Shown: positions 1 through 64,000 of the stretch, piece after piece
Position numbering within the stretch: the stretch's first letter is position 1
How the letters are laid out: the number at the start of each line of letters is the position of its first letter
Assembly (NCBI GenBank): GCA_002269645.1
Contig: NIVC01003500.1
Span: forward strand, 1 to 64,000
DNA from: Macrostomum lignano
Taxonomy: Eukaryota
Reading direction: 5' to 3'
DNA length: 64,000 nucleotides
Translations under genes and position numbers: made by a program
The notes under the pieces: model-generated
What the model saw: the letters and a program-made list of their open reading frames with translations, nothing else
Told to the model about the DNA's origin: nothing
The model's database searches: none

Positions 1-99
1 TTCTAATTGAGCTGGGGACTCAGGCTTGCTAGGGCAGCTAAGGACCTGATTAGTGCGAAGTTAGGACTTGGGTAACCTTCTAGATCTTAAAAAGGCGTT

Positions 100-540
100 T
101 TAATTCCTTGATGTGCCATTTCGGATTCTTGATGTGCCATTTCGGATCCTTGATGTGCCATTCTGATCCTAGATGTGCCATTTCGGATTTTGGATGTGCC
201 ATTTCGGATCTAGATGTGCCATTTCGTATCCTAGATGTGCCATTTTCGGATCCTAGCGTGCCATTTCGGATCCTAGATGTGCCATTTCGGATCCTATATG
301 TGCCATTTTGGATCTTAGATGTGCCATTTCTTATCCTAGATGTGGCCATTTCGGATCCTGGGCGTGCCATTTCGGATCCTAGATGTGCCATTTCGTATCC
401 TGGATGTGCCATTTCGGATCCTGGGTGTGCCATTTCGGATCCTAGATATGCCATTTTCGGATTCTGGGCGTGCCATTTCGGATCCTGGGTGTGCCATTTC
501 GGATCCTAGATATGCCATTTCGGATCCTGGGCGTGCCATT
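100..540. repeat. Minisatellite, ~20-21 bp unit (GTGCCATTTCGGATCCTAGAT)
   Basis: Directly visible tandem units; explains the spurious ORFs 80-582. Confidence 0.95.
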
Positions 541-994
541 TTGTATATTTTTTCCCAAGTCCGTCAACTATATAATTATTAGCTTCAAATAATTGAATAA
601 TCTTCAAATAATTAGCTTCAAAACCGATAATTTTGCTAGCGATTTTCCATAAGTTTAAAGCTTTGCTAAAGAAGACAGAGCCAACACTGTTTGAAGACTG
701 AAAGCTGAGCGACAAAGAACATTTGAGTGTTCTAAAAATTGCACTAAACTATAATTATAGATCATGTGTTCCTCTGCCCTGAAAGTCCCAGCAGTCTGGC
801 CTGTCCACCGGATGACTCACAGGCACTCACAGCCTGCTTGAAGGACATCCTCTTTGTCCGCTCTGCAGTTTGCGGGGGCGGTTTTACACTCTTCTGCTCT
901 TACAATGCTTTAGGCCGGGCTTGTGACTCACTGGGGCTCATGGAAATCTGGACTGTAGCTAGCTGGATTCTGGAATGATCACTATCTGAAAAGT

Positions 995-1375
995 GAGTTA
1001 GCCATCGGGTCTGTGATGGAGTGGCTTTGTTTCCAGATAGTTATGCTTGGATGTCCTTGAGTTAGCCATCGGGTTTGCAATGGAGTGACTTTGCTTCCAG
1101 ATAGTTATGCTTGGATGTCCTTGAGTTAGCCATCGGGTTTGCAATGGAGTGGCCTTGCTTCCAGATAATTATGCTTAGATGTCCTTGAGTTAGCCATCGG
1201 GTTTGCAATGGAGTGGCCTTGCTTCCAGATAGTTATGCTTAGATGTCCTTGAGTTAGCCATCGGGTTTGCAATGGAGTGACTTTGCTTCCAGATAGTTAT
1301 GCTTGGATGTCCTTGAGTTAGCCATCGGGTTTGCAATGGAGTGGCCTTGCTTCCAGATAGTTATGCTCAGATATC
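995..1375. repeat. Minisatellite, 64 bp unit x ~6
   Basis: GAGTTAGCCATCGGG recurs at 995, 1059 and onward. Confidence 0.95.
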
Positions 1376-3564
1376 CATGTTCTAGTCAGCTTAACCCAGT
1401 CCAGTTCCGCCTGAGGTTCACCAGTAAACAGTTTTGGAAGATGCGACCATAATTATCACGCTGAGAGTTATTTCTAACCAAGATCGATAGGTATATTTAT
1501 TAAATATTAATGCACATCGACAATGTATTGAAATTTCTATCAAGTTTTAACCAAAGTTTTGTATAACAATTTTTATTTCATGATTTTGAAACAAGCTCCC
1601 GTATTGAGAGTAGTTCTGGTGCAGCTAGTTTTGAGTTTTCATTCGTGTTTTTATTCTGTTCTGTTTTGTCCTACTGTTAACAAATTTTTGTCTCAACATT
1701 TAGCAACATTTTTGAAAATGCAAAATTTTTACCTGCTTACAAAACAGTTCATCTTACCTTGTACTGCGGCTCTCCATCAATATTGAGTATTTTGCGCATA
1801 AGCCGATGCTTGTAAAGTACGCTCACATGTCTATGGTAACTTGTACTTTTAGCTAATTATTACCTGTAATTATTATCAATTTTGTCCTTCCAAGCTCAGA
1901 CTGTTAATCTTCCCCGACAATTCTTCATCATGGAATAGTTTTCCCCAGTCTGAATGTCAATTTTTTGCATGCGCAATTGGATCTTTTTTTGAACTTGCGA
2001 GTTTTTGTGTCCTAAATTAATAATACTGCCTATTTATGCATCTGCGAACTTTTCTATGCAATTCACAAGTGGCAGCCTTTGGCATTCGCATTTTTATGCC
2101 TGCGTTTCTTTTCGCCGTCTGATGCTGGGTAAGCACTGCGCGGCTGCTGGGCTTGCTGATTATCCCCAAGCCTTGCTAATAAGCTTCAGGGGTTAGTCTG
2201 AACCCACATGTACCGGATTACGCACGCAGGGGGCACACACTATCACACATCATAAGAGATTCGGTACAATTGTTTCTATCTACTCATCTCTTCTCCAAGC
2301 TCCAATTCCAGACTGAACTTCAGCCTGAAAATCATTGAATTTCATTATTGGAACTTTCCAAAACCACAGGCAGGCATAAATTGTTGCACACGTCCGAATC
2401 GGCGTGCACTGCAGCCTGCAAATGCACGCACACCAGTGGTTTCAGTTTTCGCAAAGATAAACAAACGCGTGTCAGGTGCGAATCTGTAATCATAGCGCGC
2501 GACGCTTATTGTCGATCGGTACTTTGCGTGTAGCTGACGAGTTTCAGCTTGAATATAATCAATAAATGCATCCTGCACTGACGTTCTTCTGCATCGGGCT
2601 TGTCTACGCTCCGCTCAGACACACTTGCCAATTTGCAAGACCCCCTGACGCCATGTGACTGCAGTTGTAATTAGCAGTGCATCAGTGCTTCTGCACGAAG
2701 CTGGCAAGGCTTTGACCCAAGCAAGCAGCGCGCCTTCTCCATTCCTATGCAATAAGCACAGGCGGTCAGGCTGTAGGCATTTCCAGAGCGGCCGGGCGGG
2801 CGGTTAGCTGCTGGATTCTTCATCCTGCCTTTCGTCTGCGGATAATCCCCTGCCTATCTCCGTAGCCCTCAATGGGTTTCCTTGCTGCTGCATGCCATGC
2901 CATCGCTTGCTTGGGCATTCCTGCGCTGCATGTCCGCCTAAAGCGGCAGCCTTTGATGATGGAATCGCCCTCGCCTTGCCCCTCGCCGTGTCTGCAAAGA
3001 AGGCTCTGTGGGAAAGGCCGGTTGGGCTGCTGCTTTGCAAGATTTTGCATGCTCTGTGGACGGTCGAATGCGCAACGATCGAGCTTGGTCCACAATAGTT
3101 TGATGCTTATATACTGAAGAGATCCTGACTAGGAATGCCCGTCTGTTGTAAGATCTATTGGCCATTCGTGCCTAGACGTATTTATGAGGCAACTTGATCC
3201 TCCCCTCCCAGATTACGTGTTCGACATCCCTTCTTAGGCGTTAATCCGGACAGTCGCGAACCCTATCGAAATTGGTTGAGAGAAAGTCTGTCTGTTAAAG
3301 TCAGACTGCACATTTTTTCGAATCATTTTAATTTGTATTTTAGTACTACTATTAGTAGCTACATGTAGTAGCAGTAGTAGTAATTGAACGCAGAGGAATC
3401 AAATTAGAGCCCTAGAGCACAAGCGCTTGCAGAAAACCAAAGAGAGGCAAATGGGCCTCGCTAGCAAGGTGCAGGACGTGCAGATCGTCAATAAAAGTGT
3501 CAATGAGGGGCCGTCATGTTGCCGGCTCGTCCCTCTTGAGGTTGGCAACAACGGCTACCAGCGG

Positions 3565-3890
3565 GCGTGTCCGAGGAGTCCCCGTCTTTGCTGTCCGAGG
3601 AGTCCGTCTTTGCTGTCCGAGGAGTTCGTCCTTGCTGTCCGAGGAGTCCGTCTTTGCTGTCCGAGGAGTCCGTCTTTGCTGTCTGAGGAGTCCGTCTTTG
3701 CTGTCTGAGGAGTCCGTCTTTGCTGTCCGAGGAGTCCGTCTTTGCTGTCTGAGGAGTCCGTCTCTGCTGTCTGAGGAGTCCGTCTCTGCTGTCTGAGGAG
3801 TCCGTCTTTGCTGTCTGAGGAGTCAGTCTTTGCTGTCTGAGGAGTCCGTCTTTGCTGTCTGAGGAGTCCGTCTTTGCTGTCTGAGGAGTG
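3565..3890. repeat. Minisatellite, 22 bp unit (CTGTCTGAGGAGTCCGTCTTTG)
   Basis: Visible tandem units. Confidence 0.95.
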
Positions 3891-5024
3891 TCGCTCAGCG
3901 GTTGGATGCCGGGTTTCACCATCAGAGCGACAGCGGTGCATGGGTAGCGAATTTTGAGCAAGAAACGCAGCAGAGCCCTGCAGGCTGCATGTAAAGAGGT
4001 TACATGTACATGTATCCAATATCGTAAGGGTTAAGTAACATAGGGAAGGAGCTCAGGATATACATGTAGCTAGGGTAGATATTGTAGCAGAAAAATTACG
4101 AACTTGACTAGCTTAGGCATTTGGCAGCAACACACGGGGGGGGGTAAATTTTTAAGCTTTCGCCTCGAAGATTTTTCAATTTCTCCTCCCCGTTTCAGTC
4201 TTAACAACTCACTTTCCACACTCTGGTGCAGATTTGACCATGGACAGACACCCAGCGGTTCAAATCATCATGGCAACGACATTCAGACACTGACCGGTCA
4301 TTGTTGGAAAATTCCATCTTTACTTTGGGAAAAACGCAGCAATAATAAGATAGCTCGTACTAAAGACAGAACAAACATGTCCGAGGGTGCAAGCGCCTGA
4401 GTTCATCAACACCAACAACTTAAATATGAAGCAGCAACAATGCAATGGATTCTCTGGGCTTACTGTGTTTAATTGCATGTCGATCCCTCTCGCCTGTTGT
4501 ACCATTGCGACCGGCCAAGAGAATGGCCGGGTATTCGTTTGTTCCTCGTTTAGACAACTGAAATGAAGCCACTGTTCTGATCTAAACAGATCTAAATCAG
4601 CTTCCCGTAAATCACTCTGCAGTCCGCTCAGCTCCGTGATTCCATGCATAGCGGCTGAACACGATTTGCGTTTTGTCTTTCCTCTCATTGTCAATCTCTA
4701 TTCGATCGAATCGCTGAACTTGCGCAGGAAGTCGATGTCTGCATCTTGGTCGCTTTGACGCAACTCCTAGCTCCATGAATGCGGCTGTTTCATGCTTCCA
4801 GTAGCATTTGAAAACGGCAGGTCGTTCTAGGGAGATGCTCTGTTCCTAGATAGAGATGCGCGCGTATTTTTGAAGCAAGATCTTAGCGACCTCTTCTAGC
4901 CATAGATATTTGAAGCTACAGGCCTTCTGATGTTTCTATAAGCTATTAAGCTAAACTGAAATTAACCGACACCTTTGAGTTCCATTTTTAACAGACGAAA
5001 AAATTGAATAGCCAGGGCGGGGCC

Positions 5025-7363
5025 ATGTCGCACTCGATGCGCAGCTTCAACAGCAACACCTCCAACGGCAACTCCACGCTGCGCCGGATGGGCGGGCCCT
5101 CCTGGCTGCGCGGCACGCCGTCCAGCAGGTCGTCCAGCGGCAGTCGGGACACCTTGGCCGCGGCGCAGCCTCCGCCTCAGATGCAGCAGCAGCGAAAGTC
5201 CTTCAGACGCGCCTGGGAGGCTGAGCCCGACAGCTGGACGCAGTCAACTTCGGTCTATTCCCACCGGGCTGCGTCAATCAGCAGCCACCAGTCGGCCTTC
5301 GTCTTCCCCACCTGGACGGTGGGCAACGCGGTGAGCGACAGCGCCAGCACGGCCTCGTGCGGAGGTGGCAGCCGGCGCCTGGACACCAACTCGAACTGCT
5401 CGCAGGCGCCCGAAGATCGGCGCACCAGGAATCCGGAGCTGGACGATCAGCGCAATTTGAGCTCCGGCGGAGGCGCCAGGTGGGCAGAAGACGGCAGACA
5501 TCCGCCGCAGAGCCGCTACCAGGACTCGCGAGCTGCCTACTCACAGGAAGAGGCGCCAAGATATGCAGACAACCAGCGCAGTGGGTACCCGGACAGTCAG
5601 CAGCACTCGCGAGCCCCCTATCAACATGAGCAGGAGACAAAATGCGCAGACAACCAGCGTGGCAGGTATCCAGACAGCTGGCAGATCCGCTTCCAGGACT
5701 CGCGGCCTCCCTACCCGCCGGAACAGGAGCCAAGGTGCGCAGACAACCAGCGCAGCGGGTACCCGGACAGTCGGCCCAGCCGCTTCCAGGACTCGCGAGC
5801 TCCTTACCGACAGGAAGAGGAGCAAAGGTGCGCAGACAGGTACCCAGGTGGGGACCGGGCACCGGTCAGCCAGTATCCGACAGCAGCGCCACCCATGAAT
5901 TGCCGTCCGCCAGCCGCTGCTGTCCAGCAGGCACCGGTAAGGTCGACTCCAGTGCAGCCCGCGACGCAGCCTCCGCCACCTCCGCAGCCGCCGCCCCCAC
6001 AACAGCCGCAGCCGCCGCCGCCGCCGCCGCAGCCACAGCCACAGCCGCAGCCACAGCAACCGCAGCCGCAGCCGCACATTCCGCCCGGTGTTCAGGGCAA
6101 TCCGATGATGATGCCGCAGATGCCGCAGATGCAGCAGCTACCGGCTCAAGACCCTCAGCGGAATGCTCCAGCCCTTGCTGCATCGGGCTACCCGCCTCAA
6201 GGCCAGCACAGCCGGTTCGGCGCTTCCATGTTCGACGACCCGGTCGGCGAAGGTCAGGACGACGAGTTCGGGCCGCCGCCGCCAAACTTTAGCAACTTGG
6301 ACTCCGCCTGGCCGAACATGTCCGGCGGACTGGAGAACTGGCCGGCCAACATGGACAGCGGCTGGGTGGACCCCGTGGCCAACTTTGCCAAGATTGTCCA
6401 GCAGGACCCCGTGAATGACAAGGACGAGTGGGAGCTGCCTGAGAACTGGGGCGATCTGGACGTCCCACCAACTTATCCACAGAACATGATGCTGGACCCC
6501 GGCTTTGAAGGCAATGGCGGCTTCGGTTCCTTCAACAACTTCAATTCAGCCTTCATGGGTCGAGGCGGTGGTGTCGGCGGGGGCGGCGGCGGTGGAGGGG
6601 CGGCGGTGGGGGCGGTGGCGAAGGCGGCCTCGGCAGCGGCTTTGCTAGCGGCCTTGATGATGATCTAGACAATGGTCTCAGTAACGGAATCGGTAGTGGC
6701 CTTGGCAACGGCCTTGGCAACAGCCTTGGCAACGGTCTCAGTAACGGCCTCGGTAGGGGCCTTGGCAACGGCCTTGGCAACGGCCTTGGCAACGGCCTTG
6801 GAAACGGCCTTGGCAACGGCCTTGGCAACGGCCTTGGCAACGGCCTTGGCAACGGCCTTGGCAACGGCCTTGGCAACGGCCTCGGTAGTGGCCTTGGCAA
6901 CGGCCTTGGTAACGGCTTTGGCCACGGCCTTGGCAACGGCCTTGGCAACGGTCTTGGCAACGGCCTTCGCAACGGCCTTGGCAACGGTCTTGGCAACGGC
7001 TTTGGTAACGGCCCTGACAACGGCCTTGACAACGGATTTGGCAACGGCCTTAGCAACGGTTTCGGCAAAGGCCTTGGCAAAGGATTCAACAACGGCCTCG
7101 GCATGGACCTTCTCAATAACGGCCTCGGTAGAAGCAGACTGGGCGGAGGGCTGGGCAATGGTTTCGGCAGCCGAGGCCCTGGCCGTGGCGGCGGCAGCAA
7201 CAGAGGCGGCCCCTGCAGCGACTCAATGGACTTTGAACTGGACGGCCTGTGTCCGGCGAGGCAGAAGTCCGGCGCGGATTTCGGCGGCGCAGGGTTCGGT
7301 GGCAACTGGTGCTCGCAGATGGGCAGCTTTCAGCAGCAGGGAAGGAACTTCGGATTCATGTAG
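5025..7363 (+). CDS. Intronless low-complexity protein (~780 aa): S/R-rich, QRSGYPDS repeats, P/Q tract, Trp/acidic segment, GLGN repeats; one apparent frameshift
   Basis: ORF 5004-6668 (ATG 5025) continues after a frame change in the G-rich run near 6580-6610 into an open GLGN-repeat frame ending ...GRNFGFM* at 7363 (ORF 7103-7363 is its tail). Acceptor-like TTTTAACAG at 4986-4994. Confidence 0.55.
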
Positions 7364-8040
7364 CAGGCTTAGAAGTTTTTATTAATCGACTGAACAGCAT
7401 CTCGTGGGCGCGAACGAGCGTTTTGTTTAAATATTCGGTAAAATATACGAAGAGTGTCAACCCTCCCTAAAAGCGCCTGTACAATATTTTACAGAAAGCG
7501 AAATATTCAGCGTAAGCCAAATAAACTGATTTGCTTCATTTTCATGACACCTATTTTTTAGGACAAGCCCAACCCTACTTAGAGAGCAAATTAAAATTTT
7601 TCTATTTGGAGTTTCCAATGAAAGCTGAAAATTAAAAAATCCTGCTTATTTCAATCTCAGGTTATTAGCATAGTTTTCGATCAGTTGAAGCATCATGCAG
7701 CTAAGTTTAAGACAATATCCGATTTAGCCGATATCTTAACCAGAAATGAGAACTCTAAACTCGCCAGACCCTTGAGTTCACGGAAGACAAACTAGTTGAA
7801 TTGCCGCGGCGGAGATCGTACCAAAAAATGCGCGTAAAACGCGCGTAGCTTACGCGCGTACCTGTTGCTTGGGGAGTGCATTGAAACAACTGCAGTCTCC
7901 GCCAAACAAACGCTGAGTTGCGTAAGCGTTTCACCACCCGCCAGCCAGCCAAGCACACCTACCCCAGGCCTTCCATTGGCCATCTCCGCTGGCCCTTTTT
8001 ACGCCCTCCTATTCTTTTACATTACCGAGTATCTCCGCAG

Positions 8041-8265
8041 TGCAAGTGCGGCAGAGTTGCATAAACCCATACTGGCAAACCCAAACCGGCACGCTTGGTA
8101 CCGCCTGCCCTGCTCCCGGGACCGCGTCATCTGCTACGATTGCCGCATGTCCATCAGCGTCATGTCCTGCAAACTGTGCTACTCCAGCCAACACTCAGGC
8201 CAAGTTCCGCGCCAACAAGCTGCCCGTTGATGGCGCCGATGCGACTCGCGGCGACTGGCCGAACT
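8041..8265 (+). pseudogene. UBR-box-like zinc finger, broken by several 1-nt indels
   Basis: After acceptor CTCCGCAG (8040): CKCGRV ... RVICYDCRMSISVMSCKLCYSSQHSG(H)KF ... near-C-D-C-G-D-W (tgcgactcgcggcgactgg). Matches the zf-UBR pattern CGRV...CxxC...CxxC...HxGH...CDCGD only after correcting indels. Confidence 0.45.
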
Positions 8266-8269
8266 GATG

Positions 8270-8865
8270 TGGATCTGCTTGGTATCTGACAAGATCTGAT
8301 TGGAATCTGATAAGATCCGATTGGAATCTGACAATATCTGATTGGAATCTGACAAGATCTGATTGGAATCTAACAAGATCTGATTGGAATCTGATTGGAA
8401 GCTGACAAGATCTGATTAGAATCTGACAAGATCTGATTGTAATCTGATTGGAAGCTGACAAGATCTGATTGGAATCTGACAGGATCTGATTGGAATCTGA
8501 CAGGATCTGATTGGAATCTGACAAGATCTGATTGGAATCTGACAAGATCTGATTGTAATCTGATTGGAAGCTGACAAGATCTGATTGGAATCTGACAGGA
8601 TCTGATTGGAATCTGACAGGATCTGATTGGAATCTGACAAGATCTGATTGGAATCTGACAAGATCTGATTGTAATCTGATTGGAATCTGACAAGATCTGA
8701 TTGGAATCTGCGTGGAAGCTGACAAGATCTGATTAGAATCTGACAAGATCTGATTAGAATCTGACAAGATCTGATTAGAATCTGACAAGATCTGATTAGA
8801 ATCTGACAAGATCTGATTAGAATCTGACAAGATCTGATTGGAATCTGACAAGATCTGATTGACAT
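8270..8865. repeat. Minisatellite, 21 bp unit (GATTGGAATCTGACAAGATCT)
   Basis: Visible tandem units. Confidence 0.95.
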
Positions 8866-8979
8866 CTGCTGAAGATCATTAAACCCAAGCAGAATTTTAT
8901 CCATATCTATGCTCATTATACCATAGAGTATTTTCGGTTGCGATGCATCACACTCAAGCTCCATACGGGTTTCTTAGGA

Positions 8980-10535
8980 TCATAAGACGCCAGAACTGCC
9001 TCGGAAGAGAGTGCGAGTCTTAAGTTCCTGTTCATCTGACCAGACAAACTCCACGTCCTTTGGCTTAAGACACGTCAGAGGCTCAATCATGTCAGCCAGA
9101 TTCCGGATGAATCTTCCACTAAAGTTGATCAAACCAATCAGTGATTCCATTTCGGACAATGTTCTCGGGGCTGTCATGTTGCGTAGCGCTCGAACTTACT
9201 CACTGTCTGGTCGTTTATGGTTCCTGAGTCTAGGATGCAGCCCACCCTGCTCTTCATGATCTGGAACTTGTCCTCATTGACCTTTGAATTATGTCTAGCC
9301 AACCGCTCAGGGTTCTCCGTCTCTCTTAAAGTTCGAAGCTCGACTTGGTTGTAAAGGTCCAGAATGGAGCAAAACCTGCAACGACCACAGCGGAAAACGC
9401 CTCCTCTGGTGTTGGCGACGGGTAGCTATCATTTTTCAATTGGGGATTGACAGTCTGTTTGTAGTCCACACAGGCGAATCGCGTCTTTCGGCTTTTGCAC
9501 TAACACGATTGGTGATGCCAACTCGGAGAAGCTGACTGACTCTACTGTGCCTTCTTCCAGCAGGTCGTAAATTTCTTTTTTAGCTTATCTTTCAAAGCGA
9601 ATGGTGCTGGGCGAGCCTTGACGTACTTCTATTGGGCACCCTTCAAAAGCTGTGAAGTCGCTTGTTTTACACACATCTGCCGAGTGTCCGATGGTCACGC
9701 TTTTGATGTTGACGTTTACGACGTCTCTGCCAAGTAGCGCAAAATGGTGATTGGACTGAGCCACTTGAAATGTGGTTGAAAAACTTGCCCTTGCCAAACT
9801 ACAGTTGTCTTGAGTCCACCCATCATCTTGAATCTGTTTCCATCCGTGTAGCCGGATTAGTTCTCTGCAGCTTCGGCTTTCCACGAGCAGACCATTGCTT
9901 GCTCGACATCACGGAAAAGCAAAAGCGGCATGAAGCACATCTTGCAGATGTTCGACTTTTCACACTTTCTGCAGCTCTTTACATTTTCAGTGCAAACTGT
10001 CTTATCGTGCTGGCGACCCCCACAACGAGAAAATCGCTCGATCTGTGCTGCTCATTACCAACAGTTTAAGCTAGGAAGTTCTTTTCGTTACAGCCGCAAG
10101 TGTACTGGTCCCTTAGTCGTTCATTTCTGTTGATTAGTTTAAGGCTTACGCAGTCGTTAAGCAAAAATCCGCACCGAATCCGCACCGAAAATCGAAGCTC
10201 TCTGCCAGAACGCAGCTCATTGGTAGCAGAATCTCTTCCAGGGCTTCCGCCAATGCATCAAACGTCTTGGCGCTCGTCAAACTCGGCGCCATTTGGTCTG
10301 CCAGAGTATCGAGCAGTGTCGGAGACAGTCTCAGTCTCATCAGCAGTACTTCCGCTTTCTCGTCGCCCGACCACCTGTAGAAGCGCACGACAACAGCAAA
10401 TCGAACAAACCAGCGTTGAAAGTCTTTTTCATTCTCCAGTTTCTCGATGTCAGCCATGCTCGTTGCAGTCCTACCAATTGGTCTGGCAGCTCCATTGCTT
10501 GCATCAGCCCTTTTATCGTTGCGGTTCAAGGCCAC
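8980..10535 (-). mobile_element. Degenerate Ty3/Gypsy LTR-retrotransposon internal region (gag, protease, RT start, RT/RNaseH connection)
   Basis: Gag-like MADIEKLENEKDFQRWFVRF (10146-10535); protease end ALLGRD (~9740); RT start LEEGTVESVSFSELASPIVLVQKPKDAIRLC-DYK...NDSYP (~9420-9580, frameshifted); connection domain PRTLSEMESLIGLINFSGRFIRNLADMIEPL...FVWSDEQE (8980-9177). The RT core appears deleted. Confidence 0.8.
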
Positions 10536-10769
10536 TTTTCTAGCACAAGTTTGCTGCCACTGACTCCTCCAGTAGCCGGCGACTTCGGTGGTTGCGTGTC
10601 CTTGGCATCCTTGGAATGATTGTGACGCCTTTGTTGTATTACCGTTTTGCTCTGGTCTTTTGGTAGTTCTTCCTTTTGTATTTGACAGATCTGCTGCTTT
10701 TGCTTTAGCGATACCTGGCGAGACCTGTGCATCGCAACCAAAAAAACTATATGATAAAAGTAAATAAGC

Positions 10770-11000
10770 ATAAGAGCTGTTGAGAAGCGGTGCTGCCTGT
10801 CAGTTTGAGCCGGTCTCAGCTGAGCTGTTGAAAAGCGGTGCTGCCTGTCAGTTTGAGCCGGTCTCAGCTGAGCTGTTGAAAAGCGGTGCTGCCTGTCAGT
10901 TTGAGCCGGTCTCAGCTGAGCTGTTGAGATGGTGCTCAGGACTGCAGAGCAGCTTCAGAGTGCCACCTCATCGATGGACTCGCTGCCGTAAGGAGCCGTA
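10770..11000 (+). pseudogene. Relic fragment of the neighbouring PAN/Apple-type gene, with a 51-bp unit triplicated
   Basis: Three 51-bp tandem units (10770-10925), then GTGCCACCTCATCGATGGACTCGCTGC (~10960-10987), nearly identical to ~11804-11830 (CHLIDGLA) in the gene downstream. Confidence 0.45.
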
Positions 11001-11214
11001 ACTAACTCCTGCAGCAGCAGGTCCGAGAGAAGCTGCCTGTTTAGAGAGGCCCTCCAGCCGTCACTGCAGCTGGAGTGTTTTTTGTGTCAGCCTGACGATA
11101 CGAAAATTCACGTGAAATTGCAAGTCTTCAAGCACTTGTGAATAGCATCTTGCGCCAATCAATGGGGGCTGAGAGTCCGGATAACAGCTGCCAGTCAGCA
11201 TTTGCCTGCAGGTC

Positions 11215-11221
11215 TATAAAA
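11215..11221 (+). promoter_or_regulatory. Candidate TATA box
   Basis: TATAAAA ~50 bp upstream of ATG 11272; CCAAT near 11155. Confidence 0.4.
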
Positions 11222-11271
11222 TACTTGCAAATTTCTCACTGAAACTGCGCTGACTCAGGCAACTCACCGGG

Positions 11272-12561
11272 ATGCTCAGCAAACTGTTAAGTAAGTTTTA
11301 TCTGTTTAGACTTTGCTGGTTAAGTGAGACTGATGAGTGAGCCAATCTGTCTGGTGAATGTGAGTGACAGCCATATGAATGTGGATATGGATGTGCATAT
11401 TCTATGTACAAATCAGTAACTGTGATCTAAGTGCATGAAGTAGGCTATCTGCTGTCAATACAGTTTCAGCAACATCAGCGGCTCCATTTGTTACCCGCCG
11501 AAGATTTATACAGCTGAAAAGACAAAGCCAATTCAAAGCAAAATAAAAATAAAATCAAACCCGTTGCAAAATTTCAGAACTCTCTCTGCTTGCTCTTGTC
11601 TGTTGGGTTCAGATTGAGCAGTGCTCCGGCAGCTGGAATAAAATTGAGTTACGGCAGTGCCTGGCTGAGAATCTGGCAGTGGGGGCGACTCAGAATCCGA
11701 GAGGCATCATCGAGTGCCTTTACGAGGCTGGCTCGAGCGGCCTGCAGGTGGCCCAGTTCGACTCGGACACTCGCCAATGCTCGCTCTTCCAATGCACCGC
11801 AGTGTGCCACCTTATCGATGGACTCGCTGCTGCAGAGAGCTCGCAGCCCCGCCGCTGTGCCGCATTCGCCAATGCCAGAGCCGCCAAGTTCCTCACCTTG
11901 AGCAGGAAGCTCGTGCTGGGTGTGGGCTCGAAGCTGATGGCCGCCTGGGTGATGAGCGACGATGCGGACGCCAGCAGGAGCAACTTGGTGTGCGGCCAGA
12001 CGCAGCAGTGGATGTCGGAGAATGTGGAGTGGAGCAGCGAGGGAGCCAAGCTCGACGGAGTGTCGTCCAAGATGTGGCTGGAGAACGTGGAGTTCGCGAA
12101 CCTGCAGCAGGGACTCACGTGGCTGGTCAGGCTCAAGAGGGAGATCAAGGAAGCACCATTTCTTGAGACCTACGACTGCACCACTAAGAGCACTGGAGCC
12201 GCCTTCTGGGACGGCACACCAACTTTAAGAGGCCTGTACGGCTCCAGGGTCGAATTTTTCTTCTTACAGAACTGCACCGGAAACGAACTCGTTTGACCCG
12301 AACTCGTTCGTGGAAGTCGGCCTGACGTCAGCGTCTCTCTCGAGCCGAACATTTTTCTCTAATGGAGGCTTCGTGCCGCCAGGGCAGGTGACTGTGGCGG
12401 CCTCATATTCTGAATCAAGCATTCCCAACTGCACCTGCCTGAGACTCGGATTTAAACATGGCGACTCACGAGTGTTGAACGGCACGGTGCAGGCGGTGGC
12501 CGTCATAAACGATACGATGAGCGAGGCTGAGATCCGCAGCTTCTTCCACTTATTGAGATGA
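11272..12561 (+). CDS. Secreted protein: signal peptide + PAN/Apple-like Cys domain + LamG/concanavalin-like domain; one frameshift
   Basis: Exon 1 11272-11290 (ATG CTC AGC AAA CTG TTA A|gtaagt) joins exon 2 from 11578 (tttcag|) giving MLSKLLKLSLLALVCWVQIEQCSG. Then IECLYEA...QFDSDTRQCSL. Frame change in the T-tract ~12255-12265. C-terminus LNGTVQAVAVINDTMSEAEIRSF resembles the last strands of LamG_3. Confidence 0.6.
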
Positions 12562-12824
12562 ATCAGAAACGCTTCAATGTCAATGCAGTCTAACAATGAA
12601 CTGATACGAGTAACTATCACTATAGCCCTCCCTGACATCTTAAGCCTCTGTTGGTAGAAAGACGCTGAGATTTCTGATAAAATTGTAGCTGTGAGTTGTT
12701 GTTCTCATTTGCGTCCTACGTGTTGTATAAACTATTTTTAAATTGAAGCCTGAGAAGCTGAGTCAGCATGCCCACGAGTTGTTTAACGAGTTTGTTGCTC
12801 TTAAACTATCGACTGTTTAACCCC

Positions 12825-12930
12825 TGTGTTTAATCCCTGTGTTTAACCCCTGTGTTTAACCCCTGTGTTTAACCCCTGTGTTTAACCCCTGTGTTTAATC
12901 CTTGTGTTTAACCCCTCTGTTTAATCCTTG
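12825..12930. repeat. 13 bp tandem repeat (GTTTAACCCCTGT)
   Basis: Visible tandem units. Confidence 0.9.
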
Positions 12931-13949
12931 CTCCCATACTTTTTCTGTCTGATCCACTTATTTGGCGCGTTTCATACGCTGGAAATTCATGTGAGCCTGC
13001 GGGTGTGAGGTTACCCAAGTCATCTTGTTCCTGGGCATCGCGCCTGGAAAAATATTAGGATGAGAACACTGATTGAATAGTAAGCAGAAAGTCGGAGCTA
13101 CTGAGCAGTGCAGGCCTCACAGAATGCTACACAGCATCAAGAGCTGCATCGAGAGAAATCCTCAAATCCAGTTGACTTCTGCAGATACGCGGTCCAGCTT
13201 TGCCTCGCCAGCTCCGACCATCAGCTCTTCCTTTGCCTTCTTGCAGCTCAGCAACTGCATTAGTGAGTAGCAGTGCGATGACTGCACAAAGTGCTCATCA
13301 ACATCCGAGTTGTCTGCAATCTTCTTTTGTCAGTTTTGTTGGTGGGGGGGGGGTTATTCCTGCATTAGCTGGGTTAATTGAGGGTGTGAAGCGACCTCCC
13401 AGTCCTTGGACTGGGTAGCCGCGTACGCAGCCTTCAGATGCGCTGCACAATTGGTGCGGCTGAGCTGTCGGTTGCATCTCTGTCCATTGTGGCAGGTGTA
13501 ATCTATTATTATTATTATTGTTGTTGTTGTTGTTATGTGGGCCAATAGTTTTCACTCTCCTGAGAGGTTGCTTCCCCAGCAGCTCGGCTCTCATGCTCCA
13601 CAGCAGGCTGCGGAAGCTTCGCGTAGATGATTGGAATTGTCTTTTTACGCTTCAGCAGCAAGTTCGGGACGTCGAAAGCTGAAAATCCAAAGTCCAACCA
13701 GGGACTACTTAAACTAGTTTCCTTTGTTTAAAAGAAAAACATCACGTGTACTTTGTATTTTATCGGGAATCGGCTTTGAGCCTCGAGCAGCTGTTTTGCT
13801 TCATCTCTCCTTTCCAGCTGGAGCAAAGTCATGACATGGAGACACAACTGCACCCCGCTCTGTTTACTAGTAGCTGCTTGTACTCGGCCTCCGTGCTACG
13901 GTTGCCAAGTACGCTCGTACACTCTACTAGACTGTAATTAACGAAGTGT

Positions 13950-14862
13950 TCCTAGTGGTCCTTGCGAGTGTCTCTCTGCGTAGCCGTTGCTTTGTCATCC
14001 CCGGCTCCGCTCCGGTGCCAGCGTTCTTGAGAAACAGCGGAGCGCCAGGCAGGAAGAAGTGCGGCTTGCAGACAAACTGTGGGCGGAACTGTCGCCTAGG
14101 AAGCTGTGCAGCAGGTCGAGAGTTGTAGAGTTTTGAGGAAAATGCAGAGCAAATGCGATGGTTCTTTTGGTTTTATTGGCATATTCGGGAAGAAGTAAGA
14201 AAATGGGAAAGAGTGATCCGTTTTTCGATCGCCTGCCGTATATTTATACGAGTACAGACATGATTTTGGTTTTCCGGAAAGTTTTAGAAATATTTCTTAC
14301 AGTATAACAAATTTAAAGTGCAAGTAAATTATGGAAAAATTTAATGCTATATTGACTATGCTGTTTATTAATATAATAAACCAATCAGTATTCATTAATA
14401 AATGCTTGAAATTAGAATTTTATTGAAGTGAAGAGAAGTTTATTGAAATATCGCGACATTTGAATTTGTGATTTCTAGAATGTTCGATCGATCGATCAAT
14501 GAAGGGCGCTACAAGATTCCTTTAGAACTGCAACCAACGGCTCTAGCGCCCAGATGCTGCTCAGCTTCCTAATGTGGCGCTGCAGCATACTGAACAATTG
14601 CCTTGGCGAGATAAATCTTCATCACGAATGTGCTCAGCTTCTTGGGTAGTATCTTTTTGATGACCAACTTGAGCTGGATAAACAGCTGACTCTGTCTCTG
14701 TAAGACGTGCTTCTCTAAGAAGCTGAAGCTAATCCTGAGCTCGTTAGAAGCATTGGATCTGGCTGCTCGAGCGAGATTGGAAGCAACAGTTGGACCCGAT
14801 CCTCGCAGAGTTGCTGCAACACTGATAAGCAAAAAGTCTGTTGTGTCTTGAGCAGGACGCAT
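13950..14862 (-). pseudogene. Mab-21/cGAS-like (cGLR) C-terminal lobe fragments
   Basis: 14569-14862: ELRISFSFLEKHVLQ...QLFIQLKLVIKKIL..KLSTFVMK matches the Mab-21 pattern WRLSFSxxEKxL...LK...LSSYxLK. ~13950-14090 encodes CKPHFFLPGAPLF, like the PHYFxPxxNLF motif. A stop and frame changes intervene; no N-terminal catalytic core seen. Confidence 0.55.
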
Positions 14863-15539
14863 CAGACAGCATGTATTTCTTCATTTGATGTGGAAAATGT
14901 AATTGCACATCTGCCAACTGCAAAATCTGCTTGATTTTTTATCTAAATTATAGATATTTTTGATGGATTCAACTATTCCTTAATATTCCATATCCGTACC
15001 TCAGTTCACATGTACACGTACAGAACCTCAAGTTACAGGACCTTGGAATTCCACAGTACCGATCAAGCTACACACATAAAACTCGAGCTACACGTACATA
15101 ACCTCAAGCTGCAAAAGCGCTCATATTTTGAGTTGAACCCCAATATACACGTGTAGCACATAAAAATAATTACAGAACATTTGCCTACACCAACTAGAAG
15201 TGTAGTTGAGCAGAACAGCTCAAATGCAAATAGCTATATAGGCGCCAGCTGTATGCTAAGTTGAATAAAAGAAAGTTTAATCTGCTAGCATCTGGTGTTG
15301 AATTATTTGAAAGTCCTTGATTTCGCGTTTTTCATGGAAGTATATAAAGTGTGGACAGCTTAATCACATTTGCTGGTTTTGAATCAGATCTATAGCGTGA
15401 AGCCACTGCATTGCACACGGATGTAATTCTCTAAATTTATTTGTATTATCGCAAAAAACAAACCGCAACAAACGACGAGATGGGAAAACAAAGGGGCATT
15501 AAAACTTCAGACGGGCTGCTAGCTCCTCATTAATTGACT

Positions 15540-15840
15540 TCACCAGCATTTGCCCACGTTGCACCGCTGTGAGCAGCAGTCTGCATAGTTCCTGCAGTAG
15601 CCCCCGGTTTTTGTGCATTTTTCGGAGCTGCTGCAGGCAGATCCAGAGTCTGCGGTGGGCACAGGTGAGTGAGTGAATGAGTGAGTGAGTGATGGGGTGG
15701 GGAGGCAGCTAGAAAGCTTTGGTGATAAGCAGCTGAAAAAAGCCTAATTAAGGCTCTTAACAGACTCGAAAGCTGAGCTGCTACTTACCAAAAAACATAA
15801 CGGTGAAAACGATTATCATGGCGTATACGTAGAAATTCAT
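15540..15840 (-). CDS. Secreted inhibitor-cystine-knot (knottin, conotoxin-like) peptide precursor, 53 aa
   Basis: Exon 1 15840-15789 (ATG...TTT TTT G|gtaagt), exon 2 15649-15540 (cccaccgcag|AC TCT...TGG TGA). Product MNFYVYAMIIVFTVMFFDSGSACSSSEKCTKTGGYCRNYADCCSQRCNVGKCW. Intron phases match; AATAAA ~100 nt past the stop (near 15440). Confidence 0.85.
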
Positions 15841-17176
15841 TTTAGTCCCTGCAGTATCAAAGTCAAATCTTAAAGAACTTGAGAAAATACTGTTACAATA
15901 TACCGTTCTGAAAATTATAGAAAGCTGGAATAATTTGACATATCAGCCTCTTTAGGGAACTCAGGTTTGCAATGAAAAAAACATCTGTCTATGGTAAAAC
16001 ATAGAAGCAAAGAGGATCAGTTTACATGTAGTTTTTATTACGCCCCAATCAATCTTTAAATGCGCGATTGTCTGATAAATTGATTGATAAATGCGAGCTA
16101 GTCTGGAGTCAGCCGTGTCACAATATTTTGCTACCTCCAAGCACAAAACAACGCAGCAAAATGCTTCTGACAGCATGCTGGCAGTGCAGGCTCTGCATGA
16201 TGTATGTACTTTTGATGAAAACATGAAAAATTTTTATATTCAGAGATAAAAACAAAAAAGCTCAATTAGTGCTTACAATAACGTATGATTGAACTTACGG
16301 TATACTTTCTAATGATTTTTTCACAAAACCCGAGAATCTTCCAAATAAAGTTGGTTATAATACACAAGTTTATCGTGTAAACATTTTCGAATTCAGCGGC
16401 CTAGTCGTCATCAATTTTTAATTCGCAGCCTCCTGACTGATGTAATGTAGACCGTAATTGACAGTGTGGCTAACATGGTTAGGCTGGAAAGCAAGCCTGG
16501 AAAGTCAGTCGGTATCGTGGTTCAAACAGAAAATTCTGAGGTCGGGACGCTAAGATCTAAGTTAAGCATCGTTGGGCTCAGTTTGCTACCGTATCAGGAA
16601 TCAGGATTGGTGGAGGGCCTTATGTACATTACAGTACACACGTCTTAGTGGCTACTAGTACTAGAAGGGAATAAGCCTAACAAAAAAGGCTCATATTCTA
16701 GGCATAAGCCGTAAAGAATGAGGCTTACTTTACTTAACTTTTGTTGTTAGTGTTATGTAATACAAACTGCATTAGTCCGAGTTGGACTAAATTAGACTGC
16801 ATTTTTAATTTAGTCTAGATTTCATTATTTTTTAATTTAATGTTATTATTATAAATATAAATTAATTTGTTGAACTAAGTATATTTTTTATACTTTTTAT
16901 CAAAAGTATGCTTAAGTCTAAGGCGAAGCCGAAGAGTAAGACAATGGGTTTCTAACCATATTTTTATATAGCTCCAATATTATTATGGCAGTGCTTATTC
17001 TCATGGCCCACTGTCCTGTGGCTATGGCTAGCCCCCCTATGCCAATAATGCATTAAAGCAACCAGAAATTTGTTGAGGGGGTGGATTCTGGGGGAGGAAG
17101 CAGTCTACGTGGCAGGATGGCTCTGTTTTTGGCTAAAATTTGCTTGGTCCTCCTGATTTTTTTGTCTATGCCTTTC

Positions 17177-18200
17177 ATACATGCCCAACACCTGTCTAAC
17201 CCATCCAAACTAGATGGGTAAAATGGCTGCCAGCCAAAGTAAGTTGCAAAAATGAAAATGAAAAAATGAAAAATGGGAGAAAAAAGAAAGGAGAGAAAAG
17301 AGAAAAAAGAAAGAAAAAGAGAGGAAAAGATAAAAAGGCAAAAAAGTCATATACAAAGTACCTTTTAAACTTTGTCCAACTCGGAATATTCCAACCATTA
17401 TTCCAACTTGTAATGCAGTTAAATTACAAATAAGAGTAATGGTCGGAATATTTTGACTCTTATTCTGATTGATTATTAAATATAATTGCAAAGTCTAAAT
17501 ATCCTTCTGACTTATTTTGACTCTGACTCATGTCATAATTTAATATGTTGCAAGAGTCTAAATATCATTAATTCCAACTCTTATTCAGGCTGATTATTAA
17601 ATCCATTGCAAGAGTCTAAATCTCATTCTGACTCTTATTTTGACTAATTTATTTAATATGTTGCAAGAGTCTTAATACCATTCCAACTTGATCTTATTCT
17701 TACTTCGACTGATTATTTTAATTACATATTGCAAGAGTATATATCATTCTGACTGTTGAATGTACAATTTTTTACATTTACTTTGACAAAGTATGCATAG
17801 AATAAGGCAAACTTTAAAATAATAATGTTTCCCCAAAATTTTAAAATAAAATAAAGTAAATTAAATTATGCATTGGATTAAGAGTCAAAATGATATTTAG
17901 ACTCTTGCAATTGTATTTAATAATCAGTTGGAATAAGAGTTGCAATATTCTAACCATTAGGCCTAGTCTGACTCGTAATTTAACCACATTATGAGTTGGA
18001 ATAATGGTCAGAATATTCTAAGTCAGACAAAGTTTAAAAGGTTACAAAGTGAAAATTAAGTTACAATTAGGAAAACTAATTGCAATTAAGAGGAACTAAG
18101 TTGCAATCAGAAAGAACTTGCAATTGGAAAAAAAACTAAGTTGCAAATTTATACAAAACTAAGTTGCACCAGATGAGTGAAATTTTGAGGTTAGGCATGT
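17177..18200. mobile_element. ~370 bp MITE-like element, copy 1 (interrupted by a nested MITE)
   Basis: Matches the reverse complement of 19050-19423; short terminal inverted repeats ACATGCCCAAC...GTTAGGCATGT. Confidence 0.7.
17360..18042. mobile_element. Nested MITE with long TIRs and 8-bp TSD TACAAAGT
   Basis: TIR ACCTTTTAAACTTTGTC... at 17360 and reverse complement ending 18042; TACAAAGT at 17352-17359 and 18043-18050. Confidence 0.8.
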
Positions 18201-19049
18201 ATAATGCCTTTATACCCTTGGTTGCGCTATTGCCATAGTGCAATAATGCTTTGCACTAAATGCTAGATTATATAAATTATAATAGCATAGGATAACAGAT
18301 TAACAGAACTCTGCCACAATAATTTCCATGGAAAAGCCATGAGCCTTAGTAAGTAAACATATGTAAAGGACCTTCTATTGAAAAACAGTTTAGATTTTTA
18401 ATAATATAGATATATTCTATTATATATCTCTAGAACTACTTTTCTATTTATTCCTCTAATTGTAAAGACACTTTATAAAGTAACTTTTATATCAATCTAT
18501 TATAATAACAGCTTGTTATATATTATTTTACTATTTTGTCATTTTGTCACATGTCTATTTTTATATGTTAACCATTCTGTCCATAGGCATTTTCATATGA
18601 TTCTAAGCACTGTGCCAAGTGTTGCATTGTACTATGCTGCATTGCACCAAGGGCCACCTCAAAGAAAGTGTGCCACACTGCAAAGTCATTTTACAAATAT
18701 GCCAGATGGCTATCTACCATTTAGCAACTTTTTCCAATAGGGCTATATAACAAACTTATATTATAATAACCAATTACCAAGGAATATTTTATATTATATT
18801 ATACCTTAAATAAGTAGTAGAAGCTAGGTCCAATACTTTGTTTTGTGTGGCATGATGCATTATAATACTTTATTATATATATTATATAACAATTTTTGCA
18901 TTGTAAATGCTATACTCTAGAAAATCTAGTGCATGCCAAATTTTCTAATGTGTATTCTAAAACCTTAGCATGCATAATGTGCAAATTAAAAATTGTGTAG
19001 TTATCAGCATGCAAAATTGCTATATAGTGTGCATATCATAGTATGCTAG

Positions 19050-19423
19050 GCATATATGCCCAACCTCAAAATTTCACCCATCCAGTGCAACTTAGTTTTG
19101 TCTAGATTTGCAACTTAGTTCCTCCCAATTGCAACTTAGTTCCTCCTGATTGCAACTTAGTTCCTCTCAATTGTGACTTAGTTCCCCTAATTACAACTTA
19201 ATTTTCACTTTGTATATCGCTTTTCTTGCTTTTTTCTCTTTTATTCTCTTTCTCTCTCCTCCCTCCTCTCTCTCTTCTCCCTCTTTTCTTTTCATTTTCT
19301 CTTCTCCTTTCTTTCTTCCCCCAATTTTTTGTTTTTTTGCAGTTTTGATTTTGCAACTTACCTTGGCTGGCAGTCATTTCACCTGTCTAGTTTGGACAGG
19401 TCAGATGGGTGTTAGGCATGTGA
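19050..19423. mobile_element. ~370 bp MITE-like element, copy 2 (inverted relative to copy 1)
   Basis: Reverse complement aligns to 17177-17359 plus 18051-18200. Confidence 0.7.
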
Positions 19424-19814
19424 GATGCTAGGCCTAGTGCATATATATGCAACATAGTATATGCCTATATGATTGCTTACAATTTTTTAGATCTACATTA
19501 TTATTTTAGAAAATTATTATTCAATAATTATAATTAATAATTGGCATCAGTGTGCATTTATAAATTTTGTTTAGGATAGGGGCCTATTCTAGCATGCATT
19601 TAACATGATCTAGACTAGGCTTATAGACATGGTGCAAATGATAGAAAAGTTTTCCAAAAGCTGGTGTCTTAGCAATATTGATTGTCATTGATTATTTGCT
19701 AGATCCAAATGATTAGCCCAAAACTAATAGTAGCTCTATAAGCCTTAAATATTTTAAATGGTTTTAGGGCCTATAGTATCTATGACCTTTGGTTTGATTA
19801 GATCAAGATATGAT

Positions 19815-20601
19815 GGCTCATTCCATATAAGCATGGTCGTAACATGACAGGCTATTTTTACTTATAAAATGAAATATAATAATAGAATATACTAAACCAA
19901 TATTTTAAATGAAAGATAATTTTGTCAAAAATATTTTTATAGAGTTTCATGTAGATATCATCATTAGTATAGATGCTATTAAACCTTGAATGGCACTTAT
20001 GGTCGTAACAACAGGATTTTTGACATATAGAAACTAAAAGGTAAAAGTCTTATAACATTTTTATTTTTGATATTTTGCAATACATTTTTTAAAATTTGAC
20101 TAAGAACATCTTTAGTAATCATACTCTTTTATTAGAATATATAAACTCAAAAAGGCAACAAAGATACAAAAGAAAAGGCAGCCTTATGATCGTAACATTA
20201 TGGTCGTAACATATTTTTTTCTGTCAATTCAGTAACTTTGAGGTACCAATATATTAAAAATATAATAGATTATTTGGTCACCAATACTTTTATCTGATGA
20301 TGCAAGTACTATACTTTTATCTATAGTTTGTTTCAACCTTCCAAAGCTTTCTATTTGTTTTTAAAAGGTACACAAACTTAATGATGTCTTTTGCTTAGAA
20401 AAATGTTTAAATTTTTACAAAAATGACTTTTTGCCACTTGATAGCATACTAATCTAACATTTTATCATTCATTTATTCTTAGATTGTAGATATTACACAT
20501 AAAAAACATTTGGTAAAAAAATTGGCTGATAAGGCAATGGCAAGCAAAAATATTGACTTTTTTCTATTTTCCAAATATGTCCATCTTATATGGAATGAGC
20601 C
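19815..20601. mobile_element. Non-autonomous DNA transposon, TIR GGCTCATTCCATATAAG, 4-bp TSD TGAT
   Basis: 17-bp perfect inverted ends; TGAT at 19811-19814 and 20602-20605; internal repeats of ATGGTCGTAACA. Confidence 0.75.
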
Positions 20602-21657
20602 TGATCCATATATTATAGAAACCAAACAATAGCCCATAGGCCATAGATTCTATTGAAATTGTATTAAAAATATTTAAATTTGGCATGCATGAGATTGCAT
20701 AAATTTTTATTTATTTAAGCAATTACATATAACTTTTTATCTATTTGAAAATTTGTTTGAACATTTTATAATATTTTTAAATGCTTAGTTACATTTGATA
20801 TACTAAAAGTGAATATTTGTATCTCAAATTTTAGCTGACTTGAGCATAAGAAAAGAGGCAGTGTAGTTATTGTGGATAAAGTTATGTCTACTTTGTTCTG
20901 CTTTTTTATTAAGATTCACTTCTTGCATATATAAAATAAAGCAAAGGCACATAGGGAGGTCCATAAACAAAGAAGTTGGTTCAAAAGTACAATATACAAC
21001 AGTGAATAAAGCAAGGGAAAAACAAAGGAAATGAAAAAAGAAAAAACTTATTACAAATAAAATATATTCTAAAATAGTTAAAGCCAAAGAGAAAAAATAT
21101 CTAATTTGTACACAGAGCAAAGCAATGTCGCAAAAAGCCCTCTGGATATTGGGCATCTCACATTTGTTTGAAAAAAACTGTCATACTTGCTAGATAAAAT
21201 CAAGGTTGCACATATATGAATGCATAAATGTCCTATCAAGCATGCAAGCATACAAAGCAAACTTAAATCCAAGGTGTACAGCTTTACACAGGATTGTAAG
21301 GAATATGTTTTTAAGTGCTTTGATTGATTTCTTCATCTGTTCAAGATGCCATATGCACAGATCCCCATTTGCTCCCATAGGTACAGAATTGAAGCTGGGG
21401 TCATGGCATAAGAATAGAAATGCATTTATTGCTAAGATGCTCTGCTCCTGAAAGACATTCTATTAAAATTTCAATTTCAGAGTCTTTAAAAATGCAGCCA
21501 ACTCCTCTGAACATCATATTTACTGGTATCGTCACTAACAGACTTAGAATATTGTCTTGCCTAAAGTCTGCTAACACATTTATCGCAAACAAATACTAAT
21601 TGGTAACTTACATAAGCTCAAACGTGTTACAGGTTATTCCTTGACTAATTAGAAAAA

Positions 21658-24600
21658 ATGGGCGTCCACGGCCTCTGGTCCATCATTCAGCCAACGGCGC
21701 AGCACACCCCGCTTGAGGAGCTGCGCGGCCTCCGAATCGCCATCGACCTGGCCATCTGGGTTGTTGACGACATGCAGACCCAGCGGGAGGCCGCCTGCGC
21801 CATTCCTGGTCGGTTGCATCTGCGCAACCTGCTGTTCAGAACCCTGCACCTGCTCAAGCTGGGCGTCAGGCCGCTCTTTGTTGTGGACGGCGAAGCGCCC
21901 GTCTTGAAGGTGGCGACTATGACTGCCAGATCCCAGCAGATGGCTGGCAAAGGGGCTAAGCCAGGTGAGTTGATTTGGATGTGGGAGAGCGACAGGCAGT
22001 GACAGGCTGTGTAGGGGAGAGTGGCAGGCTGTGTAGGAGAGTGGCAGGCTGTGTAGGGGAGAGTGGCAGGCTGTGTAGGAGAGTGGCAGGCTGTGTAGGA
22101 GAGTGGCAGGCTGTGTAGGAGAGTGGCAGGCTGTGTAGGAGAGTGGCAGGCTGTGTAGGAGAGTGGCAGGCTGTGTAGGGGAGAGTGGCAGGCTGTGTAG
22201 GGGAGAGTGGCAGGCTGTGTAGGGGAGAGTGGCAGGCTGTGTAGGGGAGAGTGGCAGGCTGTGTAGGAGAGTGGCAGGCTGTGTAGGGGAGAGTGGCAGG
22301 CTGTGTAGGGGAGAGTGGCAGGCTGTGTAGGGGAGAGTGGCAGGCAGTGACAGGCTGTGTAGGGGAGAGTGGCAGGCAGTGACAGGCTGTGTAGGGGAGA
22401 GTGGCAGGCAGTGACAGGCTGTGTAGGAGAGAGTGGCAGGCAGTGACAGGCTGTGTAGGGGAGAGTGGCAGGCAGTGACAGGCTGTGTAGGAGAGAGTGG
22501 CAGGCTGTGTAGTGGAGAGTGGCTGGCAGTGGCAGGCTGTGTAGTGGAGAGTGGCTGGCAGTGACTGACAGTTTAAATCGCTCATCCAACAGTCACAGAG
22601 CGGCCGGTGGACCCGGAGCGGATCCGCAAGCGGGCCAGATTCCGCCGCCTGTTGCGCGGCGACTGCTGCCGCCTGCTCGACCTGCTCGGCGTGCCGCACG
22701 TGGAGAGCCCTGGCGAGGCGGAGAGTCTGGCCGCGCTGCTCAACAACCGCGGAGTTGTGGACGCCGTCATCACCAACGATGGCGACGCGTTTCTCTACGG
22801 GGCCAAGCGGGTCCTGCGCAACTTCAGGTTCGAGTTGGAGTTTAAGCTGCTGTGAACCCAGATTGAGAGTCGGGTGGGACTGAGCACTGAGCAATGACCC
22901 TGAAATTCCCAGATTCCCAGAGATTTGACGTCTGGGAATCTAACTAGGAGATTTGAGCTCTAGGAATCATAAGAGGGAATTATATTTTCCCTCTGAAAAT
23001 CTCACCCAGAGATTTTCTCTCTCGGAATCTCACCCAGACTTGGCCTCTGGAAATCTCACCCAGAGATTTGGCCTCTGGAAATACCACCCAGAGATTTGGC
23101 CTCTGGAAATCTCACCCAGAGACTTGGCCTTTGGGAATCTCACCCAGATATTTGACCTCTAGAAATCTCACCCAGAGCTTTGACCTCTGAGAATCTCACC
23201 AAGATTGACATCTGAGAATCTCACCCAGAGATTTGACCTCTGAGAATCTCACCAAGAGATTTGACATCTGAGAATCTCACACAGTGATTTTCTCTCTGGG
23301 AATCTCACCCAGAGACTTGGCCTTTGGGAATCTCACCCAGAGATTTGACCTCTGAGAATCTCACCAAGATTGACATCTGAGAATCTCACCCAGAGATTTG
23401 ACCTCTGAGAATCTCACCCAGTGATTTGACATCTGAGAATCTCACCTAGTGATTTTCCCTCTGGAAATCTCACCCTATCCTAAATTTGTCCTTAAGATTT
23501 GACTCCTTGCCAGACTCCATTCAAATCAATTTTGTAACTGTGCCATCGCTTGCTCACTCGCCCCCTCGAGCAGCATGGACAGCCGTGACGCCCACGTGGA
23601 CTGGTTCGAGAGCTGCCGCCTGGCCACTCAGCTGGGCCTCGGCCGGGACCGCCTGGTGGCTCTGGCGCTGCTGCTCGGCTGCGACTACGCGCCAGGCGGA
23701 ACTCCGGGCGTCGGGCCAGCCCTGGCGCTGAAGTTCTTCCGCTGCCTGCCGCCCGGTGCCGACGCCACTGCCAAACTGCTGGAGGCCGGCGGCGGAGGAG
23801 GCGATGCCGACGGTTGCGGCGTGCTTCGCCGGTTCATCGCCGCGTCGGCCACGTCGGCTGCCGCACCGGCCATCGTCAGCGAATTCCTGGAGGCCAACCG
23901 AAGCTGGCCGCTGCTTACCGAGGATCGGGTGGTGTGGCGCCGGCCCAGGCCGCTGGAGCTGGTCCGCTTCTGCCTGGACAGGCTGGAATGGGCCGAGGAG
24001 TACACCGTTGCCAAGCTGCTGCCGCTGCTGTGCATCTGGGATGAGCAGCTGCCCGAAGGTGCGAGTGCCGGCTGCTCGGTGGGCCCGAGGCCCCGGAGAA
24101 TCCTGGCTGAGCGAATCCGGGCCGGCGTGCCCTGCTACGAGGTGAGATGCACCCTGAGATTGAAATTTCCCCTGAGGTGCTTGATCCCACAGGATTTGAT
24201 GCCATGGAACTCCCTACTATAGGATTCTATCCTATAGGAAATATGGTTCTATTTTTTAGGGTTCTATCCTATGGGTTCTATCCTTTGGTCTATCCTATGG
24301 TGTTCTATCCTATGGGTTCTATCCTTTGGTCTATCCTATGGGTTCTATCCTTTGGTCTATCCTATGGTGTTCTATCCTATGGTCTACCCTATGGTGTTCT
24401 ATTCTATGGTCTACCCTATGGTGTCCTATCCTATGGTGTTCTATCCTATGGTGTTCTCTCCTATGGTGTTCTATCCTATGGTGTTCTATCTTATGGGTTC
24501 TATCTTATGGGGTTCCATCCTATGGTGTTCTATCCTATTGTGTTCTATCCTATGGTGTTCTATCCTATCGGGTTCTATCCTATGGTGTTCTATCCTATCG

Positions 24601-26024
24601 GGTTCTATCCTATGGTGTTCTATCCTATCGGATTCTATCCTACGAGTGTATTAGATTTTGATCAGATTTCAGCACTGGGCAACTATGCGACTCTATTCTA
24701 TGCAGTATTATATGGTATCCATGTTAACGGATTTGTTTCTATCTGATTGAACTCTATCTTATTGAATTCTATCTTATAAAGTTGTATCAATGGGGATTTA
24801 GTTTTTTGGATAATATTTTTATACCTCTTCTTCAAGGTATTAAGTCTAAAAAGTTTTATTGCCCCCCCCCGCACCCAGGTGGAATTCCACAAGCTCGAGT
24901 TCGACATTTGGACGGAATCGGAGTTCTACACTCTGTGCGTGCCCCGGCACCCGTTTTGCCAGCTGCACCGGGACATGCTGGCCGGCTTCGAGCAGCTGAG
25001 GCTGCAGGAGAAGGAGGACAAGCTGAAAGCAAAGCAGGAGCAACAGAAGCAGAAAAAGAAGAAAAAGAAGCCAACAGAGAACCGGAAGCCGGCACCGAAG
25101 CCGGGCGAAGCTGCTGTGAAGATTGACAAATTTTTCATTTCTCAGCCGCTGCCGCCGGAGCCGCTCGTCCGCCCCCGGCGCCGCAGCGTCTTGGTCGATT
25201 CTCTTTCGGACTTGTTCGCCGACATCTCCTTGTCGACGTCCGCCGCTGAACTTCCGGTTCCGGCAGAGTCGGACAGTGATAATTCCCGGCGGCCGTTCGG
25301 CCACCTGTTCGTTGATTTTCGACACGCTGAGGCGGCTCTACAGCCTCCCATCTGCCAGTTCCGTCTGGAATCTTCGCTGTTGAATGACTCGCTTGTATCC
25401 GCCCACGCATCAGTTCCGGCATCAGCTCCAGCGTCCATCCACGCATCGGCTCCAGCATCCGCCCACGCATCGTCTCCAGCACCCGCCCACGCATCTGCTC
25501 CAGCACCCGCCCACGCATCGGCTCCAGCATCCTCCCACGCATCGGCTCCAGCATCCGCCCACGCATCGTCTCCAGCACCCGCCCACGCATCTGCTCCAGC
25601 ACCCGCCCACGCATCGGCTCCAGCATCCTCCCACGCATCTGCTCTAGCATCCGCCCACGCATCTGCTCCAGCATCCTCCCACGCATCGGCTCCAGCATCT
25701 GGCCACGCATCGGCTTTAGCATCCTCCCACGCATCGGCTCTAGCATCCTCCCACGCATCGGCTCCAGTATCCGCCCACATATCGGCTCGGGTATCCGCCC
25801 ACATATCGGCTCGGATATCCGCCCACGCATCGGCCCCAGCATCCGCCCACGCATCGACTCCAGCCGTGCCGCCAGTTCGCGGTAGAATTCCGCCGCTACC
25901 GCAACTGGACGACAGCTTCGATAAGTTCGAAACGCCGCCCCGATTAACTGCCAGACTGCAGCTGCTGTACAACTGTAACCAAGCCGTTGGCCAAGCGCTG
26001 GAGGAGGCGTTCCAGTCTCAGTGA
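21658..26024 (+). CDS. GEN1: Holliday junction resolvase / flap endonuclease GEN homolog 1 (XPG/Rad2 family)
   Basis: Exons 21658-21964, 22599-22827, 23574-24141, 24879-26024 with GT-AG sites and matching phases. XPG-N MGVHGLW...IDLAIW...FVVDG; XPG-I EAESLAALL...TNDGDAFLYGAKRVLRNF; H2TH LLGCDYAPGGTPGVG; chromodomain-like region; disordered tail. Confidence 0.92.
21995..22565. repeat. Intronic minisatellite, ~20-22 bp (GTGGCAGGCTGTGTAGGGGAGA), GEN1 intron 1
   Basis: Visible tandem units. Confidence 0.95.
22990..23470. repeat. Intronic minisatellite, ~28 bp, GEN1 intron 2
   Basis: CTCTGAGAATCTCACCCAGAGATTTGAC units. Confidence 0.9.
24230..24645. repeat. Intronic minisatellite, 15 bp, GEN1 intron 3
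   Basis: CTATCCTATGGTGTT units. Confidence 0.9.
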
Positions 26025-26139
26025 CCTTTTTAACATAAACTTTTAACAATTTTTGTTATATAAATTTGTAAATAGTTTGAGCACTGTAATTCTCTGATGA
26101 AGTGTCTGTAGGTACTCTGTCATGAGATGGGTATTTCCG

Positions 26140-26370
26140 GGCTTCACTCAGACACATGATTGGGTATCTGTGCGGTACTCTCAGGTACATGATTGGGTAT
26201 CTGTGCGGTACTCTCAGGTACATGATTGGGTATCTGTGCGGTACTCTCAGGTACATGATTGGGTATCTGTGCGGTACTCAGGTACATGAATAAGTATCTG
26301 TGCGGTACTCTCAGGTACATGATTAAGTATCTGTGCGGTACTCTCAGATACATGATTAAGTATCTGTGGG
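26140..26370. repeat. Intergenic minisatellite, 33 bp
   Basis: CATGATTGGGTATCTGTGCGGTACTCTCAGGTA units. Confidence 0.9.
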
Positions 26371-26736
26371 GTAAGTACGCGTTTTAAGAATTAGTGAATG
26401 GCTCATCTGCCTATAGTTTTTTTATCTTTTAGGGCATTTCAGCTATTTAGTGCCGGCTTGAAATTAAGTCGCATTTCCGATTCGAACGTTTGTATTGTTC
26501 CAGCATTTAAAATAGCAACATTTAAATTGCTTGCTAACTTTTCTATCAAAACCTTAATGAATAAAGCACAATTTGAATTATTTTTATATAAAATTTCCTC
26601 TTGTTACTTTGCCTTGATATTAAAGCACTATCCAAATACAGTACAATGCAAATTGGTAAAAAAGTCATATTTGAAACTAAAATTAATTCATGCGCATCAT
26701 ACTACTGCTAAACTACTGTCAGCTACCAGTTCAATT

Positions 26737-29413
26737 ATGGTCCGAGGTGCCGCCCAACTTCGTGCGTGGCTTGCCTGCCTTTGCGTCTGCTTAGTTGTCT
26801 GCGCTTTTGTCTGCGGTCAGGCGGTCAGCGGTCAATCAAGCGGTCAGGCCCTACCATCAAGCGGTCAGGCCCCGCCATCAAGCGGTCAGGCCCCGCCATC
26901 AAGCGGTCAGGTCCCGCCATCAAACAGTCAGGCCCCGCCATCAAGCGGTCTGGCCCCGCCATCAAGCGGTCAGGTCCCGCCATCGAACAGTCAGGCCCCG
27001 CCATCAAGCGGTCAGGCCCCGCCATCAAGCGGTCAGGTCCCGCCATCGAACAGTCAGGCCCCGCCATCAAGCGGTCAGGCCCCACCATCAAACGGTCAGG
27101 TCCCGCCATTGAACAGTCAGGCCCCGCCTTCAAGCGGTCAGACTGCGCCATCAAGCGGTCAGACTGCGCCATCAAGCGGTCAGACTGCGCAATCAAGCGG
27201 TCAGACTGCGCCATCAAGCGTTCAGACTGCGCCATCAAGCGGTCAGACTGCGCCATCAAGCGGTCAGGCCCCGCCATCAAGCGGTCAGGACCTGCCATCA
27301 AGTGGTCAGGCCCCGCCATCAAAAAGCGTCCAGTCTCCGCCCGTGCCCAGCGCTCAGATTCAGGCAACGCACGGTCGTTCGCCGCAGCCGGGTCCCGATG
27401 GCCAGCGAATGCCGCCGCCACCTCCGCGGGGGCCGCCGCCGCCACCTCCGCGGGGGCCGCCGCCGCCGCCTCGTGGGCCGCCACCGCCCCGCCGGATTCC
27501 CAGCTTCCTACTGCCGTCAGCCGAGTCTAGCGACTCCTTCGACGGCGTGGACTCCTCCTTTGTCTTTGTTCTCCCTAGCCGTGGCCGTCAGTGCTTTCAT
27601 CATCGAACAGCGAAGTCGTTCCAGTTCGAGTTTCGAGTTCTGTACGGCGGCCGGCTGGACATCGATGTGTACATTGTCGGTCCGGGCGGCCGCGTGGCCT
27701 ACGAGAGTCGGGAACGGCGCCAGGGCGGCTTCTTGGCGCCGGCCGCTCCGGAGTCGGCGGTCCCGGGCGGCGAGTCGCCGGTGCACACGGTGTGCCTGGA
27801 CAACCGGCACTCCAGCTGGTACGATAAAGTTGTGGACTTCAGGATCGAGCTGCAGCGCAAGCGCATCAACGTCAGCGGAGGGGGCGGCGAGATGCTGGAG
27901 CCTCTGCCCGAGGCCATGACTGCTGAGCTGAAGCGCTTGGACATCAGCTGGTCGCACTTTCTGGTTGGTTTCCCTGATCCTTGGCAGCTCAGTGCCTCAG
28001 ACTGGTCATCAGATTGGACTTGAAAACCTGAAGTTTCCATAGCTGGACGAGATAAATATCCCAAGGCTAAGACTTCCGTATCTAGTGCTCAAATGAGAAG
28101 TTCAATGTCAATATCTCCATAGAGCTGAGATTTCCAAGTTTGAGACGTCCGCAGCAGAAAATCAGATGAAAATTCGTTCAATACTGAGATTCTCAAGGTT
28201 TGGGGGGTTCCATAGACTGACAAAAAAGTTTGAAGGCTGACACTTCCTACACAAATCCTGCTATGAATATCTCATGGCAGGATTAAGGTGAGAATTCCGA
28301 GGTTAAAATTTCGATAGTTAAGATTTCCAGAATTGAATTCTCCGAAGGATTTACAATGTTGACTCGTGTGGAGATTTCCAAGGTTGAGAATTCGGGGCTA
28401 AGATTTCTAACACTGAGATTTCCAGGGTTGAGATTTTCAGGGTTGAGATTTCCAGGGTTGAGATTTTCAGGGTTGAGAATTCCAGGGTTGAGATTTCTAG
28501 AGTTGAGATTTCCTAAATTGAGATTTCCAAGGTGGAGATTTCCAGGGTTGAGATTTCCAGGGTTGAAATTTCTAGAGTTGAGATTTCCTAAATTGAGATT
28601 TCCAGGGTTGAGATTTTCAGGGTTGAGATTTCTAGGGTTAAGAAGTCCAGGGTTGAAATTTCTAGAGTTGAGATTTCCAGGGTTGAGATTTCCAGGGTTG
28701 AGATTTTCAGGGTTGAGATTTCTAGGGTTAAGAAGTCCAGGGTTGAAATTTCTAGAGTTGAGATTTCCAGGGTTGAGATTTCCAGGGTTGAGATTTTCAG
28801 GGTTGAGATTTCTAGGGTTAAGAAGTCCAGGGTTGAAATTTCTAGAGTTGAGATTTCCAGGGTTGAGATTTCCAGGGTTGAGATTTCCAGGGTTGAGATT
28901 TCAAGGGTTGAGATTTCCAGGGTTGAAATTTCTAGAGTTGAGATTTCCTGGGTTGAGATTTCCAAGGTTGAGATTTCCAGGGTTGAGATTTCTAGAGTTG
29001 AGATTTCCTGGGTTGAGATTTCCAGGGTTGAGATTTCCAGGGTTGAGATTTCTAGAGTTGAGATTTCCAGGGTTTAGATTTCTAGAGTTGAGATTTCCAT
29101 AGACTGAGAATAGTACATGAAGATCTGAGGTCCCCGGTCACCACCGCCCCTCCATCCCCAGACGCTGACGTGGGCCGTGGAGGACAATCTGCATCGCAGC
29201 GCCAGCATCCAGCGGGAGTTCCGTGTCGACGAGACCCGCGACCGGCTGGCTATGGAAGACAGCGCGGCCCGGGTGAGCCGCTGGTCCGCCCTGCAGCTGG
29301 CGGTCATGCTGGGCGTGTCCGGCCTCCAGGTGCTGATGATCCGCTCCCTGTTCGATGAGAAGTCCGTGCTGCATCGGGTCTGGCGAGTCCGCGGCTCGTT
29401 CCTTATTGGCTGA
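26737..29413 (+). CDS. TMED: p24/emp24/gp25L (TMED) family protein, paralog A, with long SSGQAPP repeat insert
   Basis: Exons 26737-27963 and 29162-29413. Signal peptide MVRGAAQLRAWLACLCVCLVVCAFVCG; GOLD domain FVFVLPSRGRQCFHH...FRVLYGGRLDIDVYIVGPGG...VCLDNRHSSWYDKVVDF; coiled coil, TM helix LQLAVMLGVSGLQVLMI, tail RSLFDEK. Confidence 0.9.
28380..29100. repeat. Intronic minisatellite, 15 bp (GTTGAGATTTCCAGG)
   Basis: Visible tandem units. Confidence 0.95.
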
Positions 29414-29929
29414 CTGAATCAGCCTTTAATTGCCGGCTGTTGACAGTTTCTCTACTTAGGTCCGGAGTTCGAATCCCATTCTTTCATTACACTAAGATAT
29501 TTTTGTTTTGTATCCTCAATGCTATCAATTTCCAGTTCTGTGTGCATTTTACTGAATTAGGAATTACCACTAGAAATTTACATTCTAAAATCTAATTGCA
29601 TTTTTCAAGAGTTTTTCAAGTTTTCTTTTTTCTTAGAGTTTTCCAGTTCTAGATTCAATAGTTAGCAATATATTCTGATAAGTTTCTAAAGCCAAGACTT
29701 TCCCCTGTCAAATGGTATTTTTTATTTAACATCTTTTGGTTAGGCTCCGGCAATAAAAATTTATGAATTACAGTTTTGGACAAACACAGTCTTGTTCTCG
29801 TTTTTTACTAAATTATGTAGTTGCTGTAGAAATTGGCGAGATGCACTACTGACTTTAAGAATAGTAGTACGACTAGAGATTCTACCCCCTTTAATATATC
29901 AAAAGAATCAGAAATCAGAAGCACCTTAG

Positions 29930-30660
29930 TAACAGTCTTGTGTGTACCTTAGATACATGTACAACCTTGTGCACTTTAGCAACAGGTTTTTGCACCTTAG
30001 CGTGCACCTTAGCAACAGCCTTGTGTACCTTAGCAACAGCCTTGTGTACCTTAGCAACAGCCTTGTGTACCTTAGCAACAGCCTTGTGAACTTTAATTAG
30101 CAGCAGCCTTGTGTACCTTAGCAACAGCCTTGTGTACCTTAGCAACAGCCTTGTGTACCTTAGCAACAGCCTTGTGTACCTTAGCAACAGCCTTGTGTAC
30201 CTTAGCAACAGCCTTGTGTACCTTAGCAACAGCCTTGTGTACCTTAGCAACAGCCTTGTGTACCTTAGCAACAGCCTTGTGTAGCTTAGCCACAGCCTTG
30301 TGTACCTTAGCAACAGCCTTGTGAACTTTAATTAGCAGCAGCCTTGTGTACCTTAGCAACAGCCTTGTGTACCTTAGCAACAGCCTTGTGAACTTTAATT
30401 AGCAGCAGCCTTGTGTACCTTAGCAACAGCCTTGTGTACCTTAGCAGCAGCCTTGTGTACCTTAGCAACAGCCTTGTGTACCTTAGCAACAGCCTTGTGT
30501 ACCTTAGCAACAGCCTTGTGTACCTTAGCAACAGCCTTGTGTACCTTAGCAACAGCCTTGTGTAGCTTAGCCACAGCCTTGTGTACCTTAGCAACAGCCT
30601 TGTGTACTTTGACTACAGCCTTGTGCGACTTAACACCAGCCTTGTGCACCTTAGCAACAG
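29930..30660. repeat. Intergenic minisatellite, 21 bp (CTTAGCAACAGCCTTGTGTAC)
   Basis: Visible tandem units. Confidence 0.95.
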
Positions 30661-30744
30661 CTTAATCACATACCGACAGACAACTAGTTTTACTATAGTG
30701 GATTAATAAGCTTATTATCTGCTATCTTTTCAGCTGTCATTTTA

Positions 30745-33318
30745 ATGGCTCGACTGAAGTTCCTGCTGCTTGAGGCTGCGGCGCTGCTGCTGCTGACTGC
30801 TTGCTGCATCGCTCAGCAGCCTCCTCAGGCTGTGCCTCCATCTAGTGAGCAGGCTGCAGCGCAACAGCCCCCACCAACTCAGCATCACCAGCCTCCGCCC
30901 GAGCATAATCAGCCTCCACCTGCCCATCAACAGCCCCCGCCTGACTACCAACAGCCACCGCCTGTCCACCAGCAGCAGCCGCCTGTCCACCAACAGCCAC
31001 CGCCTGTCCACCAGCAGCAGCCGCCTGTCCACCAACAGCCACCGCCTGTCCACCAGCAGCCGCCTGTCCACCAGCAGCAGCCGCCTGTCCACCAGCAGCC
31101 ACCACCTGCCAACCAGCAGCAGCCGCCTGTCCAGCAGCAACCACCGCCTGCCCACCAGCAGCAGCCGCCTGTCCACCAGCAGCAGCAGCCACCACCTGTC
31201 CACCAACAGCTGCCGCCTGTCCAGCAGCAGCCACCACCCGTCCAGCAACAGCCACCGCCTGTCCACCAACAGCAGCCGCCTGTCCAGCAACAGCCACCGC
31301 CTGTCCACCAACAGCCTCCAGAGCAGCAGCAGCAGCAGCAGTACCAGCCTCCACCCGAGCATCATCAGCCACCTCACCCGGAGACACAAGAATCCGTTTC
31401 TACCCATCATCGGCAGCCACCGCCGCCGCCGCCGCGGGATTCCCGCGACAGGCCGGACGATGGCCATCAAGGAGGCAAGCGGGTGCCCTCTGTGCTGCTG
31501 CCATCGGAGCCTAACGAATTCGACATGCGGTCCATCTCGTTTGTGTACCGCCTGCCCAGCCGGGGGAAGCAGTGCTTTTATCATAAGGCATCTAGCAACT
31601 TCACCTTTGAGTATCAGGTAAGAAGATTGGATTATATGTATTTGTGGCCTAAATTGTTTGTGTTTGTGTATTTTGCAGCTACGTTTTGGGTAGGTTTGTG
31701 TACTAGCTCGAAGGGCTGTGCAGGTTTGCGTGGGCGTGTGTACTCTAAGGCCATGCAGGTTTGCGTGGGCGTGTGTACTCTAAGGCCGTGCAGGTTTGCG
31801 TGGGTGTGTGTACTCTAAGGCCGTGCAGGTTTGGGTGGGTGTGTGTACTCTAATGCCGTGTTGGTTGCGTGGGTGTGTGTATTTCAGTGCTACTTAAGCT
31901 TCCTGGACATGTGTAACTGTAAGGCCATGCATAATTGCCTAGCCGTGTGTGACTTTAAGTCCCTGCTGGCCTGTCTGATCGTGTGTACTCTAATATTATT
32001 CAAGTTTGCACGGGCGTTTCTTACTTTAAACCTGTTTGTTTGGGTTTGCACGGGTGTGTGCTTTATATATTTCTCGTAGATGTTGTGTAGACGTGCGCAA
32101 TTTAAGGCCGTGTAGTTTTGCGTGGGCGTTTTAATGCATTATAACCGCTGTAAGCTGCAATAACCAAGCCGGCCCTGCCCTGTACATTCCAACACTCGCC
32201 CAGGTGACAAGCGGCGGCAGTTTGGACATTGACGTCTTCATCAATTCGCCAGGCGGCAAGCTGGCGTTCGATCGGCGCGGCAAAGCCTACGGCGAGGCGA
32301 GTTTTGCATTCGACCCGGCCAAATCGACTGCCGACATGCGCCTGCCGGCCTACATGATCTGCCTGGACAACCGGTACTCTTCCTGGCACGACAAGCTCGT
32401 GTACTTTAACATCGATGTCGAACAGGGCCGCGAAGGCCTCCGGCCTGGCGCCGATCAGCTGTCCGAGGGACTGCGGACCAGTCTCCGCGAGATGGAGCTT
32501 TCCTGGGAGGAGTTTTACGTAAGTGGCTGCCAAATTGGTGTACATTGGTGTATGCACATTGGTGTGTGAACATTGGTGTATGTACATTTGTGTGTGTAAA
32601 TTGTTGTATGTACATTGGTGTGTGTACATTTGTGTATGTATACTGGTGTGTGTATATTAGTGTACTTACACTGGTATGTGTGTACATTGGTGTGTGTACA
32701 TTTGTGTATGTATACTGGTGTGTGTATATTAGTGTACTTACACTGGAATGTGTGTACATTGGTGTGTGTACATTGTTGTGTGTACATTGGTGTATGTACA
32801 TTGATTTGCGTACATTGGTGAATGTACATTGGTGTATGTACACTGGTGTCTGTACATTGGTGTGTGTGTGCATTGGTGTATGTACATTGATTTGCGTATA
32901 TTGTTGTATGTACACTGGTGTCTGTACATTGGTGTGTGTGTGTGCATTGGTGTATGTACATTGATGAATGTACATTGGTGTGTTTGTTTGTAAATTTCTG
33001 TACATGTATTTACAGTAGCTGGATGTGAGTACTCCATCAGCTGTTTCGAATAACTATAACCCCCCCCCCCCGCCGCAGAAATCCACGGACAAGGTGGAGG
33101 ACCACCTGCTGCGCACCATCTACTTGCTGAGCAAGAGCCGCAACAACGAGGCCCGCGATCGCATGATGATGGACGCGAACAATGCCCGGGTGAGCACCTG
33201 GTCCATCTTCCAGCTGGTGGTGATGCTGTTCGTGTCCGGCATCCAGGTGATGATGATCCGCTCCCTGTTCGACGACAAGTCCCGCCTGCACCGGGTGTGG
33301 AAGGCGGGAAAGTCTTAG
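30745..33318 (+). CDS. TMED: p24/emp24/gp25L (TMED) family protein, paralog B, with long QQPPPVH repeat insert
   Basis: Exons 30745-31617, 32204-32518, 33079-33318. Signal peptide MARLKFLLLEAAALLLLTACCIA; GOLD FVYRLPSRGKQCFYH...GGSLDIDVFINSPGG...ICLDNRYSSWHDKLVYF; TM FQLVVMLFVSGIQVMMI; tail RSLFDDKSRLHRVWKAGKS. Confidence 0.9.
32530..32990. repeat. TG-rich degenerate intronic repeat
   Basis: GTACATTGGTGT(A/G)T-type units. Confidence 0.85.
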
Positions 33319-34259
33319 TGCCAGGATTGCTGTGTGTTCTAAGTTATGTTAGATATAAGAACTGTTGTGTTTTAATGTTCCAATTTAGTCAGTAATAATC
33401 AATTCTAGACTAGTTAATTATGATCAACGTACGGGATTGGAAAAGGCTGCAGAGACTGCAAGCTGAATCTGGGTCAGCAGCTGAGTCTCCATCTCTATGA
33501 TCAAACTAGATGCGGAATTGCCCAATTGAAATTTGCTCTGAGAATGTTTTTAGAAAATTACCGAATTACTTGGCGTGGCTGCTGCCCTGATGAGCTAATT
33601 AATTATTCATCCTCTGCGTTTTATTTTCTCTCGCATTAAATTTGACAGAATGCTAAACTGTTTTGTCTGCTCGAACTCATTCGTAATCCTCTTCTCCGTT
33701 TATCCCTGTTGTTTATCCGTGTGCTAATAATTGAATCATTAATCCCGCCTGTGCTTAAAATCTTCAATTGCTGTTTTATAGGGGAGTGGGAACTGGCAAT
33801 TGGAAATGCATAAGAAAAGCTAAATTATAATCGAATCAAAACTTTTATCTCTTTAGTTTTCCCGTCTGTGAATCTTTGCTTTTTATTTAATTTTGGACTG
33901 TCCTTTTTATTGTCATTATTTTAACTGCTTTTTTATGCTCAGCTCTGTCTCTGCTAAGAGTGCCGGATGGCGCCAACTGATCAAATACCACCGAATCCAA
34001 CGACAGAACTTTTCTGGGCTTTTTGCTTTTTTCGACTGGTCTTTTCATTCTGTTTTTCCCTCCTTTGCTTATTAATAGTGCGACATTAGACGAGTCCGCG
34101 TATTTTGTCTGTCGCCTGTTTGGGGCTTGAAATAAAAACATTAAACTGGAACAGAAGCTGTTTCGATAACTGCTGATAAATGCTCTTACTGTTGCTTGTT
34201 CTTTCATTTCACACAAGATAGTCAAAGCAGAGTTTCTAATTGGTTAGGGTAAAGCAGAC

Positions 34260-34505
34260 CTAGGCGGTCGCTGATTGGCCAGAGTGGGGCAGGCCTAGTC
34301 GATCTCTAATTGGCCAGAGTGAGGCAAGCCTAGTCGATCTCTAATTGGCCAGAGTGGGCAGGCCTAGTCGATCTCTAATTGGCCAGAGTGGGCAGGCCTA
34401 GTCTATCTCTAATTGGCCAGAGTGGGCAGGCCTAGTCGATCTCTAATTGGCCAGAGTGGGCAGGCCTAGTCGATCTCTAATTGGCCAGAGTGGGCAGGCC
34501 TAGTA
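34260..34505. repeat. 34 bp tandem repeat x ~7, each containing ATTGG (reverse CCAAT), just upstream of CNPY
   Basis: GCAGGCCTAGTCGATCTCTAATTGGCCAGAGTGG units. Confidence 0.9.
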
Positions 34506-34611
34506 GATTGTTAATTAATCAGGGTGAGGCAGACCTAGGTGGTCTAAAACAGTCTTGACTAATTTTCAGTTTAAATTCTGTCCTTGATGCCAACTTTCTA
34601 AAAATTTTGGC

Positions 34612-35295
34612 ATGGCAACAACAATGAGGTTTCTCCATCTTGCTGCCTGTTGCCTGCTCGTTGCTAGGGCCGCAGATCTGGTAACCAAAGAAGACGAGCA
34701 CGGAGTTCGGCAGCCCACACTGTGTGAGGTTTGCAAGTACTCAGTGATTGAGCTGGAGAAGCGCCTGGCTGAGACTGAGTCGCACTCGGTGGTCATGACC
34801 AAGGCCGCAGTGCCCTACAAGGACAGCGAGCTGCGCCTCATTGAAGTTCTGGAGAATCCGCCGCTGTGCGACCGCCTGCTGGCCTACCAACTGCACAAGG
34901 AGCACAAAAACAGCCTGCGGTTCAAGCCGGGAAAGTCTGTCACCTTCAAGACACTGGATAGCCTGGTTGCCAAGTGAGTTTGAGTAACTGGCTCCTTTGA
35001 TCCCATTATGCAGCAAATACTTTGAATCTTGAATTATCACACCTGCAGAGGCGTAAAGGTGGACCTCGGCATTCCCAAGGAGCTGTGGGACTCCGCCCCA
35101 ACCGAGGTGCACTCGTTAAAGAAGGAATGCGAAGCTCTCATTGAGACCTGGGAGGACGACATCCGGGACTGGTTCTTCACTGGCCGGTCCGCTGGGGTTC
35201 GCCTGGCCGACTTCCTGTGCCGCCAGCGGGTGCTGAGAGGAAGGGAGGAGGCCTGTCTGGGCGAGAAGTACCCCGACGAGAAGGACGAACTCTGA
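34612..35295 (+). CDS. CNPY3/4: Canopy family saposin-like ER co-chaperone with C-terminal KDEL
   Basis: Exons 34612 (or ATG 34624)-34973 and 35049-35295. Motifs PTLCEVCKY, SELRLIEVLE, LCDRLLAYQLHKE, GVKVDLGIPKELWD, LKKECEALIE, DWF; ends DEKDEL*. Confidence 0.92.
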
Positions 35296-36269
35296 TTGGT
35301 TAAGGAGAGAATAGTTGCTGTTCTGATTGGTTGGGGCGAAAAGACTTGCTGTTCACTGATTGGTTGAGGAGAAAAGACCTGCTGTTCTTTTATTGGTTGA
35401 GGATGAAAGGCTTGCTGTCCTCTGATTGGTTGAGGAGAAAAGACTTGTTGTCTAATTGGTTGGGGAGAAAAGACTTTCTGTTCTCTGATTGGTTGAGAAG
35501 AAAAGACTTTCTGTTCTCTGATTGGTTGAGAAGAAAAGACTTGCTGTTTTCTAATTAGTTGAGGAGAGAATAATTGCTGTTCTCTGATTGGTTGAGGATT
35601 AAAGGCTGTTGTCCTCTGATTGGTTGAGAAGACTTGCGTTCTCTGATTAATTGGGCAGCAAGAGGCCAGAAGACAGGCTAAATAACGCAAGTTTTGTGAT
35701 CCTCATCGATTTGTCTTATTTTCTGTGCAGCTGGGATAGCAATAGTTTTTAGTCAAATTTTCTACTATCAGTAGTGCGCATGCGTTTAATTTTCATGTTA
35801 ACCCGTTAATAATATCTTGCAATCAAGAATCTGCTCTCTTTAGTCATAATCTTTTGCGATGCTTCAACCATTAATTGTACATGTTTTTGAGCGGAACTCG
35901 GTCAAGGCACAACTGCATGAATCCTGAGTCTTCTTGCATGCTTATTTAGCAACTAAAATGAACTTCTATTATGTGTGCACAATAAACGATTTGTACTCCC
36001 GAGCTTTCACTCATCTTTAATCTTATCGCGTGCGCTTGTACGATTATTTGAACGACGTACTTTCTTTAATGTTTTTTATTTTTTATAATCGCCTAGCTTA
36101 AGACTGAAGGCTTTAGGCTGCTTATTCTCCCGATATGTAGAGTTTATAACTTTTTCCGCAAAATTTTCTAAGAATCTCTAAAAAAATGTTCCTCACCCAG
36201 AAAATGGGTGCGAAATTCAAATCAGGTTCTTGTTTACCCTGGATACCGCTAATATATTGTGCAAAGCGT

Positions 36270-37470
36270 CATAGCTCCATAGCAACGGGGTAATTTGACT
36301 TGAACACTATCTTAAAGCTCCATAGCAACGGGGTAATTTAACACTATCTTAAAGCGCCATAGCAACGGGGTAATTTGACTTGAACACTATCTTAAAGCTC
36401 CATAGCAACGGGGTAATTTGATTTAAACACTATCTTAAAGCTCCATAGCAACGGGGTAATTTGACTTGAACACTATCTTAAAGCTCCATAGCAACGGGGT
36501 AATTTGATTTAAACACTATCTTAAAGCTCCATAGCAACGGGGTAATTTGATTTAAACACTATCTTAAAGCTCCATAGCAACGGGGTAATTTGACTTGAAC
36601 ACTATCTTAAAGCTCCATAGCAACGGGGTAATTTAACACTATCTTAAAGCGCCATAGCAACGGGGTAATTTGACTTGAACACTATCTTAAAGCTCCATAG
36701 CAACGGGGTAATTTGATTTAAACACTATCTTAAAGCTCCATAGCAACGGGGTAATTTGACACTATCTTAAAGCTCCATAGCAACGGGGTAATTTGACTTG
36801 AACACTATCTTAAAGCTCCATAGCAACGGGGTAATTTGATTTAAACACTATCTTAAAGCTCCATAGCAACGGGGTAATTTGATTTAAACACTATCTTAAA
36901 GCTCCATAGCAACGGGGTAATTTGATTTGAACACTATCTTAAAGCTCCATAGCAACGGGGTAATTTGATTTAAACACTGTCTTAAAGCTCCATAGCAACG
37001 GGGTAATTTGATTTAAACACTATCTTAAAGCTCCATAGCAACGGGGTAATTTGACTTGAACAGTGTCTCAGAGCTCCATAGCAACGGGGTAATTTGATTT
37101 AAACACTATCTTAAAGCTCCATAGCAACGGGGTAATTTGATTTAAACACTATCTTAAAGCTCCATAGCAACGGGGTAATTTGATTTGAACACTATCTTAA
37201 AGCTCCATAGCAACGGGGTAATTTGATTTAAACACTGTCTTAAAGCTCCATAGCAACGGGGTAATTTGATTTAAACACTATCTTAAAGCTCCATAGCAAC
37301 GGGGTAATTTGACTTGAACAGTGTCTCAGAGCTCCATAGCAACGGGGTAATTTGATTTAAACACTATCTTAAAGCTCCATAGCAACGGGGTAATTTGATT
37401 TAAACAGTGTCTCAGAGCTCCATAGCAACGGGGTAATTTGACTTGAACAGTGTCTCAGAGCTCCATAGCA
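36270..37470. repeat. Minisatellite, 43 bp unit x ~28
   Basis: CTCCATAGCAACGGGGTAATTTGATTTAAACACTATCTTAAAG units, head-to-tail without spacers. Confidence 0.95.
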
Positions 37471-37589
37471 ACATAAGGCTTGTGCTGGTGGATACCGTAT
37501 TACGCCTTCTTCATCAAAGCTCCAATCCCGCATTCCTGTTGAGTTTCGAGCTCTTCAGAGCAGCAGCAGCCACAACAGCAGCTCGCAGG

Positions 37590-40500
37590 ATGGCTCAGGC
37601 AGCGGCCCAGTCCTCTAGAAGCAGCAGCAGTCAGGCCAGCAACCGCCTGCACCTGTCCCGGTCGCCTTACCTGGCCCAGCACGCCAACGACCCGGTCCAC
37701 TGGCAGCCCTGGGGGGACGAAGCGTTCGCGCTGGCCAAGGCCAGGGACCAGCTGGTGTTCCTGAGCATTGGCTACTCCACCTGCCACTGGTGCCACGTCA
37801 TGCACAGGGAGTCCTTTCAGAATGCCGACATTGCCAAGCTGCTTAATGACAATTTTGTCAGCATCAAGGTGAGCTGCTGGGTTGGAGTATGCTGATCTAC
37901 ATATATCTAAATTCCCCATCCCTTGCATACCCCTAGCTTCTAAATTCCCCATCCTTTGCATACCCCTAGCTTCTAAATTCCCCATCCCTTGCATACCCCT
38001 AGCTTCTAAATTCCCCATCCTTTGCATACCCCTAGCTTCTAAATTCCCCATCCCTTGCATACCCCTAGCTTCTAAATTCCCCATCCCTTGCATACCCCTA
38101 GCTTCTAAATTCTCCATCCCTTGCATACCCCTAGCTTCTAAATTCCCCATCCCTTGCATACCCCTAGCTTCTAAATTCTCCATCCCTTGCATACCCCTAG
38201 CTTCTAAATTCCCCATCCCTTGCATACCCCTAGCTTCTAAATTCTCCATCCCTTGCATACCCCTAGCTTCTAAATTCCCCATCCCTTGCATACCCCTAGC
38301 TTCTAAATTCCCCATCCCTTGCATAACCACCAGTCTCTAAATTCCCCATCCTTTGCATACCCCTAGCTTCTAAATTCCCCATCCCTTGCATACCACTAGC
38401 TTCTAAATTCCCCATCCCTTGCATACCCCTAGCTTCTAAACTCCCCATCCCTTGCATACCCCTAGCTTCTAAATTCTCCACCCCTTGCATAACTACCAGC
38501 CTCTAAATTCCCCATCCTTTGCATAACCACCAGCCTCTAAATTCCCCATCCCTTGCATACCCCTAGCTTCTAAATTCCCCATCCTTTGGATAACCACTAG
38601 CCTCTAAATTCCCCATCCCATAAAAGCTTCAGATAAATCCTCCCTGTCCCTTCCCCGAACTCCCTAATCCCTGAATTCCTTATCTAAATTCTCCAGCCTC
38701 TAAATCCCGTCACGTCTGAAATACGCCATCAATAATGCTTATGCCCAACTAAAATCTGCGCCTCCATTCCCGCAGTTGGACCGCGAGGAGCGGCCGGACG
38801 TGGACCGGGTGTACATGAACTTCGTGCTGGCCCTGGGAGTCGGCGGTGGCTGGCCCCTGTCCGTCTGGCTGACCCCGGACAAGCGGCCTATCTTTGGCGG
38901 CACCTACTTTCCGCCTGAGAACAGGTACTTCGGCCGGCCCGGGTTCGCGTCTGTCCTGCAGTCTCTGTCCGACAGCTGGAGGAACAAAAGGGACCAGGTG
39001 CGATGCGTGTGCTCAGTGCTTATCGGGAGTGTTCAGTGTGCTCAGTGCTTATCGGGAGTGTTCAGTGTGCTCAGTGCTTATCGGGAGTGTTCAGTGTGCT
39101 CAGTGCTTATCGGGAGTGTTCAGTGTGCTCAGTGCTTATCGGGAGTATTCAGTGTGCTCAGTGCTTATCGAGAGTGATCGGTAGTGATCAGTGTGCTCAT
39201 ACGCTTATTGGAAGAGATCAGTGTGCTCAGGCGCTTATTGGAAGAGATCAGTGTGCTCAGACGCTTATTGGAAGAGATCAGTGTGCTCAGGCGCTTATTG
39301 GAAGAGATCAGTGTGCTCAGACGCTTATTGGAAGAGATCAGTGTGCTCAGACGCTTATTGGAAGAGATCAGTGTGCTCAGACCCTTATTGAAAGAGATCA
39401 GTGTGCTCAGACCCTTATTGAAAGAGATCAGTGTGCTCAGACGCTTATTGGAAGAGATCAGTGTGCTCAGGCGCTTATTGGAAGAGATCAGTGTGCTCTG
39501 GCGCTTATTGGCAGAGATCAGTGTGCTCTGGCGCTTATTGGAAGAGATCAGTGTGCTCAGACGCTTTCAAAGTGTTCAAACCGCTGTCTCCTCTAACCCA
39601 CCCTAGGTGGAGACGCAGGGCACGGAGATTCTGGCCGCCCTCCGCAAACACGCGGTGCCGCCAGCGCCGCCGTCCGCGGCCGCCTTCGACCCGAGCCGGC
39701 CGGCCGCCCTCTGCCTCCGCCAGCTGCGCGACCGGTTCGACTCGGAGCTGGGCGGCTTCGGCCGGGCCCCCAAATTCCCGCAGCCGTCGCTGCTGGCCTT
39801 CCTGCTGCGCCTGGCCGGCCTGCGGTCCGCCGCCGACCCGGCCGAGTCCGCCGAGGCCCTGGCGATGTGCCGCCTCACGCTAGACTGCATGGCCCGCGGC
39901 GGCATCCACGACCACGTCAACGGCGGCTTCCACCGCTACTCCACGGACGCCAAGTGGCACGTGCCGCACTTTGAGAAGATGCTGTACGACCAGGCCCAGC
40001 TGTGCTCCACCTTCGCTGTCACCTCGCGTCTCTGCGCCAAGGAGGACGCCGGGACGGCCAAGGAGCTCGCAGACACGGCCGTGGGCATTGTGGAGTACGT
40101 CTGTCGGGAGCTGTCACACCCGGCCGGCGGCTTCTACAGCGCCCAGGACGCTGACTCGCTGCCGGAGGGCTCGGCTGAGGATGCCGCTGGCGGCCACGGG
40201 CACGGCAAGAAGGAGGGCGCCTTCTGCGTGTGGACCTGGGGACAGCTGGCCGCCGCGCTGGAGGGCGGCTCAATTGGCGACGTGCCCTATTTGAAGGTGA
40301 GCGGGAAGATCCAGATCCTCAGTTGCTAAGCCAGCCTCCCAGATTCTCAGTTGCTAAGCCAGCCTCCCAGATCCTCAGTTGCTAAGCCAGCCTCCCAGAT
40401 CCTCAGTTGCTGGGCCAGCCTTTCAGACCCTCAGTTGCTGGACCAGTCTTTCAGATCCACAGTTGCTAGTAGGCCAGCCTCCCAGATCCTCAGTTGCTGA

Positions 40501-42413
40501 GCCAGCCTTCCAGATCATCAGTTGCTGGGCCAGCCTCCCAGATCCTCAGTTGCTGGGCCAGCCTCCCAGATCCTCAGTTGCTGGGCCAGCCTCCCAGATC
40601 CTCAGTTGCTGGGCCAGCCTCCCAGATCCCAGCTTCTGCCCGTCACTCCGGCCCGCAGGCATTTGCCGCGGTGTACTCTTGCGCCGAGGCGGGCAACGTG
40701 GACCCATACCAGGACCCGCACGACGAGCTGCGCGGCCAGAACGTGCTGATCCGGCGCAAGGCCTGGCGGGAGCTGGCCCAGCAGCTCGGCCTGTCAGAGC
40801 AGCAGCTGCGGGCAGGCATCACCGACTGCCTGCTCCGGCTGCGCGAGGTTCGAGCGAAGCGACCGCCGCCGCATCTGGACGACAAGGTGGGGGGTTTAGA
40901 GCTGTTGGTCAACAGGGGAGCCTCTTCACATCATATTGTCGACAGCAGCGTATAGTGTTAGCAACGCTTAGGTGTTCATTAGCAACGTATAGGTGTGCCT
41001 TAGCAACGTATAGGTGTCCCTTAGCAACGTATAGGTGTCCTTTAGCTACGTATAGCGTCCCTTAGCAACGTATACGTGTCCTTTAGCAACGTATAGATAT
41101 CCCTAGCAACGTATAGGTGTCCCTAGCAACGTACAGGCGTCCCTTAGCAACGTACAGGCGTCCCTTAACAACGTGCATGCGTCCCTTAGCAACGAGTCGA
41201 TATCCCCTAGCAACAACATAGCAACGGACTAGCTCGTTTTACCGAAGATAATCCCACCTGCTCCAGCTGCTCACCTGCTGGAACTCCATGATGATCTCGG
41301 CGCTGGCCCAGGCCGGCCGTCTGTTGAACCGTCCCGACTGGCTCGAGCGCGCCCGTCGCGGAGCAGAGTTCATTCGGTGCCATCTGTGGCGCGAGGACAC
41401 GCGCACCCTGTACCGGGTGGCCTATCCGGACGGCCAGGACGGCGTCACCCTGGGCCCGGCGCCCGTGAAGGCATTCCTTGACGATCACGCCCAGCTCATC
41501 GGCGCCCTGCTGCAGCTGTACCGGGCGACCCTGCACCAGCCTTACCTGGCTTGGGCGCGCCAGCTGCAGGCTGAACAGGATGCGGCTTTCTGGTGCTCGG
41601 AGGCCAAGGCCTACTTTGACACCAGGTGACACCTTAGAGATGTCAGCTTCACGTTCCAAATAAGACTCAAACAGCCTCCCCAAGAACCAAGACTCAGCAG
41701 CCTCCCCAAGAACCAAGACTCATCAGCCTCCCCAAGAACCAAGACTCAGCAGCCTCCCCAAGAACCAAGACTCAGCAGCCTCCCCAAGAACCAAGACTCA
41801 GCAGCCTCCCCAAGAACCAAGACTCAGCAGCCTCCCCAAGAACGAAGACTCAGCAGCCTCCCCAAGAACCAAGAGTCAAGACTCGAACCGCCCCCGCAGG
41901 CGCCAGTCAGCTGATGCGGGCGACGCCGCCAACGCCGCTGCCCCCGAGCTGCCGCTGCGCCTCCTCGACGATCACGACGGCGCCGAGCCGTGCGGCAACT
42001 CCGTGTCGGCCGTCAACCTGGCCAGTCTGCGCGCCTTCGACGACAACAGCGGCAGCTACAGCAGCCGCAGCGGCGAGCTGTTGAACAGGTTCAGCCAGAC
42101 CCTGGGCCGGCAGCCCATGGCCCTGACCGAGATGGCCTCCGCCTGCCTGCTGACCGCGGCCGGGCCACCGGCCACCCTGGTGCTGGCCGCCCCGGCCGAG
42201 GACCAGCTGGAGCCGCTGATGCAGGCCGCCTGGTCCTCGGACAGTCCCGTGCGCCGGCCGGACCTGACGCTGATGAGGCCGCAGGATGCTGGATGGTGCA
42301 GCGGCTACGGCCCGATTGATGGCCGGGCAGCCGCCTACCTGTGCCGGGATTTCACCTGCCAGCTGCCCGTGACCGAGCCTGCCGAGCTGGCTGACCTGCT
42401 GGCCGGCATCTGA
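37590..42413 (+). CDS. SPATA20: Spermatogenesis-associated protein 20 (thioredoxin-like DUF255 + alpha/alpha-toroid; YyaL/Ssp411 family)
   Basis: Exons 37590-37868, 38776-38997, 39607-40296, 40659-40886, 41267-41625, 41900-42413. Motifs [129 protein letters not shown]. Confidence 0.95.
37905..38620. repeat. Intronic minisatellite, 33 bp, SPATA20 intron 1
   Basis: CCCCATCCCTTGCATACCCCTAGCTTCTAAATT units. Confidence 0.95.
39005..39565. repeat. Two related intronic minisatellites (29 bp then 30 bp), SPATA20 intron 2
   Basis: Both share CAGTGTGCTCAG. Confidence 0.9.
40310..41880. repeat. Three distinct intronic minisatellites in SPATA20 introns 3-5 (~28, ~22, 26 bp)
   Basis: Arrays at ~40310-40630, ~40960-41210 and ~41665-41880, separated by exons. 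Confidence 0.85.
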
Positions 42414-42559
42414 TGGCTCCGGAGGATTCTGTGTCATCGGCTTCTGGGATTCATTGATTAGTTCTAGCACTCACTGATGCTGCGCCTTCATCTGCGTGGC
42501 CAGCTCGTGCACCCATTCGTGTGAATTGACCCCTCACGCTAGAGAATTCTAGTTGTTGC

Positions 42560-43060
42560 CCAGGTGAGAATTGCCCTAGCAACCCAGGTGAGAATTGCCG
42601 TAACAGCCCAGGTGAGAGTTGCTCTAACAGCCCAGGTGAGAATCGCCCTAGCAACCCAGGTGAGAATTGCCGTAACAGCCCAGGTGAGAATCGCCCTAAC
42701 AGCCCAGGTGAGAATCGCCCTAACAGCCCAGGTGAGAATCGCCCTAACAGCCCAGGTAAGAATCGCCCTAACAGCCCAGGTGAGAATCGCCCTAACAGCC
42801 CAGGTGAGAATCGCCCTAACAGCCCAGGTGAGAGTTGCTCTAACAGCCCAGGTGAGAATCGCCCTAGCAACCCAGGTGAGAATTGCCGTAACAGCCCAGG
42901 TAAGAATCGCCCTAACAGCCCAGGTGAGAATCGCCCTAACAGCCCAGGTGAGAATCGCGCTAACAACCCAGGTGAGAATCGCCCTAACAACCCAGGTGAG
43001 AATCGCCCTAACAACCCAGGTGAGAATCGCCCTAACAACCCAGGTGAGAATCGCCCTAAC
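42560..43060. repeat. Minisatellite, 27 bp
   Basis: CCCAGGTGAGAATCGCCCTAACAG-type units. Confidence 0.95.
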
Positions 43061-43829
43061 AACTAAGCAAAAATTTGCCCTCTCGCAAAAAATCACATTT
43101 TCAAGCATCGCCCCATTAAGTAGTTTAGGGCGTCCATGATCTTTTTTAATGGTTTTGATTTCATTTTTATAATCCAATTGAAATTTTTTTCATTTTTTAT
43201 TTAACCCCTTCCCACGTCATTATAATCATATTTATTCATTTTTTGTTGTTTTCTCTCTTTTTTTAGTTTAATGCATCGTGTTTCCATCTTTCTGTGACTG
43301 TATATAGAAACTAAGACCGATAAAAATTCATAATTACATTGAGCTCTGCCACTCGGATCATCTTCTCAAGTTAAATTACTTTCGCGTTCATTTTCTCAAC
43401 TTCTTTAAAATATGTTTTGCGTTTCGGTGACTTATGTACAATTTATTTAACAGCTACTTTAAGTAGGCAGGCACTGTAGTCAGTACTTAACTGCAATAGT
43501 AGTGGCTCTGGTTTATCAGTGATTAGAACAAGTTAGTGAACCCTAAATGAATTTCTATCAGCACTAGTGAATTATTCTTAAGGAGTGATTAGTGAAGTGA
43601 GTGATTACGTAACTTTTCTGTAAAAAAATATTGCATAGTTTAGACACAATTGGCCACAAAGCAAAACAGCTGTTGAAAAAGTTAGTGAACCCATTTGAAA
43701 TTCCAGCAACTAATGCTCTGTACTCGTAATTCCATCCATAGCAGCAATAACAGCCTGCAATACATTTTTGTGACTGTTAATCAATTTACAGCACTGCTCT
43801 CCAGGAATCTTTCCCATTCTACAGTGCAA

Positions 43830-44830
43830 AACCTCTCCAACTCATTCAGAATCTCTCCAACTCATCCAGAACCTCTCCAACTCATTCAGAATCTCTCCAA
43901 CTCACCCAGAACCTCTCCAACTCATTCAGAACCTCTCCAACTCACCCAGAATCTCTCCAACTCATTCAGAATCTCTCCAACTCACCCAGAATCTCTCCAG
44001 CTCATTCAGAATCTCTCCAACTCACCCAGAACCTCTCCAACTCATTCAGAACCTCTCCAACTCACCCAGAACCTCTCCAACTCATCCAGAACCTCTCCAA
44101 CTCACCCAGAACCTCTCCAACTCATTCAGAACCTCTCCAACTCATCCATGACCTCTCCAACTCACCCAGAACCTCTCCAACTCATCCATGACCTCTCCAA
44201 CTCATTCAGAACCTCTCCAACTCACCCAGAACCTCTCCAACTCACCCAGAACCTCTCCAACTCATTCAGAACCTCTCCAACTCATTCAGAACCTCTCCAA
44301 CTCACCCAGAACCTCTCCAACTCATTCAGAATCTCTCCAACTCATCCATGACCTCTCCAACTCATTCAGAATCTCTCCAACTCACCCAGAATCTCTCCAA
44401 CTCATTCAGAATCTCTCCAACTCATCCAGAACCTCTCCAACTCATTCAGAACCTCTCCAACTCATTCATGACCTCTCCAACTCATTCAGAACCTCTCCAA
44501 CTCATTCAGAACCTCTCCAACTCATTCAGAACCTCTCCAACTCACCCAGAACCTCTCCAACTCATTCAGAATCTCTCCAACTCACCCAGAACCTCTCCAA
44601 CTCATTCAGAACCTCTCCAACTCATTCAGAATCTCTCCAACTCATTCAGAACCTCTCCAACTCATTCAGAACCTCTCCAACTCATTCAGAACCTCTCCAA
44701 CTCACCCAGAACCTCTCCAACTCATTCAGAACCTCTCCAACTCATTCAGAACCTCTCCAACTCATTCAGAACCTCTCCAACTCATTCAGAACCTCTCCAA
44801 CTCACCCAGAACCTCTCCAACTCATTCAGT
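43830..44830. repeat. Minisatellite, 20 bp x ~50
   Basis: GAACCTCTCCAACTCATTCA units. Confidence 0.95.
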
Positions 44831-44859
44831 TCTAACACATGACCGAGTTCATAATTTCA

Positions 44860-45380
44860 TGAAGTTGGACATTATTTCCAGTTCCACTTGCAGCACTTAC
44901 AGCCCTACAGCATGATTCTGCTACCTCTATACTTTGCAGTAGGCAATGCATTATTTTGTTTTAATGCCAGCCGTCTCTGCGAAATGTACCCACCCAAACA
45001 ACTCTAAATTTTTGTCTCTTGTGAGCAACTCGTCTGTGAAGTCCTTGACGGTTCAAAGACTCCTGCACCGTTGACTTGTGCACCTCTATTCCGCATTGAT
45101 CAGCTGATGCTGCAATTGACTTGCAGTCACGGTTGGATCACTGTCGACAGGCTGAGCTCTCCTTGCTGTGCGCTCAGAAACTTTGGCAGGTCGTCCGTCC
45201 ACTTCCGAGGCAGTGGAGTCACAGTGTTGCGCTTCTGCCATTTGTGAATGACAGCTCTAGCAGTGGAAGCACTGAGCCGAAGTTGGTTGGCAATTCTTCT
45301 TGTATCCGAGGCCAGTGTTGTGAGATGATACAACAAGTGCAGCAAGCCTCTGAGGCTTACAGCTTTGGGCAAATGCATTT
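44860..45380 (-). mobile_element. Degenerate Tc1-family transposase fragment
   Basis: HTH RRIANQLRLSASTARAVIHKWQKRNTVTPLPR; second HTH QLQHQLINAGIEVHKSTVQESLNRQGLHRR; PTAKYRGSRIML*GC resembling PTVKHGGGSIMVWGC; stops and deletions. Confidence 0.75.
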
Positions 45381-45651
45381 AAATTGCAGTTGGTGCAACA
45401 GTTTTCGCGTGAAAGGTTTCGAAAAAGCATCATGCATTGTGGTTTGACCAATCCAAACTTTGCGGTTCACTATCTTTTTCGAAATTGGTTTTTCGTTTCG
45501 GTTAGTTTGCGCTCAAACTACGCAATAGTTTTTGCTGAACATGAGCAGAACTAGTTGCTAAAACTTTTGTTTCTTTGAATAAACGCCGGTAAAAATTCAC
45601 TTGCGATTGTTGTGAAAGTTCAGTCAAGGTTCACTAACTTTTCTCGCAACT

Positions 45652-47078
45652 GTGAGCTGCAGTCAGGGTGTCTCTGGTTTATCAGTGAGCTGCAGTCAGG
45701 GTGTCTCTGGTTTATCAGTGAGCTGCAGTCAGGGTGTCTCTGGTTTATCAGTGAGCTGCAGTCAGGGTGTCTCTGGTTTATCAGTGAGCTGCAGTCAGGG
45801 TGTCTCTGGTTTATCAGTGAGCTGCAGTCAGGGTGTCTCTGGTTTATCAGTGAGCTGCAGTCTGAGTGTCTCTGGTTTATCAGTGAGCTGCAGTCAGGGT
45901 GTCTCTGGTTTATCAGTGAGCTGCAGTCAGGGTGTCTCTGGTTTATCAGTGAGCTGCAGTCTGAGTGTCTCTGGTTTATCAGTGAGCTGCAGTCAGGGTG
46001 TCTCTGGTTTATCAGTGAGCTGCAGTCAGGGTGTCTCTGGTTTATCAGTGAGCTGCAGTCAGGGTGTCTCTGGTTTATCAGTGAGCTGCAGTCTGAGTGT
46101 CTCTGGTTTATCAGTGAGCTGCAGTCAGGGTGTCTCTGGTTTATCAGTGAGCTGCAGTCTGAGTGTCTCTGGTTTATCAGTGAGCTGCAGTCTGAGTGTC
46201 TCTGGTTTATCAGTGAGCTGCAGTCAGGGTGTCTCTGGTTTATCAGTGAGCTGCAGTCTGAGTGTCTCTGGTTTATCAGTGAGCTGCAGTCAGGGTGTCT
46301 CTGGTTTATCAGTGAGCTGCAGTCTGAGTGTCTCTGGTTTATCAGTGAGCTGCAGTCAGGGTGTCTCTGGTTTATCAGTGAGCTGCAGTCAGGGTGTCTC
46401 TGGTTTATCAGTGAGCTGCAGTCTGAGTGTCTCTGGTTTATCAGTGAGCTGCAGTCAGGGTGTCTCTGGTTTATCAGTGAGCTGCAGTCAGGGTGTCTCT
46501 GGTTTATCGGTGAGCTGCAGTCAGGGTGTCTCTGGTTTATCAGTGAGCTGCAGTCAGGGTGTCTCTGGTTTATCGGTGAGCTGCAGTCAGGGTGTCTCTG
46601 GTTTATCAGTGAGCTGCAGTCTGAGTGTCTCTGGTTTATCAGTGAGCTGCAGTCTTAAGAGTCTCTGGTTTATCAGTGAGCTGCAGTCTTAAGAGTCTCT
46701 GGTTTATCAGTGAGCTGCAGTCTTAAGAGTCTCTGGTTTATCAGTGAGCTGCAGTCAGGGTGTCTCTGGTTTATCAGTGAGCTGCAGTCTTAAGAGTCTC
46801 TGGTTTATCAGTGAGCTGCAGTCTTAAGAGTCTCTGGTTTATCAGTGAGCTGCAGTCTTAAGAGTCTCTGGTTTATCAGTGAGCTGCAGTCTTAAGAGTC
46901 TCTGGTTTATCAGTGAGCTGCAGTCTTAAGAGTCTCTGGTTTATCAGTGAGCTGCAGTCTTAAGAGTCTCTGGTTTATCAGTGAGCTGCAGTCTTAAGAG
47001 TCTCTGGTTTATCAGTGAGCTGCAGTCAGGGTGTCTCTGGTTTATCAGTGAGCTGCAGTCTTAAGAGTCTCTGGTTTA
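45652..47078. repeat. Minisatellite, 33 bp x ~43, three sequence variants, abutting GATC
   Basis: GTGAGCTGCAGTC(AGGGT/TGAGT/TTAAG..)..TCTCTGGTTTATCA units. Confidence 0.95.
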
Positions 47079-47130
47079 TCTCCTTCTGCTGCGTGCACTG
47101 CCACGTGCACTGTTGTTGCTAGGGCCGCAG

Positions 47131-47655
47131 CGGCCCTGGCAACGGCTTCCCCGGCATCTCTGCAGCAGCTCGAGCAGCTCATGCGGCGCCGCTGACTCCC
47201 CGCCCGCCGGCCGCCGCTGCCGCCACCGTCTGGTGCCCGACGCTCCTACGTGGCGCAACGTTGCGGACTCCGAGCTTCCCCCGCCCACCGCCATCGACTC
47301 GGACACGATCGCCCTGCTCGAGCGGCTGTCCCTCGTCCAGTTTGACACCGCGGACACTGTCCGAGTGGTGGCTGAGGCTGTCCGGTTCGCTGACGAGCTT
47401 CGCCTGGTGCACGCTGGTCCTGAGGTCGAACCGATGACCTCTCTGCCGGAGGCCTGGGGCTGGCGGTGCCCGTTGCGCGCGGACACCCCGGCGGAGCAGC
47501 CCAGAACGGCCGTGCTGAGCAACGCGGCCCAGACCGAGGAGCACTACTTTGTGGCTCCGCCAGGCAACATCGCCGCCAAGGACTCCGGCAGGGAGCGCCT
47601 GGACCGGCTGGCCGAGGGCGCCAAGTCGAAGGCGTCCCGGTCGTCAAGAAGCTGA
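47131..47655 (+). CDS. GATC: Glu-tRNA(Gln) amidotransferase subunit C, mitochondrial (no genomic ATG found)
   Basis: VPDAPTW...IDSDTIALLERLSLVQF...AEAVRFADEL...VEPMTS...LRAD...VLSNAAQTEEHYFVAPPGNI. Arg/Ser-rich presequence-like N-terminus. In-frame TAA at 47062; the first in-frame Met is internal. Acceptor GGCCGCAG ends at 47130 in phase 0. Confidence 0.85.
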   Translation, partial: RPWQRLPRHLCSSSSSSCGAADSPPAGRRCRHRLVPDAPTWRNVADSELPPPTAIDSDTIALLERLSLVQFDTADTVRVVAEAVRFADELRLVHAGPEVEPMTSLPEAWGWRCPLRADTPAEQPRTAVLSNAAQTEEHYFVAPPGNIAAKDSGRERLDRLAEGAKSKASRSSRS

Positions 47656-48159
47656 ACAGCTGGGATTAGAAAATCCAAACTCTTGTAGTTGCTATGCAAA
47701 TGTTCCAATCTGACCAAAATACACCGCATGCCGTTTGTAATCATTGCCACTCTGCTACAGATCAGCCGATGATTGAAGAAACAAAAAAGGCCTCAAGCCG
47801 TGCTTTTCGTGTTTCACGTGAAAACTGCCTGTTCTCAAAGCCTGCTGGCGGGGGTCATTATGAGCTGAAGCCACGCTGCTGCTGGAGTTGTTGGATCATT
47901 CTGGAAAATTCCACCTTTTTTACCGGAGGTAATGATCTTAGGGCCGGTTTTTTATCCTTCAGTTGGCAGCGGGAGGGCACGCTCTTGGGGTGGAAAAGAG
48001 CAGCACTGCCGGGTCGGGATTCGAGCTGCGACCCCACCTGCTTTGCGTCATCATTAAAGATTTCCTGTTGCGCGTGCTGGCTGCCCCCGCTTCCCGTCCC
48101 CATCCTGCAGCGCCTCTCGCTCGCTTCCTGCAATTAGATTTGCTAATTGTCGACTTTAG

Positions 48160-48242
48160 CGACAGGGCAAATACCCGCACGAGTACTTGCTGAACCAGCC
48201 CTCGCTCGCTGCGGTCAGCCGCGAATGGGGAGCCAGACTGGC

Positions 48243-48313
<71 letters not shown>

Positions 48314-49204
48314 TAGACAGACAGACAGACAGACAGAAAGACACTAACACAGACAGACTGACAGACAGACAGAAAGACGGAAAGACAGACAGACAGACAG
48401 ACAGCCTTGCTTCTATTCGTCACGATTCTGATTCCCACAGCCGCCAGTCCCCATCAGTGCCCACCGGCCCCTAGCCGGGATTCGAGTCCTGGACCTCACC
48501 CGGGTGCTTGCCGGGCCCTACTGCTCAATGATCCTGGGCGATATGGGCGCAGATGTTATCAAGGTGGAGCGGCCGGGCGGCGGGGACGAGACCCGGCAGT
48601 GGGGGCCGCCGTTCGCGGCCGAGGACTCCGTGTACTTCCTGAGTGTCAACCGCAACAAGCGCAGCGTCTGCCTGGACTTCGGCCAACCGGCCGGGGCCGA
48701 CCTGGTCCGCCGGCTGTCCCGGCGCTGCGACGTCCTGCTGGAGAACTTCGTGCCCGGCAAGCTGGCGAAGCGCGGGCTGGACTTTGCCTCGCTGAGCGCC
48801 CAGAATCCCGGCCTCATCTACTGCAGCATCTCCGGCTTCGGCCAGTCCGGGCCGTGGCGCCGGCGGGCCGGCTACGACGTCGCCGCGGCTGCCATCGGCG
48901 GCTTCCTCGGCATCACCGGCGAGCCCGACGGTCCGCCCGTCCGGGCCGGGGTGGCCGTCACGGACCTGTCCACCGGCCTGTATGCCCTGTCCGCCATCCT
49001 GGCCGCCCTGTACCGGCGGCGGACGGCCGAGAGTCTGGGGGAGGTCGGCCGGGGCTGCTGGATCGACGCCAACCTGCTGGACACCCAGGTGGCCACAATG
49101 TCGCATGTGGCTGCCAGCTTCCTGCACACCGGTTAGGGGCTCAGAGTCTGTCTGTCTGTCTGTCCGTCTGTCTGCCTGTCTGTCTGTCTGTCTGTCTGTC
49201 GGCC

Positions 49205-49244
<40 letters not shown>

Positions 49245-49331
49245 AGCCTGTCAGTCAGCCTGTCTTAGTGTCTGTCTGTCTGCCCTGCCCTGTCTGTCTG
49301 TCTGTCTTGTCTGTCTGTCTGTCTGTCTTAG

Positions 49332-49366
<35 letters not shown>

Positions 49367-50044
49367 GTCTGTCTGTCAGCCTGTCTGTCTGTCTGTCTTA
49401 GTGTCTGTCTGTCTGCCTGTCTGCCTGTCTGTCTGTCTGTCTTAGTGTCTGTCTGTCTGCCTGTCTGTCCATCACAGAACCCACTGACCCTCGCAGGCCA
49501 GGAGCCGAGCCGCTGGGGCACAGGGCACGCCAACCTCGCGCCCTACCAGGCCTTCGATACCAGCGACCGCCGCCAACTCATCCTGGGCGCCGGCAACGAC
49601 CGCCAATTCGGCGTCCTCTGCCGCCGGCTCGGCGCTCCCCACCTAGCAACGGATCCTCGCTTCCTTAGCAACCGGCTGCGGGTTGCTAACCGGACGAGCC
49701 TGATCCCGCTGATTCAGGCCCTGGTGCGCGCCCGGCCGCTGGCGGATTGGCTGGCGACGCTGGAGGGCTCCGACCTGCCGTACGGCCCGGTGAACACTGT
49801 GGCGGAGGCCCTGGCCAGCCCGCCGGTGGCAGATCCGGCCAGTGGCCTGCTGGTCACCTGCGAACACCCGGCGGCCGGCCGGGTCACCGCTCCGGGTCCC
49901 GCTGTCCGTTTTGACGGCCGGCGCGGTGAAGTGACGCGGCCGCCGCCCAGGCTGGGTGAGCACACTGACGAGGTGCTCGGCGAGCTGCTGGACTGCGGCT
50001 GCGAGGAGCTGCTGGAGCTGCGGCGGGGGAAAGTGATCGCCTGA
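48160..50044 (+). CDS. SUGCT: Family III CoA-transferase (CaiB/BaiF), succinyl-CoA:glutarate CoA-transferase-like; 5' end uncertain
   Basis: Exons 48441-49131 and 49497-50044, plus a probable small first exon 48160-48213. Motifs [112 protein letters not shown]. Confidence 0.88.
48240..49470. repeat. Two opposed (GACA)n / (TGTC)n microsatellites in SUGCT introns
   Basis: (GACA)n at ~48240-48400 and (TCTG)n at ~49145-49470. Confidence 0.9.
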
Positions 50045-50274
50045 CTGCAGACTTCATTTGAGCTCTCCGATTTGCACTTTAACCTTTAATTTTCTAGTTC
50101 TGCTGCGGCAGAAGTCAAATAGCGATGGTAATAAAATTATCTAGGATAAGATGTTTCATTCTAAACATATTTAATGCCTACAGAATACGTTTTTACGCTT
50201 TTATGTTTCAATAATAGTATACTTTTTCGCTCATTTTGATCGACAAAAGCAATATAGTTATACAGTAGTCCTAT

Positions 50275-50985
50275 GTTTAAGATTGGCTAGATTAGCAATC
50301 CATTCTATTCCAATTAATTACTATAGTGTTGGCTAGATTAGCAATCCATTCTATTCCAATTCATTACTATAGTGTTGGCTAGATTAGCAATCCATTCTAT
50401 TCCAATTCATTACTATAGTGTTGGCTAGATTAGCAATCCATTCTATTCCAATTCATTATTATAGTGTTGGCTAGATTAGCAATCCATTCTATTCCAATTA
50501 ATTACTATAGTGTTGGCTAGATTAGCAATCCATTCTATTCCAATTCATTACTATAGTGTTGGCTAGATTAGCAATCCATTCTATTCCAGTTCATTACTAT
50601 AGTGTTGGCTAGATTAGCAATCCATTCTATTCCAATGCATTACTATAGTGTTGGCTAGATTAGCAATCCATTATATTCCAATTCATTACTATAGTGTTGG
50701 CTAGATTAGCAATCCATTCTATTCCAATTCATTACTATAGTGTTGGCTAGATTAGCAATCCATTCTATTCCAATTCATTACTATAGTGTTGGCTAGATTA
50801 GCAATCCATTCTATTCCAATGCATTACTATAGTGTTGGCTAGATTAGCAATCCATTCTATTCCAATGCATTACTATAGTGTTGGCTAGATTAGCAATCCA
50901 TTCTATTCCAATTCATTACTATAGTGTTGGCTAGATTAGCAATCCATTCTATTCCAATTCATTGCTATATTGTTGGCTAGATTAG
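50275..50985. repeat. Minisatellite, 46 bp x ~15
   Basis: TTGGCTAGATTAGCAATCCATTCTATTCCAATTCATTACTATAGTG units. Confidence 0.95.
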
Positions 50986-52079
50986 CAATCCATCACAGCT
51001 TGCATTAATCTGTAGTCAGACCAGTGCAACTCGTGACCTTAGCTTTATCGGTCTCTGCAAAGCGAGTTTTTTATTGGAGTCCCTCACGAAATTCTGTGGC
51101 GATCACTTTGCGGATGAAGTTCGTCTGGGCCGGCGCACGCAGCCTCTGCGCTGCATCTTCTTAACCGCTTTTATCCCGCCGCAGTTGCCGCCACTGCGCC
51201 AGCGGCCGATTCTTTGCGACAGACTTTTTCCACTTTCCCTTCTGCGGCCAGCCTGGCCCGTGACTGCCGGCCATCAATCCGCTGCCTCACAGGGGGCCGG
51301 AGCGGAAACCGCGGATCCGGGATGCGGGGCTGCCAGCGGAGGGCTGCGTCTGTTTATTTCTTCTGATTTTCTTCGCTGCTCTCGGGATTTTTTATGCGCC
51401 GCGCAAGTTCCTAGCGGCTGCAGGCTGGCTCGAGAAATAATCTGCTATAATTATTGTACTCATACTTTTGAGCAGAGCTCGCTTGAGCGAGGTCACTCAG
51501 GTTGCTACAGTGGTTGACAAAATTATCACCGCTTTAATGAGTTCAATGGGGACGGAAATCTGGTCTGCTTAAACCCCATCCCTCGGGGCACAGGGTTATC
51601 AATGTACAGTGAGTCCGTGCTCATGCATACCCGAGTGCTCAGAGTCGACCCGCAGCTTGACAAGCTGGTTGAGGCCGGGATTTCCAATCAGAACTTTGAT
51701 TGACGCGTTGAAATATCTGGTGGTGTACTTGTTGCCGGGCGGACTTATTGCGATTGTGAAGCAAAATGAACTACATTTATTGCTCACAAGTGGAACTGCT
51801 GGCTTTATGACATGTTTATGCAAGAAGGTATTAAGCTAAGTGCAACATGCTGCCTCTATACTTTGCTTTTATTGCTTTCATTCTCGTCTGTTTCCTCCGT
51901 TTTTTGCTTTGGAACCCAGCGAGACTTTGCGATGTCTGGCGTCACTAGGGTCTTCTGGTTCTCTGAGAATTATTGATTCTGGTAGAATTTATAGAAACTA
52001 TTCATAACATTCATTTGATCCTTAAAACTCGTTTGGTGCTCTGGTTTCACCCATTCTCCGCCTCTACTGTCTTTATCTC

Positions 52080-52550
52080 TCACACTCTACTCTCCCTTAT
52101 CTCACTCCCTCTACTATTCCTTATGTCACTCCCTCTGCTCTCCCTTATGTCACTCCCTCTGCTCTCCCTTATGTCACTCCCTCTCCTCTCCCTTCCCTTA
52201 TGTCACTCCCTCTGCTCTCCCTTATGTCACTCCCTCTGCTCTCCCTTATGTCACTCCCTCTGCTCTCCCTTATGTCACTCCCTCTGCTCTCCCTTATGTC
52301 ACTCCCTCTGCTCTCCCTTATGCCACTCCCTCTGCTCTCCCTTATGTCACTCCCTCTGCTCTCCCTTATGTCACTCCCTCTGCTCTCCCTTATGTCACTC
52401 CCTCTCCTCTCCCTTCCCTTATGTCACTCCCTCTGCTCTCCCTTATGTCACTCCCTCTGCTCTCCCTTATGTCACTCCCTCTGCTCTCCCTTATGCCACT
52501 CCCTCTAATATTCCTTATCTCACTCCCTCTATTATTCCTTATCTCACCCC
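52080..52550. repeat. Minisatellite, 24 bp
   Basis: CTCCCTTATGTCACTCCCTCTGCT units. Confidence 0.9.
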
Positions 52551-53932
52551 CTCTACTATCTTATGTTACCGTGGCGCTGGAGACCCCATTGGGCGGCGTC
52601 AACCCTCCGTCTATAGCGACGCGTCGGCCGTTTAGGGATAAGCGGATCGGGGCGCCCACGCCTTCCTGCCATGCAGCTTGAAGTCAAAGTAAGTCAAGCA
52701 TGGTATACCGTGGCCTTAGCGCCAGTTTCAGCCTGTATTTTGTGTTGACTTTGTCCGTGCGTGGGGGAATTGCGATATTGAACTTATTGCCGCTGACGCT
52801 GAGTTTATAGCAGAGCTCTCCCTTTCAATCCTAAACTCTCAATTATCTTTATTTCTCCCACTCTATATCTTTCTCATCACTGCGCTTGTGTCTATCTATT
52901 GGTCTCTCATGCACACAAAAGTATCTTTAGACCTCGAGTTGGGAACTTCAGAAAAGCTCCGTGAAGTTGAGCAACTATTGAACCCTGCGATAGGCATAAT
53001 CTGGGCCGCAGTCTGCCGGTGCACGCGAGCATACTGCTGCAAATTGTTGCGCTTTCCAGAGTGACAGCGGCTCACTGTATAATAGGCCAAAGGCAAGGCA
53101 AGTGGCTACATGCTTTCCCCGCCTGCAGGCTTCTCCTGGTCAAAGCCTGCGGGCTCGCGAGTCTGCCTTGGAAAAAAGAAAGGAACTGGGAGAAGCTTTG
53201 AATTCTCTCTGCTTTTGTAACTGAAACTTTAGGACTGCAAAAGCTAAATTCAAGAGTCAGGTCGTCTCCTGGCAACACAGGTGAGCTACACCTTTATTCC
53301 CTTTGCCGAGTGGGAACTCCTCCCATGGTGCAAGCAGGTGTTCTTTGTTTTCAACTTCAAAGATAAGGGCCTAGCCCAAGATTCAGGACAGCAGCAGTAA
53401 GTCAGGCAGCCTGCTGCTTAGTGTTACAGTTTCTCATGTGCTAGTGCACAGTTCATGCATCCCAGTCTGTACGACATCTTCGTAATGCATTCGCGAACTT
53501 ATAAGCTTGCGAGTAGTTAGTCTCGCATCAAAACCGTACTTGTAGTGGCTTCAGTGTCACCTTTTTTCAATTCATACATGCAACCAAAACACACCGACAA
53601 ACTGAAGCCACTTCATATAATAAGGATTAAATATGCATTAGAGCATTAATCCGGTTATTAACCAAGCCAAGACATAGGCACAGCCTCTGAGCCCCATCAG
53701 CGCCGCGATTCGCCAGAACCGCGACCGCCAATGCCCAGTCACTTGGTCTCCAGGAGAGGCCTGCGCGCACCAACTACTGATGCTCTCCTGTCACAGATCC
53801 GTGCAGACAAAAAGCATCGGCTGCTATAGAAATTTTGCGCTTCTATCGCAATTTCTCAAAATCGATTTGAGCAGAGGCCAACCGACAACCATCAGCACTT
53901 CGTCCAATTTTCCACTGCGAAGTGAAGACCTG

Positions 53933-54430
53933 ATGCGGCTGTGCAGAGTGGTTTTCAGCAGCGAGTGCCTGCTGTGCGCGCTGCTCGTTGCTGCGCTCGC
54001 CTCGTGCGGCAGCTGCAGAGGTCAGCAAGAGGTCAAGGCCGCCGTAGACGGAGAGGCTTCGCACAGCCAAGAGCATGGTGGGCTCCAAGAGAAGCGGTTC
54101 AACGGCGGAATGTTCGGCAAGCGGTTCAACGGCGGAATGTTCGGCAAGCGGTTCAACGGCGGAATGTTCGGCAAGCGGTTCAACGGCGGAATGTTCGGCA
54201 AGCGGTTCAACGGCGGAATGTTCGGCAAGCGGTTCAACGGCGGAATGTTCGGCAAGCGATTCAACGGCGGAATGTTCGGCAAGCGGTTCAACGGCGGAAT
54301 GTTCGGCAAGCGGTTCAATGGAGGAATGTTCGGCAAGCGGTTCAACGGTGGAATGTTCGGCAAACGCTTTAATGGAGGAATGTTCGGCAAGCGGTTCAAC
54401 GGCGAAATGTTCGGCAAGCGTTCAAGATAA
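53933..54430 (+). CDS. Neuropeptide precursor, 165 aa: signal peptide + 11 x FNGGMFamide + 1 x FNGEMFamide
   Basis: ATG 53933, hydrophobic MRLCRVVFSSECLLCALLVAALASCG, acidic spacer, then 12 units of KR-FNG(G/E)MF-G-KR (dibasic cleavage sites, Gly amide donor). Confidence 0.9.
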   Translation: MRLCRVVFSSECLLCALLVAALASCGSCRGQQEVKAAVDGEASHSQEHGGLQEKRFNGGMFGKRFNGGMFGKRFNGGMFGKRFNGGMFGKRFNGGMFGKRFNGGMFGKRFNGGMFGKRFNGGMFGKRFNGGMFGKRFNGGMFGKRFNGGMFGKRFNGEMFGKRSR

Positions 54431-56671
54431 AGAGTTTGCCGGACGCCTCCGACGGCTCCAGTCTGTCCGAGCTGGTTGCGCAGCACCGGTCGATGTAACT
54501 AAGAGCAAAGTACCGAAAGTTCAAGCAAAATTGGAAAAAAATGAAACTGTCTGTCACATTGCAACCTAAATAGCCCCCCCCCCCCAACTGCTAAGCCATG
54601 TGAAACAAGTTGCGCAGGTCAGTTTCGGCTCACCTTCACGCCTCGATGGTCAAAATTTTGCCAACCCGAGGCTCTGCGAATCCACACTATCGAACAGCTC
54701 GAGTTTGTCTTTAATTATTTTTTGAACTAAGTGAGCTCGTGGATGCAAAGCAATCAAGTTTAGGCATTTCCAATAACGTTCGATTACTTTCTCAAAGACC
54801 TTGCGTTCGGCACTGATTGCTGCAGACTACCAAAGTCAAACCTGCTCTTGTCTTTTAAACGTTATCAAAGGAATTATTTAGTAGCCCTGCTAATTGCTCC
54901 AACTTCCACTGTCACTCATTAGCAGCCCGATGGACTCATGCAGGGATAAAAAGACAGAAAATGCCCGGATAACTGCGCGTCGAAAGCTCGCGAGACCATT
55001 GCCGCATCCATAGTTTTGGGGCTTCCTTAGCCGGTCGATGCGAGAGGAGCTCCGACCTCACAGCTTTTCTTTGAGTGCAGCTTTTCTCTCTCTAATCTAC
55101 TTCGCCCTCACGTTTCAGAACGGCTGGTCCCATGGGGGTGGGGTTGGGCACTCAGATCTGATCATGGAGCGACTGCATACTCGCTTGGCCAAGGCCCAAC
55201 CAACCGTATTAGCCACATGCACATGCAGCATTGTTTTAGCTAACTTCTGCGTGATAAAATGGCGCTTGTTGGTTGATTAATAAGCATGAGAGATGTCAGA
55301 GCTCCAGACAGACGCGTAAGATCCATCCGGGATGAAATAGATTAGGACGCTAAAAATGTCTGCACTTTTTGCTGTGCCATGACAACTGGCGTTTCTTATG
55401 GAACCATTCCAAGTGGCTAGGTGGCAGATTCCCCGAGGTAGATAAGTGCCAGATTCCCAAAGTAAATATAATCAGCAACAGTCAAAATTTCCACCCTCCA
55501 AGCGAGATGAAAACGAGATGAAAGAGTGCGCAGCTGTAGCTGTTCTTTCGGTTGACTAACAGCATCGGTTTGGTGTGGCGGCACGTTGTCATCCTGGACC
55601 ATTAAGCAGACCCAAACCACCTCCAAGCGGCAATAAGCTTTGCGCGTGCCGTAAGTTGCGTCACTCGCGATAAGTGAAAAAATCATCTCGCTTAGTGGGT
55701 GGAACCTTTTGACTGTTGCTGAGTATTAGTGGCAGATTCTCTATGCAGACAAGTGGCAGATTCACATTGCCACTAACAGGACAAGGCAGTGAGGCCACAA
55801 TTCTGTCTGCAATTGGGACCAGGTGTCTCGGAAACAAACCGAAAGCCAAGGAGTTGCGACTCAAACTAATCTGATTAATCGATAAAAGCATCGAAGCAGA
55901 GCGATCCAAATCGGTTCTTGGCACCTCTTTCAGGCGTCTTTCATTATCTTTGAAAGCTCAGGAAACCGACAACCAGCTGAGACCGGGAGCGAAGGAAAGG
56001 CGCAGCACTCGAGCTTCTGTTGAATTAAGCAACAAAATCTCGAAAACACCGCAGGCTGTTTGATGAGGCAGTTACAACAGGTGCCGAGTGAAACTGTAAT
56101 AGACTTGAAAATGCAACGCGTTTATTATTAAATTGTATTTATAATGACAGCGCTGTCTGATTGAAAATCAATAACAAAAAACGAGACTCGCGAGAGCTGT
56201 TGACAAGGTCAGTGAAACCGTTTAATCCATACTGATGAATCTGCTAAATATCAAGAGCGAAAAAACAGAAAACGCGCAATACTCTACTTATAGACAAAAA
56301 ATAGCTAGCTACATCTGTTTTACACTGTTAATCAAATAAACCAATTGGAATCGCGGACCTCTGGAGAGCTTCCCTGGACTGGACTGGGAAGGGAGCCGAA
56401 ATACAAGCAAAGCGGAAGGGCAAGGAAACCACGCCGAATTGAACCTGGGACGCACTCAAACAGGGTCCAAAAGCTAGTGGAATCGAACCTAGGACGCACT
56501 CAGACAGGGTCCAAAAGCTTGCAGAATCGAACCTAGGACGCACTCAGACAGGGTGCAAAAGCGAGCGGAATCGAACCCCGGAACCATGTCATGATATTTC
56601 TAAATTCATTACAGAAAGCCCCCAGTCCAGTCCAGGCAGATTCCAAGGGTCCATGATTCGAAGCCTCCTGC

Positions 56672-58052
56672 TCAGACCTGGGTGACCCGGCAGCCGCGCT
56701 GCGGTCCCTGCGAGATGCTCCTGGAATTCCTGGAATACTGAGCACGCATGCCGCGACCCACCGCCATCCTGACGCTGTCCGACTCGCCCAGCTGGTCGCC
56801 ATCGCCGGCGTCGAACGCCGGGTTGTCATGGCAACGGTTGCTAGCGTCCTGGGACTCCTGGTGCTCCAACGAGCAGGGATAATCTGAGGACTCGACAATG
56901 GCCATGCGGCCGAGGCTGATGGTGGCCACGGCGAGCTCGTAAGGCGGGGGCGGCGGCTGCTGTTGAAGCCAGGAGCGATGAAGCTGCTCGGCCGAGAGCC
57001 TGGAGCCCAGCTTCCACTGCTCTGGCTGGGCAGCGGCGGCGCTGGCCGTCACGCAGTCCGCGTAGCTTGGCGGCGGCTCCGAGCGATGGCGGCGCCGAAT
57101 TTGGCGCCGTTTCAATCGGCGCCGCCTGGCGCAGACTCCGATGAAGACAACGGCCGTGGCAGTTGCCATGGCAACTAGGAGAGTGGGCAGGATGACGCCG
57201 AGCAGTACAGAGTTGCTGCTGGAGCCGGCGGTGTCGGTCGGGTTGCCAGAGTCTTTCTGGCTGTCCAGCTGCAGGTACAGCACGGTGCCGCCGGTGCCAC
57301 AGTACAGCAGCTGCGGGTTCGGGTGGTGCGGGGGGGGCTTTGTGTCCACTAGGATGGACAAAATGTGTCTTAATTGGAAGCTTTGTATCCACTAGGATGG
57401 ACAAAATGTGTCTTAATTGGAAGCTTTGTGTCCACTAGGATGGACAAAATGAGTCTTAATTCAATTGGAAACTTGGAGACAAAGACAAAGACCCAATAAC
57501 AAAGCGTTCCCTTACAACGCAGATTGGGTCTTATTAACTGTTTTCCACTCTCTCAAATCTCCCAGGGCACTAAAAACAGGGACACACAGCCAAGCCTGTC
57601 ACCACCTGCAGAAAGTCAGTCTCGCCCAGCGACAGGCCTGCTGGATTGCTGGCTGGCGGCGGCTCCAGCAGGGCGCCGCTCTCGTGCCTGCCGGTGGCCA
57701 CCACGAGGGTGTTGCAGTGCGGCTGCTTGGGCAGGCACAGCCACCGGTACAGGTCGATGTAGCAGGCGGAGGCGGGGCTGGGGTGGCCCAGGGTTCGCCG
57801 CCAGGCTAGCACGCGGCGGGCGGCTCCGGGCAGGACGGTGAGGCCGCACTGGCTGACCGGCGGCTCCCAGGTGACGCTGGCCCAGTCGAGGCCCTCTAGA
57901 GACAGGGTCTGGCCGCAGGTGCGCAGCATGTAGTCCCGGCCGAGGCCGGAGGGAGCAGCCGAGGCGGCGGCCACCTGCTGGGACCAGCGGGACGCCAGGT
58001 CAGCTGCGAGCAGCAGCAGCAGCAACTGCAGGGCAGCCGCCGATGCGCGCAT
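56672..58052 (-). CDS. Type I single-pass membrane protein with small Cys/beta ectodomain and two cytosolic PPxY motifs
   Basis: Exon 1 58052-57606 (alternative upstream ATGs to ~58094), exon 2 57310-56672, phase 0 GT-AG. Signal peptide MRASAAALQLLLLLLAADLA; TM VLLGVILPTLLVAMATATAVVFIGVC followed by RRRR; EPPPSY and PPPPPY; DNPAF. Confidence 0.75.
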
Positions 58053-61002
58053 GCCGATTGCCATGGCAGCGGCCGCCGCCACCTCCGGGGACATTGGCAG
58101 GGAGGCCGCGGGCTGCGAGGTTGAGAAGAGCAGCGAAACACCAGATGGAGGTGAAGGCATTTTGCCGACTGCCGTGGCTGCAGTTGAAGGTTGAAATAAG
58201 CTGCAGTGCTCTATTTAAAGTAGTCTACTAGTGCTGCACGAATGCTATGCTATTGCCAAATTGATGGCATTGCTATAGGGTGTCCATTAGCCCCTACACT
58301 TGCTGATCATTGCATGTAGACTCATCTAAATAGAGCATAAGCTCAGATTACTATGATCAGTGCCATGTCTATTCATTCTCTCCTTCAATTTTATATTTAT
58401 ACTTGTTTTAAAACTGTTTTGACCTGTTTTTGGGCTATAAATAGGCCTAAAACTTGTTTTCTTAAATATACTGGTGTGTTAATATCATTTGGATTGAATT
58501 GAGACTGACAATGTCTATGATAAACAAAATGCATTGGCAACAAATAAAATTTTAATAGGGGGGCTATATATACTTCTACTGGTATTTCTTTTTTTTATTT
58601 GTTAGATGTAAGATAAGTTACATTCCCATTTTAACTAAATTATTATGTTTAGTAATAATGTCTATTTGTCTATGTCTAATGTCTATGCCATAATTTACCT
58701 ATGAGTATGAGGCTATGACTTTATGATAAAGATTGAAATGAATAATAAGGCAATATCTTTTTACAATAATAATTAGCTTTTTTATTATATTAATATAGTA
58801 GTAGACTTCATAAATATTTGTTTACTTCCATAGTCCAGATCATGGCAGGCATATACCAGAATGAAAACTCATGTGTTTTTAATTTTACACTAACACTAAT
58901 GTTTGAAAAACATTAATTAAACACTAAACATTAAAAACATTAAACATTAAAACTTGCAAGCATTGATCTTGTTGGCTGCTGCATAGAATATCAGGCAATG
59001 TCTATCTAAAACATGTATTGGAAAACTTTGACCTCTGCCTCTCTTATGTTTCTTAGATCTTTCGAAACTTCTATCTTCTCTTCTGTTTCCTTTTTTTCTC
59101 TTATCTTTTGTCTCTCCTATCATCTCTCTTCTCTTCTTTCTCCCCTTTTTTCTTCTCTTCCCAACCTCTCTTCTCTCTTGTCTTTGCTCTCTCATCTCTT
59201 TCAATGTAAAATTAAAAAAAATTACACTAAGCCCAGAGTTGCTTGTATACCATTTTTTTAAAGAACTGTAAGAGACACTATTTTGCCTATCATTTTTACG
59301 TACACTAAATATGACTATTTTTCTAAATTGCTAAAAACATCTCTGTGCCTGCATAAATAAATATTTTATACCATTAATAGTAAATTTTAGTATTGATTAG
59401 CAGCCTACAATATAATCTAGCGTTTTTATTAGTTTAAATGCGTACGCCATATTGATTATGTTTTATATATAAGCGAGAGAATAAATTGCCTTCGCCAGCC
59501 TGGCTATAATTAAGGCTTTTCTTTGTGGTTGTACCCAAACATTGTTCTAAAAATAGACTTGTCTTAGTCATTTAAAGGCACTCCGCCTTCCCTCTCTTGT
59601 GAGGCTTGTATAGCTAGAAGTGTTCAACACTTCCTTTCCCCCCATTCCCCACTCCCTGGGATGTTCAGTCCTACCCCGAGTGATTGCCTCCCCCCTTTCC
59701 CAGCAGAACTGGTGCCCACCTCTTTTGCCCCTCCCCCCTTTTAGTGGACAGTCTGTCTGCTCAGGTGTACAGCCTTATTCCCTCAGATGTATAGTCTGCC
59801 CTAACATCCCCGCTCTTGACCCTTCCTAGTAGAAATCTCCCATATTCATTAGGTGGATTGCCTTCTTACCATATTCTATATTAGATGGTCAGTCTACTTG
59901 AGCCAGCATTCCCTATTAGTGTTTAGAAATTCCCCATTAGTGCACTTTCCTAGGCAACTCTGATCTACTGCAAAGCCTTTAATTCCCTTCTCCCATCTAT
60001 ATTTCCCAGATTGAGAAGGAAATTGTGTCTTGCCACTTGAACACACCCATGCTCCAGGAATACTCCTTTCAATAGGCTATTCCAAACAATTCCTCCCAAA
60101 TCCCCCAGTCCCGATTTAATTTTCCAACCCTTAGTATAGTTTTGGTGATTCCCAGTGAATAGTAAAAAACCCCTGTAACAGTTTTGGTGATTCCCAGTGA
60201 ACAGTAAAAGACCACTGTAACAGTTTTAGTTGCAGGGAAGACAAGTAGAAGGTGTTCTATGACAGAACATATACCATGGCAGTATTTTGCTAAAAACAGA
60301 TATTCTTTGTTTCAATTTTGTTTTTCTTATAAATTTTGTTAATATTTTTTATTATAGTTTCTAATTAGTTTTTAAAGAGCTTTTTTGGTTGAAATTTAAT
60401 AACACAATTACATTAGCCCTGACATTGCCATTTTTATATATGCTAACTATGTATACTTCATATTGAACCTGAAAATTCTATACGCCAAGTGTATACCAAG
60501 ATTGTCAGCAAGAGCAAAAATATGCCAGAATTTTTTTGTATAAAGCCCACCTTCTATATTATGGGTTAACTTCTTATAATAGGGCCTATTTCTTAGAAAA
60601 ACTTCATTTAGATTTATATAAAACATTTTTCTATTTTGGTTAGGCCTAGCTATAATAAATTGTAAAAATATTTAACAAATAATATTTGTTATTATCACAT
60701 TTTAATAGTATAGATAGAAGGCTAAAAGGGCCAAGAAAATCAACTTGCCAACTCACTACTTGCTCAAGTAATCAAGAACAACAAAACAGCCTTTATACTC
60801 TAGAAACATGAAAAGCAAATGAGGCATGCAAAAATAAATAGAAAACAAGAATAGAATATCGGCTGGTTTTAATTTAACCAGCCAATAGGCCTACCCAAGA
60901 CTGAGAGAAAGATTCCCTTAAAGGATAAAGGAGAAGGATAGAAAATGCCATCATTAGTTGGCATTACTTAGGCTAGAAATTAGGCCTAGGCTAGATATGC
61001 TG

Positions 61003-61866
61003 CAGTGTTGGGCACCAGTCCGTTAATAAGCGTTAATAAGCGTTAAGATTTTTCATTAACGTTAACGGACTGTCGTTAAGATTTTTTGAACTAACGGATT
61101 AACGAATTTGCGTTAAAAATTTTGTGAATTAACGATAAATTCATCGTTAACGGTAGTGTCTATGTCAATGACCAAAGACGCAAAGAAGGAACGAAAAATA
61201 GAAGTCTTACAAGAAGTTTAAACATTACGAACGTATTTGAGCTACCTATATGCCTAAATATAATCTCTTTATTTATGACGATGATCATACAGACTTAAGT
61301 TGTAATTAACAACTTCTTACAAATAAACTTTAAAATAATGAATTAAAATAGTGTGAAACTTCATTTCTTGCGCGTGAGCATCGATCGCTTTGATTCACTT
61401 CTGTCCCTATCTTTCGAAACTTTCTGCTGCGCCTGCTAATGGTTACTGAAACAACCTTCCTATGCGTATTTAATTATGAATTTCTCGCTATTAGCTTTTA
61501 AGTTTCAAATAAAATAAGTTACTTTTTTTACCATATGCTTTACTTTTAGTAGTATTATGCATGCAAGTTTTTAAAATGATTATTTATTACTCTTTTAGCT
61601 TTCAAATTGCTTTGATGACCTCTGTGTTTCGCTAAAAAGATGGAATAGCAAAGACGTTCAATACGAAGTCTGTTTTGGAAAAAACGTGCAAGATTTCCGT
61701 ATTTTCTGTGTTAACTTTAACGGATTAACGCTTATTAACGATTATCAGTTAACTTTCAGTTAACTTAACGAAATTAGGAGTTAAAAAGTTAAGATTTTTT
61801 TGTTTTAACGCTAACGCTTTTGCTATTAACAGAAGTTAAGATTTTCATTAACGGTGCCCAACACTG
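61003..61866. mobile_element. hAT-type MITE, TIR CAGTGTTGGGCACC, 8-bp TSD ATATGCTG
   Basis: Perfect TSD at 60995-61002 and 61867-61874; subterminal TTAACG repeats. Confidence 0.88.
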
Positions 61867-63164
61867 ATATGCTGCCACTACCAGTATAGAAGTAGATCAT
61901 TTTAATAAATTAGCTACTAGGCCTAACTTAAATTAGCTATTAGGCCTATTGGCATGGCATTGGCATAGGCCATCTTATTTAAATTTAATTAAAAGAACTA
62001 AAATTTAAATTTATTAAATATTGAACCTAAAATATTGTATTCTTTTAAAATAAATACAATTTATTATAAAATAAAATTCATATTAAAAAAAATATTTTAC
62101 TAATTAAATTTAATAATAGAAACTACGAAAGTAGTAAGTCATAAAAAGTAAAATTCAATTTAGAAATTCTGCAAAAATGCCAATAATGGCAATGCGCTTT
62201 TGATAATTATGCCATAGATGTATAAAATAGTGAGTATGCGTAGGCCTAGCGCCGCCTAGGGCCAATAAATGATTTTGATTTTGATTTTGGCCTAGGGCCA
62301 CTAGAATAAACAAGCGAATAATTTCGCGATACAAACTACGTAGTTTCAACTAGTTTGTAATCTTGGAGCGTTATATAAGGATCGACCGACCGTAATTTTT
62401 TTCGTGCGTGATTGGAACTACACCGTGCGTGAAACCGTGCGTGACCGTGAATTTTTTTATAACTTACATTTAATTTAAACATAGACCTATTATTATTAAT
62501 AGAAACAAGTCTAGTCATCTTTATTGATTTTAAGCTTTGTTTTATCATGTTCATGGTTTAACCGTATTTTATTACGTGGCTTTGTTACATCTGCGTTGAT
62601 TTGTTGCAATTTTGGTTTGCTTAGGGCCTTTGGTTGTGCTACACTCAGGGACTACTTAAACTAGGGACGGGAAACTGGCCATATCATGCAGAAAGTAGTT
62701 GGAGGCTTGGTGTTTTCTAGTGCTCCCTAGAATTTATAATTGAACGTAGAAAGCTGGTTTTTTTCTAGTTGCTCCCTAGAATTTATAATTTAACGTAGAA
62801 ATCTGGTTTCTTGGCCATCCTGTACAGAATTTACCCCTCTACAAGATGCACTACTTAGTTTTTTTTCGATCTTTATTTTGAGAGGAGCGTTGAGCTTTCT
62901 TGTACAGGACCCCCCTTTTTTCTAGAGAATTTAACATAGCAAACGCCTTATTGAAATGTCTAGGGTTTCTGCACAAGCATAATCGCTATATTCAGTTAAG
63001 CTTGTAGCCGCTTCTGCTGCGTCGTTTAAAAATTAGCCTCGAATAACTGAATAAAGAATAAAATTTTTCTTGTCATTATACTCTGAAAGCTGCTCTGTAA
63101 TTACTCTGAAACCGAGCCACACGAATTCGGGGGGGGGGGGGTAACAATGGAAAAAGAACAAAGG

Positions 63165-63660
63165 GAAAGCACTAGGGATGCTGCGAATGACCTCAACCTT
63201 GCTGGGGTCCGGTGCAATACCCTGCTCGCTGATCAGGTGTCCCAGGTACAGCACCCGGCGATGGCCGAACACGCTCTTCGCATTGTGCAGTTTGCATGAG
63301 ACCCGCATCTTGCAGCCGTTAAAAAACGCGCTCAAGTCTCACCAGATGCTCGTCAGAGGTCCTGTTGAAGACAATGATGTCGTCGATGTAAGTCAGCGCG
63401 GAGTCCCAGGACAGACCGGGCATCACCAGCTCCATCAGCCGCTGGAACGTTGCTGGGCATTGAGAATTCCAAAGCCCGTCTTGCGGAACTGCGTCAGGCC
63501 GCAGGTCGAATAGAAGACAGTTTTAAACCGGTCCTCTTCCGCCAACTCCACCTGGTGGTAGCCCTGCCGACAGTCGATGGTGGAAAACCAGGAGCACCCG
63601 ACCAAAGCAATTCATGCTTGCTGCATGTGCGGCAGCGGGTACGCGTCTTTGACCGTGCAG
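63165..63660 (-). mobile_element. Ty3/Gypsy reverse-transcriptase fragment
   Basis: TVKDAYPLP...WFSTIDCRQGYHQVELAEEDRFKTVF...GLTQF...TFQRLMELVMPGL...LTYIDDIIVF...VLYLGHLISEQGIAPDPSKVEVI; stops and frameshifts. Confidence 0.9.
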
Positions 63661-64000
63661 GGCACCGTGCCCTCAGCATTCGCGAGTTGTTAGGTTGAAA
63701 TCCGAGTAACAGGCAGGTGCAGTTGGGAAAGCTCGATTCAGGATATGGGCCTCCCACAGTCACCTGCCCAGAGGGCTCAAAGCCTCCGTTGGAGAAAAAT
63801 GTTGGAGAAAAAAAAATGGAGAAAAAAGAGATGCCGACTTCCACGAACAAATTCGGGTCAAACGAGCTCGTTTCCGGTGGGGTTTGGCTCGAAACGACTC
63901 TGTGAAAGTATGGCCACTTGAAGGTGGATGCTCCCAGAAGACGACTCCATTCTTCTCGGTGGTGCCGTCGTAGCTGCAAAGAATTGCTTCGTGCTTGATC
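63660..64000 (-). pseudogene. Second, truncated copy of the LamG-like gene family seen at 11272-12561 (runs off the window edge)
   Basis: IKHEAILCSYDGTTEKNGVVFW...PPETSSFDPNLFVEVG...TFFSNGGFEPSGQVTVGGPYPESSFPNCTCLLLGF aligns with 12150-12480; own frameshift ~63930-63935; C-terminus replaced by the RT fragment. Confidence 0.7.

Follow-up and report, generated by a model that had tools for sequence, protein, structure and literature searches.

A candidate two-exon gene for a secreted knottin-type peptide in the flatworm Macrostomum lignano

The minus strand of the window—the 64,000-nucleotide stretch of Macrostomum lignano DNA analyzed here—carries a short, cysteine-rich open frame that raises two questions: does it belong to a genuine gene for a secreted cystine-knot peptide, and how does this peptide relate to the conotoxins that it resembles? 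An earlier note had proposed an unannotated, conotoxin-like gene of two exons at this locus. The explanation favored here, with moderate confidence, is a real two-exon gene that encodes the precursor of a small, secreted knottin with three disulfides. The resemblance to conotoxins is one of scaffold and not of family membership because no curated threshold is reached, the closest sequence is myxobacterial, and the best animal match differs in its intron layout.

Gene model on the minus strand

The candidate gene features an ATG, a leader exon of 52 nt, a GTAAGT donor, a phase-1 join, a second exon, and a downstream AATAAA, all of which had been proposed in the earlier note and are found on the minus strand at exactly those positions (Table 1). 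The gene had been described as missing from the ORF track, and the mechanical ORF list indeed holds no entry of at least 70 aa at this locus. The peptide encoded by exon 1 would supply the n- and h-regions of a putative signal peptide. Within the 600 nt upstream, exon 1 is the sole combination of an ATG, a hydrophobic leader, and a donor of this type. The acceptor is pyrimidine-rich, as had been noted: C and T make up 72% of the final 40 nt of the intron, and the (ACTC)n run provides CTCAC motifs that resemble branch points. Ahead of the knot, the open frame contains six AG dinucleotides. As read from the sequence, the phase-1 donor fits one of these six, namely the acceptor at 15650, and the two-exon model is the only phase-compatible one. 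Taken singly, the AATAAA is weak evidence in AT-rich DNA.

Table 1. Positions of the features of the candidate gene and of minisatellite arrays in the window; the entries for CTGCAG and AATAAA are sequence readings
Feature	Position	Strand	Description
CTGCAG	15849..15854	(-)	AG at 15850-15849, 8 nt before the ATG at 15840
ATG	15840	(-)	A at -3; first ATG past an in-frame stop lying 35 codons upstream
Exon 1, coding part	15789..15840	(-)	52 nt (ATG, 16 codons, and 1 base); encodes MNFYVYAMIIVFTVMFF
Donor GTAAGT	15788-15783	(-)	Perfect match; start of the 139-nt intron
Intron	15650..15788	(-)	139 nt, phase 1; 3' end is CCCACCGCAG
(ACTC)n microsatellite	~15692-15664	(-)	Intronic; makes up most of the pyrimidine-rich tract
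Acceptor CCGCAG	ends 15650	(-)	3' end of the 139-nt intron
Exon 2, coding part	15540..15649	(-)	Putative signal-peptide c-region DSGSA, pre-knot CSSSEK, knot, TGA
Knot core CTKTGGYCRNYADCCSQRCNVGKCW	15543..15617	(-)	Spacing C-6-C-5-CC-3-C-4-C and C-terminal Trp
TGA stop	15542-15540	(-)	One residue past Cys VI (C-terminal Trp)
AATAAA	15436..15441	(-)	Candidate polyadenylation signal, ~100 nt past the stop
Minisatellites, among others	21998-22565, 23000-23475, 24261-24642, 25419-25864, 26835-27322, 28371-29099		
Minisatellites, continued	30002-31319, 36273-37472, 37906-38619, 43830-44829, 45652-47080, 50283-50993		

The sequence directly upstream of the ATG bears on an alternative gene model, in which exon 2 would be part of a different or larger gene whose upstream exons join the CTGCAG acceptor or another leader, with the hydrophobic stretch lying internally. 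The CTGCAG is a good acceptor-like sequence with no stop between it and the ATG and may, speculatively, be the 3' site at which a 5'UTR or a spliced leader is attached by splicing or trans-splicing. Genes of M. lignano are often trans-spliced, with trans-splicing sites in ~35-39% of the transcripts, and have about five introns on average; in the genome-guided transcriptome Mlig_RNA_3_7_DV1, trans-splice and poly(A) sites are defined by experiment (PMC5730564). However, the DNA upstream shows no convincing coding exon before the opposite-strand XPG_N gene at 21658, the ATG lies in good context, and the layout of signal, four to six residues, knot, and stop resembles the N-termini of dipteran precursors. 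A different or larger gene is considered improbable, and the gene model of two coding exons is used in the following.

Predicted precursor and coding signal

Splicing as modeled would yield a product of 53 aa, MNFYVYAMIIVFTVMFFDSGSACSSSEKCTKTGGYCRNYADCCSQRCNVGKCW. Exon 1 would contribute the hydrophobic part of the signal peptide—which is interrupted by the phase-1 intron—and exon 2 the cleavage region and the whole knot. The leader consists of a 15-residue hydrophobic core with a mean Kyte-Doolittle value of 2.57, followed by DSGSA/C with small residues at -3 and -1, and is devoid of a basic n-region. The -3/-1 rule permits cleavage after Ala22, Cys23, or Ser24. The mature peptide is predicted to comprise 25-31 residues with a net charge of +3 and a pI of ~8.6. 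Neither a dibasic site nor a propeptide is present in the precursor, and six residues separate the predicted cleavage site from Cys I.

The six Cys residues of CTKTGGYCRNYADCCSQRCNVGKC follow the order C-C-CC-C-C with short loops at a spacing of 6-5-0-3-4, which is the cysteine arrangement of knottins, whose domains measure 25-40 residues. This spacing had been reported in the earlier note together with a seventh Cys at the predicted cleavage site, and both are present, the seventh Cys being residue 23. The precursor hence carries an odd number of Cys residues, and Cys23 may be cut off or stay unpaired because it sits at or next to the predicted cleavage site. The loops carry the ICK-type consensus: a Gly in loop 1, an aromatic residue (Tyr) before Cys II, an Asp before the CC pair, and a Ser after it. 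Upon signal cleavage, the mildly basic peptide would form three disulfides and fold into a compact, protease-resistant knot. In the knotted topology that defines knottins, these bonds would link the Cys residues as I-IV, II-V, and III-VI, the third one passing through the ring. This knot may act outside the cell by tight binding to the surface of a target protein or of a membrane.

The structure of the peptide was predicted by AlphaFold with an alignment of insect knottins (alignment A1) and features a mean pLDDT of 80.8 and ~91 over the knot core; the single-sequence prediction is unconfident with a pLDDT of 54. The alignment-guided model is not independent evidence because its confidence leans on the assumed insect relatives. 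In a Foldseek search against the PDB, the leading matches of this model are all knottins—kappa-SrXIA, U3-scytotoxin-Sth1a, and omega-atracotoxin-Hv1a—with probabilities of 0.85-0.97, TM-scores of 0.6-0.8, and E-values of 0.15-0.8, the latter not being significant because the peptide is so short. The rmsd between the candidate model and U3-scytotoxin-Sth1a is 0.5 Å over 25 columns, and plant protease-inhibitor knottins of the SOTI-III type also occur among the structural matches. With its spacing, the usual loop consensus, and a model that matches only knottins in the PDB, the candidate bears out the ICK-type cysteine framework that the earlier note had assigned to it.

Could such a frame arise accidentally in a repeat-rich genome, with the splice and leader signals being coincidental? 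The loose ICK cysteine pattern occurs three times in the real window as compared with 0.02 times per shuffled window. The two further matches, at 31035-31118 (-) and 33113-33181 (-), are located in non-genic sequence in or beside GC-rich tandem repeats (minisatellites) and give zero score against a knottin profile, i.e., they are false positives. As these two repeat-derived matches show, cysteine spacing alone is not a reliable criterion in this genome; in addition, AATAAA and the AG and GT dinucleotides are common in AT-rich DNA. The profile itself, however, separates the candidate from such matches. A profile HMM built from 18 dipteran knottin domains with the candidate left out was run against the 1,358 six-frame ORFs of the window, and the candidate ORF is the sole match at 27.2 bits (E 2e-7), the runner-up reaching 6.9 bits. 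When all residues except the Cys are permuted, the score falls to 5.2 +/- 4.7 bits from 30.6 bits for the unshuffled candidate, a value attained by none of 2000 such shuffles; hence, the loop residues also carry signal.

The leader and the base composition point in the same direction. In dinucleotide shuffles of the 600 nt upstream, an ATG with a hydrophobic leader and GTAAGT is encountered in 0.6%, and a comparable leader with the relaxed donor GTRAG in 2.4%. The stop follows directly past Cys VI and the Trp. The GC content of the candidate coding sequence rises over the codon positions from 0.30 via 0.49 to 0.66, with 0.33-0.44 in the flanks, and Cys is encoded by TGC in 7/7 cases in the candidate and in 19/19 cases in the confirmed coding segments of the window. 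The codon bias of the candidate thus runs the organism's way. The joint probability of these features is very low, their nonrandomness is established statistically, and a chance ORF is very unlikely.

An alternative to an active gene is a silent or decaying copy, that is, a young pseudogene or an unexpressed duplicate of a knottin family that is active elsewhere in the highly duplicated genome. The GC3 of the candidate, 0.66, lies below the 0.77-0.88 of the confirmed genes of the window, the seventh Cys is odd, and the locus lies in AT-rich, repeat-laden intergenic DNA near a foldback-like inverted repeat. Against this, the frame, the start, the stop, both splice sites, and all six knot Cys are intact; frameshifts and premature stops amount to zero; and the loop consensus is well kept. 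A silent copy is therefore regarded as unlikely, and an active two-exon gene as the better explanation of the locus.

Relation to known knottins

A word-indexed protein search with the 53-aa precursor gave zero candidates. Neither an orthologue nor a paralogue turned up in the protein and contig collections that were covered, among them the M. lignano proteome of UniRef; as far as these collections reach, the description of the gene as unannotated agrees with this result. The search for paralogues that the earlier note had suggested was performed within the window, where the locus was compared with all remaining sequence by BLASTN and TBLASTN, and found none. Exact-sequence look-ups in contigs returned no record of the GTG-started exon-2 ORF, of the upstream 87-aa ORF, or of the XPG_N first exon. 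In Pfam, no family reaches its gathering score with either the precursor or the mature peptide. The weak matches of the mature peptide are four conotoxin families only, all of them below threshold: Conotoxin_I2 with 17.5 bits (cut-off 27), Conotoxin (O) with 14.4 (25.1), Toxin_19 with 11.6 (23.2), and Toxin_18 with 10.6 (24.3). In the literature searched, knottins or ICK-type conotoxin-like peptides were not found reported for Macrostomum, and the peptide strings are absent; the sole "conotoxin-like" protein reported in a planarian toxin preprint is of the CAP type.

The library-wide HMMER scan covered 1.84 billion representatives. Its best matches are dipteran multi-knottin precursors annotated as "phenoloxidase inhibitor-like," with 46 bits and an E-value of 3e-7 for the repeats summed. 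Cys-repeat proteins from bacteria (MopE and RTX types) score nearly as well, at library-wide E-values of 1e-5 to 1e-7, and because these unrelated proteins reach similar values, library-wide E-values are not proof of homology. The profile from alignment A1, in which the candidate is aligned with insect knottin domains, matches the PDB entry 6PX7 ("Venom polypeptide") at 8e-10. Classical ICK toxins—U2-cyrtautoxin, atracotoxin-Hv1, kappa-PVIIA, and Alo3—are matched weakly, as are omega-MVIIA (E 0.04) and nemertide alpha-1 (E 0.4). The profile search with alignment A2 gave four marginal, uninformative matches.

The dipteran precursors, namely those of Uranotaenia lowii (XP_055597338.1), Anopheles darlingi (A0A2M4CIE0), and Simulium nigrimanum (D1FQ65), are the best animal match. 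Their domains share with the candidate the framework C-6-C-5-CC-3-C-(4 or 6)-C and 28-45% identity to individual domains. The candidate follows the consensus xKCxxxGEYCxxxxDCCSxxC...C of dipteran and 6PX7-type knottins with 27.2-30.6 bits, and in both the dipteran precursors and the candidate, a signal peptide, putative in the case of the candidate, is followed by the first knot after three to six residues. However, the dipteran precursors comprise three to six tandem knots (P0121-P0130) joined by NRFG-type linkers, whereas the candidate comprises one knot. The genes are also built differently: In the Uranotaenia lowii gene (L001:2001-18938, CM056650.1), all six of the six introns are in phase 0 at GEY/C and split each knot, and the signal peptide is free of introns, whereas the candidate has an unsplit knot and a single phase-1 intron, which lies inside the putative signal peptide. 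Because of these differing intron positions, orthology with the dipteran genes is not supported. The exons of the Uranotaenia lowii gene begin at Cys II of one knot and end with loop 1 of the following one, an odd register for a repeat protein.

The annotation of these matches raises a further alternative: The gene would be real, and its peptide would be an endogenous regulator—for example, a signaling ligand or a peptide that inhibits a proteolytic or phenoloxidase-like enzyme. The best animal matches are "phenoloxidase inhibitor-like" and not venom proteins, and the SOTI-III protease-inhibitor knottins among the structural matches may be read in the same way. M. lignano is cultured on diatoms, and a prey-paralyzing toxin is therefore not obviously needed. 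The mosquito gene, however, is multidomain with a phase-0 intron within each knot, and the scaffold tells little about the target. The transfer of function from phenoloxidase inhibitors is unsupported because orthology is unsupported. An endogenous regulator appears rather unlikely, and a secreted knottin with a role in defense is preferred, as set out below.

The conotoxins of the O and I2 types (PF02950, PF17557, PF08087, and PF08088) share with the candidate the order C-C-CC-C-C, near-equal loop lengths, a small size, and a basic character. Omega-conotoxin MVIIA has the spacing C-6-C-6-CC-3-C-4-C and, like the candidate, ends in GKC; loop 2 of the candidate is one residue shorter. In contrast, only positions 47-74 of 75 of the Conotoxin Pfam model align, leaving the signal of the candidate unmatched, and the propeptide is absent. 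The O-superfamily conotoxin genes have three exons (signal, pro, and mature), whereas the candidate has two. The conotoxin hosts are venomous molluscs, whereas the candidate host is a flatworm.

Closer to the host, knottin-type peptides are already known in parasitic flatworms. The UPF0506 knottins (PF11703, a family of flatworms and nematodes; Schistosoma, Schistocephalus, and Opisthorchis) are secreted, of the cysteine-knot type, and likewise of uncharted role (PMC8400842). They share with the candidate the phylum and, as far as predicted for the latter, the character of secreted cysteine-knot-type peptides; PF11703 gives no match to the candidate, with the precursor at E up to 1 or with the mature peptide at E up to 10. 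Knottin-like peptides are also known from nonvenomous lophotrochozoans: CRP-I of Mytilus is secreted, has the array C(X3-6)C(X1-7)CC(X3-4)C(X3-5)C, and is suspected to function in defense (PMC10138031). A CRP-I gene comprises four exons, the last of which encodes the whole mature peptide; the signal and the propeptide, which ends in KR or RR, are conserved (PMC10138031). The spacing 6-5-0-3-4 of the candidate fits the CRP-I cysteine ranges, the likeness being judged by the published array. The candidate likewise encodes the whole mature peptide in its last exon, but with two coding exons and no dibasic site as compared with the four exons and the dibasic site of CRP-I. A third soft-bodied spiralian case is nemertide alpha-1 (PDB 6ENA), a knottin from ribbon-worm mucus with ~31 residues and an ICK framework like that of the candidate; its match with profile A1 is not significant, and homology to the candidate is not implied. 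The nemertide is a proven toxin.

The highest identity to the candidate knot found anywhere in the searches belongs to a bacterial module. A back-translated pattern scan of JGI metagenomes yielded two high-GC contigs (L002 and L003) with a Cys-rich ORF that contains CTPVGASCGGNGDCCSQRCNAGTC. This module of Polyangiaceae/Myxococcales has the identical spacing C-6-C-5-CC-3-C-4-C and shares 14/24 residues (58%) with the candidate knot. The myxobacterial protein is long, high in GC, and contains many fused Cys modules; unlike the candidate gene, its gene lacks an intron as well as a eukaryotic signal exon, and its codon usage is different. Despite the 58% identity, horizontal transfer from myxobacteria is rejected in view of the intron, the separate signal exon, and the host-like codon usage of the candidate. 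The likeness almost certainly reflects either convergence or simply a general property of the scaffold. The motif is thus found more than once among unrelated lineages, and "most likely convergent" is the safest reading; this phrase had been used in the earlier note for the relation to conotoxins, and the sub-threshold Pfam scores and an equal or better myxobacterial match are in line with it. The myxobacterial Cys-rich ORFs are located at L002:55-444 (+) and L003:6-1454 (+), with relatives in further Polyangiaceae/Myxococcales genomes (L004-L010), and such bacterial "knottin-like" tandem modules may merit study in their own right.

Opposed to convergence is the view of the candidate as a true homologue of the arthropod knottins of the phenoloxidase-inhibitor and asilidin types as well as of the mollusc O-superfamily conotoxins. 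These would together form an ancient protostome family, and free-living macrostomids would have in the candidate their first bioactive knottin, one that acts on ion channels or microbes. Under true homology, ancient endogenous secreted knottins would have been repeatedly recruited into venom ICK toxins. This view is judged quite doubtful, and convergence on a common scaffold is maintained.

Possible role and genomic surroundings

As a best guess, the peptide would be part of a gland or epidermal defense secretion with antimicrobial or antipredator action. A reproductive-tract peptide or an endogenous modulator of enzymes or channels is less likely and ranks below the defense secretion. The scaffold says little about the target, and the target is not inferable from it. 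The knottin scaffold occurs across plants, fungi, many animal phyla, and, judging by the myxobacterial modules, proteins of bacteria, and knowledge of the scaffold itself is unchanged by the candidate. If expressed, the gene would add a knottin-type secreted peptide to M. lignano, a free-living flatworm that is genetically tractable and a transgenic model. It would further imply that the annotation of the M. lignano genome misses short spliced peptide genes. An expressed gene would also offer a model for the native role of a knottin—be it in defense, reproduction, or regulation—by means of RNAi, transgenesis, and in situ hybridization, and one further small disulfide-rich scaffold for pharmacological screening.

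The candidate is located in an AT-rich gap of ~9 kb between genes and, except for the intronic (ACTC)n, outside minisatellites. The gap is bordered by sequence without gene assignment below ~12.7 kb and by the plus-strand XPG_N (GEN1-like) gene from 21658. Rfam and tRNA scans of the window found nothing. Within the gap, positions 17179-19421 carry nested long inverted repeats with arms of 95, 79, and 69 nt that are 80-90% complementary; tandem repeats of 21 and 55 nt are found internally. The region, 1.3 kb upstream of the candidate, resembles a foldback or MITE-like element.

The GEN1/XPG-like nuclease gene spans 21658-24222 (+), with XPG_N in its first exon at 21658-22002 and a weak XPG_I match at 23575-24222; its interior holds arrays of 22-mer and 28-mer minisatellites (21998-22565 and 23000-23475). 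A gene of CoA-transferase family III is found at 48407-50044 (+). Two M. lignano UniProt entries match its exon at 49400-50041, A0A1I8HNM0 with 98% identity and a second one with 92%; the window thus derives from M. lignano or from one of its very close relatives, which bears out the "probable flatworm" of the earlier note. The matched blocks are 48528-49085 and 49478-49978, and between them, (GTCT)n with ~80 copies (49146-49469) remains open in frame. Outside flatworms, the matches listed for this gene have 34-48% identity and come from bacteria, metagenomes, and one fungus.

The window is extremely dense in minisatellites (Table 1), whose units measure 14-46 bp and are repeated up to 50 times at 80-97% identity. 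As a consequence of these arrays, many of the longest mechanical ORFs are spurious; examples are the ORF of LRFPG repeats at 28356-29102 and the one at 24879-26024, which contains the ASAPASAH repeat. In a 541-aa ORF at 26398-28023 (+), residues 388-488 match the first 100 positions of the EMP24/GOLD domain; as the upstream part of this ORF is a 21-mer minisatellite (26835-27322), the actual exon probably covers far less of it.

What the first reader, a model, noticed from the sequence alone, without database searches (positions are those of the whole stretch)
47062..47655. GATC has no start codon: candidate for initiation from the spliced-leader AUG
Seen: in-frame TAA at 47062, a 1.4-kb minisatellite upstream and no in-frame ATG before the conserved domain. 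An acceptor GGCCGCAG (ending 47130), of the same type as the cis-acceptors at 33078, 40658 and 41899, is followed in phase 0 by CGG CCC TGG. Established: flatworm spliced leaders end in AUG, which can serve as the initiator Met (shown in schistosomes). Inference: SL-AUG + exon gives MRPWQRLPRHLCSSSSSS..., a plausible mitochondrial presequence, making an essential gene dependent on trans-splicing for its start codon.
Basis: partly seen in the sequence, partly recalled or inferred. Interest (0 to 1): 0.8.

Follow-up and report, generated by a model that had tools for sequence, protein, structure and literature searches.

The report
GatC gene without its own ATG
In the flatworm Macrostomum lignano, the mitochondrial GatC gene and the CoA-transferase gene next to it have no start codon of their own and most likely use the AUG that ends the trans-spliced leader, a mechanism already shown in schistosomes; the exact splice junction for GatC is not established.

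Summary
The window is Macrostomum lignano contig NIVC01003500.1. The GatC reading frame opens after TAA 47062 and runs to TGA 47653-55. Its only in-frame ATG (47434) is a conserved residue inside the GatC domain. A 43-unit minisatellite lies directly upstream, and GGCCGCAG ends at 47130 in phase 0. The M. lignano spliced leader (SL) ends in ATG. In two paralogous loci GatC is gene 2 of a three-gene transcriptional unit (SPATA20-like, GatC, CoA-transferase). The downstream CoA-transferase is a cleaner case of the same thing: three independent gene models start exactly at acceptor cccacag| (48440), in phase 0, with a stop four codons upstream and no ATG before the domain.

An SL-donated start is therefore the best explanation for GatC (about 0.57 overall). 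The proposed junction at 47130 is weak. An AG lies 8 nt upstream of it, whereas all 7 verified local acceptors have at least 17 AG-free nt. The better-looking acceptors 47122 and 47165 are out of frame. Annotated transcripts start at 47098/47104, not at any AG. No RNA reads could be consulted.

The mechanism has been known since 2006, so this is a new member of a known kind. Interest is modest.

The parts
37539..42413 (+). SPATA20-like (Thioredox_DsbH) gene, six exons. It is the first gene of the transcriptional unit and has its own ATG at 37591.
   Evidence: The reconstruction equals the deposited PAA51118.1 exactly. The paralogues are named Mlig016554g1 and Mlig001315g1. Pfam hit. ATG seen.
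45652..47080 (+). Minisatellite of 43 units of 33/34 bp. Each unit carries GTGAGCTGCAG, that is a consensus donor GTGAG plus a YTNCAG acceptor. It contains no ATG.
47062..47064 (+). In-frame TAA that closes the GatC frame upstream. It lies in the last variant repeat unit.
47068..47120 (+). 53-nt AG-free, pyrimidine-leaning tract (GC 0.57); likely the 3' end of the outron or intron. The annotated transcript 5' ends fall inside it, at 47098 in the window and at the 47104 equivalent in L001 and L002.
47121..47122 (+). Competing acceptor (gttgctag|). Direct SL joining here puts the AUG in phase 1 and opens a 105-aa overlapping ORF that ends at TGA 47435-37.
47123..47130 (+). The proposed acceptor GGCCGCAG, phase 0. 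Its CCNCAG|C form matches the verified trans-acceptor at 48440, but only 6 AG-free nt precede it.
47131..47229 (+). 33 codons of the putative mitochondrial presequence. Together with the SL Met they read MRPWQRLPRHLCSSSSSSCGAADSPPAGRRCRHR.
   Evidence: This rests on composition only; no predictor was available.
47160..47165 (+). CTGCAG acceptor, the best YTNCAG match in the region. It is in phase 2, so the SL-AUG would give MQLEQLMRRR*.
47230..47655 (+). Conserved GatC region (LVPDAPTW...IDSDTIALLERLSLVQF...EEHYFVAPPGNI) through the stop codon TGA.
47434..47436 (+). The only in-frame ATG. It is the conserved internal Met of the 'VEPM' motif, not a start. It overlaps TGA 47435-37 of the phase-1 ORF (ATGA).
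48429..48440 (+). In-frame TGA (48429-31) and the trans-splice acceptor ttcccacag| of the CoA-transferase gene.
48441..50044 (+). CoA-transferase family III gene (SUGCT-like), with exons 48441-49131 and 49497-50044. It has no ATG before the domain, and its annotated CDS starts exactly at the acceptor in phase 0.
   Evidence: P0005, P0006 and P0007 all start PPVPISAHRP. Coordinates. Intron and first ATG (48528). NCBIfam NF052585 aligns from residue 7 to profile position 4.

Best explanation
GatC of M. lignano is a single-exon gene that lies inside a polycistronic transcriptional unit (SPATA20-like, then GatC, then CoA-transferase). Its pre-mRNA is resolved by spliced-leader trans-splicing. The leader's 3'-terminal AUG, joined in phase 0 most likely at 47130|47131, serves as the initiator. 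The product is a 175-aa precursor: Met, a 33-residue Arg-rich presequence, then the conserved GatC body.

Shown: there is no usable genomic ATG; the SL ends in ATG; GatC belongs to the transcriptional unit; the neighbouring gene has the same arrangement with an acceptor-exact transcript start.

Inferred: that GatC mRNA carries the SL, which AG is used, that ribosomes start at the SL AUG, and that the N-terminus targets mitochondria.

My estimates are about 0.45 for this exact junction and about 0.57 for an SL-donated AUG by any route.
For: - No ATG exists between TAA 47062 and the conserved block; the only in-frame ATG is a conserved internal residue.
- All 8 aligned GatC homologues carry a Met plus roughly 23-60 residues ahead of the KVPxxPTW block. 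A start at ATG 47434, or at CTG 47230 / GTG 47233, would therefore lack a presequence.
- The M. lignano SL is CGGTCTCTTACTGCGAAGACTCAATTTATTGCATG. 30-39% of its genes are trans-spliced and about 15% lie in operons.
- Gene names Mlig016554g1/g2/g3 in L002, and Mlig001315g1/g3 in L001, show one RNA-seq transcriptional unit covering the three genes. The distance from GatC to the CoA-transferase is 785 nt, or 614 nt without the microsatellite, which is under the published 1-kb operon threshold.
- The adjacent CoA-transferase has three gene models from two assemblies starting at PPVP, exactly after cccacag|, in phase 0, with TGA four codons upstream and its first ATG inside the domain. This shows that the organism uses this mode of initiation.
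- Acceptor 47130 has the same CCNCAG|C form as 48440, and CGCAG| is the commonest verified local acceptor.
- Base composition steps from GC 0.57 to 0.71 at about 47130.
- The N-terminus has 7 Arg, 2 His and 1 Asp in 34 residues.
- Only one GatC cluster for M. lignano was found in the protein collection.
Against: - An AG (47121-22) lies 8 nt upstream of 47130. All 7 verified acceptors in the window have at least 17 AG-free nt, and 47122 has 53. By the first-AG rule (established knowledge), 47122 should win, and direct joining there is out of frame.
- 47165 is the only candidate that matches the published YTNCAG motif, and it is also out of frame.
- The deposited CDSs start at 47098 or the 47104 equivalent, not after an AG. 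They differ between copies in the way coverage-type or TSS-type 5' ends do. The annotation pipeline therefore did not place a trans-splice cut at 47131.
- No M+exon protein is on record in the collection.
- The codon-usage signal in 47131-47289 does not separate the three frames.
- The three loci are near-identical recent copies and give no comparative power.
Confidence: 0.45

Rival explanations
1. The SL-AUG is still the start codon, but by a two-step route. The SL is trans-spliced to a CTGCAG| acceptor inside the minisatellite (for example 47025). A 22-nt mini-exon (47026-47047, TCAGGGTGTCTCTGGTTTATCA) follows. Its GTGAG donor (47048) is then cis-spliced to the typical-looking acceptor TAG 47122, removing a 75-nt intron that contains the TAA. 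The product would be MSGCLWFIRPQRPWQRL...
For: - Every unit carries a consensus donor and a YTNCAG acceptor, 43 of each.
- 32 of the 42 inter-motif segments are 22 nt long, and ATG + 22 nt + the exon from 47123 reads in frame through GatC.
- 47122 has a 53-nt AG-free tract like real acceptors, and a yUnAy match (TTTAT, A at 47078) lies 44 nt upstream (read directly from the sequence).
Against: - All three deposited models are single blocks with no such junction.
- The in-frame outcome has a 1-in-3 chance expectation.
- In L001 and L002 the last units are the 23-nt TAA-containing type, so more distant donors would be needed.
- Dozens of competing donors and acceptors in the array would make splicing chaotic.
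Confidence: 0.12
2. Initiation is not at an AUG. The mRNA is either not trans-spliced (5' end near 47098-47104, as annotated) or is trans-spliced out of frame. GatC would then start at an in-frame near-cognate codon: CTG 47098 or 47110, or TTG 47113 or 47116.
For: - The annotated 5' ends are at 47098/47104 in three loci.
- In-frame CTG and TTG codons are present there.
- The in-frame translation of 47086-47130 (LLRALPRALLLLGPQ) looks presequence-like.
Against: - These codons lie 0-18 nt from the annotated 5' end, too close for efficient recognition (established knowledge of scanning).
- GC3 of 47068-47130 is 0.52 against about 0.8 in the coding sequence.
- An internal gene of a polycistronic unit needs the SL for a cap.
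- The neighbouring gene clearly uses the acceptor-exact mode.
Confidence: 0.18
3. An unannotated upstream exon, cis-spliced to 47130 (or to 47122 or 47165), supplies a genomic ATG.
For: Three ATG...GT[AG]AG combinations in 44946-45320 are phase-compatible with a phase-0 acceptor.
Against: - They lie in an AT-rich stretch that gives a weak Sleeping Beauty-type HTH hit on the opposite strand.
- They have no coding character.
- Their number is what chance gives in 4.7 kb.
- No RNA-seq-based model in any of the three loci has an upstream exon.
- The 24-mer and 33-mer arrays contain no ATG.
Confidence: 0.08
4. The locus does not make GatC as read. Either these are recently inactivated copies, or the assembly carries an extra base in 47184-47192 that hides an in-frame ATG at 47181.
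For: - The three copies are too similar to show purifying selection.
- Removing one base after ATG 47181 would give MRRADSPPAGRR..., also presequence-like (my own reading of the sequence).
Against: - Three separately assembled copies agree base for base in a stretch without homopolymers.
- All 19 columns that are invariant in the nine-sequence alignment carry the shared residue in the M. lignano protein.
- No other M. lignano GatC appeared in the searches.
- The same ATG-less arrangement in the neighbouring gene argues for a regular mechanism rather than damage.
Confidence: 0.07

Closest known systems
[quoted passage not shown]
   Same: A flatworm SL ending in AUG is joined in frame to an ORF that has no AUG of its own, so the protein's first residue is supplied in trans.
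   Different: This is a different, free-living and early-branching flatworm. Here the use of the SL-AUG is inferred from genome sequence and annotation only, and the GatC junction is ambiguous. The schistosome cases rest on cDNAs and translation assays.
slORFs: ORFs created by SL addition in nematodes, Oikopleura and trypanosomes (slORFfinder, PMC9851317)
   Same: The start codon is contributed by the leader, and standard annotation misses it.
   Different: Those cases mostly use near-cognate NUG codons within the SL and are supported by ribosome profiling. Here it is a true AUG at the SL 3' end, and no profiling data exist.
M. lignano operons and transcriptional units resolved by SL trans-splicing (Wudarski et al. 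2017, PMC5730564; Ustyantsev & Berezikov 2021, PMC8629364)
   Same: The genes are same-strand neighbours named g1/g2/g3 of one transcriptional unit. The spacers are full of repeats, and the downstream gene starts at an acceptor.
   Different: I found no discussion in those papers of genes that depend on the SL for their start codon. The SPATA20-like to GatC spacer is long: 4.7 kb raw, and 1.8 kb after removing the tandem repeats.
Mitochondrial GatC (GATC) of animals, a subunit of the GatCAB Glu-tRNA(Gln) amidotransferase
   Same: The PF02686 domain, the KVPxxPTW / LLERLSLV / EEYFVAPPGNI motifs and an N-terminal extension of similar length are all present.
   Different: All 8 aligned homologues begin with a genomic Met; this one does not.

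Membership tests
Flatworm genes initiated at the SL 3'-terminal AUG | The organism's spliced leader ends in AUG. | tested here: met
   The M. lignano SL ends ...TTGCATG (PMC8629364; PMC5173321; PMC10468722). The organism was identified through 99%-identical BOX15_Mlig proteins and the contig name.
Flatworm genes initiated at the SL 3'-terminal AUG | There is no genomic in-frame AUG upstream of the conserved protein body, and the frame is closed upstream by a stop. | tested here: met
   TAA is at 47062 and the first in-frame ATG (47434) is a conserved internal residue.
Flatworm genes initiated at the SL 3'-terminal AUG | The mature mRNA carries the SL. | not testable with these tools
   No RNA reads were available. 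The indirect evidence is that GatC is gene 2 of a three-gene transcriptional unit. Against this, the deposited models do not start at an AG.
Flatworm genes initiated at the SL 3'-terminal AUG | The trans-splice acceptor puts the SL AUG in phase with the ORF with no intervening stop. | tested here: inconclusive
   47130 is in phase 0 but has an AG 8 nt upstream. 47122 and 47165 look more typical and are out of phase. A mini-exon route through 47122 is in phase.
Flatworm genes initiated at the SL 3'-terminal AUG | Ribosomes initiate at the SL AUG. | not testable with these tools
   This needs ribosome profiling, N-terminal proteomics or reporter assays.
Mitochondrial GatC (PF02686 / TIGR00135) | The sequence matches the family model above its threshold. 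| tested here: met
   Pfam PF02686 scores 26.7 bits against a cutoff of 23. The bacterial equivalog TIGR00135 scores only 20.3 against 47.1. Annotated mitochondrial GatC proteins hit at E = 1e-13 to 1e-7. There was no PDB sequence hit.
Mitochondrial GatC (PF02686 / TIGR00135) | An N-terminal mitochondrial presequence is present. | tested here: inconclusive
   The test was composition only: 7 Arg, 2 His and 1 Asp in 34 residues, with a length in the range of the homologues. No TargetP or MitoFates was available.
M. lignano operon (Ustyantsev & Berezikov criteria) | Adjacent same-strand genes, the downstream one SL trans-spliced, with a repeat-adjusted spacer under 1 kb. | tested here: inconclusive
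   GatC to CoA-transferase is 785 nt raw and 614 nt adjusted, and the downstream start is at an acceptor, so this pair meets the criteria. SPATA20-like to GatC is 4717 nt raw and 1774 nt after removing the tandem repeats. It would be near 1 kb only if the stretch with the weak transposase-like hit is also subtracted.

The most novel reading that the evidence does not exclude
GatC output may be set by splice-site choice in a cluster of competing acceptors fed by a minisatellite of 43 'SL-acceptor + 22-nt mini-exon + donor' modules. Direct SL joining at TAG 47122 opens a 105-codon overlapping ORF whose TGA overlaps the only in-frame ATG (ATGA at 47434-37). Joining at CAG 47130, or through a mini-exon into 47122, opens GatC instead. 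Because two consecutive operon genes lack genomic ATGs, SL-donated starts might also be systematic for internal operon genes of M. lignano. In that case some 'partial' CDSs in the deposited annotation would in fact be complete.
Probability: 0.12. Interest if true: 0.6.

Novelty: new member of a known kind. Interest (0 to 1): 0.3.

Why it matters
If confirmed, this is a documented case, in a basal free-living flatworm, of an essential mitochondrial-translation factor whose initiator Met and targeting peptide depend on trans-splicing. The CoA-transferase next door would be a second case. That would extend the schistosome result of 2006 across the phylum.

It would also have a practical consequence. 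Proteins labelled 'partial' in the Mlig_3_7 GenBank annotation that start at trans-splice acceptors are complete once the SL Met is added. Transgene design in this model organism would need to take the SL AUG into account.

It does not open a new mechanism.

Tried and rejected
- I looked up hypothetical SL-Met products by exact sequence: M+RPWQ... in both allelic forms, M+SLVYLL..., the TTG-start form, the 73-aa internal-Met form, and M+PPVP... None is in the collection. This gave no RNA-level evidence in either direction.
- I searched the supplements of Wudarski 2017, Grudniewska 2016 and 2018, and Ustyantsev 2021 for the gene ids or the names GATC, SUGCT and SPATA20. Nothing was held. Wasik 2015 is not held.
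- I compared the three paralogous loci for conservation of the acceptor. They are near-identical throughout, so the comparison is uninformative.
- I tested codon usage and GC3 to find where coding begins. Only the rise in GC content near 47130 is usable; the frames are not separated. One small training segment was accidentally out of frame.
- Two brute-force gene-model searches failed before the ORF-guided one succeeded.
- The last protein search, with a SPATA20-like exon at E <= 1e-60, returned nothing and was wasted.
- A PDB sequence search gave no hit.
- There is no SL RNA gene in the window.
- I rejected acceptor 47067 (gag|). It has no AG-free tract, low pyrimidine content, and a stronger CTGCAG| lies 10 nt upstream.
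- I rejected ATG 47434 and CTG 47230 as starts, because they would remove conserved sequence or the presequence.
Full report
**Identity of the window.** The reading frame in the finding encodes a protein 99% identical to 'hypothetical protein BOX15_Mlig016554g2, partial [Macrostomum lignano]'. The window's own copy lies on GenBank contig NIVC01003500.1 of assembly GCA_002269645.1 (Mlig_3_7), and window coordinates equal record coordinates.

**The observation.** Every sequence statement is correct.
- TAA at 47062-64 is in frame with an ORF that runs to TGA 47653-55.
- The region has only two ATGs. ATG 47181 is in frame +2 and gives MRRR-stop. ATG 47434 is in frame but is codon 102 of 174.
- In an alignment with mitochondrial GatC from insects, nematodes and a ray, that Met falls in the conserved 'VEPM/L' column in the middle of the domain.
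- Tandem Repeats Finder reports a 33-bp unit repeated 43 times at 45652-47080. My own count finds 43 copies of GTGAGCTGCAG spaced 33 or 34 nt apart. The in-frame TAA sits in the last variant unit.
- GGCCGCAG occupies 47123-47130 and is followed by CGG CCC TGG in phase 0.
- The protein is GatC: Pfam PF02686 is above its gathering score. TIGR00135 aligns residues 60-143. There are 34 homologues with E between 2e-13 and 9e-7, and every one that carries a name for its function is annotated as mitochondrial Glu-tRNA(Gln) amidotransferase subunit C.
A six-exon model using them reproduces the deposited 780-aa SPATA20-like protein PAA51118.1 residue for residue.

**What is established about the organism.**
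- The M. lignano spliced leader is CGGTCTCTTACTGCGAAGACTCAATTTATTGCATG (PMC8629364; a longer form is given in PMC5173321).
- Between 30 and 39% of genes are trans-spliced and about 15% lie in operons. Many RNA-seq 'transcriptional units' are polycistronic precursors, which the authors cut into genes g1, g2 and so on using SL and poly(A) signals (PMC5730564; PMC8629364).
- The most enriched motif at trans-acceptors is [T/C]TNCAG, found at 44% of sites.
- For flatworms in general, the SL's terminal AUG can act as the initiator. In S. mansoni it is in frame in 28% of trans-spliced transcripts, and more than 40 cDNAs need it (Cheng et al. 2006, as summarised in PMC9851317; also PMC12582326, and PMC5832876).
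- Wiberg et al. 2023 label the terminal ATG of Macrostomum SLs as a 'translation start codon' (PMC10468722).
- I found no paper that analyses SL-AUG-dependent genes in Macrostomum.

**Context of the gene.** Two paralogous loci were fetched (L001 and L002). They are almost identical to the window around GatC, including the 50 nt upstream, but have a shorter minisatellite.
- In L002 the three consecutive same-strand genes are named Mlig016554g1 (SPATA20-like), g2 (GatC) and g3 (CoA-transferase). In L001 the flanking genes are Mlig001315g1 and g3. In two of the three loci, therefore, the RNA-seq assembly joined all three genes into one unit.
- In the window, which has the longest minisatellite, the unit is split. 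The published description says units tend to break in repeat-rich operon spacers, and this fits.
- SPATA20-like has its own ATG at 37591.
- The GatC to CoA-transferase spacer is 785 nt, or 614 nt without the (CAGA)n run, which is under the 1-kb operon criterion. The SPATA20-like to GatC spacer is 4717 nt, of which 2943 nt are three minisatellites.

**The neighbouring gene settles whether this organism uses the mechanism.** The CoA-transferase family III gene (best NCBIfam match: succinate-glutarate CoA-transferase, with residue 7 aligned to profile position 4) has these features:
- an in-frame TGA at 48429;
- the acceptor ttcccacag| ending at 48440;
- an exon that begins CCG CCA GTC CCC in phase 0;
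- its first in-frame ATG at 48528, inside the conserved domain.

The window's deposited CDS starts at 48441. Two UniProt models derived from the older ML2 assembly also begin PPVPISAHRP. Three models from two assemblies thus start exactly at the acceptor. That is what SL-trimmed transcripts give, and only the SL AUG can open this frame. It is better evidence than GatC itself.

**GatC itself: what supports an SL start.**
- Homologues show that the conserved body begins at KVPxxPTW, which is RLVPDAPTW here, from CTG 47230. All 8 aligned homologues have a Met plus roughly 23-60 residues before that point.
- An N-terminal extension must therefore be encoded between 47065 and 47229, where there is no ATG.
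- SL-AUG joined at 47131 gives 34 residues with 7 Arg, 2 His and one Asp. The length and composition are plausible for a presequence, but I could not run a targeting predictor.
- The acceptor has the same CCNCAG|C form as the verified trans-acceptor at 48440, and CGCAG| is the commonest verified cis-acceptor in the window.
- GC content steps from 0.57 to 0.71 at this point.

**GatC itself: what weakens the specific model.**
- I measured the AG-free distance upstream of seven verified acceptors (six cis, one trans). All have at least 17 nt. Candidate 47130 has 6 nt, because TAG ends at 47122. Candidate 47122 has 53 nt and candidate 47165 has 33 nt, and 47165 also has the only YTNCAG match.
- Direct SL joining at 47122 puts the AUG in phase 1 and opens a 105-residue overlapping ORF. 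Joining at 47165 gives MQLEQLMRRR-stop.
- The deposited GatC CDSs are 5'-partial and begin at 47098 (window) and at the 47104 equivalent (L001, L002). No AG precedes these positions, and they differ between copies, as do the coverage-type 5' ends of SPATA20-like and of the neuropeptide gene. The authors' pipeline did not place a trans-splice boundary at 47131. RNA containing 47098-47130 exists, either as precursor or as mature mRNA.
- In this annotation 'partial' is not diagnostic by itself. The SPATA20-like and neuropeptide CDSs are also 'partial' only because the ORF was extended to the transcript end.
- No RNA-level data could be reached. Exact look-ups of the predicted Met-initiated products found nothing.

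**A variant route that the sequence allows.** Each minisatellite unit carries GTGAGCTGCAG, a consensus donor followed by a YTNCAG acceptor (43 of each).
- In 32 of 42 cases, 22 nt separate one unit's acceptor from the next unit's donor.
- ATG, plus such a 22-nt mini-exon, plus the exon from 47123, reads in frame through GatC as MSGCLWFIRPQRPWQ....
- In the window, the last such mini-exon (47026-47047) would be followed by a well-formed 75-nt intron: GTGAG, then a TTTAT branch-like site, then a pyrimidine-leaning tract, then TAG 47122. This intron would remove the TAA.
- This route still needs the SL AUG. It has a 1-in-3 chance expectation of being in frame, and no deposited model supports it.

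**Other alternatives.**
- Near-cognate initiation at CTG or TTG 47098-47116 would fit the annotated 5' ends. However, it places the start 0-18 nt from the cap, in sequence with GC3 of 0.52.
- A scan of the 4.7-kb spacer for an ATG followed by a GT[AG]AG donor in a compatible phase found three combinations. All lie in an AT-rich stretch that gives a weak Sleeping Beauty-type HTH match on the other strand. This is about what chance gives, and no model supports them.
- An assembly error that hides ATG 47181 would need the same extra base in three separately assembled copies, in a stretch without homopolymers.

**Verdict.** An SL-donated initiator is the best explanation: about 0.57 overall, 0.45 for the 47130 junction and 0.12 for the mini-exon route. 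The neighbouring gene supports it more strongly than anything in the flagged interval does. The mechanism is a textbook feature of flatworm trans-splicing, so this is a new member of a known kind. Its main value lies in annotation and as a testable example in a transgenic model flatworm.

Noticed in passing
window 48429-50044: The CoA-transferase III (SUGCT-like) gene immediately downstream also has no genomic start codon. TGA lies four codons upstream, the acceptor cccacag| ends at 48440, and the exon is in phase 0. Three gene models from two assemblies begin exactly there. With only about 13 residues before the domain there is no obvious presequence, although human SUGCT is mitochondrial (that last point is from my own knowledge).
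   Followed up: yes
window 42550-43063, 43830-44829, 45652-47080: All three minisatellites in the operon spacer are built from splice-signal-like units. The 24-mer reads GTGAGAATCGCCCTAACAGCCCAG (donor, CTAAC branch-like site, CAG; 21 GT[AG]AG). The 20-mer ends in a pyrimidine-rich ...CATTCAG. The 33-mer has GTGAG plus CTGCAG in each of its 43 units. Whether they derive from introns or affect processing of the precursor is unknown.
   Followed up: partly
window 47434-47437: The stop codon of the 105-codon phase-1 ORF, which the SL-AUG would open if joined at 47122, overlaps the only in-frame ATG of GatC (ATGA). This is probably coincidence.
   Followed up: no
window 49132-49496; L002 12057-12136: The single CoA-transferase intron is almost entirely (GTCT)n. 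It is 365 nt long in the window and 80 nt in L002. The splice sites differ between copies: donor GTTAGG against GTGAGG, and acceptor ctcgcag| against ctcgaag|. In L001 the gene is annotated only as a 193-aa C-terminal fragment starting at an internal ATG.
   Followed up: partly
window 53822-54430 (Met at 53933); L001 16277-16885; L002 16228-17034: This is a neuropeptide-precursor-like gene. It has a signal-peptide-like MRLCRVVFSSECLLCALLVAALASC followed by 12 tandem copies of RFNGGMFGKR in the window. The L002 copy is longer (268 residues by its coordinates, against 202). The deposited CDS is labelled 5'-partial only because the ORF was extended upstream of the real Met.
   Followed up: partly
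window 37539-37593: The SPATA20-like CDS is deposited as 5'-partial from 37539, although a proper ATG at 37591 precedes the conserved N-terminus. 'Partial' flags in this annotation therefore mix artefacts with true SL-dependent starts.
   Followed up: partly
window 45130-45378 (- strand): A short ORF gives a weak match to the Sleeping Beauty/Tc1-type transposase HTH domain (E = 0.006, below the family cutoff). It may be a degraded transposon between two of the minisatellites.
   Followed up: partly
window 21649-24219 (+), 4992-7360 (+), 29129-35292 (+), 56675-58214 (-): Other GC3-rich exon blocks are present. One begins MGVHGLWSIIQPT..., which looks like an XPG/GEN1-type nuclease N-terminus with its own ATG. 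These genes were not examined further.
   Followed up: no

What the first reader, a model, noticed from the sequence alone, without database searches (positions are those of the whole stretch)
48140..48520. SUGCT also lacks an ATG and both candidate acceptors are in frame with an SL-derived AUG
Seen: branch-like CTAAT then ACTTTAG (48159), a 54-nt open exon 48160-48213 (RQGKYPHEYLLNQPSLAA), donor gtcagc, a (GACA)n-filled intron, and acceptor CCCACAG (48440) in phase 0 into PPVPISAHRPLAGIRVLDL. The first acceptor TAG is itself an in-frame stop, and I found no ATG-bearing upstream exon. Inference: a second adjacent SL-AUG-initiated gene. In-frame acceptors also precede the ORFs at 4995 and 8041. 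The predicted N-terminus is not an obvious mitochondrial presequence, so localisation may differ from the mammalian enzyme.
Basis: partly seen in the sequence, partly recalled or inferred. Interest (0 to 1): 0.7.

Follow-up and report, generated by a model that had tools for sequence, protein, structure and literature searches.

The report
Flatworm SUGCT gene started by spliced-leader AUG
This is the SUGCT (CoA-transferase) gene of the flatworm Macrostomum lignano; it has no start codon of its own and most likely takes its AUG from the trans-spliced leader, a mechanism already known in flatworms, so it is a fairly ordinary case.

Summary
The window is Macrostomum lignano contig NIVC01003500.1, bases 1-64000. 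The gene is a two-exon SUGCT orthologue (48441-49131 and 49497-50044, 412 codons). It matches Pfam CoA_transf_3 over its full length and human SUGCT at E 1.6e-124.

The reading frame opens at 48432, just after an in-frame TGA. It has no ATG before Met30, which lies inside the conserved core. The acceptor CCCACAG| ends at 48440, in phase 0.

The M. lignano spliced leader (SL) ends in ...TTGCATG. The GenBank transcript-based model (PAA51120.1, '5'-partial') and two UniProt-listed models all begin at PPVP, that is at 48441. So the second acceptor is the supported one. The SL AUG would give M-PPVPISAHRPLAGIRVLDL.

The first candidate (acceptor at 48159 plus a 54-nt exon) is not supported:
- It is one of 48 such in-frame mini-exons that can be built in this spacer.
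- Its three differences between paralogues are all nonsynonymous, against 9 synonymous to 1 in the CDS (p = 0.014).
- No gene model includes it.

SUGCT lies 785 nt downstream of an ATG-less GatC gene that shares its transcriptional-unit name, which is operon-like. Initiation from the SL AUG has been known in flatworms since 2006. I could not reach any SL-junction reads, so the evidence is indirect.

The parts
47098..47655 (+). Upstream neighbour: GatC-like gene, annotated as a 5'-partial CDS with no usable ATG
   Evidence: Pfam GatC match. Gene range. The exact protein is in GenBank, and its paralogue is named Mlig016554g2, partial. The ORF is open from 47065 and its first in-frame ATG, at 47434, lies inside the domain.
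47656..48440 (+). Intercistronic spacer / outron, removed when the SL is added
   Evidence: No GT[AG]AG donor. It differs from the paralogues by 2.2-2.6% plus frame-breaking indels. No gene is annotated here.
48053..48058 (+). ATTAAA, the only poly(A)-signal-like hexamer in the spacer; a possible 3'-end signal for GatC (inferred)
48160..48213 (+).
   Evidence: One of 48 constructible in-frame mini-exons. Its 3 of 54 differences from the paralogues are all nonsynonymous, against 9 synonymous to 1 nonsynonymous in the CDS (Fisher p = 0.014). The donor GTCAGC is non-consensus. It is absent from all gene models.
48234..48404 (+). (CAGA/GACA)n microsatellite in the outron
   Evidence: TRF: 42.8 copies. 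Its length varies among the paralogues.
48406..48440 (+). Pyrimidine-rich tract (72% C+T), CTGAT branch-like motif and acceptor CCCACAG; the proposed SL trans-splice acceptor
   Evidence: Identical in all three paralogues. Composition. The annotated CDS starts at the next base. In-frame TGA at 48429-48431.
48441..49131 (+). SUGCT exon A (codons 1-230 and the first base of codon 231), starting PPVPISAHRPLAGIRVLDL
   Evidence: Identical to PAA51120.1.
49132..49496 (+). Cis intron (GT...AG) filled with (GTCT/TGTC)n
   Evidence: Splice sites. TRF array 49146-49469. The same intron is only 80 nt in the paralogues.
49497..50044 (+). SUGCT exon B, with TGA stop at 50042-50044
50130..50135 (+). AATAAA, the likely SUGCT poly(A) signal (inferred)

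Best explanation
The locus is the SUGCT (succinyl-CoA:glutarate / succinate-hydroxymethylglutarate CoA-transferase) gene of Macrostomum lignano. It is the downstream gene of an operon-like GatC-SUGCT transcription unit.

Proposed mechanism:
1. The pre-mRNA is cut out of the precursor by trans-splicing. The 35-nt spliced leader (...AATTTATTGCATG) is joined to the acceptor CCCACAG| at 48440/48441. The 785-nt spacer, with its (GACA)n array, is discarded as outron.
2. The gene has an in-frame TGA nine bases upstream of the acceptor. It has no ATG before Met30, which lies inside the CoA-binding core. The acceptor is in phase 0.
3. The AUG that ends the leader therefore becomes the initiator. The product is M-PPVPISAHRPLAGIRVLDL..., 413 residues.

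Shown here: the gene's identity, its exon structure, the absence of an own ATG, the phase, and the annotated transcript start.
Inferred: that the 5' end at 48441 is an SL junction, and that ribosomes start at the SL AUG.

The resulting protein has only 13 residues before the conserved GIRVLDL strand. It therefore lacks the 30-69-residue N-terminal extension of other metazoan SUGCTs.
For: Identity and structure:
- Window 38441-60044 is identical to record positions 38441-60044 of M. lignano contig NIVC01003500.1, so window and record coordinates coincide.
- The spliced 412-codon product matches Pfam CoA_transf_3 end to end (E 1.4e-119). It matches human SUGCT 9br6 at E 1.6e-124, with the alignment starting at residue 7.
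- The frame opens at 48432 after a TGA. The first in-frame ATG is codon 30.

Transcript start:
- GenBank PAA51120.1 'Mlig033298g2, partial' is identical to my translation from 48441. Its gene range is 48441-50044.
- UniProt-listed models A0A1I8GLV7 and A0A1I8GL80 also start at PPVP.
- The Mlig_3_7 annotation cuts transcriptional units at sites where SL-containing reads map (PMC5730564).

Spliced leader:
- The M. lignano SL ends in ATG (PMC8629364).
- The SL AUG is used as initiator in flatworms. In Schistosoma mansoni it is in frame in 28% of trans-spliced mRNAs and more than 40 cDNAs need it (PMC9851317; PMC12582326).
- The Macrostomum SL ATG is called a translation start codon in PMC10468722.

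Operon-like context:
- GatC and SUGCT share the unit name Mlig016554 (g2 and g3) at the paralogous locus.
- The spacer has no consensus donor.
- The stop-to-acceptor spacer is 785 nt, or 614 nt without the microsatellite. The annotated gene-to-gene distance can only be shorter, because it excludes the GatC 3' UTR. This is under the 1000-nt operon threshold of PMC8629364.
- The 35 nt before the acceptor are identical in all three paralogues.
Against: - No SL-junction read or cDNA was seen. A search for short transcript-derived proteins found none.
- Annotated 5' ends in this assembly are not exact. The paralogous SUGCT model (PAA85555.1) starts 12 nt further downstream although the DNA is identical. 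The same genes start 6-12 nt apart in their paralogous copies, GatC by 6 nt, and not at an AG.
- A second CAG, 7 nt downstream (48445-48447), would put the SL AUG out of frame.
- The acceptor matches the reported [T/C]TNCAG trans-splice motif only in part.
- The SL AUG has U at -3, a weak context.
- An in-frame acceptor is expected one time in three by chance.
Confidence: 0.8

Rival explanations
1. The SL is added at the first candidate acceptor (ACTTTAG|, 48159/48160). The 54-nt exon 48160-48213 is then cis-spliced to 48441, giving M-RQGKYPHEYLLNQPSLAA-PPVP...
For: The frame is open and in phase. CTAAT is branch-like. The site lies about 100 nt after the ATTAAA at 48053, which is the commonest repeat-adjusted operon spacing. 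The longer N-terminus (31 residues before GIRVLDL) is closer to the metazoan range.
Against: It is one of 48 equally constructible mini-exons. All three paralogue differences are nonsynonymous (Q>E, H>Y, Y>C), unlike the CDS (Fisher p = 0.014). The donor GTCAGC is non-consensus. All three gene models that reach the N-terminus start at 48441, although an open upstream exon would have extended a 5'-partial ORF.
Confidence: 0.05
2. A conventional, not yet annotated upstream cis exon supplies an ATG (and perhaps a mitochondrial presequence) and is spliced to the 48440 acceptor. This could be the main mRNA or an alternative isoform alongside the SL form.
For: Parasitic flatworms often share acceptors between cis- and trans-splicing (PMC12582326). 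Twelve ATG-started phase-0 exons can be drawn in the spacer, for example 47728-47736 with donor GTAATC. Other metazoan SUGCTs carry a long N-terminal extension.
Against: There is no GT[AG]AG donor between 47049 and 48440. The long spacer ORF is frame-broken in the paralogues. The GatC gene occupies the upstream region. No model includes such an exon.
Confidence: 0.08
3. The SL AUG is not used. Translation starts at Met30/Met35 or at a near-cognate codon, or this copy is not productively translated.
For: The SL AUG context is weak (U at -3). One UniProt-listed model (A0A1I8HNM0) starts at MILGDMG. The L003 paralogue carries a premature stop, so some copies are decaying.
Against: Starting at Met30 would delete the conserved GIRVLDLTRVLAGPY strand and loop, which align residue for residue with human SUGCT. 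The window copy and L002 differ by 9 synonymous and 1 nonsynonymous changes, which indicates purifying selection. There is no other AUG between the cap-proximal SL AUG and Met30.
Confidence: 0.05

Closest known systems
[quoted passage not shown]
   Same: The SL ends in AUG. The acceptor is in phase with an ORF that lacks its own AUG upstream of conserved residues, and the SL AUG is the first AUG of the mRNA.
   Different: The documented cases are mainly in Schistosoma mansoni and other parasitic flatworms. For this Macrostomum gene neither the junction nor the initiation has been shown directly.
Human SUGCT (C7orf10; PDB 9br6/9br7), CoA-transferase family III
   Same: About 50% identity over the whole domain. 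The GIRVLDLTRVLAGP N-terminal motif and the TDL Asp motif are retained.
   Different: No own ATG and no long N-terminal extension. One intron, against the many of the vertebrate gene (the latter from my own knowledge). Lineage-specific 6-residue and 2-residue insertions.
SL-resolved operons of M. lignano (Ustyantsev & Berezikov 2021, PMC8629364) and of C. elegans
   Same: Same-strand neighbours less than 1 kb apart, the downstream gene starting at an acceptor with no upstream donor, and a shared transcriptional-unit name.
   Different: The spacer is inflated by a microsatellite. M. lignano has a single SL, not a specialised SL2 as in C. elegans.

Membership tests
CoA-transferase family III / SUGCT | Full-length match to the family profile | tested here: met
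   PF02515, E 1.4e-119, profile positions 1-366 of 366.
CoA-transferase family III / SUGCT | Closest solved relative is SUGCT rather than FRC, CaiB or AMACR | tested here: met
   9br6 SUGCT scores 419 bits against 309 for the next entry. The top named database hits are metazoan SUGCTs.
CoA-transferase family III / SUGCT | Conserved active-site Asp (the TD motif) and N-terminal GxRVLDL...AGP motif | tested here: met
   AVTDLSTGLYA and GIRVLDLTRVLAGP align with the human and bacterial sequences. That this Asp is the catalytic residue comes from knowledge of the family and was not tested here.
CoA-transferase family III / SUGCT | Vertical metazoan orthology | tested here: inconclusive
   A neighbour-joining tree places it on a long branch outside the metazoan cluster. 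Its signature residues (LTRVLAGP, FLSVNRNK, PGKL, PYGPVN) are of the metazoan type.
SL-AUG-initiated flatworm mRNA | The species' SL ends in AUG | tested here: met
   The SL sequence CGGTCTCTTACTGCGAAGACTCAATTTATTGCATG is given in PMC8629364. The species was identified.
SL-AUG-initiated flatworm mRNA | The SL is joined at the acceptor immediately upstream of the ORF | not testable with these tools
   Only indirect evidence: three gene models start at 48441, and the annotation pipeline uses SL reads. No reads were available.
SL-AUG-initiated flatworm mRNA | The SL AUG is in frame with the ORF | tested here: met
   48441 is codon position 1 of PPVPISAHR....
SL-AUG-initiated flatworm mRNA | No own in-frame AUG upstream of conserved residues | tested here: met
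   TGA at 48429-48431. The first ATG is codon 30, inside the domain.
SL-AUG-initiated flatworm mRNA | The protein begins with the SL-encoded Met | not testable with these tools
   Needs N-terminal proteomics or ribosome profiling.
M. lignano operon (criteria of PMC8629364) | Adjacent same-strand genes less than 1000 bp apart after repeats are subtracted, with the downstream gene trans-spliced | tested here: met
   The distance and strand criteria are met: 785 nt from stop to acceptor, 614 nt without the TRF array, and the gene-to-gene distance the criterion uses can only be shorter. GatC and SUGCT share the name Mlig016554. Trans-splicing of the downstream gene is itself inferred.

The most novel reading that the evidence does not exclude
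In the Macrostomum lineage the ancestral first exon of SUGCT (its ATG plus a mitochondrial presequence) was lost and functionally replaced by the spliced leader. The enzyme now starts 13 residues before its catalytic domain and is either cytosolic or imported by a non-canonical signal. If this is general, in-frame SL AUGs would be a route by which trans-splicing rewrites N-termini and relocates conserved enzymes.
Probability: 0.25. Interest if true: 0.45.

Novelty: new member of a known kind. Interest (0 to 1): 0.22.

Why it matters
The practical gain is for annotation. GenBank lists this protein and its GatC neighbour as '5'-partial', although they are probably complete once the SL-encoded Met is added. 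The same will apply to many other M. lignano genes.

The biological interest is modest. It is a clean example of a conserved metabolic enzyme that depends on the SL for its start codon. It also raises a testable question: does loss of the usual N-terminal extension change where SUGCT works in this flatworm?

Tried and rejected
- Rfam scan and tRNA scan of the whole window: nothing.
- Search for an SL RNA gene in the window (last 20 nt of the SL, up to 3 mismatches): none.
- Second protein search with the N-terminal 125 residues, to find short transcript-derived proteins that might carry the SL-Met or an upstream exon: no near-identical hit. Junction reads could therefore not be inspected.
- Supplement searches for the gene identifiers: nothing held or no hits.
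- Cheng et al. 2006 and the 2015 genome paper are not in the library. They are cited only through papers that cite them.
- The upstream 147-codon ORF 47694-48137 as a source of an ATG exon: rejected, because it is frame-broken by indels in the paralogues and has no good donor.
- A GatC-SUGCT cis-fusion: there are phase-0 GTs inside GatC, but none is GT[AG]AG and no model supports it.
- Bacterial origin of the gene as an explanation for the short N-terminus: the neighbour-joining tree is uninformative (long branch), and the signature residues are of the metazoan type.
- Functional pairing of the inverted (GACA)n and (TGTC)n arrays: the downstream array is expanded only in this copy, so it is probably neutral.

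Full report
**Where the window comes from.** A protein search with the spliced product returned Macrostomum lignano proteins at 100% identity. The exact 412-residue sequence is GenBank PAA51120.1, 'BOX15_Mlig033298g2, partial'. It is encoded at positions 48441-50044 of contig NIVC01003500.1 in assembly GCA_002269645.1 (Mlig_3_7). The fetched locus, record positions 38441-60044, is identical to window 38441-60044. Window coordinates are therefore record coordinates. [quoted passage not shown] The 35-nt leader is CGGTCTCTTACTGCGAAGACTCAATTTATTGCATG (PMC8629364).

**Checking the observation.**
- CTAAT and ACTTTAG, the latter ending at 48159.
- An open 54-nt stretch, 48160-48213 (RQGKYPHEYLLNQPSLAA), followed by GTCAGC.
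- A (CAGA)n array at 48234-48404.
- CCCACAG ending at 48440, in phase 0 with PPVPISAHRPLAGIRVLDL.

The gene model is exon A 48441-49131, a GT...AG intron 49132-49496 filled with (GTCT)n, and exon B 49497-50044. The product matches Pfam CoA_transf_3 over the whole profile (E 1.4e-119). It matches the human SUGCT structure 9br6 at E 1.6e-124, and that alignment already begins at residue 7. The frame is closed by TGA at 48429-48431. The first in-frame ATGs are codons 30 and 35, inside the conserved GIRVLDLTRVLAGPYCSMILGD segment. So the gene has no usable start codon of its own.

**Which acceptor.** The two candidates do not carry equal weight.

The first, with its 54-nt exon, was built to fit:
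- In the 785-nt spacer, 27 of 69 AG sites start one or more of 48 open AG...GT mini-exons that stay in frame with both an SL-AUG and 48441.
- Two paralogous loci were fetched: L002 (NIVC01000319.1) and L003 (NIVC01001389.1). The window copy differs from them at 3 of the 54 positions, all nonsynonymous (Q>E, H>Y, Y>C). The 1239-nt CDS differs from L002 by 9 synonymous and 1 nonsynonymous change (Fisher p = 0.014).
- The stretch therefore evolves like the surrounding non-coding spacer, which differs by 2.2-2.6% and carries indels.

The second acceptor has better support:
- It is preceded by a 72% pyrimidine tract and a CTGAT branch-like motif.
- The 35 nt before it are identical in all three paralogues.
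- Three gene models begin with PPVP, that is at base 48441: PAA51120.1 and the UniProt-listed entries A0A1I8GLV7 and A0A1I8GL80.

The Mlig_3_7 annotation was made by cutting RNA-seq transcriptional units at positions where trimmed SL-containing reads map, and ORFs were then called with TransDecoder (PMC5730564). My inference is that a 5'-partial ORF starting at the first base after an AG means the mature transcript body starts there. An in-frame open upstream exon, had it been part of the transcript, would have extended the ORF.

**Caveat on annotation precision.** The 5' ends in this annotation are not exact:
- The L002 SUGCT model starts 12 nt further downstream (ISAHR...), although the DNA is identical.
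- The GatC models start 6 nt apart in the paralogues and not at an AG. Another neighbouring gene starts after its own ATG in one copy.

The agreement of three models on 48441 is good evidence but not proof. I could not reach any reads. A second protein search aimed at short transcript-derived fragments found none.

**No cis exon with an ATG.** Twelve ATG-started open exons with a phase-0 GT can be drawn in the spacer. None has the GT[AG]AG donor typical of M. lignano (PMC8629364). There is in fact no GT[AG]AG on the + strand anywhere between 47049 and 48440. The 147-codon ORF 47694-48137, which supplies most of these candidates, is frame-broken by indels in L002 and L003. An acceptor with no upstream donor in cis is the classical definition of an outron (Conrad et al. 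1993, as summarised in PMC8629364).

**Context: an operon-like pair.**
- A GatC-like gene (Pfam GatC) ends at 47655, which is 785 nt upstream on the same strand.
- It too is annotated 5'-partial. It has no in-frame ATG before codon 124 of its open frame.
- At the paralogous locus, GatC is named Mlig016554g2 and SUGCT Mlig016554g3. The two are unrelated in sequence, so a shared prefix implies that they were cut from the same transcriptional unit or unit cluster (naming rule in PMC5730564).
- The spacer is 614 nt once the microsatellite is subtracted. The gene-to-gene distance used by the criterion can only be shorter, since it excludes the GatC 3' UTR. This is below the 1000-nt operon criterion of PMC8629364.
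- The only poly(A)-signal-like hexamer in the spacer is ATTAAA at 48053.

**Mechanism.**
- Shown: gene identity, exon structure, absence of an own ATG, phase-0 acceptor, annotated transcript start, and an SL that ends in ATG.
- Inferred: the SL is joined at 48440/48441, so the mRNA reads ...UUGCAUG|CCGCCAGUC.... The SL AUG is the first AUG of the mRNA, and the next one is Met30. It initiates a 413-residue protein, M-PPVPISAHRPLAGIRVLDL....
[quoted passage not shown] 2006, as reported in PMC9851317; also PMC12582326; PMC5832876). The Macrostomum genome paper PMC10468722 calls the final ATG of the SL a translation start codon.
- Competing site: a CAG 7 nt downstream (exon start 48448) would put the SL AUG out of frame. 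The first AG after the branch region is normally the one chosen (general splicing knowledge).

**N-terminus and localisation.** With the SL Met there are 13 residues before GIRVLDL. Bacterial homologues have 6. Other metazoan SUGCTs of 425 or more residues have a median near 49, and most lie between 30 and 69. No targeting predictor was available, so localisation remains open.

The short N-terminus is not explained by a bacterial origin of the gene. A quick neighbour-joining tree only shows a long branch. The signature residues (LTRVLAGP, FLSVNRNK, PGKL, PYGPVN) are of the metazoan type.

**Verdict.** The mechanism is already known in flatworms, so this is a new example of a known kind. Its value is mainly for annotation: the 'partial' proteins are probably complete once the SL Met is counted. 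A modest open question remains about the lost N-terminal extension. My confidence in the SL-AUG explanation is about 0.8, limited by the lack of direct junction reads.

Noticed in passing
window 46800-47131: A 34-bp tandem repeat (8.3 or more copies, 95% matches; each unit carries CTGCAG and TAA) runs right up to the ATG-less GatC ORF, which is open from 47065. In-frame AGs give possible exon starts at 47068 and 47131. An SL-AUG at 47068 would give MSLVYLLLLRALPRALLLLGPQRPWQRLPRH..., which looks like a presequence. The annotated partial CDS starts at 47098, which is not at an AG.
   Followed up: partly
window 48234-48404 and 49146-49469: Exon A is flanked by inverted microsatellites, (CAGA)n upstream and (GTCT)n in the intron, with arms of up to 140 nt that are 84-93% complementary. 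In paralogues L002 and L003 the intron is only 80 nt. The arrangement is therefore specific to this copy and probably a neutral expansion.
   Followed up: partly
L003 (NIVC01001389.1), SUGCT codon 121: This third paralogue has CAG>TAG at codon 121. That explains its 193-residue annotated ORF (PAA68531.1). It is either a decaying duplicate or an assembly error.
   Followed up: partly
L001, L002 and L003 gene starts (e.g. L002 19698 minus strand; L001 15382): Nearly all annotated CDSs in these loci are 5'-partial. Starts differ by 6-12 nt between near-identical paralogues. In one gene (TAVGKMPSPP...) a CTGCAG acceptor lies 2 nt upstream of the annotated start. An SL AUG there would be out of frame with the gene's own ATG, 15 nt into the annotated CDS (17 nt past the acceptor).
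   Followed up: no
window 47694-48137: A 147-codon ATG-started ORF lies in the GatC-SUGCT spacer. It is frame-broken by indels in both paralogues, so it is not coding.
   Followed up: yes
An AG at 4993-4994 gives an in-frame exon start at 4995. This ORF, however, has its own in-frame ATG at 5025, so it does not need an SL AUG. The 8041 example was not resolved: the frame through 8041 reaches a stop within a few codons.
   Followed up: partly
window 50283-50600: A 46-bp tandem repeat (6.9 or more copies, 97% matches) lies in the AT-rich region just downstream of the SUGCT 3' end.
   Followed up: no
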